A stretch of DNA of 64,000 nt from an uncultured Thiotrichales bacterium (lineage in GTDB: Bacteria; Pseudomonadota; Gammaproteobacteria; UBA4575): positions 16,041 through 80,040 of the forward strand of contig CAZAOO010000014.1 of NCBI GenBank assembly GCA_964486815.1, written 5' to 3'. The notes under the pieces were generated by a model. The model searched no databases and was not told the origin of the DNA. It worked only from the letters and a program-made list of their open reading frames with translations. Shown in pieces: positions 1 to 64,000 of the stretch. Position 1 is the stretch's first letter; every line of letters starts with the position of its first letter. The translations under genes and the position numbers were made by a program.

Positions 1-1510
1 ACCAAGTATTGGTCATAACTATAATATCTGCATCCATCAAGACATGATTTTGACTCAACTTATTTATGGATCTTTTACATTCAAAACTTTCGCCATCAAG
101 ATCATGCAAAGAGTTGGTTGAAAACTTTAGAAGCGACCCGTAACATTCCTCAAGTACCCTTACCCTACGAAATTCATATTTAGGAAAAAGGTTGTGATTA
201 GCGTTCACAGCTACATATAAATCTTCTGATTTTGAGTCACCCAGAAATAGCACTTTTATTTTATCATGGCCCAGACCAAACGGTTCATCCGAGCCCTTCA
301 ACAAGTCCAGCCAATACTGCTCTCTCCTTTTAACTTCTTTTTCACGATCAATAATAAGTGCATGCATATTTGCAGGTAGTTGTGCCACTTTTAATTCATG
401 AAACCCATTTGTAATATGACCATAATATCCAATCAATATTAAACCAACTGTCAAACCTATGATACCGGTGTAGAAGTACGCACCATGCACTATATCTTTA
501 TTTCGAAACGGCGCCTCGATATACTTCCAGGAAAAAAAAGATAAAAGAAAAGTTAGAAATACCAAGAAGGAAATTTGATATAGATTGATATTATTAAGTG
601 TATAAATACGCAAAAACGCAAGCAATGGCACGTGCCAAAGGTATGCGCTATAACTAATTAGACCAACCCCAACCAATAACTTAGTAGATAAAATTTTATT
701 TACAAAATTATCCCCTCTAGAAAATAAAATAATCAAAACCGTTCCAACAACTGGTATTAACGTGTAAAAACTTGGATGCGGCGTGGTCTTGTCGAATATA
801 ACAATACTTATGCAAACCATCACAACGCCAATAGACGCAATCAAACCGTTACCTTTTTGATAATAAGCTGATTTTGTACCTGCAAGAAAAACAGCACACA
901 ATGATCCTGACAATAACTCCCACGCTCTCATTGGCGCCAAATAGAAATTTGCTGAAGGCTCATGAGCAGATGCCCACTGAGCAAACAGTAAACTCATCAG
1001 ACCTAAAAGCATCGATACTATAAATAATAAGCTTCTTTTCCCAAATCGCCAGCATATTAAAAATATTATTGGAAAAACAATATAAAATTGCTCTTCTACT
1101 GCTAGACTCCAAGTATGGAGCAAAGGCTTAGTTTCTGCAGCTGCTTCAAAGTAACCACTTTCTAAAAAGAAGAATATATTTGAAGTGTACGTCGCAACAG
1201 AAATAAGACTTTGTGAAAAATCTTTTAATTCGTGCGGCACCATTAAGAACCATGCTGCAGGCAAGCAGCACAAAACCACAAAAAATAAAGCCGGAAGAAT
1301 ACGGCGCGCACGCCTCCCATAAAAGTTTAATAATGAGAAAGTTCCCGCTTCTTTCTCCTTTAGAATTATTGAAGTAATTAGATAACCACTAATTACAAAA
1401 AATATATCTACCCCTAGAAACCCACCTTTCAACACATTTAATTCTGCATGAAACAGAATCACTGGGATCACCGCAATGGCTCTTAACCCATCAATTTCCT
1501 TTCGATACAT
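1..1510 (-). CDS. Acyltransferase family 3 (OafA/YrhL-like) membrane O-acyltransferase, probably with a C-terminal SGNH domain. The 3' end runs off the window.
   Basis: Absent from the ORF track because no stop codon lies inside the window. Hand translation of the minus strand from ATG 1510-1508 gives MYRKEIDGLRAIAVIPVILFHAELNVLKGGFLGVDIFFVISGYLITSIIL...LLHTWSLAVEEQFY, a typical AT3 N-terminus. The frame is still open at position 2 (...LSQNHVLMDADIIVMTNTW). The start lies 2 nt from the stop of the upstream GT2-like gene. Confidence 0.85.
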   Translation of the reverse strand, partial: MYRKEIDGLRAIAVIPVILFHAELNVLKGGFLGVDIFFVISGYLITSIILKEKEAGTFSLLNFYGRRARRILPALFFVVLCCLPAAWFLMVPHELKDFSQSLISVATYTSNIFFFLESGYFEAAAETKPLLHTWSLAVEEQFYIVFPIIFLICWRFGKRSLLFIVSMLLGLMSLLFAQWASAHEPSANFYLAPMRAWELLSGSLCAVFLAGTKSAYYQKGNGLIASIGVVMVCISIVIFDKTTPHPSFYTLIPVVGTVLIILFSRGDNFVNKILSTKLLVGVGLISYSAYLWHVPLLAFLRIYTLNNINLYQISFLVFLTFLLSFFSWKYIEAPFRNKDIVHGAYFYTGIIGLTVGLILIGYYGHITNGFHELKVAQLPANMHALIIDREKEVKRREQYWLDLLKGSDEPFGLGHDKIKVLFLGDSKSEDLYVAVNANHNLFPKYEFRRVRVLEECYGSLLKFSTNSLHDLDGESFECKRSINKLSQNHVLMDADIIVMTNTW

Positions 1511-1512
1511 TT

Positions 1513-2460
1513 TTATTCAATTATTTCTTCGATTTCATATTCATCAATCTCAGTAGCATGAGTAAAAATCACAAGCTCACCGATTAACCCAAGCACAAAC
1601 ACTTGAACCCCGAGCACAATTAGCAATGAACTAAGCAATAAGGCAGGACGATCTGCTAGTGGCATATCAAAGAACAATCTTTCAAACACCACGTACGCTA
1701 AAAACACTAAACCTAGTATGAAAATGATCGAACCGATTAAGCCAAAAAAGCGTAATGGCTTTTTTGTGAATTTAACCAAAAAGAACACTGTCAAAATATC
1801 TAGCAATCTTCGCAAATACACACCTGGCTTATACAACCTTTTTTGCATATCCATATCAGACTGTGGAAGTTCGATTTCAGCAACACGAAACCCTTTCTGG
1901 CTTGCCAGCAACGGGAAAAATCTATGTTGATCGCCATAGATGTTAATTTCATCCGCCACTTTCCTTGAAAACGCACGTACCCCACAACCCATATCACTAA
2001 AAACACTTTCAGTAGCCGCCAGACTTTGCAACTTATGAAATAACTTGGTCTGTAATTGATTTATTTTTGAATCAACACGTGGCCACCTTTTACCAATAAC
2101 CATGTCATTACCATCAAGACTAGATAAAAGCTTTGGCAAGCTATCCGATTTAACTTGCAAGTAAGCTGGAAGGGTAATAAGTGTATCTGCCCGTGCATGT
2201 TCAAAAGCCACCCGCAAAGCAGCTGCCTCACCAAACCAACTTGAGAAAGCAAAAATCCTTATCGATTCACCTTTATTTTTTAAGCTCTTTAGTTTATTCA
2301 ACTCTTCGGGGTGCTTACCATCGAGCACATAAATAAATTCATAACTCTGCGCACAAGATTCAATTGCGGCTTTGTACTCATAGAAAACAGTATCGATATC
2401 GTTATATCGTTCACCGATTATTATAATGACTGAAACATCTTTAATACTATTTTGATTCAT
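1513..2460 (-). CDS. GT2-like membrane-anchored protein, a paralogue of the adjacent polyprenyl-phosphate glycosyltransferase that lacks the DXD motif
   Basis: It is colinear with the neighbouring GT2: VSVIIIIGERYND versus LSIVVPLYNEQEN, and YVLDGKH versus ICVDDGS. At the DXD position it reads TLITLPAYLQ versus VVVTMDGDLQ. C-terminal TM helices are present (FFGLIGSIIFILGLVFLAYVVF, LLLSSLLIVLGVQVFVLGLIG). Confidence 0.7.
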   Translation of the reverse strand: MNQNSIKDVSVIIIIGERYNDIDTVFYEYKAAIESCAQSYEFIYVLDGKHPEELNKLKSLKNKGESIRIFAFSSWFGEAAALRVAFEHARADTLITLPAYLQVKSDSLPKLLSSLDGNDMVIGKRWPRVDSKINQLQTKLFHKLQSLAATESVFSDMGCGVRAFSRKVADEINIYGDQHRFFPLLASQKGFRVAEIELPQSDMDMQKRLYKPGVYLRRLLDILTVFFLVKFTKKPLRFFGLIGSIIFILGLVFLAYVVFERLFFDMPLADRPALLLSSLLIVLGVQVFVLGLIGELVIFTHATEIDEYEIEEIIE

Positions 2461-2494
2461 TTATGTTATCTTTATTTTATAAAAATAGTGGCAA

Positions 2495-3442
2495 TTAAAC
2501 TTCTTCTGTTGCAGTGAGCATTCGCAATTTATAAATATCCATATTTCCAGTTTTATAGATTAATTCTGCAAGCGCACCATTAAAGAAAAGAAATACTGCT
2601 AAAAACAAAAACAATGCGGAAAGACTGGGCAAAATCAATGGGCTGACGCTATACCCTATGAACAGCAGAACAAAATACAATACGAAAATCATCATGAAGA
2701 TCAAGAATGGAACGATCGCTGCAAACGAAAACCAAACAAGCGGTTTTGCTTTAAATGATGAAATCATTTTAATCGTCATTAAATCTATAATTACTTTATA
2801 GATTCTGGATAAACCATACTTCGACTCACCAAACTGACGTGCATGATGTTTCACCCTTACTTGCGCAATCTTTGAACCTGTAATTGACGCCATTGCAGGA
2901 ATAAAACGATGCATCTCGGAATATAGCGGAACGTTCTTTATAATTTCTGCGCGATAAGCTTTTAATGAGCAACCATTATCTTTTATTGGAGCCCCTGTCA
3001 CTTTGCCAATAATCCAGTTTGCAATTACGGAAGGAATTTTTCTGGATATCAATTTATCTTGTCGTTTATAACGCCAACCTACAACTATGTCATAGCCTTC
3101 ATCTATTTTCGCAACAAGTGTTTTGATATCACTCGGGTCATTTTGCAAGTCACCATCCATAGTCACAACCACATCACCCTTTGCATATTTAATACCCGCT
3201 ACCATTGCTGGAGTTTGGCCACAATTCTTTCTAAATTTAATTACTTTAAGATGCTTATTATCTAGCGCTAAGTTCTTCAATACTTTAAATGTATCGTCTG
3301 CACTGCCGTCATCCACACAAATGATTTCGAAATCAAAAGGACCCTCACTAACCTCTTTAGCGATCCTGTCAACAAGAATGGGAACATTCTCTTGTTCGTT
3401 GTATAAGGGGACTACTATTGAGAGTAGTTTTGCCTGAATCAT
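2495..3442 (-). CDS. GT2 polyprenyl-phosphate sugar synthase (ArnC/GtrB/DPM1-like)
   Basis: Motifs LSIVVPLYNEQENV, IICVDDGSADDT and VVVTMDGDLQNDPSDI (DXD), plus C-terminal TM helices. The ORF track begins at GTG 3478. ATG 3442 (MIQAKLL) has GAGG 4 nt upstream and is the likelier start. Confidence 0.85.
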   Translation of the reverse strand: MIQAKLLSIVVPLYNEQENVPILVDRIAKEVSEGPFDFEIICVDDGSADDTFKVLKNLALDNKHLKVIKFRKNCGQTPAMVAGIKYAKGDVVVTMDGDLQNDPSDIKTLVAKIDEGYDIVVGWRYKRQDKLISRKIPSVIANWIIGKVTGAPIKDNGCSLKAYRAEIIKNVPLYSEMHRFIPAMASITGSKIAQVRVKHHARQFGESKYGLSRIYKVIIDLMTIKMISSFKAKPLVWFSFAAIVPFLIFMMIFVLYFVLLFIGYSVSPLILPSLSALFLFLAVFLFFNGALAELIYKTGNMDIYKLRMLTATEEV

Positions 3443-3657
3443 GAAACCTCTGTGAAAGTAGTGCCAAAAAACCTCCACTAGTATATGTTTTATATTTAAA
3501 ATAAATTTGAGTGACTTCTATTATTTAGAAAAAAATAAAATAAATTTTCAATTTCAAACAATTTAAGTTTAAAACTAACAACCCCGTTCATCCTGATTTT
3601 CTTACCATTCATCTATTGCTTAGGGAAATTATCTAGCGTGATGTGTAGATTCAAGAG

Positions 3658-3673
3658 TGTGATCTAGTTCACA
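3658..3673. promoter_or_regulatory. Perfect CRP/Vfr/Clp-type palindrome TGTGA-TCTAGT-TCACA in a divergent promoter region
   Basis: The sequence gagTGTGAtctagtTCACAtaa matches 10/10 core positions, and the spacer is almost the idealised tctaga. It lies between the minus-strand GT2 operon (start 3442) and the plus-strand secreted-protein genes (start 3787/3856). Confidence 0.55.
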
Positions 3674-3855
3674 TAAATTTATTTATAAGCAGATAGTTAC
3701 GAAGCCATAAACACTATTTACCAATCACTCCATCATTATAACCCATTGAAATACATATTTTTTAAGTCTGAGTCTTAGATTTAAGCATGCCTCACGCAAA
3801 TTTAATAATTTCATTCCTCAAGATAATTAAAATTACTGATTACACGATCAAAATA

Positions 3856-4809
3856 ATGAATAAAACTATATTCACACACAACTTCAAAATTTCACTTAGG
3901 CTTTCAGCAACACAACTAGTGTTGTTAATTTTAGTCTCGGCATTTTTCTGCACTAATGTGATAGCAGAAACCACTTCAAAACCATCTATGCTGCTTGTAG
4001 CTGAGAATTATTCCTTAGCTCAGAATGGTTCCACCATGGTCAAATGGAGATCACAAGATACTACCCAGTGCCGTGGAGATGGTAATTGGGCCTCCAGCTC
4101 CCGCACCTATGGAAATCAACGAGTCGGACCGTTATCCAGAACCACTACCTACCGCGTCACCTGCTCGGGCCCTGGTGGATCGGTAAGCAAATCCATAACC
4201 ATTGCGGTTGATAATCAACAGCCTGAACCTGAACTCGAGCCAGAACCTGAACTTACTGGCCCAAAACCATCTATGCTGCTTGTAGCTGAGAATTATTCCT
4301 TAGCTCAGAATGGTTCCACCATGGTCAAATGGAGATCACAAGATACTACCCAGTGCCGTGGAGATGGTAATTGGGCCTCCAGCTCCCGCACCTATGGAAA
4401 TCAACGAGTCGGACCGTTATCCAGAACCACTACCTACCGCGTCACCTGCTCGGGCCCTGGTGGATCGGTAAGCAAATCCATAACCATTGCGGTTGATAAT
4501 CAACAGCCTGAACTTAAACCTGAACTTAAACCTGAAGATGTTCCAACAACCACTGGTTTCGTAGAGCTGAATTGGATCACCCCAGAAACTAATGAGGATG
4601 GCACACCTCTATTCGATTTAACCGGTTATAAAATCTACTATGGTGTATCTCAGAGTAATTTGAAAAATGTAATTGATATTGATGCTGGACTAACGAGCTA
4701 TGTAATTGAAGACTTGCCTCCAGGAACTCACTACTTTGCAATCTCTGCAGTAGATCTTAGTAGTAATGAAAGTTCTCGGTCGAACATTGCAGCAAAGGTA
4801 ATTAACTAA
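3856..4809 (+). CDS. Secreted protein with two identical Ig-like Cys-pair repeats, PE-rich linkers and a C-terminal fibronectin type III domain
   Basis: The ORF opens at 3787, but M24 (3856) begins a plausible signal peptide (MNKTIF...LVLLILVSAFFCTNVIA-ETT). An 84-aa repeat KPSMLLVAENYSL...TTTYRVTCSGPGGSVSKSITIAVDNQQPE occurs twice. The FN3-like C-terminus reads VELNWITPETNEDGTPLFDLTGYKIYYG...THYFAISAVDLSSNES. Confidence 0.75.
   Translation: MNKTIFTHNFKISLRLSATQLVLLILVSAFFCTNVIAETTSKPSMLLVAENYSLAQNGSTMVKWRSQDTTQCRGDGNWASSSRTYGNQRVGPLSRTTTYRVTCSGPGGSVSKSITIAVDNQQPEPELEPEPELTGPKPSMLLVAENYSLAQNGSTMVKWRSQDTTQCRGDGNWASSSRTYGNQRVGPLSRTTTYRVTCSGPGGSVSKSITIAVDNQQPELKPELKPEDVPTTTGFVELNWITPETNEDGTPLFDLTGYKIYYGVSQSNLKNVIDIDAGLTSYVIEDLPPGTHYFAISAVDLSSNESSRSNIAAKVIN
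3977..4513 (+). repeat. Tandem in-frame duplication with a 285-bp period: 3977-4228 and 4262-4513 are identical at every base by eye
   Basis: Base-by-base comparison of the two 252-bp copies found no differences. Divergence begins at 3976 vs 4261 and at 4229 vs 4514. The copies are separated by a 33-bp PE-linker segment. Confidence 0.9.
4507..4536 (+). repeat. 12-bp tandem repeat cctgaacttaaa x2.5 encoding the PELK linker
   Basis: cctgaacttaaa occurs at 4507-4518 and 4519-4530, with a partial unit at 4531-4536. A related 6-bp cctgaa periodicity is present in the first linker (4222-4255). Confidence 0.85.
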
Positions 4810-4944
4810 ATTACCCTTTAAAGCGTGAGTTTTATAACGGTTAAGTATCTGAGAGTATCAGCCACCTAAAAAAACAAATAGTTGCTAATTAATACCTACT
4901 AAAATAACAACTAGCCACTCATAAGAATAAAAACAAACTCTCAT

Positions 4945-6102
4945 ATGCTTACCATCAATTTTAAAGACGCAAAATATCCAGCATCCAAATTAACTCAATT
5001 ACCCATATTTAAATATTTCGTTGTAGCAGCGACATTGTTGCTGTTAACAGCTTGCGGCGGAGGCAGCGGAAGCGGCAGCAACTCAACTAGTGGGCCAGCC
5101 AAAATTAACTTCAGCGCCAATCCTCTATCAATAGCTGAAGGAGAATCTTCTGTTATCACTTGGCAAGCAGTAAACTCTGTTAGCTGTAGAGCGGAAGGTA
5201 ATTGGACCAGAGAAACCACCCCAACTGGACAGGTTTCTGTTGGACCCGATGTAACGACAACCTATACTATTTCTTGCCTAGGCAAAGAAGGCGGGCCGAT
5301 TACAGAATCCATCACGGTTACAGTAGACGGGTCTCCACCAACTCCCAGTCCTAATCTTACCTTAACCGCATCACCAACGAATATAAACGCCAATGAACCA
5401 TCTACAATACGCTGGTCAACAAGCAATGCAGACTCTTGTAGAGCACTAGGTGGATGGTCAAGTAAAACAAGTGTAAATAGCAGTCAGTTAATTGCCTCAA
5501 TACCGAGCACTACAACCTACAGTATGCGCTGCACGGGACCAGGTGGCTCCACTACGGAATCAATAAATGTCGTTGTTAACAGCATACCACCCACACCTGG
5601 GCCGACATTAGATATAACGGCTGATGATCTTATAATAGATTCAAATGCATCAACCACGATTCGATGGAATACAAATAATGCAGCTACTTGCTCAGCAGAT
5701 GGAGGATGGTCTTCCAGCAGCAGTGCTACTGGCCAACAATTAATTAACGCTATCCCAAGCACAACGACCTATAGTATGACCTGTATTGGCTCAGGTGGAA
5801 CAGTTACAGAATCCGTTATCATCACTATCAACCAAACCACTTCCGGTTCAGTTGAATTAAACTGGGATGCACCCTCAACCAATGCAGATGGCACCGCATT
5901 AACAGATCTAGCTGGTTACACAATTTACTATGGAACCAATCAAAATGATTTAAACCAAATTATTAACATTAATACTGCAGGCGTAACCACTTACGTAATA
6001 GATAATTTAGCTGCTGCTACTTATTATTTCTCTATGACTGCAAAAGATAATAGTAATAACGAAAGCATTCAATCTAACCTTGCCTCTAAAGTTATTAGAT
6101 AA
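4945..6102 (+). CDS. Lipoprotein with three Ig-like Cys-pair repeats and a C-terminal FN3 domain, a paralogue of the 3856-4809 product
   Basis: Lipobox LLLTAC followed by GGGSGSGS. Three repeats share the pattern W..(S/T)N..SC.A.GGW......TTTY(S/T)..C.G.GG...ES. The FN3-like end reads VELNWDAPSTNADGTALTDLAGYTIYYG...TYYFSMTAKDNSNNES. Confidence 0.75.
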   Translation: MLTINFKDAKYPASKLTQLPIFKYFVVAATLLLLTACGGGSGSGSNSTSGPAKINFSANPLSIAEGESSVITWQAVNSVSCRAEGNWTRETTPTGQVSVGPDVTTTYTISCLGKEGGPITESITVTVDGSPPTPSPNLTLTASPTNINANEPSTIRWSTSNADSCRALGGWSSKTSVNSSQLIASIPSTTTYSMRCTGPGGSTTESINVVVNSIPPTPGPTLDITADDLIIDSNASTTIRWNTNNAATCSADGGWSSSSSATGQQLINAIPSTTTYSMTCIGSGGTVTESVIITINQTTSGSVELNWDAPSTNADGTALTDLAGYTIYYGTNQNDLNQIININTAGVTTYVIDNLAAATYYFSMTAKDNSNNESIQSNLASKVIR

Positions 6103-6132
6103 GCAACTTAAACTTAATCACAAACATATAAA

Positions 6133-7776
6133 ATGATGACAATGAAAAAAATATTTGTTCTTCTAGCCTTAGTTATATTCTCTAGTCAAATCAATGCAGC
6201 CAATCTTGGTAGCAAGTCGGGAAAGATGTGGCACCCCTACCTAGAGTGGAGTGTCACTAATACCAGCTTCTCCGGCAATCCCTATGACGTAATTGCAACG
6301 GCAACTTTTTCACATTCTGGTAGCAGCAGTACACATAAAACAGAAATGTTCTATGCTGGTAATAACACCTGGAAATTTCGCTTTGCTGGTACGCGTACCG
6401 GTACATGGAATTTCACTACCAGCAGTTCTGATCCTGAATTAAATGGTCACACAGGCTCCGCTTCCATTAGTAGTAATGCAAATGCGACCGGCTTTCTAAC
6501 CAATAGTGGCAACAAGTTTGCTATGCAAAAGGGTGATAACGGCACACTTCAACCATATCGCTTAAATATATTCATGACAGATACTGGTGGATATATAACG
6601 GACGTAGCTTATTTTAGAAGTGGCACTGCAAACAAAGCACGTACCTATGCACGTGCAGCTAAAAACAATGGTATGAACGCAGTCTACCTTTCCGTGAACC
6701 ATAATTGGTTAAAGCTAGGCGCCAATAAGAACAGTGAACATAACAGTACCGATCCTGATCCAGATACTTATGCCGTGCTTGAACAGTTCATCACCACCGC
6801 AAAAAATGAAGGGGTGCATGTCTATCTATGGGCCTGGGGAGACGATGATCGCGATTGGTCACCTTCCGGACTTCCTGGTGGAATGAATGGAACGGTACAC
6901 AAAAGGATACAACGCTACACCGCAGCTCGACTAGGCCCTATTGCAGGCTGGTCTATGGGCCTAGGTTTTGATTTAGATGAATGGACCAGCTCCTCGTCCA
7001 GAAATGCATGGGCAACTTATCTACATAGTCGTTTTGGATGGGACCATTTATTGTCTACACGCGGCTTCAGGCTATCAGGCAACAATAATATTAATGGCTA
7101 TTCTAGCAGAGGTGATCAAGATGAAGTTTTAGACACACAAAGCAAAGGTGGTCCTCACACTTACAATGAGGGTTTAGCAGACCTTCAGAGTGATTTATCA
7201 AAACCAACCCTTTATGAAGAAAGGCACGTCTTCGAACGCGATAAAATTAAAGCAAGTTGGATAGGTTGGAAGACGACAACAAGCATGGATGGAACACGCA
7301 GATTGATATGGCGTAATACTCTGGCAGGAGGTATTGGGGGATGGTTTGGATTCTTTAATCAAAATCCTGTATTCGGCAGTGGTTCAGGCTACCCTAATCC
7401 TGAACAATTAGTTACCGCGACCACCTTTTGGGATGACAATGAACGCTTCTTAATGGACATGCGCGCAGCCAACAATTTAACGGATGGTATGGCTCTAAGA
7501 ACTAATAACAACAGAAATTTTGTTTTTTACAAGGAAAACACCTCATCAATACAGATGAATTTATCCAGCATGTCAGGCAACCAAAATGCCATAGCAGTGG
7601 ATACAAAAAGGTCTTATGGAGAAGTCGCTATAGGTAATCTAAACCCGGTTAACATGACTTGGGATGCACCCTATTCTTCTGATTGGGCCATCGCAGTAGG
7701 AAGCTTCAATGGAAACACACCTTCAACAGCGGACACAACTCCTCCTGCTCCTCCAAGAAACTTGATTGCTAGATAG
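6133..7776 (+). CDS. Secreted protein, a candidate glycoside hydrolase (DUF5060-like N-terminal beta-sandwich plus TIM-barrel-like region)
   Basis: Signal peptide KKIFVLLALVIFSSQINA. The N-terminus WHPYLEWSVTNTSFSGNPYDVIATATFSHSG...EMFYAGNNTWKFRFAGTRTGTWNF resembles the DUF5060 domain that precedes GH5-like catalytic domains. The assignment is from memory only. Confidence 0.4.
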   Translation: MMTMKKIFVLLALVIFSSQINAANLGSKSGKMWHPYLEWSVTNTSFSGNPYDVIATATFSHSGSSSTHKTEMFYAGNNTWKFRFAGTRTGTWNFTTSSSDPELNGHTGSASISSNANATGFLTNSGNKFAMQKGDNGTLQPYRLNIFMTDTGGYITDVAYFRSGTANKARTYARAAKNNGMNAVYLSVNHNWLKLGANKNSEHNSTDPDPDTYAVLEQFITTAKNEGVHVYLWAWGDDDRDWSPSGLPGGMNGTVHKRIQRYTAARLGPIAGWSMGLGFDLDEWTSSSSRNAWATYLHSRFGWDHLLSTRGFRLSGNNNINGYSSRGDQDEVLDTQSKGGPHTYNEGLADLQSDLSKPTLYEERHVFERDKIKASWIGWKTTTSMDGTRRLIWRNTLAGGIGGWFGFFNQNPVFGSGSGYPNPEQLVTATTFWDDNERFLMDMRAANNLTDGMALRTNNNRNFVFYKENTSSIQMNLSSMSGNQNAIAVDTKRSYGEVAIGNLNPVNMTWDAPYSSDWAIAVGSFNGNTPSTADTTPPAPPRNLIAR

Positions 7777-7817
7777 TTTCATAGCTTAGTAGGCCTAATA
7801 TTCAGCAGTTCAAATAG

Positions 7818-7855
7818 CAACGCAAAATATAGTCATGTTTTGCGTTGGCTTTTTT
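7818..7855 (+). terminator. Rho-independent terminator after the 6133-7776 gene
   Basis: A 10-bp stem, caacgcaaaa (7818-7827) pairing with ttttgcgttg (7838-7847), encloses a 10-nt loop. It is followed by gcTTTTTT (T-run 7850-7855). It lies between convergent genes. Confidence 0.7.
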
Positions 7856-7865
7856 ACTATTACAG

Positions 7866-8846
7866 TTAGCCTTGCTTAAGCTTTAAGCTTGGTTTGTTTG
7901 TTTCTTTGTTACCAATAAGAAATATCAACATTCCAACTAATAGCATTAATATTTCAAAACCGTAGCCTAGCAAACCTGCGGATACACTCACCTCACTAGC
8001 CACTCCTAGCTGGGCAAAGAAAAACAGTAGAGAAGTCTCTCGCACCCCAAGCCCTCCCAGCGAAATAGGCATAAATAAAAGCACGAATACCAGCGGGACT
8101 AGTACAAGAAAATATATAAAATCTAGCTTTACACCTAAAGATAAAAACAAATAGTAAAATACTATGCATCTACTGAACTGTATGAATAGTGATATCAAAG
8201 CTATCGGTAAAAATACTTTCTTCAACACTGATAGATCGGCCAAGGCATTTATTAGCTTTGATAGTTGCGTATTCCATTTCTCGCTGAAACTAATTTTTAT
8301 TTTGTTGCCATACGTCCTCAATACATACAAGCCGACCAAAGCACCAATGGTTAAAATTATGATGCTGATGGTTGTTATAATCTTGATTTCATACAGATAC
8401 TCTAAGGGAGGAGAAAAATAAGCCGCAACAAATGCAACAAAAAACATTGAATACAAACCGATAATCCTATCGATAATTATCGAACCTGCAACATCTGCAG
8501 TTTGCCCATGTTGCTTTGAAACCTGATAGCCCCTTACCAGATCTGTTCCCGCCCCACCTGGTGTAAGAAAGCCAGCAGGCATACTCACAAATATTATTTT
8601 AATTACTTTCAATAGACTTACAGGGATTGCATATGCCGAGAGTATTACTTTCCAGCGCAAAGAAATTAGTATTCGATTGAAAACAAACACGGCTAATGCC
8701 AATATAATCAGCCAATAGTTAGCTTGTCTTATAGTTAAAAACAAGTTTGATAAATCTATTTTTGTGTAAATAAATCCTAAAAATGCTAGCGTAAGCAATA
8801 CACGAATACTTTTACTCAAATGGAGTTTTGAAATGATATTTTTCAC
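7866..8846 (-). CDS. Flippase-like integral membrane protein (lysylphosphatidylglycerol-synthase TM-region / UPF0104 family)
   Basis: Polytopic membrane protein. The N-terminal KIDLSNLFLTIRQANYWLIILALAVFVFNRILISLRWKVIL is typical of this family. Confidence 0.6.
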   Translation of the reverse strand: MKNIISKLHLSKSIRVLLTLAFLGFIYTKIDLSNLFLTIRQANYWLIILALAVFVFNRILISLRWKVILSAYAIPVSLLKVIKIIFVSMPAGFLTPGGAGTDLVRGYQVSKQHGQTADVAGSIIIDRIIGLYSMFFVAFVAAYFSPPLEYLYEIKIITTISIIILTIGALVGLYVLRTYGNKIKISFSEKWNTQLSKLINALADLSVLKKVFLPIALISLFIQFSRCIVFYYLFLSLGVKLDFIYFLVLVPLVFVLLFMPISLGGLGVRETSLLFFFAQLGVASEVSVSAGLLGYGFEILMLLVGMLIFLIGNKETNKPSLKLKQG

Positions 8847-9200
8847 AGCTGTATTGGATGGAGCGTCAATCCTAAATGGTTAAAAAATATTTTTTAGTCT
8901 CAAAATTAAACTCGCATCTCAAAAGTTTGCCATGAGGATAGTTACGCCACCAAAATATAAAATCGTCAACAGTCTTGAGAAATTTTAAAATATAACAACT
9001 TTTCTAGCTAACACATTTGGACCAACCACTAGCGCCTAGCAAATAAATGATACCTATAAGAAAATAAATATATGAGGTTTAGTAGCCAAAATTTAGATCT
9101 GCCTCACGAAGCAATTCCAAATAAGCGATACCAGACGTTGGAATGTTATACAACAGCGCTTAAATTAACCGCCTAAGTTAAGAACGAACGTTTTATCGAA

Positions 9201-9728
9201 TTACCTTCTTGTAAAGATTACCTTGCCAGGATTACCTTGGACTATTGAATTTTGAGGAATTCTACCCGAAACTACTGTGTTAGGCGTTAAAATCGAACCG
9301 CTTCCTATTTCAGCCCCATCTAAAACAACACAGCCTGAACTTATCCAAACATCATTGCCGATAGTTATTCCCTTGGATATCTTTTCTTGCTTACACATCG
9401 GTATGTCTAACCGATCATAGCTATAGTTAATGCTGATAATTGAAGCACTCGGACCAATCATGCAATGATCACCAATCTCTATCCCTTTTTTATGTGCTGC
9501 AATAAATGAATTTGTTGCAATGCTTACATTTGCACCTATTCGTAGCGGCCCGTCAGAGGCCTTAACCTTGCAAAATGAACTAATTACTGAGCCCTTACCA
9601 ATACTCAAGTACGGTGTGATTTCTACTTCAGCTCTGGGACTTACTTTGCATTTAAATTTAAACCAAGCTTTAACTGTTACGAAAAAAGGAGGTTCCAAGA
9701 ATCTGCGAACTAATGCAACTGATTTCAT
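9201..9728 (-). CDS. Left-handed beta-helix (hexapeptide-repeat) acyl/acetyltransferase
   Basis: Hexapeptide repeats IGDHCMIGPSASII and ITIGNDVWISSGCVVLDGAEIGSGSILTPNTVVSGRIPQNSIVQGNPGKVI. The start overlaps the stop of the carrier-protein gene by 4 nt (9725-9728), suggesting translational coupling. Confidence 0.85.
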   Translation of the reverse strand: MKSVALVRRFLEPPFFVTVKAWFKFKCKVSPRAEVEITPYLSIGKGSVISSFCKVKASDGPLRIGANVSIATNSFIAAHKKGIEIGDHCMIGPSASIISINYSYDRLDIPMCKQEKISKGITIGNDVWISSGCVVLDGAEIGSGSILTPNTVVSGRIPQNSIVQGNPGKVIFTRR

Positions 9729-9958
9729 CCTGTAACAGAGTGATTATCTAACATTTTCTTAATATCTCTAACACTTAACATGCTTTGAATTTCCTGCATG
9801 GATAAGTTTATTTTATATTCTTCTTCTATAGCAGTAACCAATCTAAGATGATTCATAGAATCCCACAGACTAATAGTATCTGGATTATGCTCATCTCTGA
9901 CACCTGCTTCATCGATACCTAATACTTCTGATAGAATTTTTTCAACTGCTTTTGGCAT
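9725..9958 (-). CDS. Acyl/peptidyl carrier protein (DltC-like)
   Basis: The 77-aa acidic protein carries the phosphopantetheine-attachment context DTISLWDSMNHLRLVTAIEEEY (a DSM serine, as in DltC-type carriers). Confidence 0.8.
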   Translation of the reverse strand: MPKAVEKILSEVLGIDEAGVRDEHNPDTISLWDSMNHLRLVTAIEEEYKINLSMQEIQSMLSVRDIKKMLDNHSVTG

Positions 9959-10088
9959 AATACTCTTAACCTAAGTTATAAGATCTAAATGTAACATTTA
10001 CTTGCCATATGCTGAACCGACTTAGTTAACTTTTTGTTAATTATATACACTAAAAAACTAGATTTAGTTTGAAAAACATTAGATAACT

Positions 10089-10123
10089 TATTGTTTATGG
10101 GATTTTAAATCCCATAAACAATA
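10089..10123. promoter_or_regulatory. 35-bp perfect palindrome (17+1+17) in a divergent promoter region; candidate operator or hairpin
   Basis: tattgtttatgggattt-t-aaatcccataaacaata. The arms are exact reverse complements. It lies 131 bp from the carrier-protein start (9958) and about 145 bp from the formyltransferase start (10268). Confidence 0.5.
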
Positions 10124-10204
10124 TCGGTTAACTTGAAATCAAAAGCTATCTACCACTATTATTTATTAATACCTAATGCTTTTGTTTAGAGTGTATAATC
10201 TGCT

Positions 10205-10227
10205 TGTAACACTACAGTGTAACACTA
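10205..10227 (+). promoter_or_regulatory. Direct repeat TGTAACACTA-N3-TGTAACACTA just downstream of a consensus TATAAT (10194-10199)
   Basis: Exact 10-mers lie at 10205-10214 and 10218-10227 (13-bp period). TATAAT at 10194-10199 is a possible -10 element for the formyltransferase gene, but no good -35 element was seen. Confidence 0.35.
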
Positions 10228-10267
10228 GTTTTAATATTAGAAATAAATATTTATTTATTAAACTAAA

Positions 10268-11263
10268 GTGGTGAAAATGTTGAAGAAAAAAGTCGTTGTC
10301 ATTGGAAATGGGAAAATCGCTCTTGATTGTCTAAAAATTCTACAAGAGTACGATTATGAGCTATCAATTGTTCAGGTATTTTTTGAAACGAATGATCACT
10401 CAACCCCTTCTCGAATCAAAAATTTCTGCAGCAGACATAATATTAATTGTGCAGATGCAAATAGCCTAAATAATCAAATTACTGTCAACGAAATTGCAAG
10501 CCTGAATCCAGACATTATTTTCAACATAAATAATGGCCTAATATTGAGCAAATCTATAATAGACTCTACGAAAATAGGCGCCGTTAATTTCCATAATGGG
10601 CCTCTTCCACTATATCGCGGCCATGGTCATGCAGTTCTGTTTTGGGCTATTTTTAATGGTGAAAATCAATACGGCGTTACCTGGCATTTTATGGAACCTA
10701 GCGTTGATACTGGAGATATCATTGCGCAAAAGATATTTAAGATCCCTGAAAATGAAAATGCTTTGGGTTTAAATTTTAAGTGCATTATTGAGGGCATAAA
10801 TCTATTTGAAAAAGTTTTAAAGAATTTGTTATCTGGCAACTACAAACGCTCACAACAACAGGGCCAATCATCCAGATATTTATCAAAAAACGTCCCTAAC
10901 CAAGGCTACATTGATTTCAATTGGTCTTATGAAAAAATTGATCGTTTTTTGCGTGCAACTGACTTTAAGCCTTATTATAATTTATTTTCATATGCAAAAA
11001 TTAACTTTAACAGTAATAGCTTCATTGTTATTTCAGCAAAACCGCATAGTTTGAAAACACATAGTTATAAGGTAGGTGAAATAGTTGATATTACTGATGC
11101 TTACTTAAGAGTTGCAGCGAAAGATTCAATAATTGATATAACTAGGATTATGACCTTAGATAAAAACGAAATTTCTATAAAACAGTTAAAGCATGAGTTT
11201 CATATAGAGCCCAAAGCATTACTCAATTCCAATAATTATGACGACCTGAGAATAGCTTCATAG
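10268..11263 (+). CDS. Formyltransferase family protein (Fmt/ArnA-N-like) with a C-terminal domain
   Basis: VNFHNGPLPLYRG matches the (I/V)N.H.SLLP.YRG catalytic motif, with Asn and His retained. SVDTGDIIAQ supplies the conserved Asp. The ORF starts at GTG 10268, with an alternative ATG at 10277. Confidence 0.8.
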   Translation: MVKMLKKKVVVIGNGKIALDCLKILQEYDYELSIVQVFFETNDHSTPSRIKNFCSRHNINCADANSLNNQITVNEIASLNPDIIFNINNGLILSKSIIDSTKIGAVNFHNGPLPLYRGHGHAVLFWAIFNGENQYGVTWHFMEPSVDTGDIIAQKIFKIPENENALGLNFKCIIEGINLFEKVLKNLLSGNYKRSQQQGQSSRYLSKNVPNQGYIDFNWSYEKIDRFLRATDFKPYYNLFSYAKINFNSNSFIVISAKPHSLKTHSYKVGEIVDITDAYLRVAAKDSIIDITRIMTLDKNEISIKQLKHEFHIEPKALLNSNNYDDLRIAS

Positions 11264-12763
11264 TTGACTAAGTTTTTTCCTATCAATTTTTCCATTAAGA
11301 TTATGTGGCAACTCATTTAAGTATATTATTTCTCTAGGTATCATGTAATAAGCAAGCTTAGTTGCTAAGTGTTCTTCTAATTTCTGTTTCGTCGCAGCAT
11401 CACCAATCAAATACAACATTAAACTTTCACTATTACCCTTATTGGAAGACATGACGGCTGCCACATTCGAATGCCCAACATAATCACGAACAATATGCTC
11501 TATTTCACCTAATTCAACTCTATGACCATCAATTTTTACTTGATAATCGATTCTCCCACAGTGAATATAATCTCCTTGATCATTGATAAATACGCGATCT
11601 CCAGTTCGATAAAAGGTTTCATCGCTATGATCATCAAATTTAAAAAAAGCATCTTTAGTCTTATCAACATCATTCCAATATTGATCAGTAACCTGTAACC
11701 CAGCAAGGCAAAGCTCTCCTTCTTGACCGATTGCAACAGGTTTTTTATTTGCATCAATTATTTCAACTCTCATACCTGGAAACGGCTTGCCAATAGGTAA
11801 AATACCGCGCACAGATTCATCAGCTGAATTATTTGAAAAGTTATAGGCAATGCAGTAAACCGTTGCCTCTGTAGGACCATAAGCATTTTGAATTACTGCA
11901 TTAGGAACGCAATTAGACCATGCATGGGCAAGCTTATATGGCAACGGCTCACCACAAAAAATACTATGTCGTATTGTGTCAAATTTTAACTCATTAAAAT
12001 ACCGCTCTAAGTACGACAAAACTGAGGGCACCATTGGTGCAACGGTTATTTTATAACGCTCCAAATAATCTACGATATTTAAATATGAGATTCCCTTATC
12101 AGGAACCACATAACAGCATGCGCCTACACATAAAGGTATAAAGAAAGTCATAATAGAAAAGTCAAATGTCAATTGAAACATTTGCAAAAATCTGTCTTCT
12201 TCACAAAAATCATATAACCCGCTCTCTAAATTAATAGCAATGAATTTATTTAAATTTTTATTGTATATTGGCACTCCTTTTGGAGTACCAGTACTACCAG
12301 AGGTAAATAATAAATAACATAATTTTTCATCATCAATGGGTGGACAATCTAAATCCAAATCAGAAGCTGCTAATGCATTTGTATTTATTATTTTGAGCTC
12401 GTGATTTGTGTTGTTTTTTAATCCATCCAACAACTGATGATTTTTAGAAGCGAGAATTACGTTTACGTTTGCATCATTGATAATTGTAGCATTACGGTCT
12501 TGAGGGTTGTTTTTACTTATAGGAACATATGCTGCACCTGTTGAAAGAATTGCTAAAATGGAAGCATAGGTGTATACATCATCGCCCGTTAGCACACCAA
12601 TCGGATCATTCTTACAAAATTTTTCATGCAAAATGAGTTCTTTTATGGTTTTAGCAATTCTAGTGAACTCTTTATAACTATAGTATTGGCCATTAACATG
12701 AATAGCTTTTCTTTCCGGAAAAGCTTCCGTTATTTTAATAATTTTATGAATTACAGAGATCAT
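11258..12763 (-). CDS. Adenylate-forming enzyme, an amino-acid-type adenylation protein (DltA / NRPS A-domain-like)
   Basis: Core motifs LLFTSGSTGTPKGV (A3), QLTFDFSIM (A4, with the Asp that anchors an alpha-amino group), NAYGPTEATV (A5), YRTGD (A7), GRIDYQVKIDGHRVELGEIE (A8) and NGKIDRKKL (A10). Confidence 0.85.
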   Translation of the reverse strand: MISVIHKIIKITEAFPERKAIHVNGQYYSYKEFTRIAKTIKELILHEKFCKNDPIGVLTGDDVYTYASILAILSTGAAYVPISKNNPQDRNATIINDANVNVILASKNHQLLDGLKNNTNHELKIINTNALAASDLDLDCPPIDDEKLCYLLFTSGSTGTPKGVPIYNKNLNKFIAINLESGLYDFCEEDRFLQMFQLTFDFSIMTFFIPLCVGACCYVVPDKGISYLNIVDYLERYKITVAPMVPSVLSYLERYFNELKFDTIRHSIFCGEPLPYKLAHAWSNCVPNAVIQNAYGPTEATVYCIAYNFSNNSADESVRGILPIGKPFPGMRVEIIDANKKPVAIGQEGELCLAGLQVTDQYWNDVDKTKDAFFKFDDHSDETFYRTGDRVFINDQGDYIHCGRIDYQVKIDGHRVELGEIEHIVRDYVGHSNVAAVMSSNKGNSESLMLYLIGDAATKQKLEEHLATKLAYYMIPREIIYLNELPHNLNGKIDRKKLSQL

Positions 12764-12844
12764 TAAATTTGATACCTTCTATTTCTAAATTTTGGGTCGC
12801 GCATTATCTATCTTAAAAATTACCGCTAAGTTAAGCTATGATGA

Positions 12845-12860
12845 TGTGATTTGTTTCACA
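12845..12860. promoter_or_regulatory. Perfect CRP/Vfr/Clp-type palindrome TGTGA-TTTGTT-TCACA in a divergent promoter region
   Basis: atgTGTGAtttgttTCACAgaa matches 10/10 core positions. It lies 82 bp from the adenylation-gene start (12763) and 136 bp from the SDR start (12996). GATAAT-like -10 candidates flank it on both strands (12900-12905 on plus; 12803-12808 read on minus). Confidence 0.55.
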
Positions 12861-12995
12861 GAATCAATAAACTAAATAGAAAAAAACAGTTGGTTAACAG
12901 ATAATACTTATTACCCACGATTTCAGTAAGCGTATTAAATCCTTACAGCACTTAAGGCTTATACTATCCAAACATACTACGCAGATAATTTAAAC

Positions 12996-13994
12996 ATGAT
13001 AAATTTTTGGGAAAATAGAAAAGTCCTAGTAACAGGAGCCGGTGGCTTCACAGGCAGCAATTTGTGTAATAAGTTAGCTAGTGAAAATGCTCAAGTCACT
13101 GCATTTTTACGTTCCAATGGATCAAAACGTGAGCTACATCCATCGATAGAAGTGGTCACTGGCGATTTAACCAAGCCTCAAGATTGTATTCGAGCGATGC
13201 AAGGAATAGATACTGTTTTTAACGTTGCTGCGGTATTTAGAAATGTGAAAGGTTCTGAACAACAGCTTAGGGATATCCATGTGCATGCTACAGAGAACCT
13301 GATCAGAGCTGCAAAAAAAGAAGGTTGTCGCCGATTTGTGCATACCAGCACTATGGGTGTGCACGGACATGTAAAAGATGGCCCAGGAAATGAAGAGACT
13401 GAGTTTTCTCCTGGCGATGCCTACCAAGAAACTAAAGTTGAAGGCGAATTATTAGCTTTTAAACTGGCAAAAGAACTAGACTTAGAATTAACTGTTATTC
13501 GACCTTGTGGGATTTATGGGCCAGGTGATACCCGTTTTCTGAAATTGGTAAAGCCGATTAAGAAACGTCAATTCTTCATGATTGGCAGTGGCAATACTCA
13601 TTACCACTTCGTTTATATCGATGATTTAGTCAACGGCTATATGTTAGCTGGTGAAAAACCCGGTGCAGTGGGAGAAGCTTTTTTAATTGGTGGCAAAGAT
13701 GCGCCAACACTGAACGAACTGGCTAGAAAAATTGCTGAAATTCAAAATGCTCCTGCGCCAAAATTCAAGATTCCGGTATGGCCAATCTACTATGCTGGTT
13801 GGGCGTGTGAAATAATCTTTGGCTTGTTTAAAATTGAGCCGATATTGCATCGTCGTAGAGTTGCGTTTTTTACCAAAAATAGAGATTTTACAATTGCTAA
13901 AGCTCAAAACTTATTAGGCTATGAGCCCAAAGTCGGACTGGAGCAAGGGCTCACCTCTTTAATCAACTGGTATGAAAGTGAAGGTTTGATTTAA
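12996..13994 (+). CDS. NAD-dependent epimerase/dehydratase (extended SDR)
   Basis: VLVTGAGGFTGSNL Rossmann motif, and YQETK as the YxxxK catalytic motif. Confidence 0.85.
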   Translation: MINFWENRKVLVTGAGGFTGSNLCNKLASENAQVTAFLRSNGSKRELHPSIEVVTGDLTKPQDCIRAMQGIDTVFNVAAVFRNVKGSEQQLRDIHVHATENLIRAAKKEGCRRFVHTSTMGVHGHVKDGPGNEETEFSPGDAYQETKVEGELLAFKLAKELDLELTVIRPCGIYGPGDTRFLKLVKPIKKRQFFMIGSGNTHYHFVYIDDLVNGYMLAGEKPGAVGEAFLIGGKDAPTLNELARKIAEIQNAPAPKFKIPVWPIYYAGWACEIIFGLFKIEPILHRRRVAFFTKNRDFTIAKAQNLLGYEPKVGLEQGLTSLINWYESEGLI

Positions 13995-14022
13995 CACAAC
14001 TAGCGCATAGTAAATTTTTAAA

Positions 14023-15594
14023 CTAGCGATGCTGACTTAATCTTGCATGAATTTTTTCTGATTGTGATTGCGTCTCATCATTATCACTATAAATATTAAG
14101 TTTTTCTGACAAATCTTTAATGATTTCATCCAAATCATTCGTTGCTAACAAACCGCGTACGGCCAAATTATTTCTACGTAAAACATAATCTTCTATTTTC
14201 AGTACCATTTCTGTACCTATCGAGCGCTTGATATGTTGTTTTTGATTTTTACGATACACAGAAACGATTTCTTCTTCGGAAACACTAGCATCAAGTGACA
14301 AGTCATCAACAACTGAAAGCTCGTCTCTTAGCTCTTCAATTGCATAGCTCGGCAAATCTTTTACTTCTATCTTTAAACTTTTAAATATTTTTCTAACAAC
14401 TTGTTGTGCTGTGCTACGTGCAGTGGTGTATTTAACCCCCACAACCGAAAATAGGTTTTGAATATCATCCTGTTCTGCATGATCAATCAAATTTGTATGA
14501 TGAGCACGAGAATTATTATCATCTTCAGCAGGTGTAAAGCCAGCATAGACATACCTAATATCTTTTAAGGACAATCTTAAAGAAGGATAAGCTTCATTTA
14601 TTTCTTCTATAAAGCCTGGTAATTCATTCGCAACATTAGTATCTAAAGGCGCTTCTATTTGATGTTCTGATTCATGTTTTGGTTCATGTTTAAAATGGGC
14701 TGTACCGATTACGGTTTTATTTAACCATGGTGTAAAAAAATAAACGCGTTTACTAGAGCCCACTACAGCATCCGAAGCACGTTTGCTCTTTACACCAAAG
14801 GCAAAGTCTTTATTAATACTATCAACCACTATATTAAAATTCTTCGACAAAGGCTGATGCTTATATTTATCAGCTTTTAATTTGAATTTGAGCAATTTAT
14901 ACGCCCATGGTCCTGTAGCATTCACAACTACTGAAGCATGAATATCAAATTCCCGTCCTGTCACTTCATCCTTTGCACACACACCAATGGCTTTATCCGA
15001 AGTAAGCAATATTTCTTGCACACTTACATAGTTAGCCAAACACAAACCTCGGTTATAAGCGTCCTTGAGCAATTCAATATGCAAGCGATCTGCATCTACG
15101 ATTTGACCGTCATACCAGACGGCTCCACCGCTAATATTACTACCATCAATATCCGGTAATAAATTCTGGCACTCTGCTTTGGATATCATATGACCGTTTG
15201 GATATGCTCTTTGTCGAGACTGTAGCGCAGCTACCGAATTATGCATGCTTACCGCAGCTCCCAAAGCAAATGGTCCTCTAGATCCATAGCCATATGTAGG
15301 CAAAACAAACTTCATAGGTTTAATTAAACGCTTTGATATCTGCATCCACATTTCACGTTCGCGCACAGATTCATAGACACGCTTAAAATTTAAATGTTGA
15401 AAATAGCGGATACCGCCATGAATTACTTTAAGCGAGTTATGTGAAGTAGCGCTACCAAAATCGCCAGCTTCAATTAGACAAACCTTTAATCCTCGCAGCA
15501 CCGCATCTCGCGCGATAAATATGCCATAGATCCCTGCACCTATCACCAGAACATCGAATTTGGTATGTTCTAACTGATCAAGGTCGCGCTGCAT
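14023..15594 (-). CDS. FAD-dependent oxidoreductase, glycerol-3-phosphate dehydrogenase/oxidase (GlpD)-like
   Basis: The N-terminal FDVLVIGAGIYGIFIARDAVLRGLKVCLIEAGDFGSATSHNSLKVIHGGIRYFQH closely follows the GlpD-type dinucleotide-binding and signature region. Confidence 0.75.
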   Translation of the reverse strand: MQRDLDQLEHTKFDVLVIGAGIYGIFIARDAVLRGLKVCLIEAGDFGSATSHNSLKVIHGGIRYFQHLNFKRVYESVREREMWMQISKRLIKPMKFVLPTYGYGSRGPFALGAAVSMHNSVAALQSRQRAYPNGHMISKAECQNLLPDIDGSNISGGAVWYDGQIVDADRLHIELLKDAYNRGLCLANYVSVQEILLTSDKAIGVCAKDEVTGREFDIHASVVVNATGPWAYKLLKFKLKADKYKHQPLSKNFNIVVDSINKDFAFGVKSKRASDAVVGSSKRVYFFTPWLNKTVIGTAHFKHEPKHESEHQIEAPLDTNVANELPGFIEEINEAYPSLRLSLKDIRYVYAGFTPAEDDNNSRAHHTNLIDHAEQDDIQNLFSVVGVKYTTARSTAQQVVRKIFKSLKIEVKDLPSYAIEELRDELSVVDDLSLDASVSEEEIVSVYRKNQKQHIKRSIGTEMVLKIEDYVLRRNNLAVRGLLATNDLDEIIKDLSEKLNIYSDNDETQSQSEKIHARLSQHR

Positions 15595-15621
15595 AGAGGC
15601 TTTTGGTGTGAATTTGTTTGC

Positions 15622-16377
15622 TTATTTTTGGCAAAATGCCATTAAATGATGACCTGTTCTTTGAATCACGGATTTGGGAAGAACATTGTACGCACCGACA
15701 AAAATTTTGTTATATAACAAAGCCTTCAATCCACTATGCACCTTGGTCGCAACCGGAAATCTTTCCGGGACAATCTTCTTCTGAGAAAAAGGTGACAACA
15801 TATTCTCGAATTCCTTGATCGAGTACAAATAAAAGACCGGTGCTTCTAGATGGTCGATCTCCACTTTCATGAGCTTATGCATCGCATTTAACCAAGATCT
15901 ACGATTAACCGTCATCAAGATCGCTTCTCCACCTGGTTTTAATACTCGTGCAATTTCATCAATCATCTTTTGAGGGTCAGGAGTAAAATGCAAAACGGTA
16001 TGACAATAGACCATATCAAAACTATTATCTTCAAATTCCAGTGCTTCACCGTCCATCACATGAAACTCTCCGACTAAATTTCGTAATGCAAAATTACTTT
16101 TTGCAAGTTCAATTGAGTGCTCAGCAAGATCAATACCGACAATATTCGCACCGCCTCTAGCAAATCTAGTAAGATCGTTGCCTGTACCACACCCTACATC
16201 AAGAATTTTTTTGCCTTTATAACCCGAAAAATTAACCACTTTAGGCAGATAATGAAGTTTTTCAAACCTGTACTCTTCAATTTCTAAAAAAAACTCCAGC
16301 GTACCGGCTGGACTTTTGGCCACTTTCCAATCATGGATATGATTATTCCAAAATTCACGAACGGCTTCTTTACTCAT
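15622..16377 (-). CDS. Class I SAM-dependent methyltransferase
   Basis: Motif I ILDVGCGTGNDL, plus post-I and motif II regions (IVGIDLA, FDMVYCHTVLHF). Confidence 0.85.
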   Translation of the reverse strand: MSKEAVREFWNNHIHDWKVAKSPAGTLEFFLEIEEYRFEKLHYLPKVVNFSGYKGKKILDVGCGTGNDLTRFARGGANIVGIDLAEHSIELAKSNFALRNLVGEFHVMDGEALEFEDNSFDMVYCHTVLHFTPDPQKMIDEIARVLKPGGEAILMTVNRRSWLNAMHKLMKVEIDHLEAPVFYLYSIKEFENMLSPFSQKKIVPERFPVATKVHSGLKALLYNKIFVGAYNVLPKSVIQRTGHHLMAFCQK

Positions 16378-16401
16378 ATTCTTAATATTTATTAGTTATA
16401 A

Positions 16402-17580
16402 CTATTTATCTAAACCAAGTGCATCATAAAGTTTTTTAACTTTATGCATATAAATCGCATCTGAATATTTTTCTTCGGCCAATTGGCTGGCTGCTTCAAC
16501 TTTTGCAACACCTAACTCTGGTTTGTTTATTAACTCATTCATGCCTTCACTAATACCTGCCGCATCCGGTGAAACGAGCATTGCAACATCCTTATTCAAC
16601 ACTTGCGTATGGGTTAGCATATCTGTGGCAATGATCGGCTTGCCGGTACGTAAGTATCCATATATTTTTAATGGCGTGTTCGTCCCCGTACATCTGGGAG
16701 AAACAATCATATCAGCGGCTTCAATATAAGACGGAATTTCAGATGGGTGTACAGTGCCTGTGAACAATATTGATCCATCAATGGCTAATTTTATTGCAAG
16801 CTCTTTGTACTTATCAACCTGCTCTTCACGCCCACCTACCATAATTAAAAATGCTTCAGAATATTTATTCAGTGTTAACTTAAATGCTTCAAATAAAATA
16901 TCAATACCTTGATATTTCTCAAACGTGCCGGTATAGAGAATGATTTTTTTGTTTTGCAGAGCATGCTTCTGCCTTATATCCACATTTTTATTAGAAAATA
17001 CTTTGCTATCATCAGCAGTGTTCTCAATTAATTCATGGGGTGTATCTAAACCAAAACTCTCAACCAAATCTGCAAGCTCAGGACAAATAGTAATGGTTGC
17101 ATCACAACTCGTCAGCACTTTGTTTTCAAGATATTCAAATATGTTTTTAAAAAAACCAAGGTTAAAGGAGTTGAAGTTAGCTAACTGTTGAGGAAGGCTG
17201 CTATGCATATCATAGACATGCCGCATATTATATTTTTTCGCCAAACGCATTGCAAAAAAGGCAGCTTCTTCATGCGAATGAATAACATCGTATTTTTTCT
17301 GTTTCAGCAACTTTCTGGTTGTTAAGAAAAGACTAATATCAAGAAATATTTTCTGGATTGATGGGCCAATCTTAATATCTTTGATACATCCCCAATTACC
17401 TGATCTGATAATTTTCAAACCAACAAAGCCAACATCCTCACCAAAGGGATAGGTCACCATGTCTACTTCATAACCCATCTCACACAACGCGCGTACGCGG
17501 TGCAGCACACTAAAGGGGGTCCCACGCGCTCTGAAATAAGGCTGCGGGGTCAGCATCAGAACTCGATTTTTAAGCATCAA
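16402..17580 (-). CDS. GT4-family (GT-B) glycosyltransferase
   Basis: The N-terminus VLMLTPQPYFRARGTPFSVLHRVRAL and the overall GT-B layout support the call. It possibly belongs to one of the PEP-CTERM/exosortase-associated sugar transferase families (memory only). Confidence 0.75.
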   Translation of the reverse strand: MMLKNRVLMLTPQPYFRARGTPFSVLHRVRALCEMGYEVDMVTYPFGEDVGFVGLKIIRSGNWGCIKDIKIGPSIQKIFLDISLFLTTRKLLKQKKYDVIHSHEEAAFFAMRLAKKYNMRHVYDMHSSLPQQLANFNSFNLGFFKNIFEYLENKVLTSCDATITICPELADLVESFGLDTPHELIENTADDSKVFSNKNVDIRQKHALQNKKIILYTGTFEKYQGIDILFEAFKLTLNKYSEAFLIMVGGREEQVDKYKELAIKLAIDGSILFTGTVHPSEIPSYIEAADMIVSPRCTGTNTPLKIYGYLRTGKPIIATDMLTHTQVLNKDVAMLVSPDAAGISEGMNELINKPELGVAKVEAASQLAEEKYSDAIYMHKVKKLYDALGLDK

Positions 17581-17940
17581 TATTGAGGTTCTTCTAGTCT
17601 ATAAATTAAGCAGCTTATAGGGCTGCAGACAGCAAGGATCTACTATCGGATATGGTTCAAATACGCTACTTTAACGTACACCAACGAGCTTTGTACTCAC
17701 TAATCGTATCAATGGGCCTACTCTTAAGCTAGGCAGTCTAAGCAAAAGCTAGATCACTAAAATGTACTGAAATATTACGAATTATACAGTGACCCTCATC
17801 AACATTCTCGATATGCTTAATCTCATAATTTAAGCTACAGTCAGGCAAGCTATTGGCATCATTCAGTCTAAGCTTGCATCTAGTCACCATTAAATTCGAA
17901 TACATAATCAACACACTAAATTTACCATCGTTACTATTTA

Positions 17941-19167
17941 ATGACTTACAGCCCTCTAGATAACTTTGAGATCCGAGATAATGTGTTATGCATTTCCAGC
18001 CAGCGCATAACCGACCTTATTAAGTCAGGCATAAATCCACCCTGCTATATTTATTCTAAACAAATAGTAGATAAAAAAATAAACCTACTTAGAGACACGC
18101 TTCCAAAGTCGATAAAAATACACTATTCCATCAAAGCCAACCCCTTGCCCGAGCTGGTGAACCACATTAAAGATCAAATTGATGGCCTTGAGGTATCCTC
18201 ATTAGCCGAAATGAAAACAGCACTTGCCACAGGGATAGATAGTCAAAATATTTGCCTGACGGGGCCTGGGAAAAGCTACGAAGAACTTGAAATTGCAATA
18301 AAAAACAAAATTGTTATAAGTGCAGAATCAAGTTTAGAACTTCATAGACTTGATGAAATCGGTAGTGAAATTATGCGTAAACCATCTGTTCTGGTACGTA
18401 TAAACCCACCTTTCACACAAAAAAGAGCGGGTATGAAGATGGCAAGTGGATCAAGTCAATTTGGCATTGATTCTGAGGAAGTGCCAGAACTTATAAAATG
18501 GATTGAAAGCTCGTGTATAGATTTTCATGGCTTTCATGTTTACAGCGGATCACAAATTCTGGACATAGAAGCTCTGAGTTATTCCCAAAGCAAAACTTTT
18601 GAACTAATTAATGAACTTGCATCCTTATGCAAGCAACCTATCAAAACTATCAATATCGGTGGTGGCTTTGGTATTCCATATTTTTCAAAACATCTACCCT
18701 TAGATTTGAACTCAGTATCAAAAAATTTGGAAAGATTAATTCCCACCTTAGAGTCAAGCAATTTTAGACAACCCATTACTCCTATCATAGAACTAGGGCG
18801 CTATATTGTCGGTGAATCTGGCATTTATCTATCAGAAGTCGTCGACAAAAAGATATCTAGAGGAAAAACATATTTGGTTACAAATGGTGGCATGCATCAT
18901 CAGTTAGCTGCATCAGGCAATTTAGGACAAAAAAATAGAAAGAACTTCCCTATCTGCATTGCAAATAAAATTGATACTTCCGAAAAAGAAATAGTGAATA
19001 TAGTTGGAAAGCTATGCACACCACTAGATATCCTCGGGGAAGAAGCAGAAGTAAGTCGAGCTGAAGTTGGAGACTTGGTAGCTATATTTCAATCAGGAGC
19101 ATACGGCTATACTGCAAGTCCTATTAATTTTCTTAGCCAGCCATTTGCAAGTGAAATAATTCTATAA
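17941..19167 (+). CDS. Fold-type III PLP-dependent decarboxylase (Orn/DAP/Arg decarboxylase family)
   Basis: HYSIKANP (PLP lysine), GGGFGIPY, ELGRYIVGESG, GKLCTPLD and QSGAYG motifs are all present. It resembles the family I recall being named pyridoxal-dependent decarboxylase, exosortase A system-associated. Confidence 0.85.
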   Translation: MTYSPLDNFEIRDNVLCISSQRITDLIKSGINPPCYIYSKQIVDKKINLLRDTLPKSIKIHYSIKANPLPELVNHIKDQIDGLEVSSLAEMKTALATGIDSQNICLTGPGKSYEELEIAIKNKIVISAESSLELHRLDEIGSEIMRKPSVLVRINPPFTQKRAGMKMASGSSQFGIDSEEVPELIKWIESSCIDFHGFHVYSGSQILDIEALSYSQSKTFELINELASLCKQPIKTINIGGGFGIPYFSKHLPLDLNSVSKNLERLIPTLESSNFRQPITPIIELGRYIVGESGIYLSEVVDKKISRGKTYLVTNGGMHHQLAASGNLGQKNRKNFPICIANKIDTSEKEIVNIVGKLCTPLDILGEEAEVSRAEVGDLVAIFQSGAYGYTASPINFLSQPFASEIIL

Positions 19168-19168
19168 G

Positions 19169-21199
19169 CTAATTACTGTTGATCTTATAAACATCGATTG
19201 TTTTATCTATATTTGAGTAAACAATATTATCTTTATACTTAGCTCGAATATACTTTTCTATTTCAAGATCATTTGACCTTCGATTTGCTGAAAAATTAAT
19301 TAACCAAATATTTTTATCATTTTCCAATAATTCATATAATTGCTGCTTATCTGAGATAAGATTTGCATTTGTCCAGAATTCTTTTTTTCCATCACAAGCA
19401 GATAAACCCACGAACTCTTCTTCATTTTTATACCAAAACATATAATCTAATTGATCCAAATAATGTGCGACTACAGGAACATAAATAGAGACCACCACAT
19501 CACCGCTTTTAAGATTATTATTAATATATTCTCCAGGCGTTCTGTAATCTTTTCGAGGATAGTATTGCATATATTTAGGCATACTATAATTTTGCCTAAA
19601 ATTTATCTCAGCTGCCTGAACATTGATAATATGTTTAAAATTATAATCTTCAAATATATAAAGAGAACCGAAGATTAACGTTGGCAAAACAAGCATGTAT
19701 AGCACTTTATTTTTTTTGAACACTTCTAATAAATATACAACTGCTATGGAAAATAAAATCAAAACTAGTGGGTATATAAAAAAAGTATATTTAATTTGTG
19801 AATACGTAGTTTGTAAAATAGATACAGCAAGAAATAGGACTAAAACAATACCGGCTAGAAAACATATTCTCTTATCTAATTCCTTATATCTAATCAAGCA
19901 AAATAAGGATGTTACAATAATTACTGAAGCCATTACGATAGACTGAATAGGCATAGCCTGAAACCATAGCCGGGCTACTTTGTAGTAAAAATCTGGGTAT
20001 TTTAAAAAATATTTTGGCATTTCTGAAATACCATCATAATTAGAAAAGTAAAAAATCAGATGCACAAATAAAATCAAAAGCGTACTAACTAAAAATAATA
20101 ATAAATTATTATTAGTTAGTATTGAAATAATCGGAGAGCTTTTTTCATCTGATAACTTTGAATAAAATAACAATATTAAAATCAAAAGACATAGCCAGAG
20201 AAATAACATATGCAGAAGGGAGGCTAGAAGTATTGAAAGTAATAATGCATACAATAGAAAATTAACTCTAGATGATTTTACAAATCTAACAAAAAAATAT
20301 AAGCCTGCAAAAACCAGCAGTACAATAGGAATTAAATAGAATTGATTTACATATATCATCCCCCACATTGAGTCAGACACTTGGATAGGAAAAGAGGAAA
20401 AAATCTGTGGGCTAATTTCTTTCAAACTAGATGCAGTAGTTGATACTGTAGCGTCATCAATAAAATTAGATGGCATGCCCGTAACTACTGACTCATCATT
20501 TAAAGATACATTACCAGAGTTGACTGCTCTAAAGTCTGTAAGAGTGTATTTCATATAAACGATAGGTAACGAGATTAATAACAAAATATTAGTTTTATTT
20601 ATTCGTATAAACCCTAAAATAAATGGAAGGAAATTTAGAGCAAGTAAAAATATTGCCCCCTCATATAAAAATATTGATAAAAATGACATGCCAAACAAAA
20701 CATATTGAGATTTACTTGAGGGCTCATAAACACTTTTAATGAGATACAAAATATAGATTAAAAACACGAGCTGGAATGGACTATACATTCTTGCAAATCT
20801 TGCAAACTCTATTTCCCAAACAGATAGCATAAACAAGATAATCGCGATAAGCGCAACATATATACCGCCAAATTTTTTAGCAATTAAATAAACTGGAATT
20901 ACTGCTAATAAAGATGTAATTGATGGCAATATACGGGCAGCAAATTCTATAGACTCAAATATTTTTAATGGGAATATAGATAAATATTGCAATAAAATAC
21001 CACGAACATAATATCCACCACACTCAAGCTGAGGAACACCGAAGGCTAAAGTTTTTAATGCAGCCGTTGTTAAATAATATTCATCTTCTGCAAGTGGCCA
21101 CATTCCTAAGGAAACAAACCTGGCATAGCAGCCAAACAAAAAACTTACGAATACAAAACACAACAACAAAAAGCTTCTAAAATTATACTGATAAAGCAT
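19169..21199 (-). CDS. Large polytopic GT-C-fold glycosyltransferase candidate (ArnT/PMT-like)
   Basis: 676 aa with more than 10 predicted TM helices. An acidic motif sits in the first extracytoplasmic loop (WPLAEDEYY), as in GT-C enzymes. A C-terminal soluble domain of about 170 aa follows. Confidence 0.5.
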   Translation of the reverse strand: MLYQYNFRSFLLLCFVFVSFLFGCYARFVSLGMWPLAEDEYYLTTAALKTLAFGVPQLECGGYYVRGILLQYLSIFPLKIFESIEFAARILPSITSLLAVIPVYLIAKKFGGIYVALIAIILFMLSVWEIEFARFARMYSPFQLVFLIYILYLIKSVYEPSSKSQYVLFGMSFLSIFLYEGAIFLLALNFLPFILGFIRINKTNILLLISLPIVYMKYTLTDFRAVNSGNVSLNDESVVTGMPSNFIDDATVSTTASSLKEISPQIFSSFPIQVSDSMWGMIYVNQFYLIPIVLLVFAGLYFFVRFVKSSRVNFLLYALLLSILLASLLHMLFLWLCLLILILLFYSKLSDEKSSPIISILTNNNLLLFLVSTLLILFVHLIFYFSNYDGISEMPKYFLKYPDFYYKVARLWFQAMPIQSIVMASVIIVTSLFCLIRYKELDKRICFLAGIVLVLFLAVSILQTTYSQIKYTFFIYPLVLILFSIAVVYLLEVFKKNKVLYMLVLPTLIFGSLYIFEDYNFKHIINVQAAEINFRQNYSMPKYMQYYPRKDYRTPGEYINNNLKSGDVVVSIYVPVVAHYLDQLDYMFWYKNEEEFVGLSACDGKKEFWTNANLISDKQQLYELLENDKNIWLINFSANRRSNDLEIEKYIRAKYKDNIVYSNIDKTIDVYKINSN

Positions 21200-21285
21200 T
21201 ACATAAGAATAACAGATACAAATGTGGCTATTAAATATAAATGTGGTCTCTTAACCATGAAAAATATGAAAATAGCACTAAAATC

Positions 21286-21301
21286 AGTGATAGAATTCAC
21301 A
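21286..21301. promoter_or_regulatory. Near-perfect CRP-type site aGTGA-TAGAAT-TCACA (9/10)
   Basis: aatcAGTGAtagaatTCACAtaat lies in the 121-bp divergent spacer between the GT-C gene (start 21199) and the FG-GAP gene (start 21321/21336). Confidence 0.4.
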
Positions 21302-21320
21302 TAATATCCCAATTTTCTGT

Positions 21321-22859
21321 GTGGAACATTATCCCGTGATTGAAAACTACCGCATTAAAACTACACTACTATGTGTTTTATTATTTACTTTATTCTCTAC
21401 ACATTCCAATGGCAAAGATATTTCTGAACTTAGCTTCAAAAATGTTACAAGCAAAGTTCTGGTTGGTGAAACTTGCGAGGCTGGAAAGCCATTTGATGTA
21501 GACTTTATAGATGCTAATAATGATGGATTGTTTGATCTTTTTGCTTTTTCACATGGAGGTGTCTCACATTGCTTATACCTTCAAAACAAAGATGGCACTT
21601 TCAATTATATTGACGGACATACCTCTAATTACACTCAAAGCAAAATACCTCCCAGAGGATCTTCCCGCGCTACCTTTGCTGATCTAAATGGTGACAAAAA
21701 AGAAGACTTTACAGGACTTGAAGCCGACATAACTAGCGCTGTATGGCTGAATATTACTGAGAGTGGTGCCCATATACCAAAATATAAAAACAAGTCTAAA
21801 TGGTGCGAATCTCATGACCACTGCACAATTGGCGAATTAAATGGTGATGGAGTAATCGATGTCATTCATAACGACGGCAGAATAAATGCAGCCAGCGGTC
21901 GCCCTGTTAAAAATATAAAAAAAGCTGGTAACTGGAATGCAGTAGATATCAATAACGACAGTTGGCCTGACTTAATAGATCCTTCAAAGGGTGGGTACTG
22001 GAAAAATCACAACAACTCATACACCTGGGTACCAACACCAGAATTGTTATTGTGCGAAGGTGGAAGAATACAAGATTATGCTGATTACAATAATGATGGG
22101 TTTATCGATGTATTATGCAGCAATGGTAACGCAAAAACTAAAAATAACGGGGGCAGCTGGTTTATCTTCAAAAATGTAAATGGAAATTCATTCAAGAATA
22201 TGACGAGCGGCTCTGGAATAGATAAGCTTGGATGGCTACCTTACTGGACCAGTTACTCTAATACTTATAATGCAGACTTAAATAATGACACTTTAATTGA
22301 CATTACTTTTGCTGGTTTACATTACACAAAAGGCAAAGGGCTTGTTGTTATGCAAAATAAAGGAGACTTCATTTTTGAGAAAGTAAATCTAAATTTCAAT
22401 GACCATTGCCAAGGAAATTATAAATGCAAACCTAGAGTGGATATTGCTGATTATAATAATGATGGCCAACTTGATTTGTTAAAAATGTATGCGGGCTCTG
22501 ACAAAACAAGTATTGAGCTATATGAAAACACTTCTACCAACAACAACAACTGGATAAAAATTAGAGTAAGAGGGAAAAACAAAAATACAGATGGGCTTCA
22601 TACCAAACTAAATTTTTATGATGCCAATAGTAATGAGCTACTTTCTAGCTATCAAATTTTAAGCCATTTTGATGGTCGAATGAGATACATACATACCGGA
22701 TTAGGGAGCGCAGAAAAAGTTAATGTTGAAATCACATGGCCGCATGAAGATGGCGTTGAAATGCTTAACTCAGTCAAGCCCAATCAAGAACTGATATTAT
22801 ATTATTCGAAAAATGGAACTGAAGTAATAAAGAATTGGACTCCTGGAAATGGATGGTAG
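21321..22859 (+). CDS. Secreted FG-GAP/VCBS-repeat beta-propeller protein with a C-terminal ASPIC/UnbV domain (CRTAC1-like)
   Basis: At least seven Ca-binding-type repeats (DANNDGLFDL, DLNGDKKEDF, ELNGDGVIDV, DINNDSWPDL, DYNNDGFIDV, DLNNDTLIDI, DYNNDGQLDL). The C-terminus reads NNWIKIRVRGKNKNTDGLHTKL...VNVEITWP. Signal peptide TTLLCVLLFTLFSTHSNG. The start is GTG 21321, with an alternative GTG at 21336. Confidence 0.8.
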   Translation: MEHYPVIENYRIKTTLLCVLLFTLFSTHSNGKDISELSFKNVTSKVLVGETCEAGKPFDVDFIDANNDGLFDLFAFSHGGVSHCLYLQNKDGTFNYIDGHTSNYTQSKIPPRGSSRATFADLNGDKKEDFTGLEADITSAVWLNITESGAHIPKYKNKSKWCESHDHCTIGELNGDGVIDVIHNDGRINAASGRPVKNIKKAGNWNAVDINNDSWPDLIDPSKGGYWKNHNNSYTWVPTPELLLCEGGRIQDYADYNNDGFIDVLCSNGNAKTKNNGGSWFIFKNVNGNSFKNMTSGSGIDKLGWLPYWTSYSNTYNADLNNDTLIDITFAGLHYTKGKGLVVMQNKGDFIFEKVNLNFNDHCQGNYKCKPRVDIADYNNDGQLDLLKMYAGSDKTSIELYENTSTNNNNWIKIRVRGKNKNTDGLHTKLNFYDANSNELLSSYQILSHFDGRMRYIHTGLGSAEKVNVEITWPHEDGVEMLNSVKPNQELILYYSKNGTEVIKNWTPGNGW

Positions 22860-22915
22860 TAGTTATTCAAAGTAATACCAATTAACCCTTTCGCATCTAT
22901 AACCTCGAAAATTAT

Positions 22916-24538
22916 ATGAAATATATTTTCTACCTATCAATTCTAAACATATTGTCCTGTTTAATCAGTACAGCTCATGCAATTGAAGACAACATCATTT
23001 CCCATCTTGCAAATGAATACACCACCGAGCAAGAAACCAAGATGATATTGCATTTGAATGAAGACATTAACATCAGTAATTTAGACACACTAAGCTTCAA
23101 TATTCCTCTGCCACCAGGACTAATGGCGCCTGGCAAGCACCTAAAGATTTTTCATAAAGACAATGAAATTAAACTCTACTCTACCCCTCACATTTGGTGG
23201 AAAGAAATAAGCACCAATGAGGATCATTCCATCCGGTCTTTAGCTGTACAAATTCCAAATGAAAATTACTCATTCCCACTTGAGCTATCCATTCTCTTCA
23301 ATAACACCCCTAGTGATAAAAAATATTTGAAGCCAATAGCTGAAAAGAAATTCACCACTAAAATCATTAGCCTTGACAAGGAGGGCAGTAAGAAAGAAAT
23401 TCCAATACAAAGCCCATTTGTCTACCCCACATTCCAACCCGAATGGTTATCAAAATGCTTATTAAGAAGCTTCTCTTTACCGATTAACAAAAATACAAAG
23501 CTCAAATGGTTTGATGATGCTTTTTTACAATACTCAAATGCATATCTAAACAATACACTAAGTGCTCTAAACAAAAGTGGGAATATTTCTCTTCTCGACT
23601 CTGAACCTTGGATGTATGACCTCGCTGCTACATTTTTTAATATGTATATAAAAACAGGAGATATAAAATGGCTACGTCATGCACATGTAACAAGCCAAAT
23701 ATATGCTCACCACATAGATGAAGATGGTCAACTTAACTTCGATAGTAAAAAAGATTTAAAATATAGTTACAACCTTTCTATACTTATCGACAGTATACTT
23801 ATCGGTGATGAGTCATTGCATCCGAAAATGGAAAAGATTGCTAGTTTCACCTCAAAATGGAAAGAGGACTATAAATTTGGAAGTGGGTTTTGGACTGAAC
23901 GACACCAGACATACTCATTACTTGGATCATTAGTTGCTTGGGAGGCAACCGGCAAAAAAGACCACTTAAATAATGCTATCAAAATAGCTGAAGCGACAAT
24001 TAACGAAGCACTTAATCCAGAAAACAATTGGGAACCCCTGGGCTGCGTATTACACACCGTACGCTCACATGAAGGTGACGATGATGACAGACCAGGCTGT
24101 AGCCCCTGGATGTCTGCACTTTTGTCCGAAGCGATGTTTAGATACTACTTACAATCTGGTGACAATAATGCACTAAACTTTGTTTACAATCTTGCGATAT
24201 TTATTACTAAATTTGGCACTTACCAGGTCACTGACGACCGCCACTTAAAAGGCCAACACATTCCTTGGTATTTTGCTGGTAAAAATCTCGAATATACTGA
24301 TAACGGCCCATGGGATGATAGACAACATGCATGTGATGTATCAGGCTTACTCGCTAGAGGATCTTGGGCTGGCAAAATATTAAACAAAGACACCGCAGCC
24401 ATTCACTCCACGACAGAAAACTTATTAGAAACGTGCAAAAAATCATTTAGCAAAAAAATAAAACCGCATAGAAAGTACAATTGGTGGTTTGGAACAACAT
24501 CTGATCTAACTTACTTTTATCAAAACATGGATATCTAA
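22916..24538 (+). CDS. Secreted protein of unknown function, possibly an (alpha/alpha)-toroid polysaccharide-active enzyme
   Basis: Signal peptide YLSILNILSCLISTAHA. The helical C-terminal half carries toroid-like motifs (EPWMYDLAATFFNMYIKTGDIKWLRHAH; PWMSALLSEAMFRYYLQSGDNNAL). No confident family assignment was possible. Confidence 0.3.
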   Translation: MKYIFYLSILNILSCLISTAHAIEDNIISHLANEYTTEQETKMILHLNEDINISNLDTLSFNIPLPPGLMAPGKHLKIFHKDNEIKLYSTPHIWWKEISTNEDHSIRSLAVQIPNENYSFPLELSILFNNTPSDKKYLKPIAEKKFTTKIISLDKEGSKKEIPIQSPFVYPTFQPEWLSKCLLRSFSLPINKNTKLKWFDDAFLQYSNAYLNNTLSALNKSGNISLLDSEPWMYDLAATFFNMYIKTGDIKWLRHAHVTSQIYAHHIDEDGQLNFDSKKDLKYSYNLSILIDSILIGDESLHPKMEKIASFTSKWKEDYKFGSGFWTERHQTYSLLGSLVAWEATGKKDHLNNAIKIAEATINEALNPENNWEPLGCVLHTVRSHEGDDDDRPGCSPWMSALLSEAMFRYYLQSGDNNALNFVYNLAIFITKFGTYQVTDDRHLKGQHIPWYFAGKNLEYTDNGPWDDRQHACDVSGLLARGSWAGKILNKDTAAIHSTTENLLETCKKSFSKKIKPHRKYNWWFGTTSDLTYFYQNMDI

Positions 24539-24717
24539 ATTCTCGCTTCTACAGAAAATACAACGACCCTACAAGCTCTCACCATTTATCGGAAACCTAA
24601 GCAAATAGCAAGAAAATGAATGCAGAGTTTACTGTTCCAGAATCGTTTTTAGCTTTATTTCATAATCTCTGCACAGTATTTCCATAGCACTATAAATACT
24701 AACAAGTATAATAATTA

Positions 24718-25737
24718 ATGAGCAAAAGAGAGCTATTAAATAAAGCCATATATTTTACAGGTCTTAGTGTTGCCATTAGACATTATAAGCAATATTTCAA
24801 AAACGAATTACCAATACTTGCTTATCATCGAATTTCTGACTATGAGCCTAATTCTCTAAATAACGATATTGAACTAATTAGTGCTACACCTAAAATATTT
24901 GAAGAACAATTACGATATATAGATAAACACTACACACCAATTACTTTTTCTGAATTGGAGCATTATACCCAGATAAGAAAAAAGGTACCTACAAAAAAAC
25001 CTCAAATTATTATTACTTTTGATGACGGATTTTATGACAACTACGAATATGCATATCCACTTTTAAAAAAATATAATATGCCAGCAACATTTTTTTTAGT
25101 GACCAGCGCCATAGACAACCAAATGCCTCTGTGGTTTGATTATATTGCCTATATGATCATGACATATGAACATGAAACATTGATTTTAAATAAAAAGAAA
25201 TACACGTTATCTTATAATCGTGCGGAAAAAAGAAAATTTATTGAAAAATTATTATTGGATTTGAGACCTATAAATAATACTAGTCGGCTCCAAATTATTG
25301 ATGAACTTGAACAGCAAACAGGTTGTTTAAATAAATATCTAAAATACGTTAGATATTTAGGCTGGAATGAAATAAAAGAAATGAGTTGCTCAGGAATGGA
25401 ATTTGGATCGCACTCACTTACACACCCAATCTTATCCAGTATAAACGAGAAAGAGCTATATAATGAAGTAAAACTATCAAAAGAAGCAATAGAAGAGAAT
25501 CTTAACAAACCATGTGATATATTTTCTTATCCTGTGGGTGGTTATGAGGAATATAATAAATGCGCAATTAAGGCGTTATATAACTGTAATTATAAATATG
25601 CCTGCACATATGAACCTGGGATAAATAAATTACCTATATATGATCGCTTTCAATTAAAGCGCATACATATTGAACGATATACTAGTTTTCCTACCTTCAA
25701 AAATGTCATTACATCATCTATTTTTACATACAAATAA
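24718..25737 (+). CDS. Polysaccharide deacetylase (CE4, NodB homology domain)
   Basis: IIITFDDGFYDNYEYAYPLLKKYNMPATFFLVTS (motif 1, DD) and EFGSHSLTHPIL (H-x-x-x-x-H motif). Confidence 0.85.
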   Translation: MSKRELLNKAIYFTGLSVAIRHYKQYFKNELPILAYHRISDYEPNSLNNDIELISATPKIFEEQLRYIDKHYTPITFSELEHYTQIRKKVPTKKPQIIITFDDGFYDNYEYAYPLLKKYNMPATFFLVTSAIDNQMPLWFDYIAYMIMTYEHETLILNKKKYTLSYNRAEKRKFIEKLLLDLRPINNTSRLQIIDELEQQTGCLNKYLKYVRYLGWNEIKEMSCSGMEFGSHSLTHPILSSINEKELYNEVKLSKEAIEENLNKPCDIFSYPVGGYEEYNKCAIKALYNCNYKYACTYEPGINKLPIYDRFQLKRIHIERYTSFPTFKNVITSSIFTYK

Positions 25738-25762
25738 TCTAGCCATTTTTGAGACATAAAAC

Positions 25763-27301
25763 ATGAGCGTAAAAAGCAATGTATTACGAAATACATTCTT
25801 CTCATCCGTAGGCATCTATATTGAATACTTACTGGGATTAGTCTGTTCTGTAATATTGACCAGAACTCTAGGACCCAATGATTTTGGTGTATACACACTT
25901 TTTATTTGGATATCCGCATCAAGCATTATCTTAATTAATGGTGGAATTAATACAGCACAAATAAAATATATATCTGAGTTAAATGAAAAGTATGGGATTA
26001 ACCATGCAAAATATGTAGTGCGAAAATTACGAAAATTACAAAGCATAAAAACGATTATTATTGTTTGTTTAGCCATTGCCGCTAAACCCTTCTTACTTGA
26101 CAGTCTTGAATTAGAAGATTACTCAAAATACTATTGGATTATGGTTATTGCCCTTCTTTTCAGAGGTCGGTATATGTTCAATATCTCAACACTCAAGGGT
26201 TATCAAAGATTCGACCTACAAGCAAAAGTATCATTAATAGTTACACCAATTAATTTACTATTAATAATATTTGCAGCTATTTATTTTAAAAACATAGATG
26301 CATTTATGTATGTTTATCTTATTACAGGCATTATTTTCTTCTTTATTTCTAGATATATCTGTAGAGACTATAATAATTGCAAAGACGCAATTACACTAGA
26401 TGACAAAACTAACTCAAGAATGAATGACTACTTAAGAATTACAAGCATCATGGTAATACTTTCTTATTTTATATCTAATGAATTAGAGATTTTTATGTTA
26501 GGTTGGTTAACTAGTGCAAAAGATGCTGGCATGTTTAGAATTGCGATGACACTGTCGTCTAGTATACTATTGATGATACCTGGTGTTTTCAGCGCAATCT
26601 TACTACCTCTAATATCCAGTTCTTTAGCAGAAGGAAATAAAGTAGCAAAACATAGATTATTTGAATCCACAAGAATTCTGATTATTTTATGTATACCGTT
26701 ATCTGTTTTTGTTTTTAGCATTTCTTCGCAATTAATTCTTGCTGTATATGGCCCTTCATATCTGGAAGCTAGTATAGCTTTATCTATTTGCATAATAGGT
26801 ATATCGATCGCTAAAATTGCTGATGGCTCACAAAGTTATTTACTTAGCGCAGAAAAACAAAAAGTATTGCTTTATATATTAATAATCTCATTATCAATAA
26901 AATTATTAATTGGTTACTATTTGATTAAAAATTATGCGTTACTTGGCGCATGTATAACCTATGTTGTTAGTCTAACGATAGCCTATGTGCCACGAATCTA
27001 TTTGGCATGCAAATACTCCGGCTCTAATTTTCCCTACATGACATTGATTAAAACCATAATTATTTCATTGTTATGCTTATTACCACTATATTTTATATCG
27101 GTAGATAATATATATCTTTCATTAATTACGCTTAGTATGTTATTTATCACTATTTTTATATTTTTAAGCATTATATTTAAATTACTAGAAAGCTCTGACT
27201 ATGCTACTTTGAATTCACAAATAGTAAAAATACCATTCGCCATACCAAAGAGCTTTCTATCAAGAATAACTGTTTGGTTACAAAATTATCACAAGATATA
27301 G
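25763..27301 (+). CDS. Wzx-type oligosaccharide flippase (polysaccharide biosynthesis protein, MOP superfamily)
   Basis: 512 aa with about 12-14 TM helices. The N-terminus NVLRNTFFSSVGIYIEYLLGLVCSVILTRTLGPNDFGVY is typical of Wzx-like proteins. Confidence 0.8.
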   Translation: MSVKSNVLRNTFFSSVGIYIEYLLGLVCSVILTRTLGPNDFGVYTLFIWISASSIILINGGINTAQIKYISELNEKYGINHAKYVVRKLRKLQSIKTIIIVCLAIAAKPFLLDSLELEDYSKYYWIMVIALLFRGRYMFNISTLKGYQRFDLQAKVSLIVTPINLLLIIFAAIYFKNIDAFMYVYLITGIIFFFISRYICRDYNNCKDAITLDDKTNSRMNDYLRITSIMVILSYFISNELEIFMLGWLTSAKDAGMFRIAMTLSSSILLMIPGVFSAILLPLISSSLAEGNKVAKHRLFESTRILIILCIPLSVFVFSISSQLILAVYGPSYLEASIALSICIIGISIAKIADGSQSYLLSAEKQKVLLYILIISLSIKLLIGYYLIKNYALLGACITYVVSLTIAYVPRIYLACKYSGSNFPYMTLIKTIIISLLCLLPLYFISVDNIYLSLITLSMLFITIFIFLSIIFKLLESSDYATLNSQIVKIPFAIPKSFLSRITVWLQNYHKI

Positions 27302-27373
27302 ATAAAGAATTAATACTCCCATTTTGTAATAATCACTTCTAATGTATACGCATATAGTATAAACATTACTCTA

Positions 27374-28519
27374 ATGACGATTAATATTTTACACTTCACT
27401 TACTCTTTAAGCACGGGAGGCCGTCGTAATGCGATTGTCAACTTATCAAATGGTTTGTCAAAGAAAGAGGTGAATAATTTTGCTTGCTCAGTAAATCCTA
27501 TAACAGATAAAGAATATCAAGAGCTCTGCAATGCAAGTATAATTGAGATCCCTTCCCTTGATTCGCAAAGTCATTATTTAAATAATTTACGAAAACTACT
27601 CTATCAGCTTGAAACAATATGTATAAAAAATGATATCAATTTAATACACTCACATGATGCATCGAGCCAAATTATTTCTGCTTTTCTGGTTTCAAAAACT
27701 AAACTCTTTCCACATGTTTATACGTTTCATCGATCTTTACCATTAGACACAAAAGGTATTAAAAATAAGCTTCGTAATTTTTATGCTAATAAACATACAA
27801 ACATAATTACAGTAGGCTCAAACGACCGCAAAAATCATTACTTAAATAACAATTATTTTATAAATAAAAATAAAGTCAAAATAATACCATTTGGAATAGA
27901 ATTAGAGAAATATAAACACTCTTCAGAACAACGTAAAATAATACGTAGTCAGGAAAATTTTAGTGAATCTGACATTGTCCTTGGCTGTATTGGACATTTT
28001 GGAAAAGAAAAAGGAATTGACATAATCATACACGCTTTTTCTAAACTAATAAGTGAGGCCAGTATAACCAACATTAAATTGGTTATAGCTGGAACAGGTA
28101 ATAAAAATGAAACTATTTTCATCAATAGCTTATGTAGAAAATTAAACCTTCAAAATAAAGTAACATTCACAGGTTTTGATAGCAATATCGAAAGATGGTA
28201 CAGCAGTTTTGATATTTTCATACATGCTGCAAGAACAGAAGCATTTGGCCTTGTACTTGTAGAAGCCATGGCTGCAGGCTTACCGATTGTAGCCAGCCGA
28301 GTAGGCGGTATGATTGACATAGTGGCTCATGGCAAGTCTGGCTATTTAGTAGAAACCGAGAACCCCAAGGAAATCGCAGATGCAGTCCTGAAATTAATTA
28401 ACAACCCTGAGTTATTACACCAGTTTGGCAACAATGGTTATAAGATAGCAAAATCTAATTACTCATTAGACATTTTTGCAAACGCATATTTAGAATTATA
28501 TAGCCAACTTATTAATTAA
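27374..28519 (+). CDS. GT4 glycosyltransferase
   Basis: The C-terminal signature EAFGLVLVEAMAAGLPIVASRVGGMIDIVAHGKSGYL (E-x7-E region). Confidence 0.85.
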   Translation: MTINILHFTYSLSTGGRRNAIVNLSNGLSKKEVNNFACSVNPITDKEYQELCNASIIEIPSLDSQSHYLNNLRKLLYQLETICIKNDINLIHSHDASSQIISAFLVSKTKLFPHVYTFHRSLPLDTKGIKNKLRNFYANKHTNIITVGSNDRKNHYLNNNYFINKNKVKIIPFGIELEKYKHSSEQRKIIRSQENFSESDIVLGCIGHFGKEKGIDIIIHAFSKLISEASITNIKLVIAGTGNKNETIFINSLCRKLNLQNKVTFTGFDSNIERWYSSFDIFIHAARTEAFGLVLVEAMAAGLPIVASRVGGMIDIVAHGKSGYLVETENPKEIADAVLKLINNPELLHQFGNNGYKIAKSNYSLDIFANAYLELYSQLIN

Positions 28520-28528
28520 AACTACAAT

Positions 28529-29545
28529 TTAAATTTTGGTTGCATGATCGATTTGTGGAACTACTCCATTCTCATACTTTTCTCTCAATATATATGATGC
28601 CGAAATAGGATCTTCTAGTGGATCCCAATCTTTTGTAAATAACCGTTTAGCAATTGTAGTAGTTTTATTAGCTGCCCATATAGGCATACCTATGAAACGT
28701 GCTAATAAAAATATCTTACGACGAAATGCCCATACATACATGGCATTTTCAGCATAAAATTTATAACGCCATCTTTTTTCAAATAAAGCATGAGATTCTC
28801 TAGATAATTTATTCTGCCACCTAAAAAAGAAAAATTTCATATCTGTATAATTCATGCGTGTATTTAAATTATCAAACAATATAACTGACTCCGGCTGCAC
28901 AACAATACATTTACCCATTGCCCTAGTTTGCAAGCCAATATCAATGTGTTCACGTACGACCATATGAGGTATTTCGATATTCTTCAAATGATCTGTAGAA
29001 AATAATACGCAATGCAGCTCAAAAGTATCCGTTTCCATGACACCTTTAGGCAACTCCTCAACCAATGCACGCCTATACTTCTTGTCTTCGATCAAATATT
29101 GCTGTTTATCATATTCCACACAACGAATATCACAAGTATGAAGATGATTACGTATCGCCCCACCCTCATCAACACCTTTTTTTTCAAGTGTCAAAGGCGA
29201 AACAATTACATTTTTTTCATTAACTGCATTGATTAAGGGTGGCAACCAACCCGATGTAACTCTTGAATCATTATCAATCAAGACCGTATAAGTAGTAACT
29301 ATCTCACCTCTAACTTTTTCTAGAGCTTCCATAGGAGTTATCAGACCATAATCAAATATTAATACATTTTCTTTTTCTTTTATGATTTTTTTAATTTTAT
29401 CTAACTCTTTCTTTGGGTAACCCAAGTCAAGAATTATTAATGTAAAATTAATATTTGTATGTTTGTATATATTCTCTACACAAGAATCTAATCCCGAATA
29501 CCTATCTCTTGGTGTGATTACAATTGTTAGTTTATTATTTTCCAT
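28529..29545 (-). CDS. GT-A (GT2-like) glycosyltransferase candidate
   Basis: The N-terminal LTIVITPRDRYSGLDSCVENIYKHT and VLIDNDSRV (a DXD-like motif) support the call. The family assignment is weak. Confidence 0.5.
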   Translation of the reverse strand: MENNKLTIVITPRDRYSGLDSCVENIYKHTNINFTLIILDLGYPKKELDKIKKIIKEKENVLIFDYGLITPMEALEKVRGEIVTTYTVLIDNDSRVTSGWLPPLINAVNEKNVIVSPLTLEKKGVDEGGAIRNHLHTCDIRCVEYDKQQYLIEDKKYRRALVEELPKGVMETDTFELHCVLFSTDHLKNIEIPHMVVREHIDIGLQTRAMGKCIVVQPESVILFDNLNTRMNYTDMKFFFFRWQNKLSRESHALFEKRWRYKFYAENAMYVWAFRRKIFLLARFIGMPIWAANKTTTIAKRLFTKDWDPLEDPISASYILREKYENGVVPQIDHATKI

Positions 29546-29574
29546 AAATATTACTTGTTTTACTGTTGCTTATT

Positions 29575-30723
29575 TTAACTCAATTCTTTATAGGCGTTAA
29601 ACACCTTATCTGACGTTGACTCCCAAGTGCTTGATCTAACACTGTTAACCCTTTGGTCCCTCGCTTCATTTGAGTCTTCGTTTAGGGCCTTTTGTACACA
29701 TTCTTCAAATGAACTATAGGAAGTAGCTATACCAATAATATCCGCAAAGCCTTTTATTTCTGGGAAATCTACAGACACTACAGGCACTCCAGTAGCGAGA
29801 TACTCCCTCAATTTAAGTGGACTACAATATTTTATCTGATAACTATCTATATAAGGTAAAATTGCGACATCAAACAAACTCGCATAATTCGGCAAATCTA
29901 TATATTCTTTCTTTCCTAGTAAATGAACATTTTCTAGGTCACTAATACTTTCTACATCTGCAGCACATTGACCTATTAATACTATATTCCAACTTCTATT
30001 GTTTTCAGCTAAATATTTTATAAGCTGAATATCTATCCAGTGTTCAATTAAACCAAAAAAACCTATAATCGGTTTTTCTATATTCTTCATATCCTCCGGG
30101 ATTTCTAAATTAGCTTTTTGAACAGAATTGAAATGGTCAAAATCAACACCATGCGGGCTATATTGTATTCTTTTAGCCATACATTTTTTATCTTCAAGCA
30201 ATTTATTCGAAGTAACAAAAACAAGGTCAACTGATTTCGTTACATAATCATCCATTTTCTTCACAGCATCATAATCCACGCCTGGAAAGGATGAATAATC
30301 ATCCGTACAGTAATAGACTAATTTGGAAGCTTTTATCTGATTAATTAGAAAGGCAACATGTGGAACAAGGAACCATAACGTTGGCTTATAGATTTTTTCT
30401 TTTTTACATATTCTTTTAACTTGATATGAACACAAAAACTTATTTAACATTGTGAATAACTTATTTCCATGTGCTGGGATCTGTAATAATGTATACACAG
30501 GAAATTTTTCATGGCTAATTCTTGGTTTAGAAAAAACATCCTGTAATTTTACAAATATTCTTTTAAGATCTCTGCCTGAAGACATTCTTGGTGCCCTCAA
30601 ACCAGGGCACTCGATATAAATCAAGTTTCGTTCTTTACTCAACCTTTGGGCAATATGATGACTACTGGTTTTATTTTCTCCAAACCATTCATTACCGAAA
30701 TAAAGTATTGCTTCTTGTTTCAT
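29575..30723 (-). CDS. GT-B glycosyltransferase (TuaH-like)
   Basis: The N-terminus ILYFGNEWFGENKTSSHHIAQRLSKERNLIYIE resembles TuaH-type enzymes. The C-terminus PLKLREYLATGVPVVS is a GT1/GT4-like signature. Confidence 0.65.
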   Translation of the reverse strand: MKQEAILYFGNEWFGENKTSSHHIAQRLSKERNLIYIECPGLRAPRMSSGRDLKRIFVKLQDVFSKPRISHEKFPVYTLLQIPAHGNKLFTMLNKFLCSYQVKRICKKEKIYKPTLWFLVPHVAFLINQIKASKLVYYCTDDYSSFPGVDYDAVKKMDDYVTKSVDLVFVTSNKLLEDKKCMAKRIQYSPHGVDFDHFNSVQKANLEIPEDMKNIEKPIIGFFGLIEHWIDIQLIKYLAENNRSWNIVLIGQCAADVESISDLENVHLLGKKEYIDLPNYASLFDVAILPYIDSYQIKYCSPLKLREYLATGVPVVSVDFPEIKGFADIIGIATSYSSFEECVQKALNEDSNEARDQRVNSVRSSTWESTSDKVFNAYKELS

Positions 30724-30780
30724 ATATTTATATAAATTCTATAACTAAATATAATATTTGCATTCCATTAATAAATAAAC

Positions 30781-31932
30781 TTAGGATGCAAATCTAGACA
30801 TTAAAATATCTGCGTTTTCTTCCCAACTTATAACACTATCGATACACTGCTTCGCCCCATCATTCAAATTTTCATTTAATGACTTATTAATTTTTTCCAC
30901 TAAATCATTTGTGTCATTTAAATTAAACAAGTACCCATTTATTCCCTGCTCTATCAATTCACGATGTGCATCAATATCAGACAACAGCACTGGTGTACCA
31001 CAAGCTTTTGCCTCTAATACAACGTTCGGCATACCTTCATTATCACTTGGAAGAATCAATAAATCGGCAGCATTCATCCATCCTGGTATTAATGAGTGCT
31101 CAATTACTCCATGTAAAATAATATTGTTGCTCATTTTATTGTCTACAATAAACTCTGATAATTGCTTATATAATGCCCCACCACCTATAACATGCAGAAC
31201 ATTATGATTGCCATACTTTCTTACAACTTCTACAAATGCTCGGACTAGCAGACTAATATTTTTTTCAGTTTTTAAGTTACCAATAAATAGGCAGTTATTA
31301 TTTGAATTTATTGGTATATCAATTAAATTATTTATTTCATCAACACTCATAGGATAAAATTTATTTTTATCCACCCCATTTGGGATTACAAATATTTTTT
31401 CTTGTGGCACATTGAATTCCCGTATCATAATTTCTTTCAATGCCATGCTAACGGAAATTATCTCTTTAGAAGACCTTAAGGTCCATGAGGTCAACCACCT
31501 TCTCAATGCCCCACGTACACTATGTATATCTGTGCCATGAACTTTTATTATCAAAGGCAAGTTATAACTTTTAGCAATTAAACAAGAAGCAAATGAATCA
31601 GGATAGGCCCAAGTAGAAAATATTGCAGAAGGTCTACTTTTTGAGATTAATGACCGCACCCGCTTGATAATAGATAGATAATAGAAATAGCCATACATGA
31701 ACCTCAATATTTTTGGTGTATAGTAATATTTAGGATGTACGACAGTATATTTTTGTGTGATGGCGAGCTCTTCATGCTTTTCCCAACAACTTGCATCAAC
31801 CCATGATATAGGAGCTACTACAGTGAGCTTGCATTTTAAAGATAAGTTATTAATCTGTTGGTAATTAAATAATCCTCTATTTGGCTCTTTCTTATTTGGG
31901 AATAGATTTGATATTACGATCAGCTCCATCAA
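30781..31932 (-). CDS. GT4 glycosyltransferase
   Basis: EGMPNVVLEAKACGTPVLLSDIDAHRELIEQGINGYL signature. Confidence 0.85.
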   Translation of the reverse strand: MMELIVISNLFPNKKEPNRGLFNYQQINNLSLKCKLTVVAPISWVDASCWEKHEELAITQKYTVVHPKYYYTPKILRFMYGYFYYLSIIKRVRSLISKSRPSAIFSTWAYPDSFASCLIAKSYNLPLIIKVHGTDIHSVRGALRRWLTSWTLRSSKEIISVSMALKEIMIREFNVPQEKIFVIPNGVDKNKFYPMSVDEINNLIDIPINSNNNCLFIGNLKTEKNISLLVRAFVEVVRKYGNHNVLHVIGGGALYKQLSEFIVDNKMSNNIILHGVIEHSLIPGWMNAADLLILPSDNEGMPNVVLEAKACGTPVLLSDIDAHRELIEQGINGYLFNLNDTNDLVEKINKSLNENLNDGAKQCIDSVISWEENADILMSRFAS

Positions 31933-31935
31933 ACA

Positions 31936-33150
31936 CTAATCCTTAGTTACTGATTTTTTAGACCATTTTGGTTTATCAATAATATAATCTCTGTAATCTC
32001 CCGGTTTACCACCACATCCCTTTTCTGCAGCTTTTACAATATTGTACATTTCACGTGCTGAAACATAGTGCAATACATAATTAGAGCCATCATTATATTT
32101 ATTTTCCAAGTCAGTAAAAAATTTATCTAATGGGCCATCTAACAAAACCTTCATACTGTCTTCTTGTGCGCCATGAGTATGTATTTTTATAAATACCCAA
32201 TCACTTTTTCCTTTGACATGAATATTGCACTTTAGCCATGATTTCATTCTATGAATTACAGGCGGTTGTTCATGACGAATATCCGAATTTTCTATTTTTG
32301 GAATAAACAGAAAAGGAACACGTGTTTTTTTCCAAACTAGAGTCAGCGGGCCTTGTATAAGCATCAAATCTCCTGATACCTGGCCATTTACACACACATC
32401 AATACCATTATTATGAGACTTAGCCTTATGAGGATCATCTTTCGCGTAGTAAATACTATTAATTTTTTTAGTTTGGGATTCGTCCGGTGCTGCAGGTAAA
32501 GTAAAATCTGCATAGCAATTAAGTTTTTTCAATAACGTGATTTCATTGTTAAGACCACACCACTTACCATCATTTCTAGAATTATCTAAACACCAATTAC
32601 CATGGATAAATGACCATGCAGGTAAGTTTGTATGTTTATTTTTGGCAATTGCGCCATGCATGTTGTCAAGAGTATTGATAAACCCATTAATTGTTTGATT
32701 AAAATTTTCTTCAGTATCATCGTTATGATGCAAATGAATTTCAATTTCACCAAACCCTTTGGAGCATAAATCGCTTAATTTATCTAAAAATTCAAACTCA
32801 TACTCCTCCTCAGGATAAAAAAAAGTATGCTTTGGATAACATCCATCAGCATCCAGATGTTTGGATGCAATCTGCTCATATTCCAGCTGCCATCTAGTTA
32901 CTCTTTCGAGCTGAACATTATACTCAGGTCTTCCCCAATTAGGCTCAAAGTGGTCTACAAAACAAAATATAATATGTGTTGGTGTATTTTTATTTTTAGA
33001 ATTTTTAAACAATGCCAAAAAATAAGATGAAACCCATATATCTATATTTTTTATCTTTAACAACACATAAAATATTATCAATAAGAAAGATATCGCCAGC
33101 ATAAATAATAACAGAATAATATTCATGGTTATCTTGCTGTACGCTCCCAC
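31936..33150 (-). CDS. N-terminally membrane-anchored protein of unknown function with His/Asp-rich motifs; possibly a divergent metal-dependent polysaccharide hydrolase or deacetylase
   Basis: TM anchor IILLLFMLAISFLLIIFYVLL. Motifs FCFVDHFEPNWG, EIEIHLHHNDD, FIHGNW and IKIHTHGAQ. The start overlaps the 3' end of the upstream GT2 gene by 22 nt. Confidence 0.3.
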   Translation of the reverse strand: MGAYSKITMNIILLLFMLAISFLLIIFYVLLKIKNIDIWVSSYFLALFKNSKNKNTPTHIIFCFVDHFEPNWGRPEYNVQLERVTRWQLEYEQIASKHLDADGCYPKHTFFYPEEEYEFEFLDKLSDLCSKGFGEIEIHLHHNDDTEENFNQTINGFINTLDNMHGAIAKNKHTNLPAWSFIHGNWCLDNSRNDGKWCGLNNEITLLKKLNCYADFTLPAAPDESQTKKINSIYYAKDDPHKAKSHNNGIDVCVNGQVSGDLMLIQGPLTLVWKKTRVPFLFIPKIENSDIRHEQPPVIHRMKSWLKCNIHVKGKSDWVFIKIHTHGAQEDSMKVLLDGPLDKFFTDLENKYNDGSNYVLHYVSAREMYNIVKAAEKGCGGKPGDYRDYIIDKPKWSKKSVTKD

Positions 33151-34283
33151 GCCGGATTAATATTTTTCTTTAGGTATTTTATGAAACCAACCAAAAATGC
33201 TGTATTCATTACAACAAAATAAATTAATAATTTAACAATATTAGGAAAATTATCTACCAGCCCTTTAGTAACTGCAGCTAAAGTAAGCAAATACAACAAA
33301 ACTTGAGAAAAAAATGTGAATTTGTAAAACATACTGCCATCTAACAAAAATAAATTAACAACAAAACCTATTAACATAAAGTGTGGCGTAAACCATCTTA
33401 AGACTTTGTGCGAGACGTAGGTAAAAAAATACATACTTTTATAAAATGGATTTAGCAATTGAGGCAATCTAAAAAATGCTTGATAATTACCTACACCAAT
33501 TCTTACTCTGCGTTTAAATTCCTGTGAGAGATTATCTGGGACATATTCTTTAGCCACTGCTTCAGGCTCATAAATAATATTATAATTTTGTAGCACAATA
33601 TTCATTGCCACTATAAAATCATCAATGATAGTGTTCTTTTCTATTGGTATATATAACTCTCGTTTAATTGCATAAATTGCGCCATTTGCACCAAGCAAAC
33701 CATTAACCTGGCTTTCTTTAGACTTAATATATTTTTCATACATCCAATAAAGCCCATCTTGATTACTGCTATTAGCATTTGACAGCAGCATTAAATCACC
33801 ACAAACCCCACCAACATTATCTTGACTAAAATTTGAAACGAGCTTCTTAATAGCTGATTTTTCAAACATAGTGTTTGCATCTGAAAAAACTAGAATACTC
33901 TCTTTTGCTAATTGACATAAATCATTTAGTACCGATGCTTTGCCACGCCTATTATCAAATTGAATAAATTTTAAATTATCACAATCATAAGCATCTATTA
34001 ATTTATTAGTATCATCTGTACTACCATCCGAACCTATATAAATGACGCACTTATCTTTTGGATAGTCTATGTTTTTTAGATTTTCTAACCTATTAATGAT
34101 CTCACTCTCTTCATTATAAGCTGCGATAATTACAGCTACCGTTGGAAGATCAGTATCAGCAAAATCCTTGGACCTATCTATTTCGTATCTCGTGGAATCA
34201 CTTGCAAGCAATGATAATAGTAATGGATAGATCATGTATGAATAAAATACCAATCCAAAAGACAACCAAAACAAGATTTCCAT
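33129..34283 (-). CDS. Membrane-embedded GT2 with processive-synthase-like motifs (PgaC/IcaA/cellulose-synthase-like)
   Basis: TVAVIIAAYNEESEI, YIGSDGSTDDT, LVFSDANTMFE, GANGAIYAIKRELY and IIDDFIVAM are present. QEFKRRVRIGVG sits at the position of Q(Q/R)xRW. TM helices flank both ends of the catalytic domain. Confidence 0.65.
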   Translation of the reverse strand: MEILFWLSFGLVFYSYMIYPLLLSLLASDSTRYEIDRSKDFADTDLPTVAVIIAAYNEESEIINRLENLKNIDYPKDKCVIYIGSDGSTDDTNKLIDAYDCDNLKFIQFDNRRGKASVLNDLCQLAKESILVFSDANTMFEKSAIKKLVSNFSQDNVGGVCGDLMLLSNANSSNQDGLYWMYEKYIKSKESQVNGLLGANGAIYAIKRELYIPIEKNTIIDDFIVAMNIVLQNYNIIYEPEAVAKEYVPDNLSQEFKRRVRIGVGNYQAFFRLPQLLNPFYKSMYFFTYVSHKVLRWFTPHFMLIGFVVNLFLLDGSMFYKFTFFSQVLLYLLTLAAVTKGLVDNFPNIVKLLIYFVVMNTAFLVGFIKYLKKNINPAWERTAR

Positions 34284-34299
34284 ATTTTATTGTCAGCAA

Positions 34300-34947
34300 T
34301 TAAGATCTAGCTAAATGGCTAATGGGTTGGATAGAAAAACCAGAAATTTTCCAATTTTCTATTAAACTAGGCAACGCATCTATCGTAAATGAATTATCGT
34401 CATGAAAAAGAATTATATCACCTGACTTAACAGGTTGTCGTTCAAAGCGTTCGATGAGTTGTTCTTTGCCAAGCTGGTTATAATCCTTACTATCGATACT
34501 CCAATATATAATTTGACGACCAGAAACAATTAACCTTACTAATAAGGACAGACTCATTCGACCTCGAGGCGGCCTAAATGCTAGAGGCACTGGTTGATGC
34601 TGCATCTTAGGCAACAATTCATCTAGCTTCTTGATATCTTGAACTTGCTCAGTTGTCGAAAGAGCCTCAAACTGCCAATGGCTATACGCATGATTATATA
34701 CATCATGACCTTCGGAAATAATATTAGATAAAATTTCTCTATATTTATTAACATGGTCGCCGGTAACAAAGAAACTTGCTTTTACATTATAATGCTTAAG
34801 AATCTCTAACAATTTCTCTGTATAGCCTTGATGTGGGCCGTCATCAAATGTTAAATAAATAGTATTATCACTATCTGAGCCTGAAAAAAGTAAAAACTTA
34901 TTTGGCACAAGCCTGAAAAAAAGATTTTTATAATAACCTAATGACAC
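34300..34947 (-). CDS. Polysaccharide deacetylase (CE4)
   Basis: IYLTFDDGPHQGYTEKLLEILKHYNVKASFFVTGDHV, and HAYSHWQF as the second His motif. Confidence 0.85.
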   Translation of the reverse strand: MSLGYYKNLFFRLVPNKFLLFSGSDSDNTIYLTFDDGPHQGYTEKLLEILKHYNVKASFFVTGDHVNKYREILSNIISEGHDVYNHAYSHWQFEALSTTEQVQDIKKLDELLPKMQHQPVPLAFRPPRGRMSLSLLVRLIVSGRQIIYWSIDSKDYNQLGKEQLIERFERQPVKSGDIILFHDDNSFTIDALPSLIENWKISGFSIQPISHLARS

Positions 34948-34957
34948 CAGTTAATCC

Positions 34958-36058
34958 TCAAGTGCACTTTTGATATAAACTATCATAACCAGCACGCATA
35001 CTTCTGACGTCGCCATACTCCTTAACCCATTCCTTGCCCGATATTGCAAAATTCTCCCTCATCTCTTTATTTTCTATTAATCTAGATAATTTTTCCGCGA
35101 GAGCACTTTTATCTTTAGCTGGAACAACAAACCCATTTATATTATCTCTAACTATTTCAGCATTACCACCAACATCAGTAGCTACAATGGGAATACCCAC
35201 AGCACAAGCCTCTAATAATGCAATTGAATAACCTTCAGATACAGATGATGAAACAAATATGTCAATTTTAGGTAATAATGGCTTAACATTTTCAGTATCA
35301 CCAATAAAAGTGACCTTCTCATCAACTCCAATTTCTTTCGAATATTTTTTTAATTTACGCTCAAGCTTACCGCCGCCAATGATTAACAATTCAATATTTT
35401 CAAAATCTGTAGTTAATATATGAAATGCATCCAGTAAAGTATAAAAATCTTTTGCCCAATTTAATCTGCCAACACTACCAATCGTAATAATATTATTTGG
35501 ATTTTTATTATTGATATTCTTTTTTGCTTGCGCTTTTAAAGAGGTAAATTCATTTACTTTAATTCCATTTTTAACGACAACACACTTTTTACTATTGACA
35601 ATGCCATCATTAATAAACTTTTTTCTTGCAGCTTCACAAACTGCAACAGTGTATTTTGTTCTTTTCATAGTTTTTTTATAATGTCGCTCAAGTTTAGAAT
35701 TAGGATCTTTTGATCCCATTCCATGTCTTGTATTAATTAAACTATAAGAGCGCCTTAATATTATAGTAAAATAAACATAATAGTTAGGAACCGCATTATG
35801 TGTATGAATTATATCAGGTGCTTCAGACTGAATAATCTTTCGAAGTTTAAATAAAGCCTTTAAATCGAGAGACTTTCTCTTATTACAAACAATTACACTA
35901 ATGCCTTTATTTAGCGTTTCTTTCGCTAACTCACCTGCATCAAATATACAAATAATGCTGCATTTATGACCCTCTTTGACTTGTGCCTCAACAAGATCTA
36001 TCACTACCCTTTCCAATCCACCACGGCCCAAGGTTTCAACCACATGTATGATTTTCAT
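34958..36058 (-). CDS. GT4 glycosyltransferase
   Basis: MKIIHVVETLGRGGLERVV N-terminus and SVSEGYSIALLEACAVGIPIVATDVGGNAEIV signature. Confidence 0.85.
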   Translation of the reverse strand: MKIIHVVETLGRGGLERVVIDLVEAQVKEGHKCSIICIFDAGELAKETLNKGISVIVCNKRKSLDLKALFKLRKIIQSEAPDIIHTHNAVPNYYVYFTIILRRSYSLINTRHGMGSKDPNSKLERHYKKTMKRTKYTVAVCEAARKKFINDGIVNSKKCVVVKNGIKVNEFTSLKAQAKKNINNKNPNNIITIGSVGRLNWAKDFYTLLDAFHILTTDFENIELLIIGGGKLERKLKKYSKEIGVDEKVTFIGDTENVKPLLPKIDIFVSSSVSEGYSIALLEACAVGIPIVATDVGGNAEIVRDNINGFVVPAKDKSALAEKLSRLIENKEMRENFAISGKEWVKEYGDVRSMRAGYDSLYQKCT

Positions 36059-36073
36059 ATATTTTACAAAGAG

Positions 36074-37423
36074 CTAACCTAGTAACTTAGAAATCGTAAC
36101 TCTATGTTTACCAGAGTTCGTCATGGGTATATCAGGCATTATATTAATTTGTATATCAATAGAATCACCAAGCGCTTTAGACAGATTATCTAATATAATA
36201 TGTTGCTGTTGTGAACCGTATTCGCTATTGACAACTAAATTTATGTTTAATATTTTTAATTCTTCTTGGATCACTTGGAACTTTTCAATACTAGTGTAAT
36301 CCTTGAAAAAATGAGGAAAATACTCACCTGGAAGAAGCTTGCCATCTACGGTCTGTATGCAATCCAATACTCTGCCTTCTACTTTTTTTATTAATGGCAA
36401 CCCTCGGCCGCAATCACACAAGCTGCTGTCCAGATTTACCATATCTTCATTCTTATATCTAATGAAAGGCATTCCATAATTATGTAGATCAGTAACTATT
36501 AGATCACCCACCTCATCAGTCACAGAAATCCCATCACGATTTATTGACTCAACAACCAAATGATCGATATTAATGTGTAATCCATTTTTATGTTTACATT
36601 CAGACGCAATTAGCATCACCTCACGGCAACCAAATGTGTTAAACACATCACACCTAAAAGCCTCCTCCATTTCATTACGTTGATACTCATGAAGTGGCTC
36701 AGCTCCAGTGATTATTGATTCTGGAAAGTGTGATAATTTCCCATTCTCAGAAACCCACTTTGCCAATAAATACAAAGGATTAACGTAGGATACAATTACT
36801 GCAGGCTTTTTTTTGTTAATATCCTCAATAAACTCAGCCATATTTTCTTTATTCAAATTGAAACATGAAAGAATACTTCGGTTATATAATTTGTTATACA
36901 ATGTTTCTTTTAGTTTCAGATACATTGATTCTGTATTTAGATTCGTCCCCCATATATACATTGAATTTTTACCAGGCGGCAATCCTGCCCATGCATATCC
37001 TCTCCACATAACTGCATTACGTCTACTATAACTTTCTTTTGTATAGGCAAATTTTAGAGGTACTCCTGTAGAACCTCCTGTGGATTTTTCTAATATAGAA
37101 TCTTTATACGGTATTGCTATCAAATCTTTATAATTTTCTTTAATTATTTTTTTAGTAAGAAATGGTAATACTTGTATATCATCCACTGATTTTATATCAT
37201 TCGGTGTAAAGCCTATTTGTTTCCATGTTGACATATAATAAGGAACATTTTTTTCAGCATACGCCAATAACTCTTTTAATTTCTTTAGCTGTAGATCTTT
37301 AAGTTTATTAACATCCCACCATTGCTGTTTTTCATACTCGCGCAAGTAACCACATGTAGCCCTACCATTTAATCCTTTTTCAAGAACTGGGAATATAAAA
37401 TTCCTAAATACTTTTTCATACAT
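36074..37423 (-). CDS. Phenylacetate-CoA ligase / CapK-like adenylate-forming enzyme
   Basis: KSTGGSTGVPLKF adenylate-forming motif, with a size and layout typical of CapK/F390-synthetase-like proteins in capsule loci. Confidence 0.7.
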   Translation of the reverse strand: MYEKVFRNFIFPVLEKGLNGRATCGYLREYEKQQWWDVNKLKDLQLKKLKELLAYAEKNVPYYMSTWKQIGFTPNDIKSVDDIQVLPFLTKKIIKENYKDLIAIPYKDSILEKSTGGSTGVPLKFAYTKESYSRRNAVMWRGYAWAGLPPGKNSMYIWGTNLNTESMYLKLKETLYNKLYNRSILSCFNLNKENMAEFIEDINKKKPAVIVSYVNPLYLLAKWVSENGKLSHFPESIITGAEPLHEYQRNEMEEAFRCDVFNTFGCREVMLIASECKHKNGLHINIDHLVVESINRDGISVTDEVGDLIVTDLHNYGMPFIRYKNEDMVNLDSSLCDCGRGLPLIKKVEGRVLDCIQTVDGKLLPGEYFPHFFKDYTSIEKFQVIQEELKILNINLVVNSEYGSQQQHIILDNLSKALGDSIDIQINIMPDIPMTNSGKHRVTISKLLG

Positions 37424-37450
37424 TGATCAGTGATCTCTAATTATTTTGAT

Positions 37451-38722
37451 CTACCAGAAAACCTTAATAGAAATCCAAATCAAGATGATACTCAAGACTG
37501 AAATAAAGACTGTTGGTTTGAATGATTCCCCAAAACGTGGAAATGCATAACTTATTGGCTCTTTGCCAATCATTGCAAATATGCCAGCAGACATACCACA
37601 CATTAGAAATAGCAATGGCTGTGTACTTCTTGAAATGAATAAAGCGCACACAGCATAAGCAATTAATGAATACAAAACTGCTGTAGCTAATTTCTTATGA
37701 GCAAATAATACTTCTGAAGTGTTCTTATTTTTTTGTCCAGAAACAATATTAGGCTGAAACCTATAGACAAACTTATATAAAAAATAAATAGGCACAGCAA
37801 ACATACCGATCCAAAAGAAATATCCGATTAGACCTATCTCCGCAAACGTTTGCACATAAGAACTGTGCGCCACAAGGTGATGGTGATCTGTAAACAAGTC
37901 GTGTCCTACACCAAACAATGGGTCAGACCTGAGCATAAAAAACCCTTCAGCCCAAGCATCAAGCCTACCTCTTGCCGACTCATCATCTGAACTAATCGTT
38001 GATAAACGTGTTACGGCGTATGCTACTGGTATAGCTATCGATCCTAACGTGATAACAACAACACGACTATATTTATGCCAACCATAAAATCCCATCAACA
38101 CAAACAGACCTAGCAATGTCCCTCTAGAATTAGTCAGATATATCCCATAAAGCAGTACTGAAATTGCAAGCAACCAAAGTAGTTTTATTAATATAGAGCT
38201 ACTCTTGCTTAAAAAATAAAAATAAAATGGTATAGCGATTAAAAAAAGCATGCCCAAATCATTTGGATCAGCAAAAACACCTATGTAACGTATACGTGTA
38301 TCTTGGATTAATGGTATCCCTGTCCAGCCCACTCCATTATTAAATTGATCAATGCCATGCAACGCCATTACGAATGCACAAATAGATATAAATTTCATAT
38401 AGAACTCTAAACGAGATTTATCCGCAAATAATGCAGCTGACACTAGAAATAAGATCACCACCTTATATAGAGCATTAGCGGTATCAATCGTCCCCCACAA
38501 ATATCCGAAAGAAATATGAGAAAGAAGTGCCCAAACAAAAAACCCAATCAAATAAGGTAGAACAATTGTTTTTAAATTTTTTTCTTGTATGAAAATGTAT
38601 AACAAAAAACATATAGCAAGCAGTATAGAAAGGATACTTGTATCTGCTGTTTCTGGCCTATATTCATGCAGTCTTAAAAAATAAAAAGACAGATATGTTA
38701 CAAAGAAAAATGAAACTAACAT
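37451..38722 (-). CDS. O-antigen ligase / Wzy-like polymerase family membrane protein
   Basis: About 10 TM helices and the Wzy_C-type loop LTNSRGTLLGLFVLMGF. Its position matches the exosortase-associated putative O-glycosylation ligase family (memory only). Confidence 0.7.
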   Translation of the reverse strand: MLVSFFFVTYLSFYFLRLHEYRPETADTSILSILLAICFLLYIFIQEKNLKTIVLPYLIGFFVWALLSHISFGYLWGTIDTANALYKVVILFLVSAALFADKSRLEFYMKFISICAFVMALHGIDQFNNGVGWTGIPLIQDTRIRYIGVFADPNDLGMLFLIAIPFYFYFLSKSSSILIKLLWLLAISVLLYGIYLTNSRGTLLGLFVLMGFYGWHKYSRVVVITLGSIAIPVAYAVTRLSTISSDDESARGRLDAWAEGFFMLRSDPLFGVGHDLFTDHHHLVAHSSYVQTFAEIGLIGYFFWIGMFAVPIYFLYKFVYRFQPNIVSGQKNKNTSEVLFAHKKLATAVLYSLIAYAVCALFISRSTQPLLFLMCGMSAGIFAMIGKEPISYAFPRFGESFKPTVFISVLSIILIWISIKVFW

Positions 38723-38737
38723 TGCAATCTATCGTAA

Positions 38738-39913
38738 TTATTTCTTTGCTAAATATTTACGCAAATTATTGCGCAAAGAAACAATGATCCCATATAAAGA
38801 TTTATTGTAAATAGTGATATTTTTCATTCTTGTTTTCACAGTTCCATAATTACTTTTATATGAAATTGGTTCGCCCATCATGAAATCATAAAAACAATAG
38901 CCGCGATTAATAGCTGACTCAATGCATTCAGAATGCGCAAATATACCTGGCGATAATTTTGAGTACTGGTTCATATTAAACGCAGATTGGTAATAATAAA
39001 TGGTAGATTTAATTTTATAATTGTACAGAATTGCTAATATATCCTCGTTAACTCTAGTAACTACCAGCTCTAGCATATTCTTTTTATGATATATTTCAGC
39101 AATTCTCAGATGAAACTCACGAAATTCCAGGCTTGCGAATGCTCCCGGCTTGCCTTTTAGACTCCAACTCTCATTGTGATACTTAGCCAATAGCTCCATA
39201 ACCGGAGCAAGCTGATCATTACTGATTACGCGTGAAGAATGTAAATTTGACATGCCAAAAACCAGTTGCCGAGATTTTTTTATTGCACGTCGCATAGAGC
39301 TTTTCAGCGACGATTCAAGATAATGATCCCATGTATTTGGCAGATTAATTAAATACCTATAACCAGAAACTATTTCTTGTCTGAAAAGATTTTTCGAACC
39401 TGATTTAACTGAGAATACTCTACCAATATGCGAATTATCAATTATCCTAAAAAGCTTTATAGCATCCCACTTCAGAAACTCATTAGAATAGAAGCTGTTA
39501 ATTAATTTTAGTGCACGCTCAACATAGTCATCCAATAAAATTATATCTAAATATTCTGAACAAATTTCTTTCTCCTCAGGCTCGCCCGTTCCAAGAAAAT
39601 ATAAACATTTATATACAATAAACGAGCGATGAACCCTAAGGTACATCGGCAATATACCAACTACTAACTCCCCATCAGATATTACTAATATATTTAAATT
39701 AGTTTCGTCAGTTTTATAGACCTCCCACCAAGTATACATCCACTCCCACGTAAGGAATGGTGGATACTCATCATATTGATCTAGAATGTATTGCCAATTC
39801 GTCTGGAGTGAAATAAATTCTTCGAGCGTCTCTACTACTCTAAGTGAGAGGCTATTACTTGTCTCGACAATATCAAAATCCTCAACATTAAAAATTAGTG
39901 TAGGTAACACCAA
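38738..39913 (-). CDS. FemAB/CelD-like GNAT-fold acyltransferase (PEP-CTERM-locus FemAB family candidate)
   Basis: PPFLTWEWMYTWWEVY and GPGAFASLEFREF-type motifs, as in BioF2/CelD-like acetyltransferases. The start is TTG 39913 or GTG 39910, overlapping the upstream gene end by about 26 nt. Confidence 0.6.
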   Translation of the reverse strand: MVLPTLIFNVEDFDIVETSNSLSLRVVETLEEFISLQTNWQYILDQYDEYPPFLTWEWMYTWWEVYKTDETNLNILVISDGELVVGILPMYLRVHRSFIVYKCLYFLGTGEPEEKEICSEYLDIILLDDYVERALKLINSFYSNEFLKWDAIKLFRIIDNSHIGRVFSVKSGSKNLFRQEIVSGYRYLINLPNTWDHYLESSLKSSMRRAIKKSRQLVFGMSNLHSSRVISNDQLAPVMELLAKYHNESWSLKGKPGAFASLEFREFHLRIAEIYHKKNMLELVVTRVNEDILAILYNYKIKSTIYYYQSAFNMNQYSKLSPGIFAHSECIESAINRGYCFYDFMMGEPISYKSNYGTVKTRMKNITIYNKSLYGIIVSLRNNLRKYLAKK

Positions 39914-41297
39914 CTCTTAGTTCAATTGAATCAAAATCAGCATTTGACAGATTGCTTTGCCTGTCTTGATATTCGGCAGTCGACTCAAATCTTAAATTTT
40001 GCCGAGCAAAATAAGTACCTCTAAGTCCAAGTAAAAAGTCCTCATCCTCTCTACCATCTAGATCAAAATCAGTTTCTCTATAAGCTGACGAGAGGCCTAG
40101 TTCACTGGTACTACCAACCGGCATGGTTAACGATATATTTAGACCTTGTGTTTCCCGATCATTTCTATCAACAATATCGTGATCTGCATCATTTTGATAT
40201 AAAGAAAAACTAGTACCCAGCTGGGCAAAAGACTTAGTATAGTTAAAAGAAAAACCGGTACTTTCTACAGTGTCACCGGTAAAATCAGTATCTACATCAC
40301 CTATTGAGCTACCTTCAAAGCCTGTTACGCCTGAGCCCCCAAAACCACCAAACCCACCAAACCCACCACCCGCTAAGCCTGGGATGCCACCAAGACCACT
40401 GCCAGCCGCCTCGGTTGTTGTGTCTGTAATCGTGTCATAACCAGAAAGTGACACTGAAGATGTAGAATTAATTGTGTACGCAACAGTTAATGAATTATTG
40501 GCCCCATCAGAATTTCTATTTGGCCCGTCATCACGATTAACCTCGCTGTAGCCTAGCTGTGCAGATATATCTAATGAAGGTCTGAGCAAGTTATATGCTA
40601 AAAAATAATTCTCGCGATCAAAGTCGATATTCCCTTGCTGCAGCAGAGGATTGAGATTAACTTCATCGTCATCAAAATCGGTATCTTCATATGAATAATT
40701 TAGAGATATACTGCTTGAAGGCGTAAGTTGGCGTTCGATACCTACAAGCCCTTGCAATCGATCATTATCAATATCCGATTCTTCCGCATCCGTCCTTATA
40801 AATCTACCATCCAAAATCAAGCTGGTATTGTTGAGAATTTGAGGTGTGAAAGTTGGGCCCGTTGAAAATGAATTGATATCCTGCGTATTTTGCTCGTTTG
40901 GGTTATCTCTTATATCGATAGGAAACTCACTATTAAAATGGTCCTCAAATCGCCACTCAAATAAACCTGGCGCTATTTTCCAATTGATTACCGCATCAAG
41001 ATCAAAATTATTACTACTTCCAATCACACCATTTGATCGACCTCTGTATTCATTCCTTGCACCAATCTCAGCATCTAAATGTGCACCCTGCCTTGTTGCA
41101 TTAATAGAAGCACTGGGTTCAAGAGTAACATCACTATCCTCACCCGTATCACTGCGACCTAGATTATCGGTATATTCTGCAAACAGCGCTACTTCCCAAT
41201 TTACTAACCAATTAGCCTTGGCCATACCTGGTGAAGAAAATAAAATAAGTGAAATAGATGAAATAACAATTTTCGAGAAAAAACAACTTTGGTGCAT
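39888..41297 (-). CDS. Outer-membrane beta-barrel protein of the EPS export machinery (EpsL / PEP-CTERM-associated OMP-like)
   Basis: Signal peptide ISSISLILFSSPGMA-KA. Alternating amphipathic strands run throughout, and the terminal VGVTYTNF ends in an aromatic residue (OMP signature). An internal Gly-Phe tract reads GGGFGGFGGFGGSG. Confidence 0.7.
   Translation of the reverse strand: MHQSCFFSKIVISSISLILFSSPGMAKANWLVNWEVALFAEYTDNLGRSDTGEDSDVTLEPSASINATRQGAHLDAEIGARNEYRGRSNGVIGSSNNFDLDAVINWKIAPGLFEWRFEDHFNSEFPIDIRDNPNEQNTQDINSFSTGPTFTPQILNNTSLILDGRFIRTDAEESDIDNDRLQGLVGIERQLTPSSSISLNYSYEDTDFDDDEVNLNPLLQQGNIDFDRENYFLAYNLLRPSLDISAQLGYSEVNRDDGPNRNSDGANNSLTVAYTINSTSSVSLSGYDTITDTTTEAAGSGLGGIPGLAGGGFGGFGGFGGSGVTGFEGSSIGDVDTDFTGDTVESTGFSFNYTKSFAQLGTSFSLYQNDADHDIVDRNDRETQGLNISLTMPVGSTSELGLSSAYRETDFDLDGREDEDFLLGLRGTYFARQNLRFESTAEYQDRQSNLSNADFDSIELRVGVTYTNF
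40342..40368 (-). repeat. 9-bp tandem repeat x3 encoding the (GGF)n tract in the OMP gene
   Basis: Plus-strand units are aaaccacca / aacccacca / aacccacca. The repeat is in frame (3 codons per unit). Confidence 0.85.
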
Positions 41298-41373
41298 AAG
41301 TATGGTGAACCTTAATTATTGAGATTTTAACTACACAAAAAGACGTAACCAGGCCGCTACCTAAGCCACTATC

Positions 41374-42156
41374 TTAGAGTTTATTATTATAAATGATCCC
41401 TAAAAACTTACTAGGGTTAAATCCATTCACCGCAATTTGAAGTTCTTCTTGTGACACTGAATCATGCCTTACAACCAATGCAGAATGATCTGCAATAAGA
41501 TCTAATATCTTAGCATCTGCAGAGCTCTGAACATCGGTCACATCTAGAATAATATATCGATCTGGATATTTATTCTTTAGTTCATAAATTAGCTCGCCCA
41601 ACTTTGACGATGTAGTAAAACTATCAATCTCACTCAAATTACTATTCTTACAAGGAATGACTCGCAGCTTATTTACGTTGACCCGGTAAATTATTTCTTC
41701 GACCGGTACATCGCTAGTTAAATAATCTGTCAAATCCTTGTTGATTTTCAACCCCAAACTACTCGCCAGGGTGGGATTACGAAAACTACAGTCAATAAGT
41801 AGTGCACTTTTAGTGGTGTCTTGAGAAAAACTTGCTGCCAAGTTTAGTGCTACAAACGAATTTCCCGAGCCAGGCATACAAGAACTTACCGCAAGCACAA
41901 AATTTTTACCTCCGGTAGCCTTAACCAGTTCGGTACGTAATTCTCTAAACGCATTGGTTGTAAGACTATCTGTTGCAATTCCTAATTTAAGTAGTTCATC
42001 CGCACCAAGTTGACCTGACTCCATCATCTTGTCTAAGTTATGCCTACTTTTTAGAACATTCCTTTTATTTCTTACCCTCTGATTAACTGCTTTATTCAAA
42101 CCTTCTGAATCCTCATTAGGCTCAGCTTTTTTTAATGCACGTTCTATTAAACTCAT
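41374..42156 (-). CDS. BY-kinase-like P-loop ATPase domain protein with degenerate catalytic motifs
   Basis: It is colinear with Wzc/EpsB-type kinase domains. However, Walker A reads PGSGNS (usual EGK[ST]), Walker A' reads IDCSFRNP (usual DxDLRRP) and Walker B reads ILDVTD. There is no C-terminal tyrosine cluster (the protein ends FLGIIYNNKL). Confidence 0.7.
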   Translation of the reverse strand: MSLIERALKKAEPNEDSEGLNKAVNQRVRNKRNVLKSRHNLDKMMESGQLGADELLKLGIATDSLTTNAFRELRTELVKATGGKNFVLAVSSCMPGSGNSFVALNLAASFSQDTTKSALLIDCSFRNPTLASSLGLKINKDLTDYLTSDVPVEEIIYRVNVNKLRVIPCKNSNLSEIDSFTTSSKLGELIYELKNKYPDRYIILDVTDVQSSADAKILDLIADHSALVVRHDSVSQEELQIAVNGFNPSKFLGIIYNNKL

Positions 42157-42182
42157 AGCAATAATTCCTAATTAAACCCTTT

Positions 42183-43757
42183 TTAAGACAATGGCATTGA
42201 TACGCCAAGCTCTCCCAGTTTAAAGATAACAGCAAATATATACGCATTTGCCACTAACACAAGACAGGCAATCATGGTAAAAAATGCTGAACGGGTGGGT
42301 ATTTTTGGTGACTTCGGCATTGAAGCTCTTGGCACTTCGCCCAAAAGTCGAACATCCATATGTTTGATGATTTGAGATTTATGACGCACATTTGTACCTA
42401 ATTGAAATAAAGCAAACAAAGCAACCAAGGGGGCACCAAAACCTACTACGGGTCCTGCTGCAGCAACTTGCGCAAAACGAATTCCTGTCGCCTCAAGTGG
42501 CAACAAGGCTGGTTCTTGAATTCCAAATCGTTGCGCACTTTGTTCTATATCAATATTCATTGATACTCGTGCATTTTCTCTTCTTTTAACCAGGTCTTCA
42601 TATACTCCATTGGTTACTTCATAATCCCGTGTTAACTCTGCAAGTTCTGCCTCAGCTTCAGGAAGCTTTTTAGCTCGCTCTAACTCCAATTCTAATAATC
42701 GACGTGACTGTGAAAGTCTTGTGCCAAGTGCAGCAATATTGGTTCTAGTTTGAACCAACTGATCACGCAATGCGCCGAATACCGTATTCAAACCACCCCC
42801 TCCAAGCGCTACCGCATCACTTGAAAAGGCTTCACCTCCGCCCGTTCCACTATTTAGCATTTCTCGCAAATCCACCAACTGATTTTTGAGTCTAACAATG
42901 TCAGGATATGTATCATGATAATCAAGACGCAGTGTTGCTAACTGTTGCTCTAAAGCTGAGATTCGAGCATGTAAGCCGCTATTTCGATGCACAGAGCTAT
43001 CCACTTGCTTTTCACCGGCAAGCTGACTTTGAAGTGAACGCTCTCTAATCCTCTCTTCCTGGGTTTGTAAACTTAATTCTTCAATTTGGCCTCTCAACGC
43101 ATTGATGCGAGCAAAAACAGCACCTTCGTTACCAATCTGATTTCCCATATTCTTAGTTTTGTATACTTTAAGCTTTTGTTCAGCTAATAATAATTTTTGG
43201 TGGTAATCATTTACTTGACTATCAACAAACTCATATGCAGCACGACTTTCGGTTTGCTTATCTTCTAAACTTTGTTCAATAAATAATTCACCTAATAACT
43301 TCGCTGTTCTAAACGCTCTTAGTGCATCAGAGTCTTCCACAGAAATTCTCACAAGATTTGGGCCAGCAGAGCTTACATCAATATTTTCAATTAAATCTGA
43401 AATTGCCCTTGCCCTATCAACATCTGTAGCATCATCATTCACCCATCCTGAATTAATAATGACTGGCTGCATAATCTCTGCACCAAATAACATTTCTCTA
43501 TAAAGAGCGATTTTTTCATTCGCCCTACCACCCGTTGTAGTTGTTACGGCAGTCCCTTTCATCAACGGTGATAAAATACCTTCTTTATCTGCCAATATAG
43601 TTGTATAAGAGGTATAAGTTTTAGGCAGCATGAAAGCTACAGCAAGCACTGCAATGCTTATAATTGCAAATCCAATACTCAACCATGCAAGTTTACTTTT
43701 AACATAGTCAACAAACAGCTTTACAATTTGAAGTGGTGGCAACTCAAAAATATTCAT
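42183..43757 (-). CDS. Polysaccharide chain-length determinant (Wzz/GumC-like; PEP-CTERM locus type)
   Basis: The N-terminal TM helix is followed by LPKTYTSYTTIL (Wzz motif region). A long coiled-coil periplasmic region and a C-terminal TM helix complete the layout. Confidence 0.8.
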   Translation of the reverse strand: MNIFELPPLQIVKLFVDYVKSKLAWLSIGFAIISIAVLAVAFMLPKTYTSYTTILADKEGILSPLMKGTAVTTTTGGRANEKIALYREMLFGAEIMQPVIINSGWVNDDATDVDRARAISDLIENIDVSSAGPNLVRISVEDSDALRAFRTAKLLGELFIEQSLEDKQTESRAAYEFVDSQVNDYHQKLLLAEQKLKVYKTKNMGNQIGNEGAVFARINALRGQIEELSLQTQEERIRERSLQSQLAGEKQVDSSVHRNSGLHARISALEQQLATLRLDYHDTYPDIVRLKNQLVDLREMLNSGTGGGEAFSSDAVALGGGGLNTVFGALRDQLVQTRTNIAALGTRLSQSRRLLELELERAKKLPEAEAELAELTRDYEVTNGVYEDLVKRRENARVSMNIDIEQSAQRFGIQEPALLPLEATGIRFAQVAAAGPVVGFGAPLVALFALFQLGTNVRHKSQIIKHMDVRLLGEVPRASMPKSPKIPTRSAFFTMIACLVLVANAYIFAVIFKLGELGVSMPLS

Positions 43758-43801
43758 AATAATTAGAGGTTCTTAATGTGTTACAAAAAAATATAAAAAA
43801 T

Positions 43802-44422
43802 TTAAAAGAAGCGTTCAGGTACAGAAATTATATCTCCAGGGAATAAAACATAATTCTCTTCAACCTTTCCCCTAACGAGCATATCTTCTAATCTCAATCT
43901 TACAGATACAGTCTTACCATCTTGCTTACGGAGTAATACTGAACGATTACCCGCAGCAAATTCACCCAGACCACCGGCCTCGAGCACAGCATCAATAACG
44001 GTCATGCCTTCCCTATAAGGTAAAGAAACGGGACCACCGACCGCTCCGGTTACACGTACTCGCCGCAAATATTCTTTACTTTGCAACGAAGTCATTGTTA
44101 CGGTAACGCTTGGATCTCGTATATCCGCTTTAAGACCCTCGGTAATATTAGCAGCAACTTCCTCAGCTGTTTTACCTGCCACCTCAACATCACCTAATAA
44201 TGGCATTGTAATACGACCATCAGGTCGCACTGGAACTGATACAGACAATTGCTCATTTCCCCAAACATGAACCTGAACTACGTCATCAACGCCTATTTGA
44301 TATTCTTCCGTGACTGTGGAATTTAGTGATTCATCTAATAAACCATCAGGCGGCACAGTGCCTGCACATGCAAACAACATAGAAACTAATGCTAGTCCAA
44401 GCAAAATTCTTGATATTTTCAT
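43802..44422 (-). CDS. Polysaccharide export lipoprotein (Wza-like periplasmic domain)
   Basis: Lipobox MLFAC. YQIGVDDVVQVHVWGNEQLS and VRPDGRITMPLLGDVEVAGKTAEEV are Poly_export motifs. A SLBB-like C-terminus is present. Confidence 0.85.
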   Translation of the reverse strand: MKISRILLGLALVSMLFACAGTVPPDGLLDESLNSTVTEEYQIGVDDVVQVHVWGNEQLSVSVPVRPDGRITMPLLGDVEVAGKTAEEVAANITEGLKADIRDPSVTVTMTSLQSKEYLRRVRVTGAVGGPVSLPYREGMTVIDAVLEAGGLGEFAAGNRSVLLRKQDGKTVSVRLRLEDMLVRGKVEENYVLFPGDIISVPERFF

Positions 44423-44491
44423 AACTATTCTTGAGTAGTTGAAATAAGTAAATATTGTAGGGCAAATTGTATGTAAATTTTAAGCCCACAC

Positions 44492-44507
44492 AGTGAGTAA
44501 TCTCGCA
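44492..44507. promoter_or_regulatory. Weak CRP-type site aGTGA-GTAATC-TCgCA (8/10) upstream of the export operon segment
   Basis: cacAGTGAgtaatcTCGCAtta, centred about 77 bp upstream of the exporter start codon (44422). Confidence 0.25.
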
Positions 44508-44540
44508 TTATTGGAAGTTACTACATTTTTTTAAGGATAA

Positions 44541-44580
44541 ACCTAGTAATTCCCTAGTAAATATAAGGTAATTACTAGGT
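44541..44580. promoter_or_regulatory. 11-bp inverted repeat acctagtaatt / aattactaggt, with a third CTAGTAA copy in the 18-bp spacer
   Basis: Arms at 44541-44551 and 44570-44580 are exact reverse complements. The spacer ccctagtaaatataaggt contains another ctagtaa. It lies in the 268-bp gap between the TPR and exporter genes. Confidence 0.4.
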
Positions 44581-44690
44581 AAAACAACCATTTAATACTA
44601 TTGAATTACCCCTTGTGGCGCACTTTTTCACTTAAAAAGAATGAAAGTAGGCCTATACTTGCATACCAAAGCTAGTATTAACTTGGAATC

Positions 44691-46721
44691 TTACTGCTTA
44701 TGCCCTATCTCTTCTAACCTCGATTGAATACTGATTAAGTGTTCACGAATGGCTTGATTTTCAGGATCGATCTCCAGAGCCTGCTCAACCAATTGCAAAC
44801 CTCTTTCTAGTTGGCCTGATTCTGCCAATATCCAACCCAAGGTATCGCTAACTGGTGCATCGTTCGGATTGATAGCGTAGGCTCGTTCTGCAAATTCAAG
44901 CGCTCGTTTATCATTAACTTTAAAGTAACTCCACGCAAGATTATTAAGTACTACATAATTATTTGGTAATGATTTTAGTAAGATCTCGTAATGGAGGATG
45001 GCATTTTTGTAATTACTTTCTGAAATATATAAATCTGCCAACATCAATCCCAATTGCGGCTGATCAGGAAGCGCCTGCTGCCAGCTCTTTAATAATGCGG
45101 ATATTTTACTTCGCTCATTAGAGCTATCAGCTTTTATCACAAGACTCTTCAAATTATTGTAAAGAAGATTTTTTTCTGAGGCCGAAAGCCCTGTACCAAG
45201 CATTGATCTGAGTTCTGAAATTGCAGCAGAAAATTTTTGTTGGGCAATATAGTGACTAATAACTACTAATTTCAATGTTGTATTATTTGGTTGCTCAATT
45301 AACCAGCTTTTAATAGTTTGTGTAGCTTCTGTGGTATTACCGATTTTATTGAGACTATTTAAATAAAGTACTTTTAAATCTATAGAATTTGGATAATAGT
45401 TTATTAATAGATTTAACAGCTCTTCAGCCTGATCATTTTTGCCCAATACAAAAAACATATTGTAAATAATATTGATGTCACTAATACTTTTAGGATTAGT
45501 GATGTCATAATTATTTAAAATATTTTCATATTGTGCTTCGTCTTGATTTCTATAATTGATGTATGCAAGCAGAGGGGTTAGAGCTATTTTATCTTCCTCT
45601 TCAGCAATAATATAACTGTTAATGCGTTCAATTGCTCCCAGATTATCACCTAATTGCATATCAAGAACTGCTTTAATAACCAACAAATCCAAACCATTCC
45701 TGCTGTTTGAAATATGCGTGCCCAATATACTTTCCAGCTCCTCAAACTTGGACTGTTTAAATAATATTATAGCAAGCAGCGATATGACCCGAGGATTATT
45801 GCTACTTATTTTTAATACTTCTTTTAAATGTTCTTCCGCAAGCGACAAATCTTCTGCTGAGTAAGCCATCTTTGCCAACTCAAAGTGATATATAGGAGAC
45901 TTTGGATAGGACTCTAAAAAATCTTGATAAAATGTTTCACTTGCCGAAACATTTCCAAGCGAAACTTTTGAACGTACAACGTTTTGCGCAACCTGCAAAC
46001 TCTGTTGTGTCAGTATTCTAGATTTATCTAATTTAAGTGTTTGCAGATAATAGTTTTCAGCGTCGGTATACTGCCCTTTGTTAAATTTTATATTTGCCAG
46101 CAATAACCATGCCTCGGCCAGCTTATTATCAAATTGTAAAACTCTCTCCAACCGTTCGCTTGCCTTTAACTCTCTATTATTAGCAAGATCTATTCTTGCA
46201 AGCCATACTTGAGCTAACCCATAATCCTCATCATCCTCAATAAGACGTGAAAACATTGTCTTTGCAGCATTTAATCTACCTTCGGCAAGATCAATTTGGC
46301 CATGCAATAAAAAGTATCTCGGCTGTTGTCCGTGCAACGTTACAACCTCTTCCGCAAGTAACAGTTTTCTTGCCTCACTTAGATTTCCTTGTTTAAGAAG
46401 CGCTTCCACAATCCATAACTGTAGGTCGGGAATAGAATGCTGCACCTTCGATACTGCCACAAAGATTTCATATGCTTCTTCAGGATGGCCAATTTGCAAA
46501 TAGGTTTCCGCAATAATGAATCTAAGCTCAGGATTATTTAATGTTTCTGCTGATAATGTCTCCGCTTCAGTCAATACATCCAAATAACGACCGCTATCAT
46601 AATAAAATTTAACTACACCAATATCTTCACCGCTGGCTTCTTGTTGAGCATTATCACTACAGGCAGTAATTAAAATGGCAATAAAAAATATAAAAATACT
46701 TAGAATGTTTTTTACTTTCAT
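44691..46721 (-). CDS. TPR-repeat lipoprotein (PEP-CTERM system PrsT-like)
   Basis: Lipobox AILITAC. TPR-like helical repeats run throughout (e.g. AWSYFKVNDKRALEFAERAYAINPNDAPVSDTLGWILAESGQLERGLQLVEQALEIDPEN). It is shorter (676 aa) than the roughly 900 aa I recall for PrsT. Confidence 0.7.
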   Translation of the reverse strand: MKVKNILSIFIFFIAILITACSDNAQQEASGEDIGVVKFYYDSGRYLDVLTEAETLSAETLNNPELRFIIAETYLQIGHPEEAYEIFVAVSKVQHSIPDLQLWIVEALLKQGNLSEARKLLLAEEVVTLHGQQPRYFLLHGQIDLAEGRLNAAKTMFSRLIEDDEDYGLAQVWLARIDLANNRELKASERLERVLQFDNKLAEAWLLLANIKFNKGQYTDAENYYLQTLKLDKSRILTQQSLQVAQNVVRSKVSLGNVSASETFYQDFLESYPKSPIYHFELAKMAYSAEDLSLAEEHLKEVLKISSNNPRVISLLAIILFKQSKFEELESILGTHISNSRNGLDLLVIKAVLDMQLGDNLGAIERINSYIIAEEEDKIALTPLLAYINYRNQDEAQYENILNNYDITNPKSISDINIIYNMFFVLGKNDQAEELLNLLINYYPNSIDLKVLYLNSLNKIGNTTEATQTIKSWLIEQPNNTTLKLVVISHYIAQQKFSAAISELRSMLGTGLSASEKNLLYNNLKSLVIKADSSNERSKISALLKSWQQALPDQPQLGLMLADLYISESNYKNAILHYEILLKSLPNNYVVLNNLAWSYFKVNDKRALEFAERAYAINPNDAPVSDTLGWILAESGQLERGLQLVEQALEIDPENQAIREHLISIQSRLEEIGHKQ

Positions 46722-46743
46722 AATAAATAGAGTAACTTAATGT

Positions 46744-48276
46744 TCAAAATGCTAGAGATTCTTTAATGGAATGATAATGCAGTTGCAAGTAGTCATTTAA
46801 TATTTTATCAGAATCCATTGTTGAACGGAGGCATCTTGTTGATATAGCATTAAGAGCACTGCCTGATCTACCTTGCAATTTAGCAATCAGCTCATTTAAT
46901 TTCACACGCCATTTTCTAACATAATTCTCTCCACCTACTTCAAACCAGTACCAGATCCTAATACACTCGCCTGATTTTTTAGCAGTAATCGTTGCGGTAT
47001 TGACCTCTAATAGTTTGACACCCTCTTGACCTTTCACTACTTGACCTGTTAATGAATCTATAATTTTCCAGTCTCGATTATCAACAATTTTATTTTCCGT
47101 ATTAATCAATTCTCCTTCCGGATTAAGTATAGAATAATGGAGAATGTTTAATGCCACTGTGTTATTTTGTTTCTCAAATTGCGCAACAAACTGCTCGCTA
47201 TATAATAAATAGTTTGGCTCCCACAGTGGGGCATGTAGTTTTGGACCAACCCATTCGCCACTGGCACGTATTTTACTGGTATCTAACATAGAAATTTCAG
47301 CCTGATTACTTTCTATATAATTTGCAAATAGTGGAGCCGCTGAAATCACTAATATATAAAGCAAAAGAATAATTGCGGGTGAATGCGACAAATCACTCTT
47401 TCCAGTCTCACTTTTCTGCACCAGTGTATTGGCATTGCCCACATTCACGTTTAGTGCTCTTGCAAACAAAAAAAGCGGCACAAGAAAAAAAGCAAAAACC
47501 ACCCAACCAAGATTCTCATGATCTTGAACCAATGGATAATCAACACCCTTATATACACCCAAGCCAATAATAATCAGTATACGAACAAGATTCCCTATAA
47601 GCATGATTATGATAGAAACCAAAATTAACAGCAGAGTTCGCCAGTATTCATGGTAATTGAGGAACCCGAAAACCATCGAAAGCAGCATTCCTACTAACAC
47701 GTATCGCAATCCACTACAGCTTTCTTCAATTACAAATATACCTTTAGAAAAAATAACCGAATTATCGACTATTTGATAATCAAGATTTGTGAATGAAAGC
47801 GCTATACTTGTCGCATTGACTGCAATACCCTGCAGGTATGGTAGCAACAATGACCAAATGGGAATTGTGAACAAGAGAATATAGATGGGTATTAATAATG
47901 TTTTATAATTTTTCCAGCCAAAAAAATATGTGAATGTAAAAAATAAAAAAAATGGTATGCATAACATTTGCATAGTATTTATGTTGGCAATATAAGCTAA
48001 TAGCCATGCCAGCGATACCAGCAATAGCCAAACTGCAGAGATGAAAGAAGAATGGGAAATTTTTAATCTTTTTTCCTTTACAGATACATATACAAGGTAG
48101 ATTGATATGATTATTGTTAGATATCCATGGGAGTAAGTGCCATAAGTATTCCAATTTAAAAAAAGTGCACTGATAGAAACTCTATAAAGATAAACAAAAA
48201 AGACAATTCCCGCGATCAACACAACCCACATTAGATTAGTTTTATTAGATGCGAAATTAGAATAATGCGTATTCAT
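46744..48276 (-). CDS. Exosortase (EpsH/XrtA-like) fused to a C-terminal EpsI-family domain
   Basis: Eight-TM N-terminal half with the exosortase signature residues: VIEESCSGLRYVLVG (catalytic Cys), IGNLVRILIII (Arg) and QDHENLGWVVF (His). The C-terminal half of about 200 aa, with a TM anchor and ...IRIWYWFEVGGENYVRKWRVKL, is typical of EpsI. Confidence 0.9.
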   Translation of the reverse strand: MNTHYSNFASNKTNLMWVVLIAGIVFFVYLYRVSISALFLNWNTYGTYSHGYLTIIISIYLVYVSVKEKRLKISHSSFISAVWLLLVSLAWLLAYIANINTMQMLCIPFFLFFTFTYFFGWKNYKTLLIPIYILLFTIPIWSLLLPYLQGIAVNATSIALSFTNLDYQIVDNSVIFSKGIFVIEESCSGLRYVLVGMLLSMVFGFLNYHEYWRTLLLILVSIIIMLIGNLVRILIIIGLGVYKGVDYPLVQDHENLGWVVFAFFLVPLFLFARALNVNVGNANTLVQKSETGKSDLSHSPAIILLLYILVISAAPLFANYIESNQAEISMLDTSKIRASGEWVGPKLHAPLWEPNYLLYSEQFVAQFEKQNNTVALNILHYSILNPEGELINTENKIVDNRDWKIIDSLTGQVVKGQEGVKLLEVNTATITAKKSGECIRIWYWFEVGGENYVRKWRVKLNELIAKLQGRSGSALNAISTRCLRSTMDSDKILNDYLQLHYHSIKESLAF

Positions 48277-48346
48277 TTCTTAAATAAATTATGCAGTGAT
48301 TAATTTAAGCATTCACTTACAGCAATTTTATGCGCATTATCCACTT

Positions 48347-49759
48347 TTACCTTGCACCTTTACCCCAAAGGACAACTTCTGCTGTTTGTAGCAAAATAAC
48401 CAAATCAAATATTAAACTATGATGTTTTACATAATATAAATCAAAGTTTAGCTTTTCAATTGCATCTTGCACTGAACTTCCATAAGGATATTTCATCTGT
48501 GCCCAACCAGCTAATCCAGGCTTTACTCGATGACGCTCACCATAAAATGCAATACTTCCTGTAAGTATATCCACAAATTCCGGCCTTTCTGGTCGCGGCC
48601 CTACTAAGCTCATATCACCGCGAAACACATTATATATTTGTGGCAATTCATCAACTCTGTAGGTACGTAAAAATTTTCCAATCTTTGTAACCCTTGGATC
48701 ATCCTGGTTAGCCCATACAGCTTTACCTTCTAATTCAGCATCTGAACGCATAGTACGAAACTTAAGTAAATTAAAGTTCTCACCATTCAATCCAACACGG
48801 GTTTGCTGGTAAAAGATAGATTCCTTACCCTTACATTCCAGCCAAATACTAATAACTGCATACAAATACAAGGGCGATGCAATGATTAGCAGGACTGCAC
48901 TCGCGACCAGATCAAAAATTCGTTTAGTGAAATAGCGAAAACTATCCTGCTTAAACCCCACTGAAAAAATAATCCACGAGGGATTCAGCAAACTAGAATA
49001 AATCTTGCCTAATTGTCTCTCTAAAAAGGTAACTAACTCTACAATCTTCACTCCTTTTAATCTGGCATCCATCAATTCCTTTATAGGTAGAATATTTCTG
49101 CGGTCTGATAAAGCCACCACAATTTCATCCACGTTATGCTTTTCAATCAACTCTTGTAAAGACAAACCCTTTTCAACTATAAATTGCTCATCAATCGCAA
49201 TCTCTTCATTTTTCATTGGCATATAGCCAATAATATTAATCCCGCTACGATCAGATTTGCGGCGTAATTTAGTAATCCAGCTTGCTTGACTGCCTGCACC
49301 CAATATCAGCACATTTCTCTTTAAAGCTTCCGAGTTTACTGTCTGTGAGAATATAAAATGGAAAAGGATTAGAAATAAAAATGAAAGACTAGCAGCAATT
49401 AGAAATACACCTCGCCCCATATAGATACTTGGAAAGATATAAAAAATAAATCCGAATACCACAAAAGCGGTGATAAAACTGACAGTGAGTCGACTAAGCT
49501 TATCAACAATGTGCTCACGACGTTGAGTCTGATACAGGCCCATACTAATTAAAGTGATCACCACAACTGCCGAATGTATAATTGCTCGCGGAAATAAATC
49601 CCCTATATTATTAACAGCCACTTCCAGTGGGTTTATCTCTGTGTAATAGCGAAGATAAGCAGCAATATAAACACACAAAAACAGCACTACCGCATCTGTC
49701 AGAGCCAAAAGCAGATATGGGGCCTTGATGTGCTGACCCCCTATTCGTATATCAAACAT
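48347..49759 (-). CDS. Priming polyprenyl glycosylphosphotransferase (EpsB/WbaP/ExoY-like bacterial sugar transferase)
   Basis: The C-terminal RIFDLVASAVLLIIASPLYLY...LLKFRTMRSDAE...DPRVTKIGKFLRTYRVDELPQIYNVFRGDMSLVGPRPERPEF is the bacterial sugar transferase domain. The track ORF starts at TTG 49846. ATG 49759 (MFDIRIGGQHIKAPYLLLALTDAVVLF) matches the usual N-terminus. Confidence 0.9.
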   Translation of the reverse strand: MFDIRIGGQHIKAPYLLLALTDAVVLFLCVYIAAYLRYYTEINPLEVAVNNIGDLFPRAIIHSAVVVITLISMGLYQTQRREHIVDKLSRLTVSFITAFVVFGFIFYIFPSIYMGRGVFLIAASLSFLFLILFHFIFSQTVNSEALKRNVLILGAGSQASWITKLRRKSDRSGINIIGYMPMKNEEIAIDEQFIVEKGLSLQELIEKHNVDEIVVALSDRRNILPIKELMDARLKGVKIVELVTFLERQLGKIYSSLLNPSWIIFSVGFKQDSFRYFTKRIFDLVASAVLLIIASPLYLYAVISIWLECKGKESIFYQQTRVGLNGENFNLLKFRTMRSDAELEGKAVWANQDDPRVTKIGKFLRTYRVDELPQIYNVFRGDMSLVGPRPERPEFVDILTGSIAFYGERHRVKPGLAGWAQMKYPYGSSVQDAIEKLNFDLYYVKHHSLIFDLVILLQTAEVVLWGKGAR

Positions 49760-50010
49760 GTAATTTTTAAAATTGGTAAAATTAATTAACTTAATTATGA
49801 ATAAATAGCACTCGACCTGGAAACCAATACAGCCTAGTCTAAGCAATTTAGCCGACCAGTTCCCTCTTAGACGCGAATTAAACCACTATATCCCTTTCAG
49901 ATTTGTAACCCCGTGGCGAAAATCACATAATTATTAAGTGAATTCATTTATTTTACGTCTGCTGAAAATTTTTAACCCTTATTTTTAACTCTATAAAGTA
50001 ATTAAACATC

Positions 50011-51285
50011 GTGCTACCTAAAGATATCCATATCGGCGTAGTTGGACTAGGCTATGTCGGCCTGCCACTCGCAGTAGAATTTGGCAAACAACTCCCTACC
50101 ATGGGCTTTGACATCAATATCTCTCGATTAGATGAGTTGAAAAAAGGTATCGATCGAACCCTGGAAGTCAGCCAAGATGAATTAATCACCGCTAGCAATC
50201 TCAGCTTTACCTCTTCTGTAGATGACTTGCGGGCTTGTAATGTATTCATTGTAACGGTACCCACTCCTATTGACGACCATAAAGTTCCTGATCTAACCCC
50301 CGTTCGCAAAGCTTCTGAAACCGTAAGCAAGGCACTTAAAAAAGGCGATGTAGTTATTTATGAGTCTACGGTCTATCCCGGTGTGACTGAAGATATTTGT
50401 GTTCCAATTTTAGAGTCCGGCACTGATTTGCAACTTAACAAAGACTTTTACGTAGGTTACAGCCCTGAGCGCATCAACCCAGGTGACAAAGAACATCGCT
50501 TACCCACCATCAAAAAAGTAACCTCAGGCTCTACACCTGAAGCATCTGAGTTCGTTGATCAGCTATATCGAAGAATTATTACAGCCGGCACTCATAAAGC
50601 CAGCAGTATCAAGGTTGCAGAAGCTGCCAAAGTAATTGAAAACACTCAACGTGACGTTAATATTGCTCTAATTAATGAGTTATCTTTAATTTTTGCGCGC
50701 TTGAATATCGACACCATTGAAGTACTCGAAGCTGCTGGCACCAAGTGGAACTTTCTACCTTTTAGACCCGGTCTTGTAGGTGGGCATTGTATTGGTGTAG
50801 ACCCGTATTATTTAACTTATAAAGCACAGGAAATTGGCTATAACCCAGAGGTAATTCTGTCGGGTCGTCGTATAAATGACGGCATGGGCCCATATGTTGC
50901 GGAGAGCGTTATTAAGTTAATGCTTAAAAAGAAGGTACATGTAGTGGATGCCAAAATATTGATACTTGGCTTCACTTTTAAAGAAAACTGCCCAGACATA
51001 CGCAATACTCGTGTAATCGATATTGTTAAAGAATTTGCTAACTATCATGCCCAAGTAGATATATTTGATCCTTGGGTAGATCTTGCAGAAGCTAGTGAAG
51101 AATACAATGCTTCATTTTTACCTGAGCTACCCGCGACAAAATATGATGCGATCATTCTTGCAGTGAACCATGATGAATTTAAAGGTTTGGGCGCAGACAA
51201 AATCCATTCCTTAGGAAAAGACAACCACGTACTTTTTGATGTGAAGAATGTATTACCTAAAAATCAGGTAGATGGTCGCCTTTAA
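50011..51285 (+). CDS. Nucleotide-sugar 6-dehydrogenase (TviB/WbpO/CapL-like UDP-N-acetylhexosamine dehydrogenase family)
   Basis: [17 protein letters not shown] Rossmann motif and catalytic Cys motif [15 protein letters not shown] start. Confidence 0.85.
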
Positions 51286-51327
51286 GTATTCATTTTGAAA
51301 ATTATATAATAAAGCTGATATAAAAAT

Positions 51328-52335
51328 ATGAAAGTAGCTGTTACCGGCTCAGCCGGATTTATTGGTTCTAATGTTTCCATGCGTTTACTAGAGCGCGGAG
51401 ATGAAGTCTTAGGCATTGATAACCTAAATGACTATTACGATGTGAATCTGAAGCTTGGTAGACTGGAAAGAGTCAAAGCTTATGATAAATTCACTGAAGC
51501 TCGAATAAATTTAGAAGACAAAGAAGCTATCTTAGATGCAATTTCTAAATTCAAACCACAACGAGTAATCAATCTAGCTGCACAAGCTGGCGTTCGATAT
51601 TCAATCGAAAATCCATCCGCCTATGTAGACACTAACCTGGTCGGGTTTTGCAATATATTAGAAGCCTGTCGCCATCACGGTGTTGAGCATCTTGTATATG
51701 CATCCAGTAGCTCAGTCTATGGCGCGAATACAAAGATGCCGTTCTCGGTTCACCAAAACGTTGACCACCCACTAAGCTTATATGCAGCAACTAAAAAAGC
51801 CAACGAGCTCATGGCACATGTCTATAGCAATCTGTATGGCTTACATACAACCGGGCTAAGATTCTTTACTGTCTACGGACCATGGGGAAGACCCGATATG
51901 GCCTTGTTTTTGTTCACCAAAAACATATTAGCCGGCAAACCTATTGATGTGTTTAATTATGGCAATCACCGCAGGGATTTCACTTACATAGACGATATCG
52001 TTGAGGGCGTAATTCGCACTCTAGACCATCTACCAGAAAAAAATGCAGCGTGGGACAGTGACGCACCAGACAGTGCATCCAGCTTTGCACCTTACCGCTT
52101 ATACAATATTGGTAATAATGCACCTGTTGAATTAAGTCATTACATCGAAGTACTTGAAGATTGCCTTGGCAAGAAAGCCGAGCGTAACCTGTTACCACTG
52201 CAGCCTGGTGATGTGCCAGATACCTACGCTAACGTCGAAGCTTTAGTGCAAGATGTTGATTATAAACCAAATACTACAGTTGAAGTGGGTATCAAAAACT
52301 TCGTCGAGTGGTATAGAGATTTCTATAAGGTTTAA
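51328..52335 (+). CDS. NAD-dependent nucleotide-sugar epimerase (UDP-glucuronate 4-epimerase-like)
   Basis: [20 protein letters not shown] and YAATKKANE (YxxxK) motifs. It is paired with the dehydrogenase, as in uronic-acid-forming capsule loci. Confidence 0.8.
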
Positions 52336-52529
52336 ATTTATCCGTTTTTAGTCTCCGTCACTTAGACTAATTAGACTAAGCGGCGTCAAATATTCATACT
52401 TGCCGAATAACAAAGACTTAGGTATTATTCCCCTATAAATTTTACTGTTATCTCTGTAAATAATTGATTTTAGTAAGAATACTTAACTTTTATTCTTCCT
52501 AAAAGCATCAAGCTAGGAGGATGTATTCC

Positions 52530-52757
52530 ATGCAAACAGTTAATATTCTGCTTACTATTGGATTAATTGTACTGGTATCCGGCATCACCGTATTGACACT
52601 TTGTGCAGTCATCGCATCATCCCGTTCAGAGCAAGTAGCTTTGTCAGAACTAAAGCGATCAAATCACGATGAGCGTCGTAAAAATATTTCTTGTAGCTTC
52701 CCTGTAACTTGCGCAGATGGAACGATGGTTTATTTTGATCGTCGCCTACAGACTTGA
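52530..52757 (+). CDS. Small single-pass membrane protein of unknown function (75 aa)
   Basis: AGGAGG at 52515-52520 lies 9 nt before ATG 52530; the track start 52521 abuts the SD directly. One TM helix (ILLTIGLIVLVSGITVLTLCAVIA) is followed by a basic tail, ...SNHDERRKNISCSFPVTCADGTMVYFDRRLQT. Confidence 0.55.
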   Translation: MQTVNILLTIGLIVLVSGITVLTLCAVIASSRSEQVALSELKRSNHDERRKNISCSFPVTCADGTMVYFDRRLQT

Positions 52758-52767
52758 CTACGCATCT

Positions 52768-53862
52768 TCAGCAATGACTTAACTCAAAGTCCCGCATAAA
52801 GCCAAGTAACGTTTCTACACCATGAGCAGGCATGGCGTTATATAAACTGACACGTATACCACCCACAGAGTTGTGGCCTCTCAAGCCTAATAAGTGATTA
52901 TTCTCAGCATCAGATATAAATTTCTCATGCAAGTGTTTATCTTTAAGTTCAAATGGAATATTCACCTTAGACCGAAACTTAGTATCAACATTATTTACAT
53001 ATAGATCACTTGCATCAATTAGATCATATAAAGACTTGGCACACTGTTGTCCTCGCTTATATATTTCAGCAACTCCACCCTTGTCTTTAAGCCAATCCAA
53101 CATTAAACCCAAAACATAAATTGCAAAGGTCGGTGGTGTATTCACAAGCGATCCGGCTTGATAACATTTTTTATAGTCAAAGACCTTAGGTGCTTTTCCG
53201 ATCCCTTTGCCCAACAGCTCTTTTTTAACGACCATCACACATAGCCCTGCTACTCCTAGATTTTTCTGTGCGCTAGCATAGATCAAACCAAAATCTTTCA
53301 CTTCAGTGGGTCGTGTCAAGATGGAAGAAGTCATATCACAAAATAGCGTTGCTTGTTTTGAATGAATCTCAATCATTCCAGCAACATCATTCAAAACACC
53401 GCTAATGGTTTCATTCTCACAGTAGTGAATGTAACTTGCCCGCTCACACAAGCCCCACTGCTCTATAGGTTTAATTGCTATTAGCCCTGAATCATCAAGC
53501 GCATGAATTTCATTGATGTCTGAAAAATTTCTCGCTTCATTACATGCCATTTGAGACCAATGACCTGTGCAAACATAGTCAGCAACTTCGCCCAAATGCA
53601 TAAAATTCATTGGTAGCATTGAATACTGGGCAGTTGCACCGCCATGCAGCAGTAAAACTGCATAGTCATCAGGCACTGTCATTAATTCTCGCAACGAGTT
53701 TTCAGAACGATTTGCAATCTCTGCAAATTCATCACTACGATGCGATAACTCAAGCACAGACAATCCTGTACCACGGTAATCTAGCAATTCGCTTTTAATC
53801 TTATCCAGAACAAGCTTTGGTAAAGTTGCTGGTCCAGCACCAAAATAGAAGGTTTCTTGCAT
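52768..53862 (-). CDS. serC: 3-phosphoserine / phosphohydroxythreonine aminotransferase
   Basis: FGAGPATLPKLVL N-terminus, LLHGGATAQYSMLPMN, IYASAQKNLGVAGLCVMVV (PLP Lys region) and GGIRVSLYNAMP. Confidence 0.95.
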   Translation of the reverse strand: MQETFYFGAGPATLPKLVLDKIKSELLDYRGTGLSVLELSHRSDEFAEIANRSENSLRELMTVPDDYAVLLLHGGATAQYSMLPMNFMHLGEVADYVCTGHWSQMACNEARNFSDINEIHALDDSGLIAIKPIEQWGLCERASYIHYCENETISGVLNDVAGMIEIHSKQATLFCDMTSSILTRPTEVKDFGLIYASAQKNLGVAGLCVMVVKKELLGKGIGKAPKVFDYKKCYQAGSLVNTPPTFAIYVLGLMLDWLKDKGGVAEIYKRGQQCAKSLYDLIDASDLYVNNVDTKFRSKVNIPFELKDKHLHEKFISDAENNHLLGLRGHNSVGGIRVSLYNAMPAHGVETLLGFMRDFELSHC

Positions 53863-53967
53863 AACAATAATTAGTTGGGAATTGTTTTAAAAGGATTGCG
53901 CTAATTGGAAACCTATTTAAATAGGCAATTTAGACAAGACTATCTAAAAAACTATAATACTATTCTT

Positions 53968-56592
53968 CTACTGGTCTTCTTCCATTGGCTCATCAGTATC
54001 GGGCTCCTCAGAATTGAGATCTTCGGTATCAGACACACCATCATCTTGCGATAAATTCTCAATTCGTTCTACCTCAACCAATCGCTCATCATCAGATAGA
54101 CGAATTAACCTGACGCCCTGAGTATTGCGACCCATCTGCGATACGTCTTTAACAGGTGTTCTCACTAAGGTTCCGCTATCCGTAATCAACATGATCTCAT
54201 CATCATTTGCTACAGCAACCGCCCCTACAACATTTCCATTGCGACCTGAAGTTTGAATAGCAATAACACCCTGGCCACCGCGTTTTTGCACGGGATATTC
54301 TTCCATTAGCGTGCGCTTGCCATAACCATTTTCAGTCGCCACCAACACATCTGTAGAACTCATGTCCTCTTTTATGGTAATCAAAGATACTACTTGCTGA
54401 TCTTCTGCTAACTTAATGCCACGTACACCTGTAGCGTTTCTACCCATAGCACGAACATCGTTTTCCTTAAAGCGAATCGCCTTACCTGTATCTCCTACCA
54501 ACAAAATATCCGTATTTCCATCGGTAATCTCAACCCCAATAAGTCGATCATTCTCGCGTAAATCAACCGCCAAAATACCACTGGCTCGAGGTCTAGAAAA
54601 CTCGGTTAGTTTTGTTTTCTTAACTGTACCACTGCTCGCTACCATGACTATGTATGCATCTTCACTATATTCTTTTACTGGTAACACAACGTTTATACGC
54701 TCATCATCCTGCAAAGGTAAAAGATTAACGATTGGCTTACCGCGCGCTGTGCGGCCTGCTTGCGGTAGTGCATACACTTTTAGCCAGTAGACTTTTCCTC
54801 GACTAGAGAAACACAAAATTGTGTCGTGCGTATTTGCTACAAATAGCTGATCAACAAAATCCTCAGCTTTAACCGAGGTTGCTGCCTTACCGCGACCACC
54901 GCGGCGCTGCGCACGATAGGTATCCAACGGCTGTGACTTTGCATAGCCGGCATGTGAAAGCGTCACCACTACCGTTTCTTCCGGTATCAGATCTTCCATT
55001 GTGAGATCTGCTTGCGCATCGTTAATCTCGGTACGGCGCTGATCACCATATTGTTCGCGAATTTCTGCAAGCTCTTCACGTATTACTTTCAACAGGCGCT
55101 CTGGATCTTGAAGGATATCTAAAAGGTCGATGATTTTTTCTAAAAGATCGCTATAGTCATTAACGATTTTGTCTTGCTCTAAACCAGTAAGACGATGCAA
55201 ACGTAAATCTAAAATTGCCTGCGCTTGTGTAGGCGAAAGATGATACTCACCGTTATGCATACCACACTTAGCATCAAGACCATCCGGTCGTGACGAACCC
55301 GCACCTGCACGATCTAACATTTCGACTACGACACCTGGCTGCCAAGGTTTTGCAATTAACTTTTCTTTAGCTACCGCAGGACTTTCTGACTTTTTGATAA
55401 GTGCAATAATTTCATCAATATTGGTCAACGCAACGGCTTGGCCTTCTAAAATGTGCGCGCGCTCACGTGCTTTACGTAATTCAAATATGGTACGACGCGT
55501 AACTACATCACGACGATGCCTGATAAATGCTTGTAAAATTTGCTTGAGGTTCAATAAACGCGGCTGCCCATCGACCAAAGCCACCATATTAATTCCAAAC
55601 ACACTTTGCATAGCGGTGTGCTTGTATAAGTTATTTAGAATAACCTCACTCACTTCACCACGACGCAACTCGACCACAATGCGCATACCATCTTTATCAG
55701 ACTCGTCGCGCAAACCATCACCTGCAATACCCTCAAGACGCTTTTCTTTAACTAAATCAGCAATCTTGATGATTAAATTTGCTTTGTTGACCTGATAAGG
55801 TAGCTCTGTAACGATTATTCGCTCACGGCCACTCTTTTCATCTTGCTCGACATGCGTGCGTGCACGCATATGTACACGTCCACGCCCAGTTCGGTATGCC
55901 TCTGCTATTCCAGCCCGGCCGTTAATCAATGCAGCGGTTGGAAAATCTGGGCCCGGAATATGCTCCATTAATTCTTTGTAGTCCGCCTCAGGGTTATCCA
56001 TTAAAGCGATCGTGGCATTAATAACTTCCGTTAAATTATGCGGAGGAATGTTAGTGGCCATTCCCACAGCAATACCAGATGAACCATTGGCTAATAGATT
56101 TGGTATGCGCGTAGGGAATACCGAAGGCTCATACTCTTCTTCATTATAATTAGGAACGAAGTCAACAGTTTCTTTTTCAAGATCTGCAACAATTTCATGT
56201 GCAATCTTCGCCATACGAATTTCGGTATAGCGCATTGCAGCGGGCGCATCACCATCTACTGAACCAAAGTTACCTTGACCATCAACCAGCATGTAGCGTA
56301 GTGAAAATGGTTGGGCCATACGAACAATTGTGTCGTAAACCGCGGTATCACCATGCGGATGATATTTACCAATTACATCACCCACCACACGAGCAGACTT
56401 TTTATACGGCTTATTCCAGTCATTACCAAGCACACTCATGGCATATAACGCACGACGGTGTACCGGTTTTAGACCATCTCGAACATCGGGCAACGCACGG
56501 CCGACGATTACACTCATCGCGTAATCAAGATACGACTGACGCATCTCGTCTTCGATGTTTACTGAAAGTATTTCTTTGGCGATTGCAGCCAT
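53968..56592 (-). CDS. gyrA: DNA gyrase subunit A
   Basis: [32 protein letters not shown], the [30 protein letters not shown], the catalytic AAMRYTE Tyr, and an acidic C-terminal tail. Confidence 0.98.
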
Positions 56593-56776
56593 TTATGTGC
56601 TTTGTTGGAGGTTATTTATTTTCGTTCTAATGCACCGAATTGTAACACAAGTATAGGAGAGTGGGTTGAAAGAAAAGACATTTAAACTTCAACTGATTGC
56701 CTAAAAATCAATTTAATAGATTTATAAGCACAATATTTATGCCTTCCTGAGCTAAATTTTACCAGATATCACCAGA

Positions 56777-57820
56777 TTACCAGGATTTCATTAACTCCTG
56801 AATTTTGCTGGCATTTGGCGACTCAATAACACCTCTTTCTGTTACTAGAGCGGTTACAAATTCCGCTGGGGTGATGTCAAAAACCGGGTTCCATACACTT
56901 ACTCTATCTGGACCAATATCCCGATCTTGCACATTTGTGATTTCTCTATCTGCACGTTCTTCGATCTCAATCTCATCACCCGTATTGATTTGCATATCAA
57001 AAGTGCTGGTAGGAGCTGCCACCATGAATTTAACATTATGCTGGCGTGCCATTACTGCTAAAGAATAAGTACCTATTTTATTTGCTACATCGCCATTACT
57101 TGCCACACGATCGGCACCAACAATTATCCATGATAATTTTTTTTGGCGCATCAAGCTTGCAGCTGCACTGTCACAAATTAATGTCACGGGTATATTATCT
57201 TGTAATAATTCCCAAGCAGTCAGCCTTGTACCCTGAAACCACGGACGTGTTTCATCTGCATAAATAGCGGTAATTTTTTCTTGTGCAAAAGCACTGCGAA
57301 TTACCCCCAATGCAGTTCCGTATCCACCCGTCGCTAATGCACCTGCATTACAATGTGTCAGCACTACAGATTCTTTGGTTAATAGTTTTGCACCGTAATC
57401 ACCAAGTGCTTTGTTCGCCTTGATGTCTTCTTTATGAATGAGTTCAGCAGCACTTAACAGGCTCCGCTCCGGATCACCTCCTGACAAATTCAAAATTTCT
57501 TTGCGCATTTTTTCAACTGCCCACTTCAAATTAACCGCAGTCGGTCTGGCGAGTAGCAAATCATGTAAATCTTGCTCAACAAGTTGCTGCCAATTATCAG
57601 CAGATTGCTTGAAGCGTGTTCTTGCTGCCAACACCACAGCAAATGCTGCAGTAATTCCTATCGCTGGCGCACCTCTCACAACCATATCCTTGATAGCCTG
57701 AATAGCATCTGTAACTTCATGACAATGTACATATTGCACATCAGCCGGCAACTTGCGTTGATCTAAAAGCACCAAATGATTGTTTTGCCAGGCAATAGCT
57801 TGATCGGCTAGTGAAGTCAT
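56777..57820 (-). CDS. mtnA: S-methyl-5-thioribose-1-phosphate isomerase
   Basis: eIF-2B alpha/beta/delta-like family: LLDQRKLP, VRGAPAIGITAAF, LTHCNAGALAT and VGADRVASNGDVANKIGTY. The track start is TTG 57838; ATG 57820 (MTSLADQAIAW) is likelier. Confidence 0.9.
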   Translation of the reverse strand: MTSLADQAIAWQNNHLVLLDQRKLPADVQYVHCHEVTDAIQAIKDMVVRGAPAIGITAAFAVVLAARTRFKQSADNWQQLVEQDLHDLLLARPTAVNLKWAVEKMRKEILNLSGGDPERSLLSAAELIHKEDIKANKALGDYGAKLLTKESVVLTHCNAGALATGGYGTALGVIRSAFAQEKITAIYADETRPWFQGTRLTAWELLQDNIPVTLICDSAAASLMRQKKLSWIIVGADRVASNGDVANKIGTYSLAVMARQHNVKFMVAAPTSTFDMQINTGDEIEIEERADREITNVQDRDIGPDRVSVWNPVFDITPAEFVTALVTERGVIESPNASKIQELMKSW

Positions 57821-57984
57821 ATGTTTTATCCGCAGCAACTCTTTAATTTAATCAAGCTGCAAGACTAGGCACTTCTGACTTAAAAGTGAATACTTTTATC
57901 TATTCTGTAATGATTGCTTGATATATTGCAGCTATCAACAATCTGCTAAAGTCAGGATTAAAGCTTTAATAATCAGGTCAAAAT

Positions 57985-59322
57985 ATGGAACAGGTGCAAA
58001 CACTCATTCACGGGGAAACAATTATCCCCATGAGTGATCACACAAGAAACGCAGACAACACCGGCAACCGAGTATTAAATAATCACAGTATTGCAATACA
58101 AGATGGACGCATCCTGAATATACTGCCAACTTCTAAAGCCATTAAAAGATATTCAAGCAATTCTTCCCTAGACTACTCAAATCACATCATCATTCCTGGA
58201 CTCATAAACGCGCATACCCATGCAGCCATGTCATTGTTTCGCGGTCTAGCTCACGACTTGCCACTAATGGAATGGCTAGAAAATCATATTTGGCCAGCAG
58301 AACAAAAATGGGTCAACGAAGATTTTGTGCAACTCGGTACGCAGCTTGCCATTGCAGAGATGTTACGCGGTGGTGTCACGTGTTTTAATGATATGTACTT
58401 CTTTGCTGAAAAAACTGCACAAGTTGCAACCAAAGCAGGCATACGCGCGCGCATCGGTATGATCCTGCTTGATTTTCCTACTCAATATGCAAACGATGCG
58501 GATGAATATTTCTTTAAAGGTCTTGCATTATATGATCAACTAAAAGCACATCCACTCGTTAAGTGCGCATTTGCTCCACATGCGCCCTATACCGTTTCTA
58601 ATGCCCCTCTGGAACGTGTTGCAATGCTGGCTAATGAACTTGAGTTACCGGTACATATTCATCTTCATGAAACTCAAGTTGAAATATCACTAAGTTTGGA
58701 TCAATATAAAGTTCGCCCCTTACAACGTCTGCATGATATTGGACTTGTGAACAGCGGGCTACTTGCCGTGCATATGACTCAACTTGAAGATAACGAAATT
58801 AACCTGCTTGCCGAAACCAATGCAAATGTTGTGCACTGCCCACAATCAAACTTAAAGCTGGCTAGTGGATTTTGTCCTGTGCAGAAGCTTAGAGATCAAA
58901 ACATCAACGTTGCAATAGGGACCGATAGCTGTGCAAGTAACGATGATCTAGATATGCTTAGCGAATTACATAGTGCCGCGTTACTTGCAAAAGGAGTAGC
59001 CAATAACGCAGCAGCCTTACCAGCTTATGATACATTACGCTGTGCAACCATAAATGCCGCCATCGCTCTTGGTATTGACCAAGACACAGGATCTTTAGAA
59101 ACAGGTAAATCTGCTGACTTATCAATAATCGATGTTGGCACACTGGAAGCGCAACCTATGTATGATCCGATAGGTCATGTAGTGTATGCAACACAACGCA
59201 ACCAGGTTTCAGATGTTTGGGTGGCTGGAAAACAACTGCTAAGTAATCGAGAGTTATTAACTTTAGATCAAAATGAAATCTTAGCTAAAACCAAAGAATG
59301 GCACCAGAAAATCAACCATTAA
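57985..59322 (+). CDS. mtaD: 5-methylthioadenosine / S-adenosylhomocysteine deaminase (TRZ/ATZ amidohydrolase)
   Basis: [19 protein letters not shown] metal-binding HxH, VHIHLHET and [14 protein letters not shown]. It occupies the same position next to mtnA and ubiG as in Pseudomonas. Confidence 0.8.
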
Positions 59323-59336
59323 CTTACACAGCGACC

Positions 59337-60068
59337 ATGACAAGTACACAAGAACAACCAAACAGTAATCCAAACAGTAATGTAGACGCGCAAGAAATTG
59401 CAAAGTTTGAAGCCCTGGCTTTCCGTTGGTGGGATAAAGAAAGTGAATTCAAACCACTACATGACATAAACCCGCTGCGACTAAACTTTATAGATAAGCT
59501 CGCCGTGCTAGCAGGGAAAAAAGTCTTGGATATCGGTTGTGGAGGTGGAATTCTTTCGGAATCGATGGCTAAGCGAGGCGCGACCGTTAAAGGTATTGAT
59601 TTAGGAGCAGCACCTTTGGCCGTTGCTAAAATACATGCCAAGGAAGAAAATATAGATGTCGAATATCAAGCTATCGCGGCTGAAGATATCGCACAACAAG
59701 AACCAAATTCATATGACATTGTGACCTGCATGGAAATGCTAGAACATGTCCCTGATCCTGCCGCTATCGTACAAGCTTGTGCCACTTTGGTGAAGCCTGG
59801 AGGACACGTGTTTTTCTCCACCATAAATCGAAATCCTAAAGCGTTTTTATTTGCCATTGTCGGTGCGGAATATGTGCTCAATTTATTACCCAAAGGTACT
59901 CATCATTATGAAAAACTTATTCGGCCTTCTGAACTCGATCATTGGATCAGACAAGCATCACTACATACTAATGAAATTATAGGTATGAACTACAACCCTC
60001 TAAAAAAAACCTATAATCTATCTTCAGACACCAGCGTCAACTACATCGTGCATTCACAGAACATTTGA
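59337..60068 (+). CDS. ubiG: Bifunctional 3-demethylubiquinol 3-O-methyltransferase / 2-polyprenyl-6-hydroxyphenol methylase
   Basis: [42 protein letters not shown] and [13 protein letters not shown] 59337 avoids the overlap with mtaD that the track start 59298 would create. Confidence 0.93.
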
Positions 60069-60101
60069 CCAAAGTCAGCTAAGTAAAGTTACGTTTTATC
60101 T

Positions 60102-60776
60102 ATGTCTAACAATCCTCGTGTTAATGCTGTGCTATTTGATTTGGATGGCACTCTAGCCGACACGTCGCCTGATATGGCAGATGCACTTAATAAATTATTC
60201 ACCAAGCATGGAAAACCAACTCTGGATTACAAATTAGTTCGCACAAACACATCTCGTGGCAGTATTGCGATGATTCAATTAGGGTTTGAAGAACCATTAG
60301 AAGAAAAACATAGCCTGCAACTTCGTGATGAGTTTTTACAGATATATGCTGATAACTTATGTAATCGAACCAAATTATTTCCAGGTATAACTGAGCTACT
60401 AGCGTTTTTAGACGGCGCCGAGATACCTTGGGGCATTGTTACCAACAAGCCCGGCAATCTTGCAGAACCATTAGTCCAAGAACTAGGCATCGCATTTAAT
60501 GCGGTATGCATGGTCAGCGGTGATTCTTTAGCGAAAAGAAAGCCAGATCCTGACCAATTGCACCACGCGGCCAATATGCTAGGTATACGTGAGCAAGATA
60601 CCATCTATATAGGAGATGACCCTAGAGACGTTATTGCTGGCCAGGCAGCAGGAATGAAAACAGCTGTAGCGGCCTACGGTTATATACAAGATAACCAGGA
60701 TCCTCGCACCTGGAATGCTGACGCCATCTTCCAGCAAGCCCTGGATCTTAAGAATTGGCTTTTTAGCAGCAGCTGA
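60102..60776 (+). CDS. HAD-IA phosphatase (phosphoglycolate phosphatase Gph / MurNAc-6-P phosphatase MupP-like)
   Basis: VLFDLDGTLADT (DxDGT), IVTNKP and YIGDDPRDVIAGQAAGM. Its position after ubiG matches mupP in Pseudomonas. Confidence 0.75.
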   Translation: MSNNPRVNAVLFDLDGTLADTSPDMADALNKLFTKHGKPTLDYKLVRTNTSRGSIAMIQLGFEEPLEEKHSLQLRDEFLQIYADNLCNRTKLFPGITELLAFLDGAEIPWGIVTNKPGNLAEPLVQELGIAFNAVCMVSGDSLAKRKPDPDQLHHAANMLGIREQDTIYIGDDPRDVIAGQAAGMKTAVAAYGYIQDNQDPRTWNADAIFQQALDLKNWLFSSS

Positions 60777-60790
60777 TCAACAATATCTAC

Positions 60791-62062
60791 ATGATTAATG
60801 TAGAACTCCAGAACGCATGGCAATTTGTGCTTATATGCGCAAGCCTTTGTTTATTAAGCGCCGCGCTAGGTGCGCTCATCATGCGCAGCCGCGCACGCCA
60901 AGAGCATGCAAAACTAGAATCCATGGCACAGCAGTTATCCATGCAACTGCAATTAGAAAAAGAACGTTATCTTGAAAAAATAGAGACCATAGAAGAATCG
61001 CGCAAACAGTTAGAAAATTCTTTCACAGTGCTTTCACAACAAGCGCTCAAATTAAATAATGAAAGCTTCCTAACATTAGCAAAAGAAAAACTTTCTCAAT
61101 TTCAAATTCAGGCTGAAGCGAACTTAGACAAAAAAGAAAAATCGATTGAAACACTATTGCAACCGATTCAATCAGCATTAAAAAATACTGAAGCTCAAAT
61201 TCAATCGATTGAAAAAGAACGCAAAGAATCTTTTGGTTCACTTTCACAACATTTAAAAATCATTAATGAGTCTCAAGCTGATTTAAGACTTGAGACACAA
61301 AATTTAGTTCAAGCATTACGCAGACCCGAAGTAAGAGGACAATGGGGTGAATTAACACTTAAACGTATCGCCGAACTGGCTGGCATGGTTAATCATTGTG
61401 ACTTTTACGAACAGCAGCAAAGCGAAAGCAGTGATTCACGTATGCGCCCCGATATGATCGTACGCATGCCTGATCAACGTGAACTCATAATAGACGCAAA
61501 AACACCATTAGATGCATATTTGAATGCAACTCAAACAACCGACCCTGAAATTCGTACCCAATGCTTAGCGAGACATGCACGTAATGTGCGAGAAAGAATG
61601 CGTGAACTTGCTAGCAAATCTTATTGGAGTCAATTTAAATATTCTCCGGACTTTGTAGTGCTATTTATTCCAGGTGAACAGTTCTTATCAGCAGCGTTAG
61701 AGAATGACCCTCAGTTATTAGAAGACGCTTTAAAAAACAAAGTAATTCTCGCCACACCAACCAGCATTGTCGCCTTACTACGCGCAGTAGCGTTCGGCTG
61801 GCGTCAAATAGCTGTGGCCGAAAATGCTGAAAAAATTCGCGAACTAGGCGAAGATCTCTATCACCGTCTCGCCACCTTTGCTGAACATCTACAAAAACTA
61901 GGGAAACATTTAGATGCTAGTGTTGAACAGTTTAATAAAGCAACGAGCTCACTAGACCGCCAAGTATTAAGCGGAGCAAGAAAGTTCACGGAATTAGGTA
62001 TCGAAAAGAAGAAAACTATTCCTGAACTTAAAATTGTAGAAAATACTCCAAAATCCATATAG
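60791..62062 (+). CDS. rmuC: DNA recombination protein RmuC
   Basis: N-terminal TM helix, then a long coiled coil, then the RmuC nuclease-like domain (RGQWGELTLKRIAELAGM, IIDAKTPLDAY, DFVVLFIPGEQFL). Confidence 0.9.
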   Translation: MINVELQNAWQFVLICASLCLLSAALGALIMRSRARQEHAKLESMAQQLSMQLQLEKERYLEKIETIEESRKQLENSFTVLSQQALKLNNESFLTLAKEKLSQFQIQAEANLDKKEKSIETLLQPIQSALKNTEAQIQSIEKERKESFGSLSQHLKIINESQADLRLETQNLVQALRRPEVRGQWGELTLKRIAELAGMVNHCDFYEQQQSESSDSRMRPDMIVRMPDQRELIIDAKTPLDAYLNATQTTDPEIRTQCLARHARNVRERMRELASKSYWSQFKYSPDFVVLFIPGEQFLSAALENDPQLLEDALKNKVILATPTSIVALLRAVAFGWRQIAVAENAEKIRELGEDLYHRLATFAEHLQKLGKHLDASVEQFNKATSSLDRQVLSGARKFTELGIEKKKTIPELKIVENTPKSI

Positions 62063-62200
62063 AACATTAGCTTAACAAGTCAGTAGATATTAATTAAGCT
62101 GACAGACATTGCGTATATAATATTCAATAGATTTCACAGAAACTTTCTAATTACTATAGGATACTTACGGTATTACCTTAAACCATAGCCCAGAATTAAA

Positions 62201-62830
62201 ATGTCGAATACTGCAAAAACTATTAGTCCAGATGTCGTTTATCATGCTGCTACCGTTACACGCCAAAGAAGAGAACAACTACTAGGCCACAATGGAGCCG
62301 TACTTTGGTTTACCGGATTATCGGGAGCAGGAAAATCAACTCTCGCACACGCAGTTGAAGAAGAGCTACATAGCCGGAACTGCCTTACCTACGTTTTTGA
62401 TGGTGACAATGTAAGACATGGTTTATGTGGAGACTTAGGGTTTTCACTTAAAGATCGAAAAGAAAATCTACGACGCATATCGGAAATGTGTAGACTTACC
62501 GCCGACGCAGGCATCATCGCTTTCACTGCCTTCATATCCCCAGTTCAACAAGACCGACAAGATGCTAAAGCTTTGATTGGTGATAATGACTTTATTGAAA
62601 TTTATTGCAAAGCCTCAATAGAGGTATGTGAAGCACGCGATGTAAAAGGCCTTTACAAGAAAGCTCGTGAGGGAGAAATTCCTAACTTCACAGGTATATC
62701 TTCGCCATATGAAGAACCTGAAAATGCAGACCTAGTCGTATATACGGGCACTAACTCCTTAGAAGAATGCACAAATCAAGTCCTTGGTTACTTATTTTGC
62801 AGAGGAATATTTTTAAGTGCAAGAAAATAA
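62201..62830 (+). CDS. cysC: Adenylyl-sulfate (APS) kinase
   Basis: LWFTGLSGAGKSTLA P-loop, LDGDNVRHGL-type motif (FDGDNVRHGLCGDLGFS), ISPVQQDR and VKGLYKKAREGEIPNFTGISSPYEEP. Confidence 0.93.
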   Translation: MSNTAKTISPDVVYHAATVTRQRREQLLGHNGAVLWFTGLSGAGKSTLAHAVEEELHSRNCLTYVFDGDNVRHGLCGDLGFSLKDRKENLRRISEMCRLTADAGIIAFTAFISPVQQDRQDAKALIGDNDFIEIYCKASIEVCEARDVKGLYKKAREGEIPNFTGISSPYEEPENADLVVYTGTNSLEECTNQVLGYLFCRGIFLSARK

Positions 62831-62917
62831 ATCGTAAATTTTCTTTAACATTGGATATATAATCTAAGGTCTGCATTACTAAAGAATAATTTACAACACA
62901 CATACTCAAATCGCTGC

Positions 62918-63679
62918 ATGACCAACCTCAATATAAATACATACAAACTTGAGGAAGGCCTACTCTCTAATAAACGTATCGTCATCACTGGTGCAACGGA
63001 TGGAATTGGTAAAGCTCTAGCTATATCTTGTGCAAAATATGGTGCGGAACTTTTGTTAATTTCCAAGAATGAGAAAAAACTTCGTGAGTTAGTGCAAGAA
63101 CTTGAAAATATCTCTGACTCAAAACATTATTATTATGCAATAGATTTCAGCATGGCTGGAGAAACAGATTACATAAAGTTTGCTGAGTATTTAGTTGAAC
63201 AAAACAAACCGATCGACTCTTTAATTTTGAATGCGGGTTATATGGAAGCTTTACAAGGAATACGTAATTTTCCACTGGAAAGCTGGTTACGCACCATTAC
63301 CGTAAACCAACACTCACCTTTTATGTTAGCGAAGTGCTGCATCCCCTTACTAGAGAAGTCTGCTGATCCGAGCATTATTTTTTCCACCCATGACTGCAGC
63401 AAAGCATACTGGGGTGCGTATGGTGCGGCTAAATCCGCTCAACTTGGCATGATGAAGATTCTAGCTAGTGAACTGGATGGTGACAAACCTATTCGAGTCA
63501 ATGGTATCGATCCCTCACCAGTACGCACTAAATTAAGACTTACCAATTTTCCAGGGATTAACCCTGAAAATTTTGCAACACCCGAAGAGGTTATCTCGCC
63601 TTATCTTTATTTTATTGGACCGGACAGCAAAGGCGTAACAGGAACAAATTACAAACGCAATGCTGATTTTACTGGTTGA
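62918..63679 (+). CDS. Short-chain dehydrogenase/reductase, YciK-like
   Basis: VITGATDGIGKALA, NAG and YGAAK (YxxxK) motifs. It occupies a position analogous to the SDR that follows mupP in Pseudomonas, although here rmuC and cysC lie between it and the HAD phosphatase gene. Confidence 0.8.
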   Translation: MTNLNINTYKLEEGLLSNKRIVITGATDGIGKALAISCAKYGAELLLISKNEKKLRELVQELENISDSKHYYYAIDFSMAGETDYIKFAEYLVEQNKPIDSLILNAGYMEALQGIRNFPLESWLRTITVNQHSPFMLAKCCIPLLEKSADPSIIFSTHDCSKAYWGAYGAAKSAQLGMMKILASELDGDKPIRVNGIDPSPVRTKLRLTNFPGINPENFATPEEVISPYLYFIGPDSKGVTGTNYKRNADFTG

Positions 63680-63714
63680 GAAACTGGGCCTAGCTACTAA
63701 CTCTAGCAACTATA

Positions 63715-64000
63715 TTACTTAACTTCAGAACCTGAGGTTAAATTTTGCAACGTTTTGAATTGGCTCGAAGTGAGATCTAAATATTTTCCTAGCCTCATAT
63801 CTTTTGGCAGCTCAATTGAACCGTAACGAGTACGCACCAAACGACTAACACGCAAATTTTGCGATTCCCAAATCCTACGCACTTCTCGATTTCGTCCTTC
63901 TTGTAGTACCACACGACACCAGGTGTTAGAGCCTTCACCTTCTTTCACTTCCAGTATTTTTAGCTTGGCAATACCATCTTCTAATTCGACGCCTTTTTGG
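63715..64000 (-). CDS. rluB: 23S rRNA pseudouridine synthase RluB-like, C-terminal part (the 5' end lies beyond the window)
   Basis: Hand extension of the frame to the window edge gives ...QKGVELEDGIAKLKILEVKEGEGSNTWCRVVLQEGRNREVRRIWESQNLRVSRLVRTRYGSIEL, the RsuA/RluB family C-terminal signature. Confidence 0.8.
   Translation of the reverse strand, partial: QKGVELEDGIAKLKILEVKEGEGSNTWCRVVLQEGRNREVRRIWESQNLRVSRLVRTRYGSIELPKDMRLGKYLDLTSSQFKTLQNLTSGSEVK

Follow-up and report, generated by a model that had tools for sequence, protein, structure and literature searches.

A four-gene cassette within the window (the whole stretch of DNA analysed, 64,000 nucleotides) is probably, though with ample room for doubt, a dissociated F-A-PCP initiation module composed of a formyltransferase (FT), an adenylation (A) enzyme and a carrier protein, from which the product would be off-loaded by a left-handed beta-helix (LbH) transferase; no experimental data exist for it. 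Very probably, the cassette loads a small amino acid, formylates it and transfers it to a surface glycan or lipid, this chemistry being inferred. A new finding is that the carrier and LbH genes are a conserved core with exchangeable loaders. The usual loader is an FkbH-domain protein, and the A enzyme together with FT is an alternative one. What the sequences themselves establish is the identity of the domains, the catalytic residues, and the linkage and fusion of the genes.

The locus and its genes

The window is a genuine XrtA/PEP-CTERM exopolysaccharide (EPS) locus with an exosortase-EpsI gene at 46744-48276 and, in the profile search, matches above cutoff to each of TIGR03007, TIGR03027 and TIGR03013. 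Its ORFs include GT2 enzymes, two CE4 deacetylases and a flippase-like protein. An Orn/DAP-type PLP decarboxylase is also encoded in the locus.

Table 1. Coordinates of the cassette and neighbouring features in the window
Feature	Position	Strand	Evidence or remarks
LPG_synthase_TM (MprF-type, flippase-like) membrane protein	7866..8846	-	PF03706 126 bits, TIGR00374 88 bits
Left-handed beta-helix transferase, 175 aa, tight unnamed family	9201..9728	-	Hexapep 57 bits, cutoff 27
Carrier protein, 77 aa	9725..9958	-	PP-binding 22.5 bits, cutoff 20.8; motif WDSMNHL
Near-perfect palindrome, 31 bp (TTGTTTATGGGATTTTAAATCCCATAAACAA)	10091..10121	.	Carrier/FT divergent intergenic region
Two-domain formyltransferase (Fmt/ArnA-like N + C), 331 aa	10268..11263	+	Formyl_trans_N 64 bits, Formyl_trans_C 38 bits
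Stand-alone amino-acid adenylation enzyme (carrier-protein ligase), 501 aa	11258..12763	-	AMP-binding 211 bits
SDR	12996-13994	+	Family match
FAD oxidoreductase, glycerol-3-phosphate dehydrogenase type	14023-15594	-	Family match
SAM methyltransferase	15622-16377	-	Family match
GT4 glycosyltransferase	16402-17580	-	Family match

The preliminary description had placed four adjacent genes here. This holds for the reading frames, their coordinates and their families, each with a significant match in the profile search; FT, however, is on the plus strand and the other three on the minus strand, so the genes are adjacent yet do not form a single operon. The FT gene is convergent with the A gene, their 3' ends overlapping by 6 nt, and divergent from carrier-LbH across a spacer of 309 bp. 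The palindrome occurs once in the window (chance expectation, 0 matches) and may be an operator, although no function is known for it. The carrier and LbH genes overlap by 4 nt (ATGA), as had been described.

The LPG_synthase_TM gene is located directly downstream of the LbH gene; it has a matching position in three other loci (L001, L002, L066) and recurs across many more. Fusions of LPG_synthase_TM with LbH were also found, which points to a lipid-linked acceptor, and the membrane protein is a probable partner handling the lipid-linked acceptor or product. On the other side, the SDR, FAD oxidoreductase, methyltransferase and GT4 genes (12996..17580) form a set that borders the cassette in L001, L002, L006, L007 and L156 and is likewise found beside a fused F-A-PCP-LbH gene (L157) and FkbH-type loci. 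The first three of these enzymes could act on the carrier-bound group and alter the product.

In ORF 2-1510, Acyl_transf_3 was the sole domain detected, and the domain search did not find the SGNH domain formerly ascribed to an AT3-SGNH protein at 1-1510. This gene accompanies the cassette in 1 of 86 loci, which leaves its suggested DltB/DltD-like role in trans-membrane transfer without support.

Properties of the four proteins

Judged from its sequence, the A enzyme is of the amino-acid type. It passes the TIGR01733 (amino acid adenylation domain) cutoff with 319.4 against 317.4 and remains below those of the DltA models (302 against 476) and of TIGR03098 (166 against 592). All cores claimed for it, including FDFS, were confirmed (TSGSTG, FDFS, NAYGPTE, YRTGD, GRIDYQVK and GKIDRK), and the equivalents of Asp235, the alpha-amino anchor, and Lys517, the A10 Lys, are retained. 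Amino-acid adenylation, DltA and NRPS models scored highest, and fatty-acyl ligase models were not the best; together with the two retained residues, this agrees with the earlier preference for an amino acid over a fatty acid.

The specificity code, previously left unread, is DFMPICAVYK according to the alignment to 1AMU and 3DHV. The nearest codes are those of DltA (DLMTLCTVAK) and AlmE (DLHLFCLIAK), and the best solved match across the pocket region is 4OXI, which we take to be AlmE. A very small alpha-amino acid, about as large as glycine or alanine, is predicted as the substrate; since the code fits no characterised one exactly, which amino acid it is can only be guessed. One relative of the A enzyme is found in a true Dlt-like MBOAT/SGNH locus of Bacteroidota (L154).

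The phosphopantetheine attachment serine of the carrier falls within WDSMNHL, and this motif and the PP-binding score above cutoff uphold the 77-aa carrier with a DSM serine proposed before. The form WDS[ML]NHL is common to carriers from A-type and FkbH-type loci.

For FT, comparison with orthologues makes ATG 10277 a likelier start than GTG 10268. The protein contains the strings VNFHNGPLPLYRG and SVDTGD, and 9 orthologues show no variation at Asn107, His109 or Asp147, so the catalytic Asn/His and Asp are retained as had been stated. Its proposed role is N-formylation of the aminoacyl group. Among solved structures it matches ArnA and WbkC (84 bits each) better than LgrA-F (about 30 bits), and its closest solved relatives have nucleotide-sugar or tRNA substrates. 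This is only weak counter-evidence because ArnA is likewise the best solved match (77 bits, against about 23 bits for LgrA-F) of the F domain in one fused F-A-PCP-LbH protein, which neutralises the concern raised earlier over an ArnA/WbkC-like FT.

LbH family members are 58-80% identical across phyla. The likeness to LpxA and LpxD drawn in the preliminary description was not borne out: the protein belongs to a maltose/galactoside acetyltransferase-like clade but is without that clade's catalytic His, and the characterised enzymes closest to it are acetyl-CoA transferases of the maltose, galactoside and WbbJ types. The family alignment has no invariant His, and an invariant Tyr102 aligns with the catalytic His of maltose acetyltransferase. 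The enzyme is proposed to take the acyl group off the carrier thioester and pass it to an acceptor. Given the missing His and the fact that no LbH residue was found to track loader type, its chemistry and its tolerance of both glyceryl and formyl-aminoacyl donors are unexplained.

Gene linkage and gene fusions

The LbH-anchored survey comprised 80 species-representative genomes from Gammaproteobacteria, Acidobacteriota, Nitrospirota, Cyanobacteria, Alphaproteobacteria, Myxococcota and other groups. A carrier gene was present within 3 kb of LbH in 69 of the 80, usually directly upstream on the same strand. FkbH, the identity of which was verified with TIGR01686 (296, cutoff 146.65), lay within 6 kb of LbH in 50 loci and the A enzyme was found at six, the two being mutually exclusive (Fisher p = 0.002). 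FT was present at five of the six loci with the A enzyme and at none of the 74 without it (p = 2.5e-7), even though many FT-less loci share GT2, GT4 and LPG_synthase_TM genes. The four-gene co-occurrence extends beyond this genome. All refuting conditions of the preliminary description that could be checked in silico were examined, and every outcome favoured its reading. FT is absent at L079 and L071, whose ligases are without the alpha-amino Asp.

The A-type arrangement varies. The A ORF adjoins FT in 24 of 66 loci of the FT-anchored metagenome set, where collinear A-FT-carrier(-AAC(3)-like) operons recur, some A-FT-carrier operons being without LbH. Carrier, LbH and FT genes form a single co-directional unit in L156. 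L005 has no FT and L004 no LbH, and these A-type exceptions count against the proposed module, as does the separate strand of FT in the window. In the A-anchored locus L153, which has no FT, a GNAT gene follows the A gene in the expected FT place, with a carrier and an LbH of the same family beside it.

All four functions occur in single F-A-PCP-LbH chains in several assemblies. P0267, P0273 and P0395 are Formyl_trans-A-PP-binding-LbH proteins of about 1340-1380 aa; the 90% cluster of P0267 has six members, each of 1379 aa and with a single contig listed as its source. In the three fusions, the LbH domains share 40-46% identity with the window LbH and the F domains 29-31% with the window FT. 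LbH was also found fused to A-PCP. One F-A-PCP-LbH fusion has a phosphopantetheinyl transferase and window-like SDR/DAO/GT4/MT/LPG_synthase_TM neighbours, and such chains support the split F-A-PCP plus LbH cassette inferred earlier.

The best explanation offered for these patterns regards carrier-LbH as the ancient core of an acylation module that is widespread. An FkbH loader would make a glyceryl-S-carrier; with A and FT as the alternative, an N-capped amino acid would take the place of the hydroxy acid.

Proposed pathway and alternatives

What follows is inferred throughout: each chemical step, which amino acid and which acceptor are involved, and whether formylation precedes transfer. The A enzyme would use ATP to activate the glycine- or alanine-sized amino acid and thioesterify it to the phosphopantetheine arm on the carrier serine. 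FT would then cap the free alpha-amine using N10-formyl-tetrahydrofolate, most likely on the carrier-bound aminoacyl group, as does the fused F domain of linear gramicidin synthetase. LbH would bind the acyl-pantetheine arm as acyl-CoA is bound by CoA-dependent hexapeptide transferases, and would pass the N-formyl-aminoacyl group on to a sugar, at either a hydroxyl or an amino group; this sugar is probably part of a lipid-linked intermediate on the cytoplasmic side of the membrane. Once modified, the lipid-linked product may be handled or flipped by LPG_synthase_TM for incorporation into the XrtA-type exopolysaccharide. An N-formyl-L-alanyl group was reported in the Vibrio anguillarum O2 O-antigen (PMC10059132), so the proposed product class exists in nature.

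The same cassette could work in the other order, LbH transferring the free aminoacyl group and FT then formylating the aminoacyl-sugar or -lipid in the ArnA/WbkC style. This is unlikely, yet it deserves attention: the nearest solved relatives of FT act on nucleotide-sugar amines, the window FT is transcribed apart from carrier-LbH, and the A-FT co-occurrence fits equally well. Formylation on the carrier is nevertheless favoured by the F domain standing N-terminal to A-PCP in single chains, which is the arrangement of linear gramicidin synthetase, and by the A-FT-carrier operons without LbH. A free aminoacyl thioester is, by inference, labile, and capping ahead of transfer would therefore be chemically sensible.

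A more distant alternative leaves FT unrelated to the A enzyme and carrier: it would formylate a nucleotide-activated or lipid-linked EPS amino sugar, with A, carrier and LbH as a separate system. Despite the ArnA and WbkC matches, the opposite strand of FT and the GT2, CE4 and flippase-like proteins that recall the Arn pathway, this is very improbable. FT was never seen without the A enzyme in the LbH-anchored genomes, although GT2, GT4 and LPG_synthase_TM are shared; A-FT-carrier operons recur, F-A-PCP-LbH fusions exist, the F domain of one of them likewise matches ArnA best, and family searches found no sugar aminotransferase among the ORFs scanned (1 to 57.8 kb). There is equally scant reason to regard LbH as an ordinary acetyl-CoA-dependent EPS O-acetyltransferase, with the carrier-bound product destined for another enzyme, or for a lipid or small molecule that has nothing to do with EPS. 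The acetyl-CoA transferases nearest to LbH and the lack of any residue varying with loader type would suit such a role, but the carrier's proximity in many phyla, the 4-nt overlap, the A-PCP-LbH and F-A-PCP-LbH fusions and the invariant Tyr in place of the canonical catalytic His speak against it.

Comparison with known systems

The favoured dissociated module has formyltransferase, amino-acid adenylation and carrier functions in common with the linear gramicidin synthetase LgrA, and its fused relatives share the F-A-PCP order. In LgrA, the amino acid is formylated by the F domain on the carrier, ahead of transfer. Unlike LgrA, the window parts are separate proteins, FT keeps an Fmt-type C-terminal domain and resembles LgrA-F only distantly, and an LbH transferase is found where LgrA has a condensation domain downstream. 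The LgrA product starts a peptide, whereas the window product is inferred to decorate a glycan or lipid.

As in teichoic acid D-alanylation by DltABCD, a stand-alone A enzyme would load a small carrier with a small amino acid for decoration of a surface polymer, and the window code equals that of Bacillus cereus DltA at 5 of 10 positions, including the DltA Cys269 equivalent. In contrast to DltABCD, the A enzyme misses the DltA equivalog cutoffs, the cassette has neither MBOAT (DltB) nor DltD, and transfer would be performed by a soluble LbH. The amine, predicted to be formylated, would be uncharged.

In Gram-negative bacteria, Vibrio cholerae AlmEFG modifies lipid A with glycine; AlmE is a stand-alone glycine-carrier ligase, AlmF the carrier, and the acyltransferase is cytoplasmic, uses an aminoacyl-carrier donor and modifies a glycolipid (PMC4278540). 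The Gram-negative setting, the stand-alone ligase, carrier and acyltransferase, and the A pocket best matching 4OXI make the window system similar. AlmG, however, is of the lysophospholipid acyltransferase family and not LbH, the Alm system lacks a formyltransferase and its amine stays cationic, and only the window system lies in an exosortase EPS locus.

In the NodABFE and butirosin BtrH/I/J/K systems, a sugar amine receives its acyl or aminoacyl group from a dedicated carrier protein. A CE4 deacetylase exposes this amine in the Nod system, and the carrier-bound amino acid of butirosin synthesis is the substrate of a PLP decarboxylase. By analogy, the window locus with its CE4 deacetylases and Orn/DAP-type PLP decarboxylase may resemble both, neither of which includes the formylation proposed here; the folds of NodA and BtrH also differ from LbH.

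The duality of loaders has a precedent in zwittermicin synthesis. FkbH-type enzymes produce glyceryl-S-ACP, and a stand-alone A domain provides aminoacyl-S-ACP for a parallel product; the zwittermicin hydroxymalonyl- and aminomalonyl-ACP pathways depend on ZmaN-ZmaD and ZmaJ-ZmaH, respectively. Those pathways feed polyketide synthases, whereas in the polysaccharide loci described here the carrier-bound unit would be passed to LbH.

Organization of the cassette and its locus

The reading best supported by the sequence evidence is that the four-gene cassette, encoding a left-handed beta-helix (LbH) transferase, a carrier protein, a formyltransferase (FT) and an adenylation (A) enzyme, would be a split F-A-PCP module with LbH as the off-loading enzyme. 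Only domain identities, conserved residues, gene linkage and gene fusions were established, and all chemical steps are inferred. The preliminary description of four adjacent genes stands in that all are real open reading frames for which HMM searches gave significant profile matches, but the FT gene lies on the strand opposite to the other three. The 4-nt overlap proposed between the carrier and LbH genes is present and reads ATGA. The FT gene diverges from this pair across a 309-bp spacer and is convergent with the A gene, their stop regions overlapping by 6 nt. The divergent spacer contains a 31-bp near-perfect palindrome, TTGTTTATGGGATTTTAAATCCCATAAACAA, which has no second copy in the window and may serve as the operator of a regulator acting on both transcription units.

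The tail-to-tail overlap of the A and FT genes (11258-11263) has the same length of 6 nt in the related loci L001 (11507-11512), L002 (11513-11518) and L007 (8496-8501), and is longer, 11 nt, in L006 (11517-11527). This arrangement is kept across loci whose A enzymes are just 43-60% identical. The conserved 3' overlap hints at coupled or antisense regulation.

Features of the cassette and the surrounding exopolysaccharide locus (window positions)
Feature	Position	Strand	Size and profile match
LbH transferase	9201-9728	-	175 aa; Hexapep 57 bits
Carrier protein	9725-9958	-	77 aa; PP-binding 22.5 bits (cutoff 20.8)
Palindrome	10091-10121		31 bp
FT, two-domain	10268-11263	+	331 aa; Formyl_trans_N 64 bits, Formyl_trans_C 38 bits
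A enzyme	11258-12763	-	501 aa; AMP-binding 211 bits, TIGR01733 319.4 (cutoff 317.4)
Exosortase-associated PLP decarboxylase	17941-19167	+	TIGR03099 494 bits (cutoff 478)
Large unmatched ORF	19169-21199	-	
Large unmatched ORF	22916-24538	+	
CE4 polysaccharide deacetylase	24718-25737	+	
Large unmatched ORF	31936-33150	-	
CE4 polysaccharide deacetylase	34300-34947	-	
PaaK/F390-synthetase-like enzyme	36074-37423	-	below all cutoffs
Large unmatched ORF	38738-39913	-	
TviB-like UDP-GlcNAc 6-dehydrogenase and SDR epimerase/dehydratase-family pair	50011-52335	+	TviB-like 628 bits (cutoff 592); SDR below all cutoffs, TviC model 110 (cutoff 760)

About 50 kb around the cassette are a genuine XrtA/PEP-CTERM exopolysaccharide (EPS) locus. 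It contains an exosortase-EpsI gene, as well as a chain-length determinant, an export protein and a priming glycosyltransferase, the last three each above the NCBIfam cutoff. The exosortase-associated PLP decarboxylase is also encoded; the scanned window ORFs do not include its usual partner, the TIGR03098 ligase. In L001 (2118-4945), a TIGR03098-like ligase gene adjoins the decarboxylase gene and is separate from, and additional to, the A enzyme gene. The EPS locus of the window has a second adenylate-forming enzyme, which is PaaK/F390-synthetase-like. Four large ORFs of the locus (391-676 aa) gave no Pfam or NCBIfam match, and an Rfam scan of the window gave none either. The TviB-like gene is followed by the SDR epimerase/dehydratase-family gene, and two CE4 deacetylases are also present. 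Probable constituents of the polymer are 2-acetamido uronic acids, and its de-N-acetylation could expose amines as acyl acceptors.

Adenylation enzyme

Core motifs A1-A10 are all found in the A enzyme, as described earlier, and the curated TIGR01733 cutoff is exceeded. The best-scoring models are those for amino-acid adenylation, DltA and NRPS, and the alternative of a fatty-acyl ligase can be set aside with scores well below the cutoffs of such models. The Asp of the FDFS motif, for which a role as alpha-amino anchor had been suggested (Asp201), aligns with Asp235 of PheA (1AMU) and Asp197 of Bacillus cereus DltA (3DHV). Lys492 was placed by motif, not by alignment, as the Lys of the A10 core GKIDRK (517 in PheA numbering). 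Both residues are invariant in 120 homologues at 41-62% identity.

The specificity code was extracted by alignment with the 1AMU and 3DHV sequences taken from the structure database. It reads DFMPICAVYK, compared with DLMTLCTVAK in DltA, DAWTIAAICK in PheA and DLHLFCLIAK in the 4OXI chain. The latter, which we take to be the glycine ligase AlmE, is the top solved match across the pocket region. In its first half the pocket resembles those of DltA and AlmE, with a Cys equivalent to DltA Cys269, and the bulky aromatic residue at position 331 recalls the canonical glycine code; a glycine- or alanine-sized substrate is therefore predicted, as a prediction only. The DltA equivalog cutoffs were not reached (NF003417, 302 vs 476; TIGR01734, 295.5 vs 559.85), and the scanned window ORFs include no DltB (MBOAT)/DltD-like gene. 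The AT3 acyltransferase once considered as a DltB/DltD-like partner was rejected in this role, a homologue being present in just one of 86 related loci.

On score, the exosortase A-associated acyl-CoA ligase (TIGR03098, 166.2 bits vs 592.35) was rejected as an identity for the A enzyme. A special relationship with LgrA is likewise improbable. LgrA was at the top of a whole-protein search against solved structures with 343 bits, probably a summed score, since two matched stretches are listed and LgrA has two A domains; 4OXI, FscH and DltA are comparable or better in the pocket region. When genomes were scanned with the A protein as the only query, no close relative turned up; the LbH family alignment proved a usable anchor.

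Related loci and exchangeable loaders

The co-occurrence of the four genes is not limited to the window. Loci retrieved with the A enzyme as anchor (43-60% identical) have a largely common set of genes in varying order, made up of A, FT, carrier and LbH together with GT4, methyltransferase, FAD oxidoreductase, SDR and LPG_synthase_TM; the methyltransferase and LPG_synthase_TM are absent from some of them.

With the LbH family alignment as anchor, 80 species-representative genome loci were retrieved from Gammaproteobacteria, Acidobacteriota, Nitrospirota, Cyanobacteria, Alphaproteobacteria, Betaproteobacteria, Myxococcota, Gemmatimonadota, Fibrobacteria and Omnitrophota, and their neighboring genes were scored by tblastn. 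A carrier gene lies within 3 kb of LbH, usually directly upstream, in 69/80 loci. An FkbH-domain gene is found within 6 kb in 50 of the 80, typically just upstream of the carrier; this assignment is firm (TIGR01686, 296 vs cutoff 146.65). The A enzyme was detected near LbH in six loci and never together with FkbH (0/80; Fisher p = 0.002), and FT in five, every one of them with an A enzyme (p = 2.5e-7). As phylogenetic independence cannot be assumed for these loci, the p-values are merely indicative. Ligases without the alpha-amino Asp also occur in carrier-LbH loci, and no FT is present there.

The LbH proteins of A-type loci fall into at least five separate groups, in each of which the nearest neighbors are FkbH-type. 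The carrier Ser noted earlier is found in all aligned carriers except that of L082 (WTS), and its motif, WDS[ML]NHL, is common to the A-type and FkbH-type loci. Carrier-LbH is therefore the conserved core, with FkbH and A(+FT) as exchangeable, repeatedly swapped loaders (enzymes proposed to charge the carrier). The window, with A, carrier and LbH and the ATGA overlap, fits such a module, and the pattern holds in the LbH-anchored loci. No LbH residues convincingly discriminating A-type from FkbH-type loci were found. In L153, a GNAT acetyltransferase gene follows A beside the carrier and a same-family LbH (48% identical), and FT is absent from this locus. In L156, carrier, LbH and FT form a single co-directional unit.

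A metagenome scan anchored on FT gave 66 loci, in 24 of which an A-type ORF adjoins FT; some further A matches are partial and fall at the ends of contigs. Usually A, FT and carrier form a collinear operon, in many cases with an AAC(3)-like N-acyltransferase (Antibiotic_NAT, 89 bits) behind them. Such operons, as in L098 (5463-9034), L102, L123 and L129, often also contain a DUF4910/DUF2172 protein; they are a putative second family of formyl-aminoacyl transfer systems using another off-loading enzyme. Most FT-only loci with long flanks have a different, housekeeping-looking context and were read by eye as ordinary Fmt genes.

Two other kinds of loci were encountered. L154 (7001-14670) contains A, GNAT, carrier, an unknown protein, SGNH/LysM, GNAT and MBOAT in a row, on a contig taken to be from Bacteroidota, with a neighboring gene bearing a Por secretion tail. 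It is a Dlt-like trans-membrane aminoacylation system outside Firmicutes, and its adenylation enzyme is related to that of the window. FkbH-carrier-LbH sets occur in cultured sphingomonads and a cultured methylotroph, among them Sphingobium fuliginis DSM 18781 (L074), Sphingobium sp. R-21 (L076) and Methylobacillus sp. MM3 (L063), and further in S. bisphenolivorans (L086) and a Sphingomonas MAG (L071). Gellan-type sphingans bear O-glyceryl esters, for which we know of no assigned transferase; the FkbH-carrier-LbH module is a candidate glyceryl transferase system.

Gene fusions

An exhaustive profile search with the LbH family, followed by Pfam scans of the multi-domain matches, revealed single chains with Formyl_trans_N/C, AMP-binding, PP-binding and LbH domains (P0267, 1379 aa; P0273, 1378 aa). 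Others have the architecture A-PCP-LbH (P0269, P0271, P0268, P0259) or LPG_synthase_TM-LbH (P0264, P0288, P0303). The 90% cluster of P0267 has six members, all of 1379 aa, from JGI and ENA, with one contig listed for each, and that of P0273 has two; an assembly artefact is thus excluded as the origin of F-A-PCP-LbH. Over its full length, the LbH domain of these chains shares 40-46% identity with the window LbH, and the identity of their F domains with the window FT is 29-31%. In locus L157, a phosphopantetheinyl transferase gene lies immediately upstream of the fusion, and the flanking Asn-synthase-like, LPG_synthase_TM, methyltransferase, GT4, FAD-oxidoreductase and SDR genes match the window neighborhood. 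L158 has one of the LPG_synthase_TM-LbH fusions (8001-9608) beside an SDR gene, with no carrier or loader in view.

The A domains of P0267, P0273 and P0269 are of the ordinary NRPS type, with codes including DILQLG[CV]VW and DLTKIGEVG. These match the canonical glycine and asparagine codes, respectively; different fused proteins would then transfer different amino acids.

Formyltransferase and LbH transferase

The catalytic residues expected of FT (Asn107, His109 and Asp147) are indeed invariant in nine orthologues (30-52% identity), and both Pfam domains are above the gathering score. A less likely rival reading is that of an independent sugar formyltransferase: among solved structures the protein is closest to the ArnA formyltransferase domain and to WbkC (84 bits each), then to Fmt, and the F domain of LgrA gives just about 30 bits. 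The ArnA and Fmt equivalog cutoffs are not met (135.5 vs 777 and 126.1 vs 201.5). As a control, the F domain of the fused P0273, which must serve its own A-PCP, is likewise closest to ArnA among solved structures (77 bits; LgrA-F about 23 bits), so the ArnA-like match says nothing about a nucleotide-sugar substrate. FT is found only alongside A in the 80 LbH-anchored loci, recurs in A-FT-carrier operons and is part of the F-A-PCP-LbH fusions. It is thus read as a putative free-standing F enzyme coupled to A-PCP by gene linkage, and formylation of the carrier-bound amino acid is inferred. Formylation after transfer to the acceptor would be a rival to this order.

For LbH, an ordinary acetyl-CoA-dependent enzyme is likewise a less likely rival reading. 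Its nearest characterised relatives are maltose/galactoside-type acetyltransferases and not LpxA/LpxD, named earlier as members of the same fold, whose cutoffs were not reached (LpxD, 44 vs 207 and 36.5 vs 242.5; LpxA, 31.7 vs 226). The catalytic His of the maltose/galactoside clade (His118 in 3HJJ, in the string TATHP) aligns with the family-invariant Tyr102 of LbH, and no invariant His is found anywhere in the family alignment. The family is tight and has no family name: identity is 58-80% across Gammaproteobacteria and Acidobacteriota, and a profile search gave 79 representatives at E <= 1e-30 among 1.84 billion representative proteins. NCBIfam holds no model specifically naming LbH or the carrier. 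The AlphaFold model of LbH is acceptable (pLDDT 78); its Foldseek search against the PDB gave no significant match, with generic beta-helices only.

Proposed mechanism and significance

In the split-module reading, the A enzyme would put a small amino acid on the carrier, FT would cap its amine, most likely while it is on the carrier, and LbH would move the N-formyl-aminoacyl group to a sugar hydroxyl or amine. The LPG_synthase_TM-LbH fusions and the window LPG_synthase_TM gene directly downstream of LbH suggest that the acceptor may be lipid-linked, with the product then translocated. The co-conserved SDR, FAD oxidoreductase, methyltransferase and GT4 could make the acceptor, or they could modify the unit on the carrier, much as glyceryl-ACP is tailored in the methoxymalonyl-ACP pathway.

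N-formyl- or N-acetyl-aminoacyl groups and glyceryl groups are frequent substituents of bacterial O-antigens, capsules and exopolysaccharides. To our knowledge, the enzymes attaching N-acyl-aminoacyl and glyceryl groups to bacterial polysaccharides are largely unknown. The cassette and its relatives provide a testable candidate, a carrier-dependent LbH transferase with plug-in loaders. The wider proposal would comprise a trans-acting, free-standing NRPS-type F enzyme, which would be the first, and an LbH that off-loads acyl-carrier and not acyl-CoA; carrier-LbH would be an unrecognised phylum-spanning system placing glyceryl (FkbH) or N-formyl/N-acetyl-aminoacyl groups (A+FT/A+GNAT) on lipid-linked glycans. 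It is advanced tentatively, as a possibility to which we give somewhat less than even credence. If true, it would supply missing enzymology of these decorations, extend NRPS logic (F-A-PCP) to glycan decoration and provide a hexapeptide transferase with an acyl-carrier donor outside lipid A synthesis. The system is widespread and experimentally tractable and would fill a gap in polysaccharide biochemistry; the fused F-A-PCP-LbH proteins, one of them beside a phosphopantetheinyl transferase gene, are single-protein targets for biochemistry.

Comparison with known systems

A search of the available literature found no paper on the A-carrier-LbH cassette or the FkbH-carrier-LbH module in polysaccharide loci, nor on exosortase-associated ligase/carrier genes. 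The rfbKLMNO genes of Vibrio cholerae O1 (carrier, ligase, dehydrogenase, LuxC-like and acetyltransferase) are a possible analogue and carry no weight in the evidence. The F-A-PCP initiation module of LgrA resembles the cassette, and MprF is echoed by the LPG_synthase_TM/LbH arrangement of the window. The LPG_synthase_TM-LbH fusions combine an MprF-type domain with a same-family LbH, which parallels the flippase-like domain and acyltransferase of MprF. Dlt, like the proposed pathway of the cassette, represents carrier-dependent aminoacylation of envelope glycopolymers, and AlmEFG works in a similar way, performing carrier-dependent aminoacylation of an envelope glycopolymer (PMC4278540). Judged by its profile scores and gene content, the cassette belongs to none of Dlt, AlmEFG and LgrA: the DltA, ArnA, Fmt, LpxA/D and TIGR03098 cutoffs fail, MBOAT/DltD is absent from the window ORFs scanned and LbH lacks the clade His. 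The predicted product class exists in nature, since an N-formyl-L-alanyl group has been reported in the O-antigen of Vibrio anguillarum O2 (PMC10059132). Unlike the cationic D-Ala/Gly modifications of Dlt and Alm, the product of the cassette, if formylated, would be neutral, which implies a different purpose, such as a change in polymer properties or evasion of phages or of the immune system.
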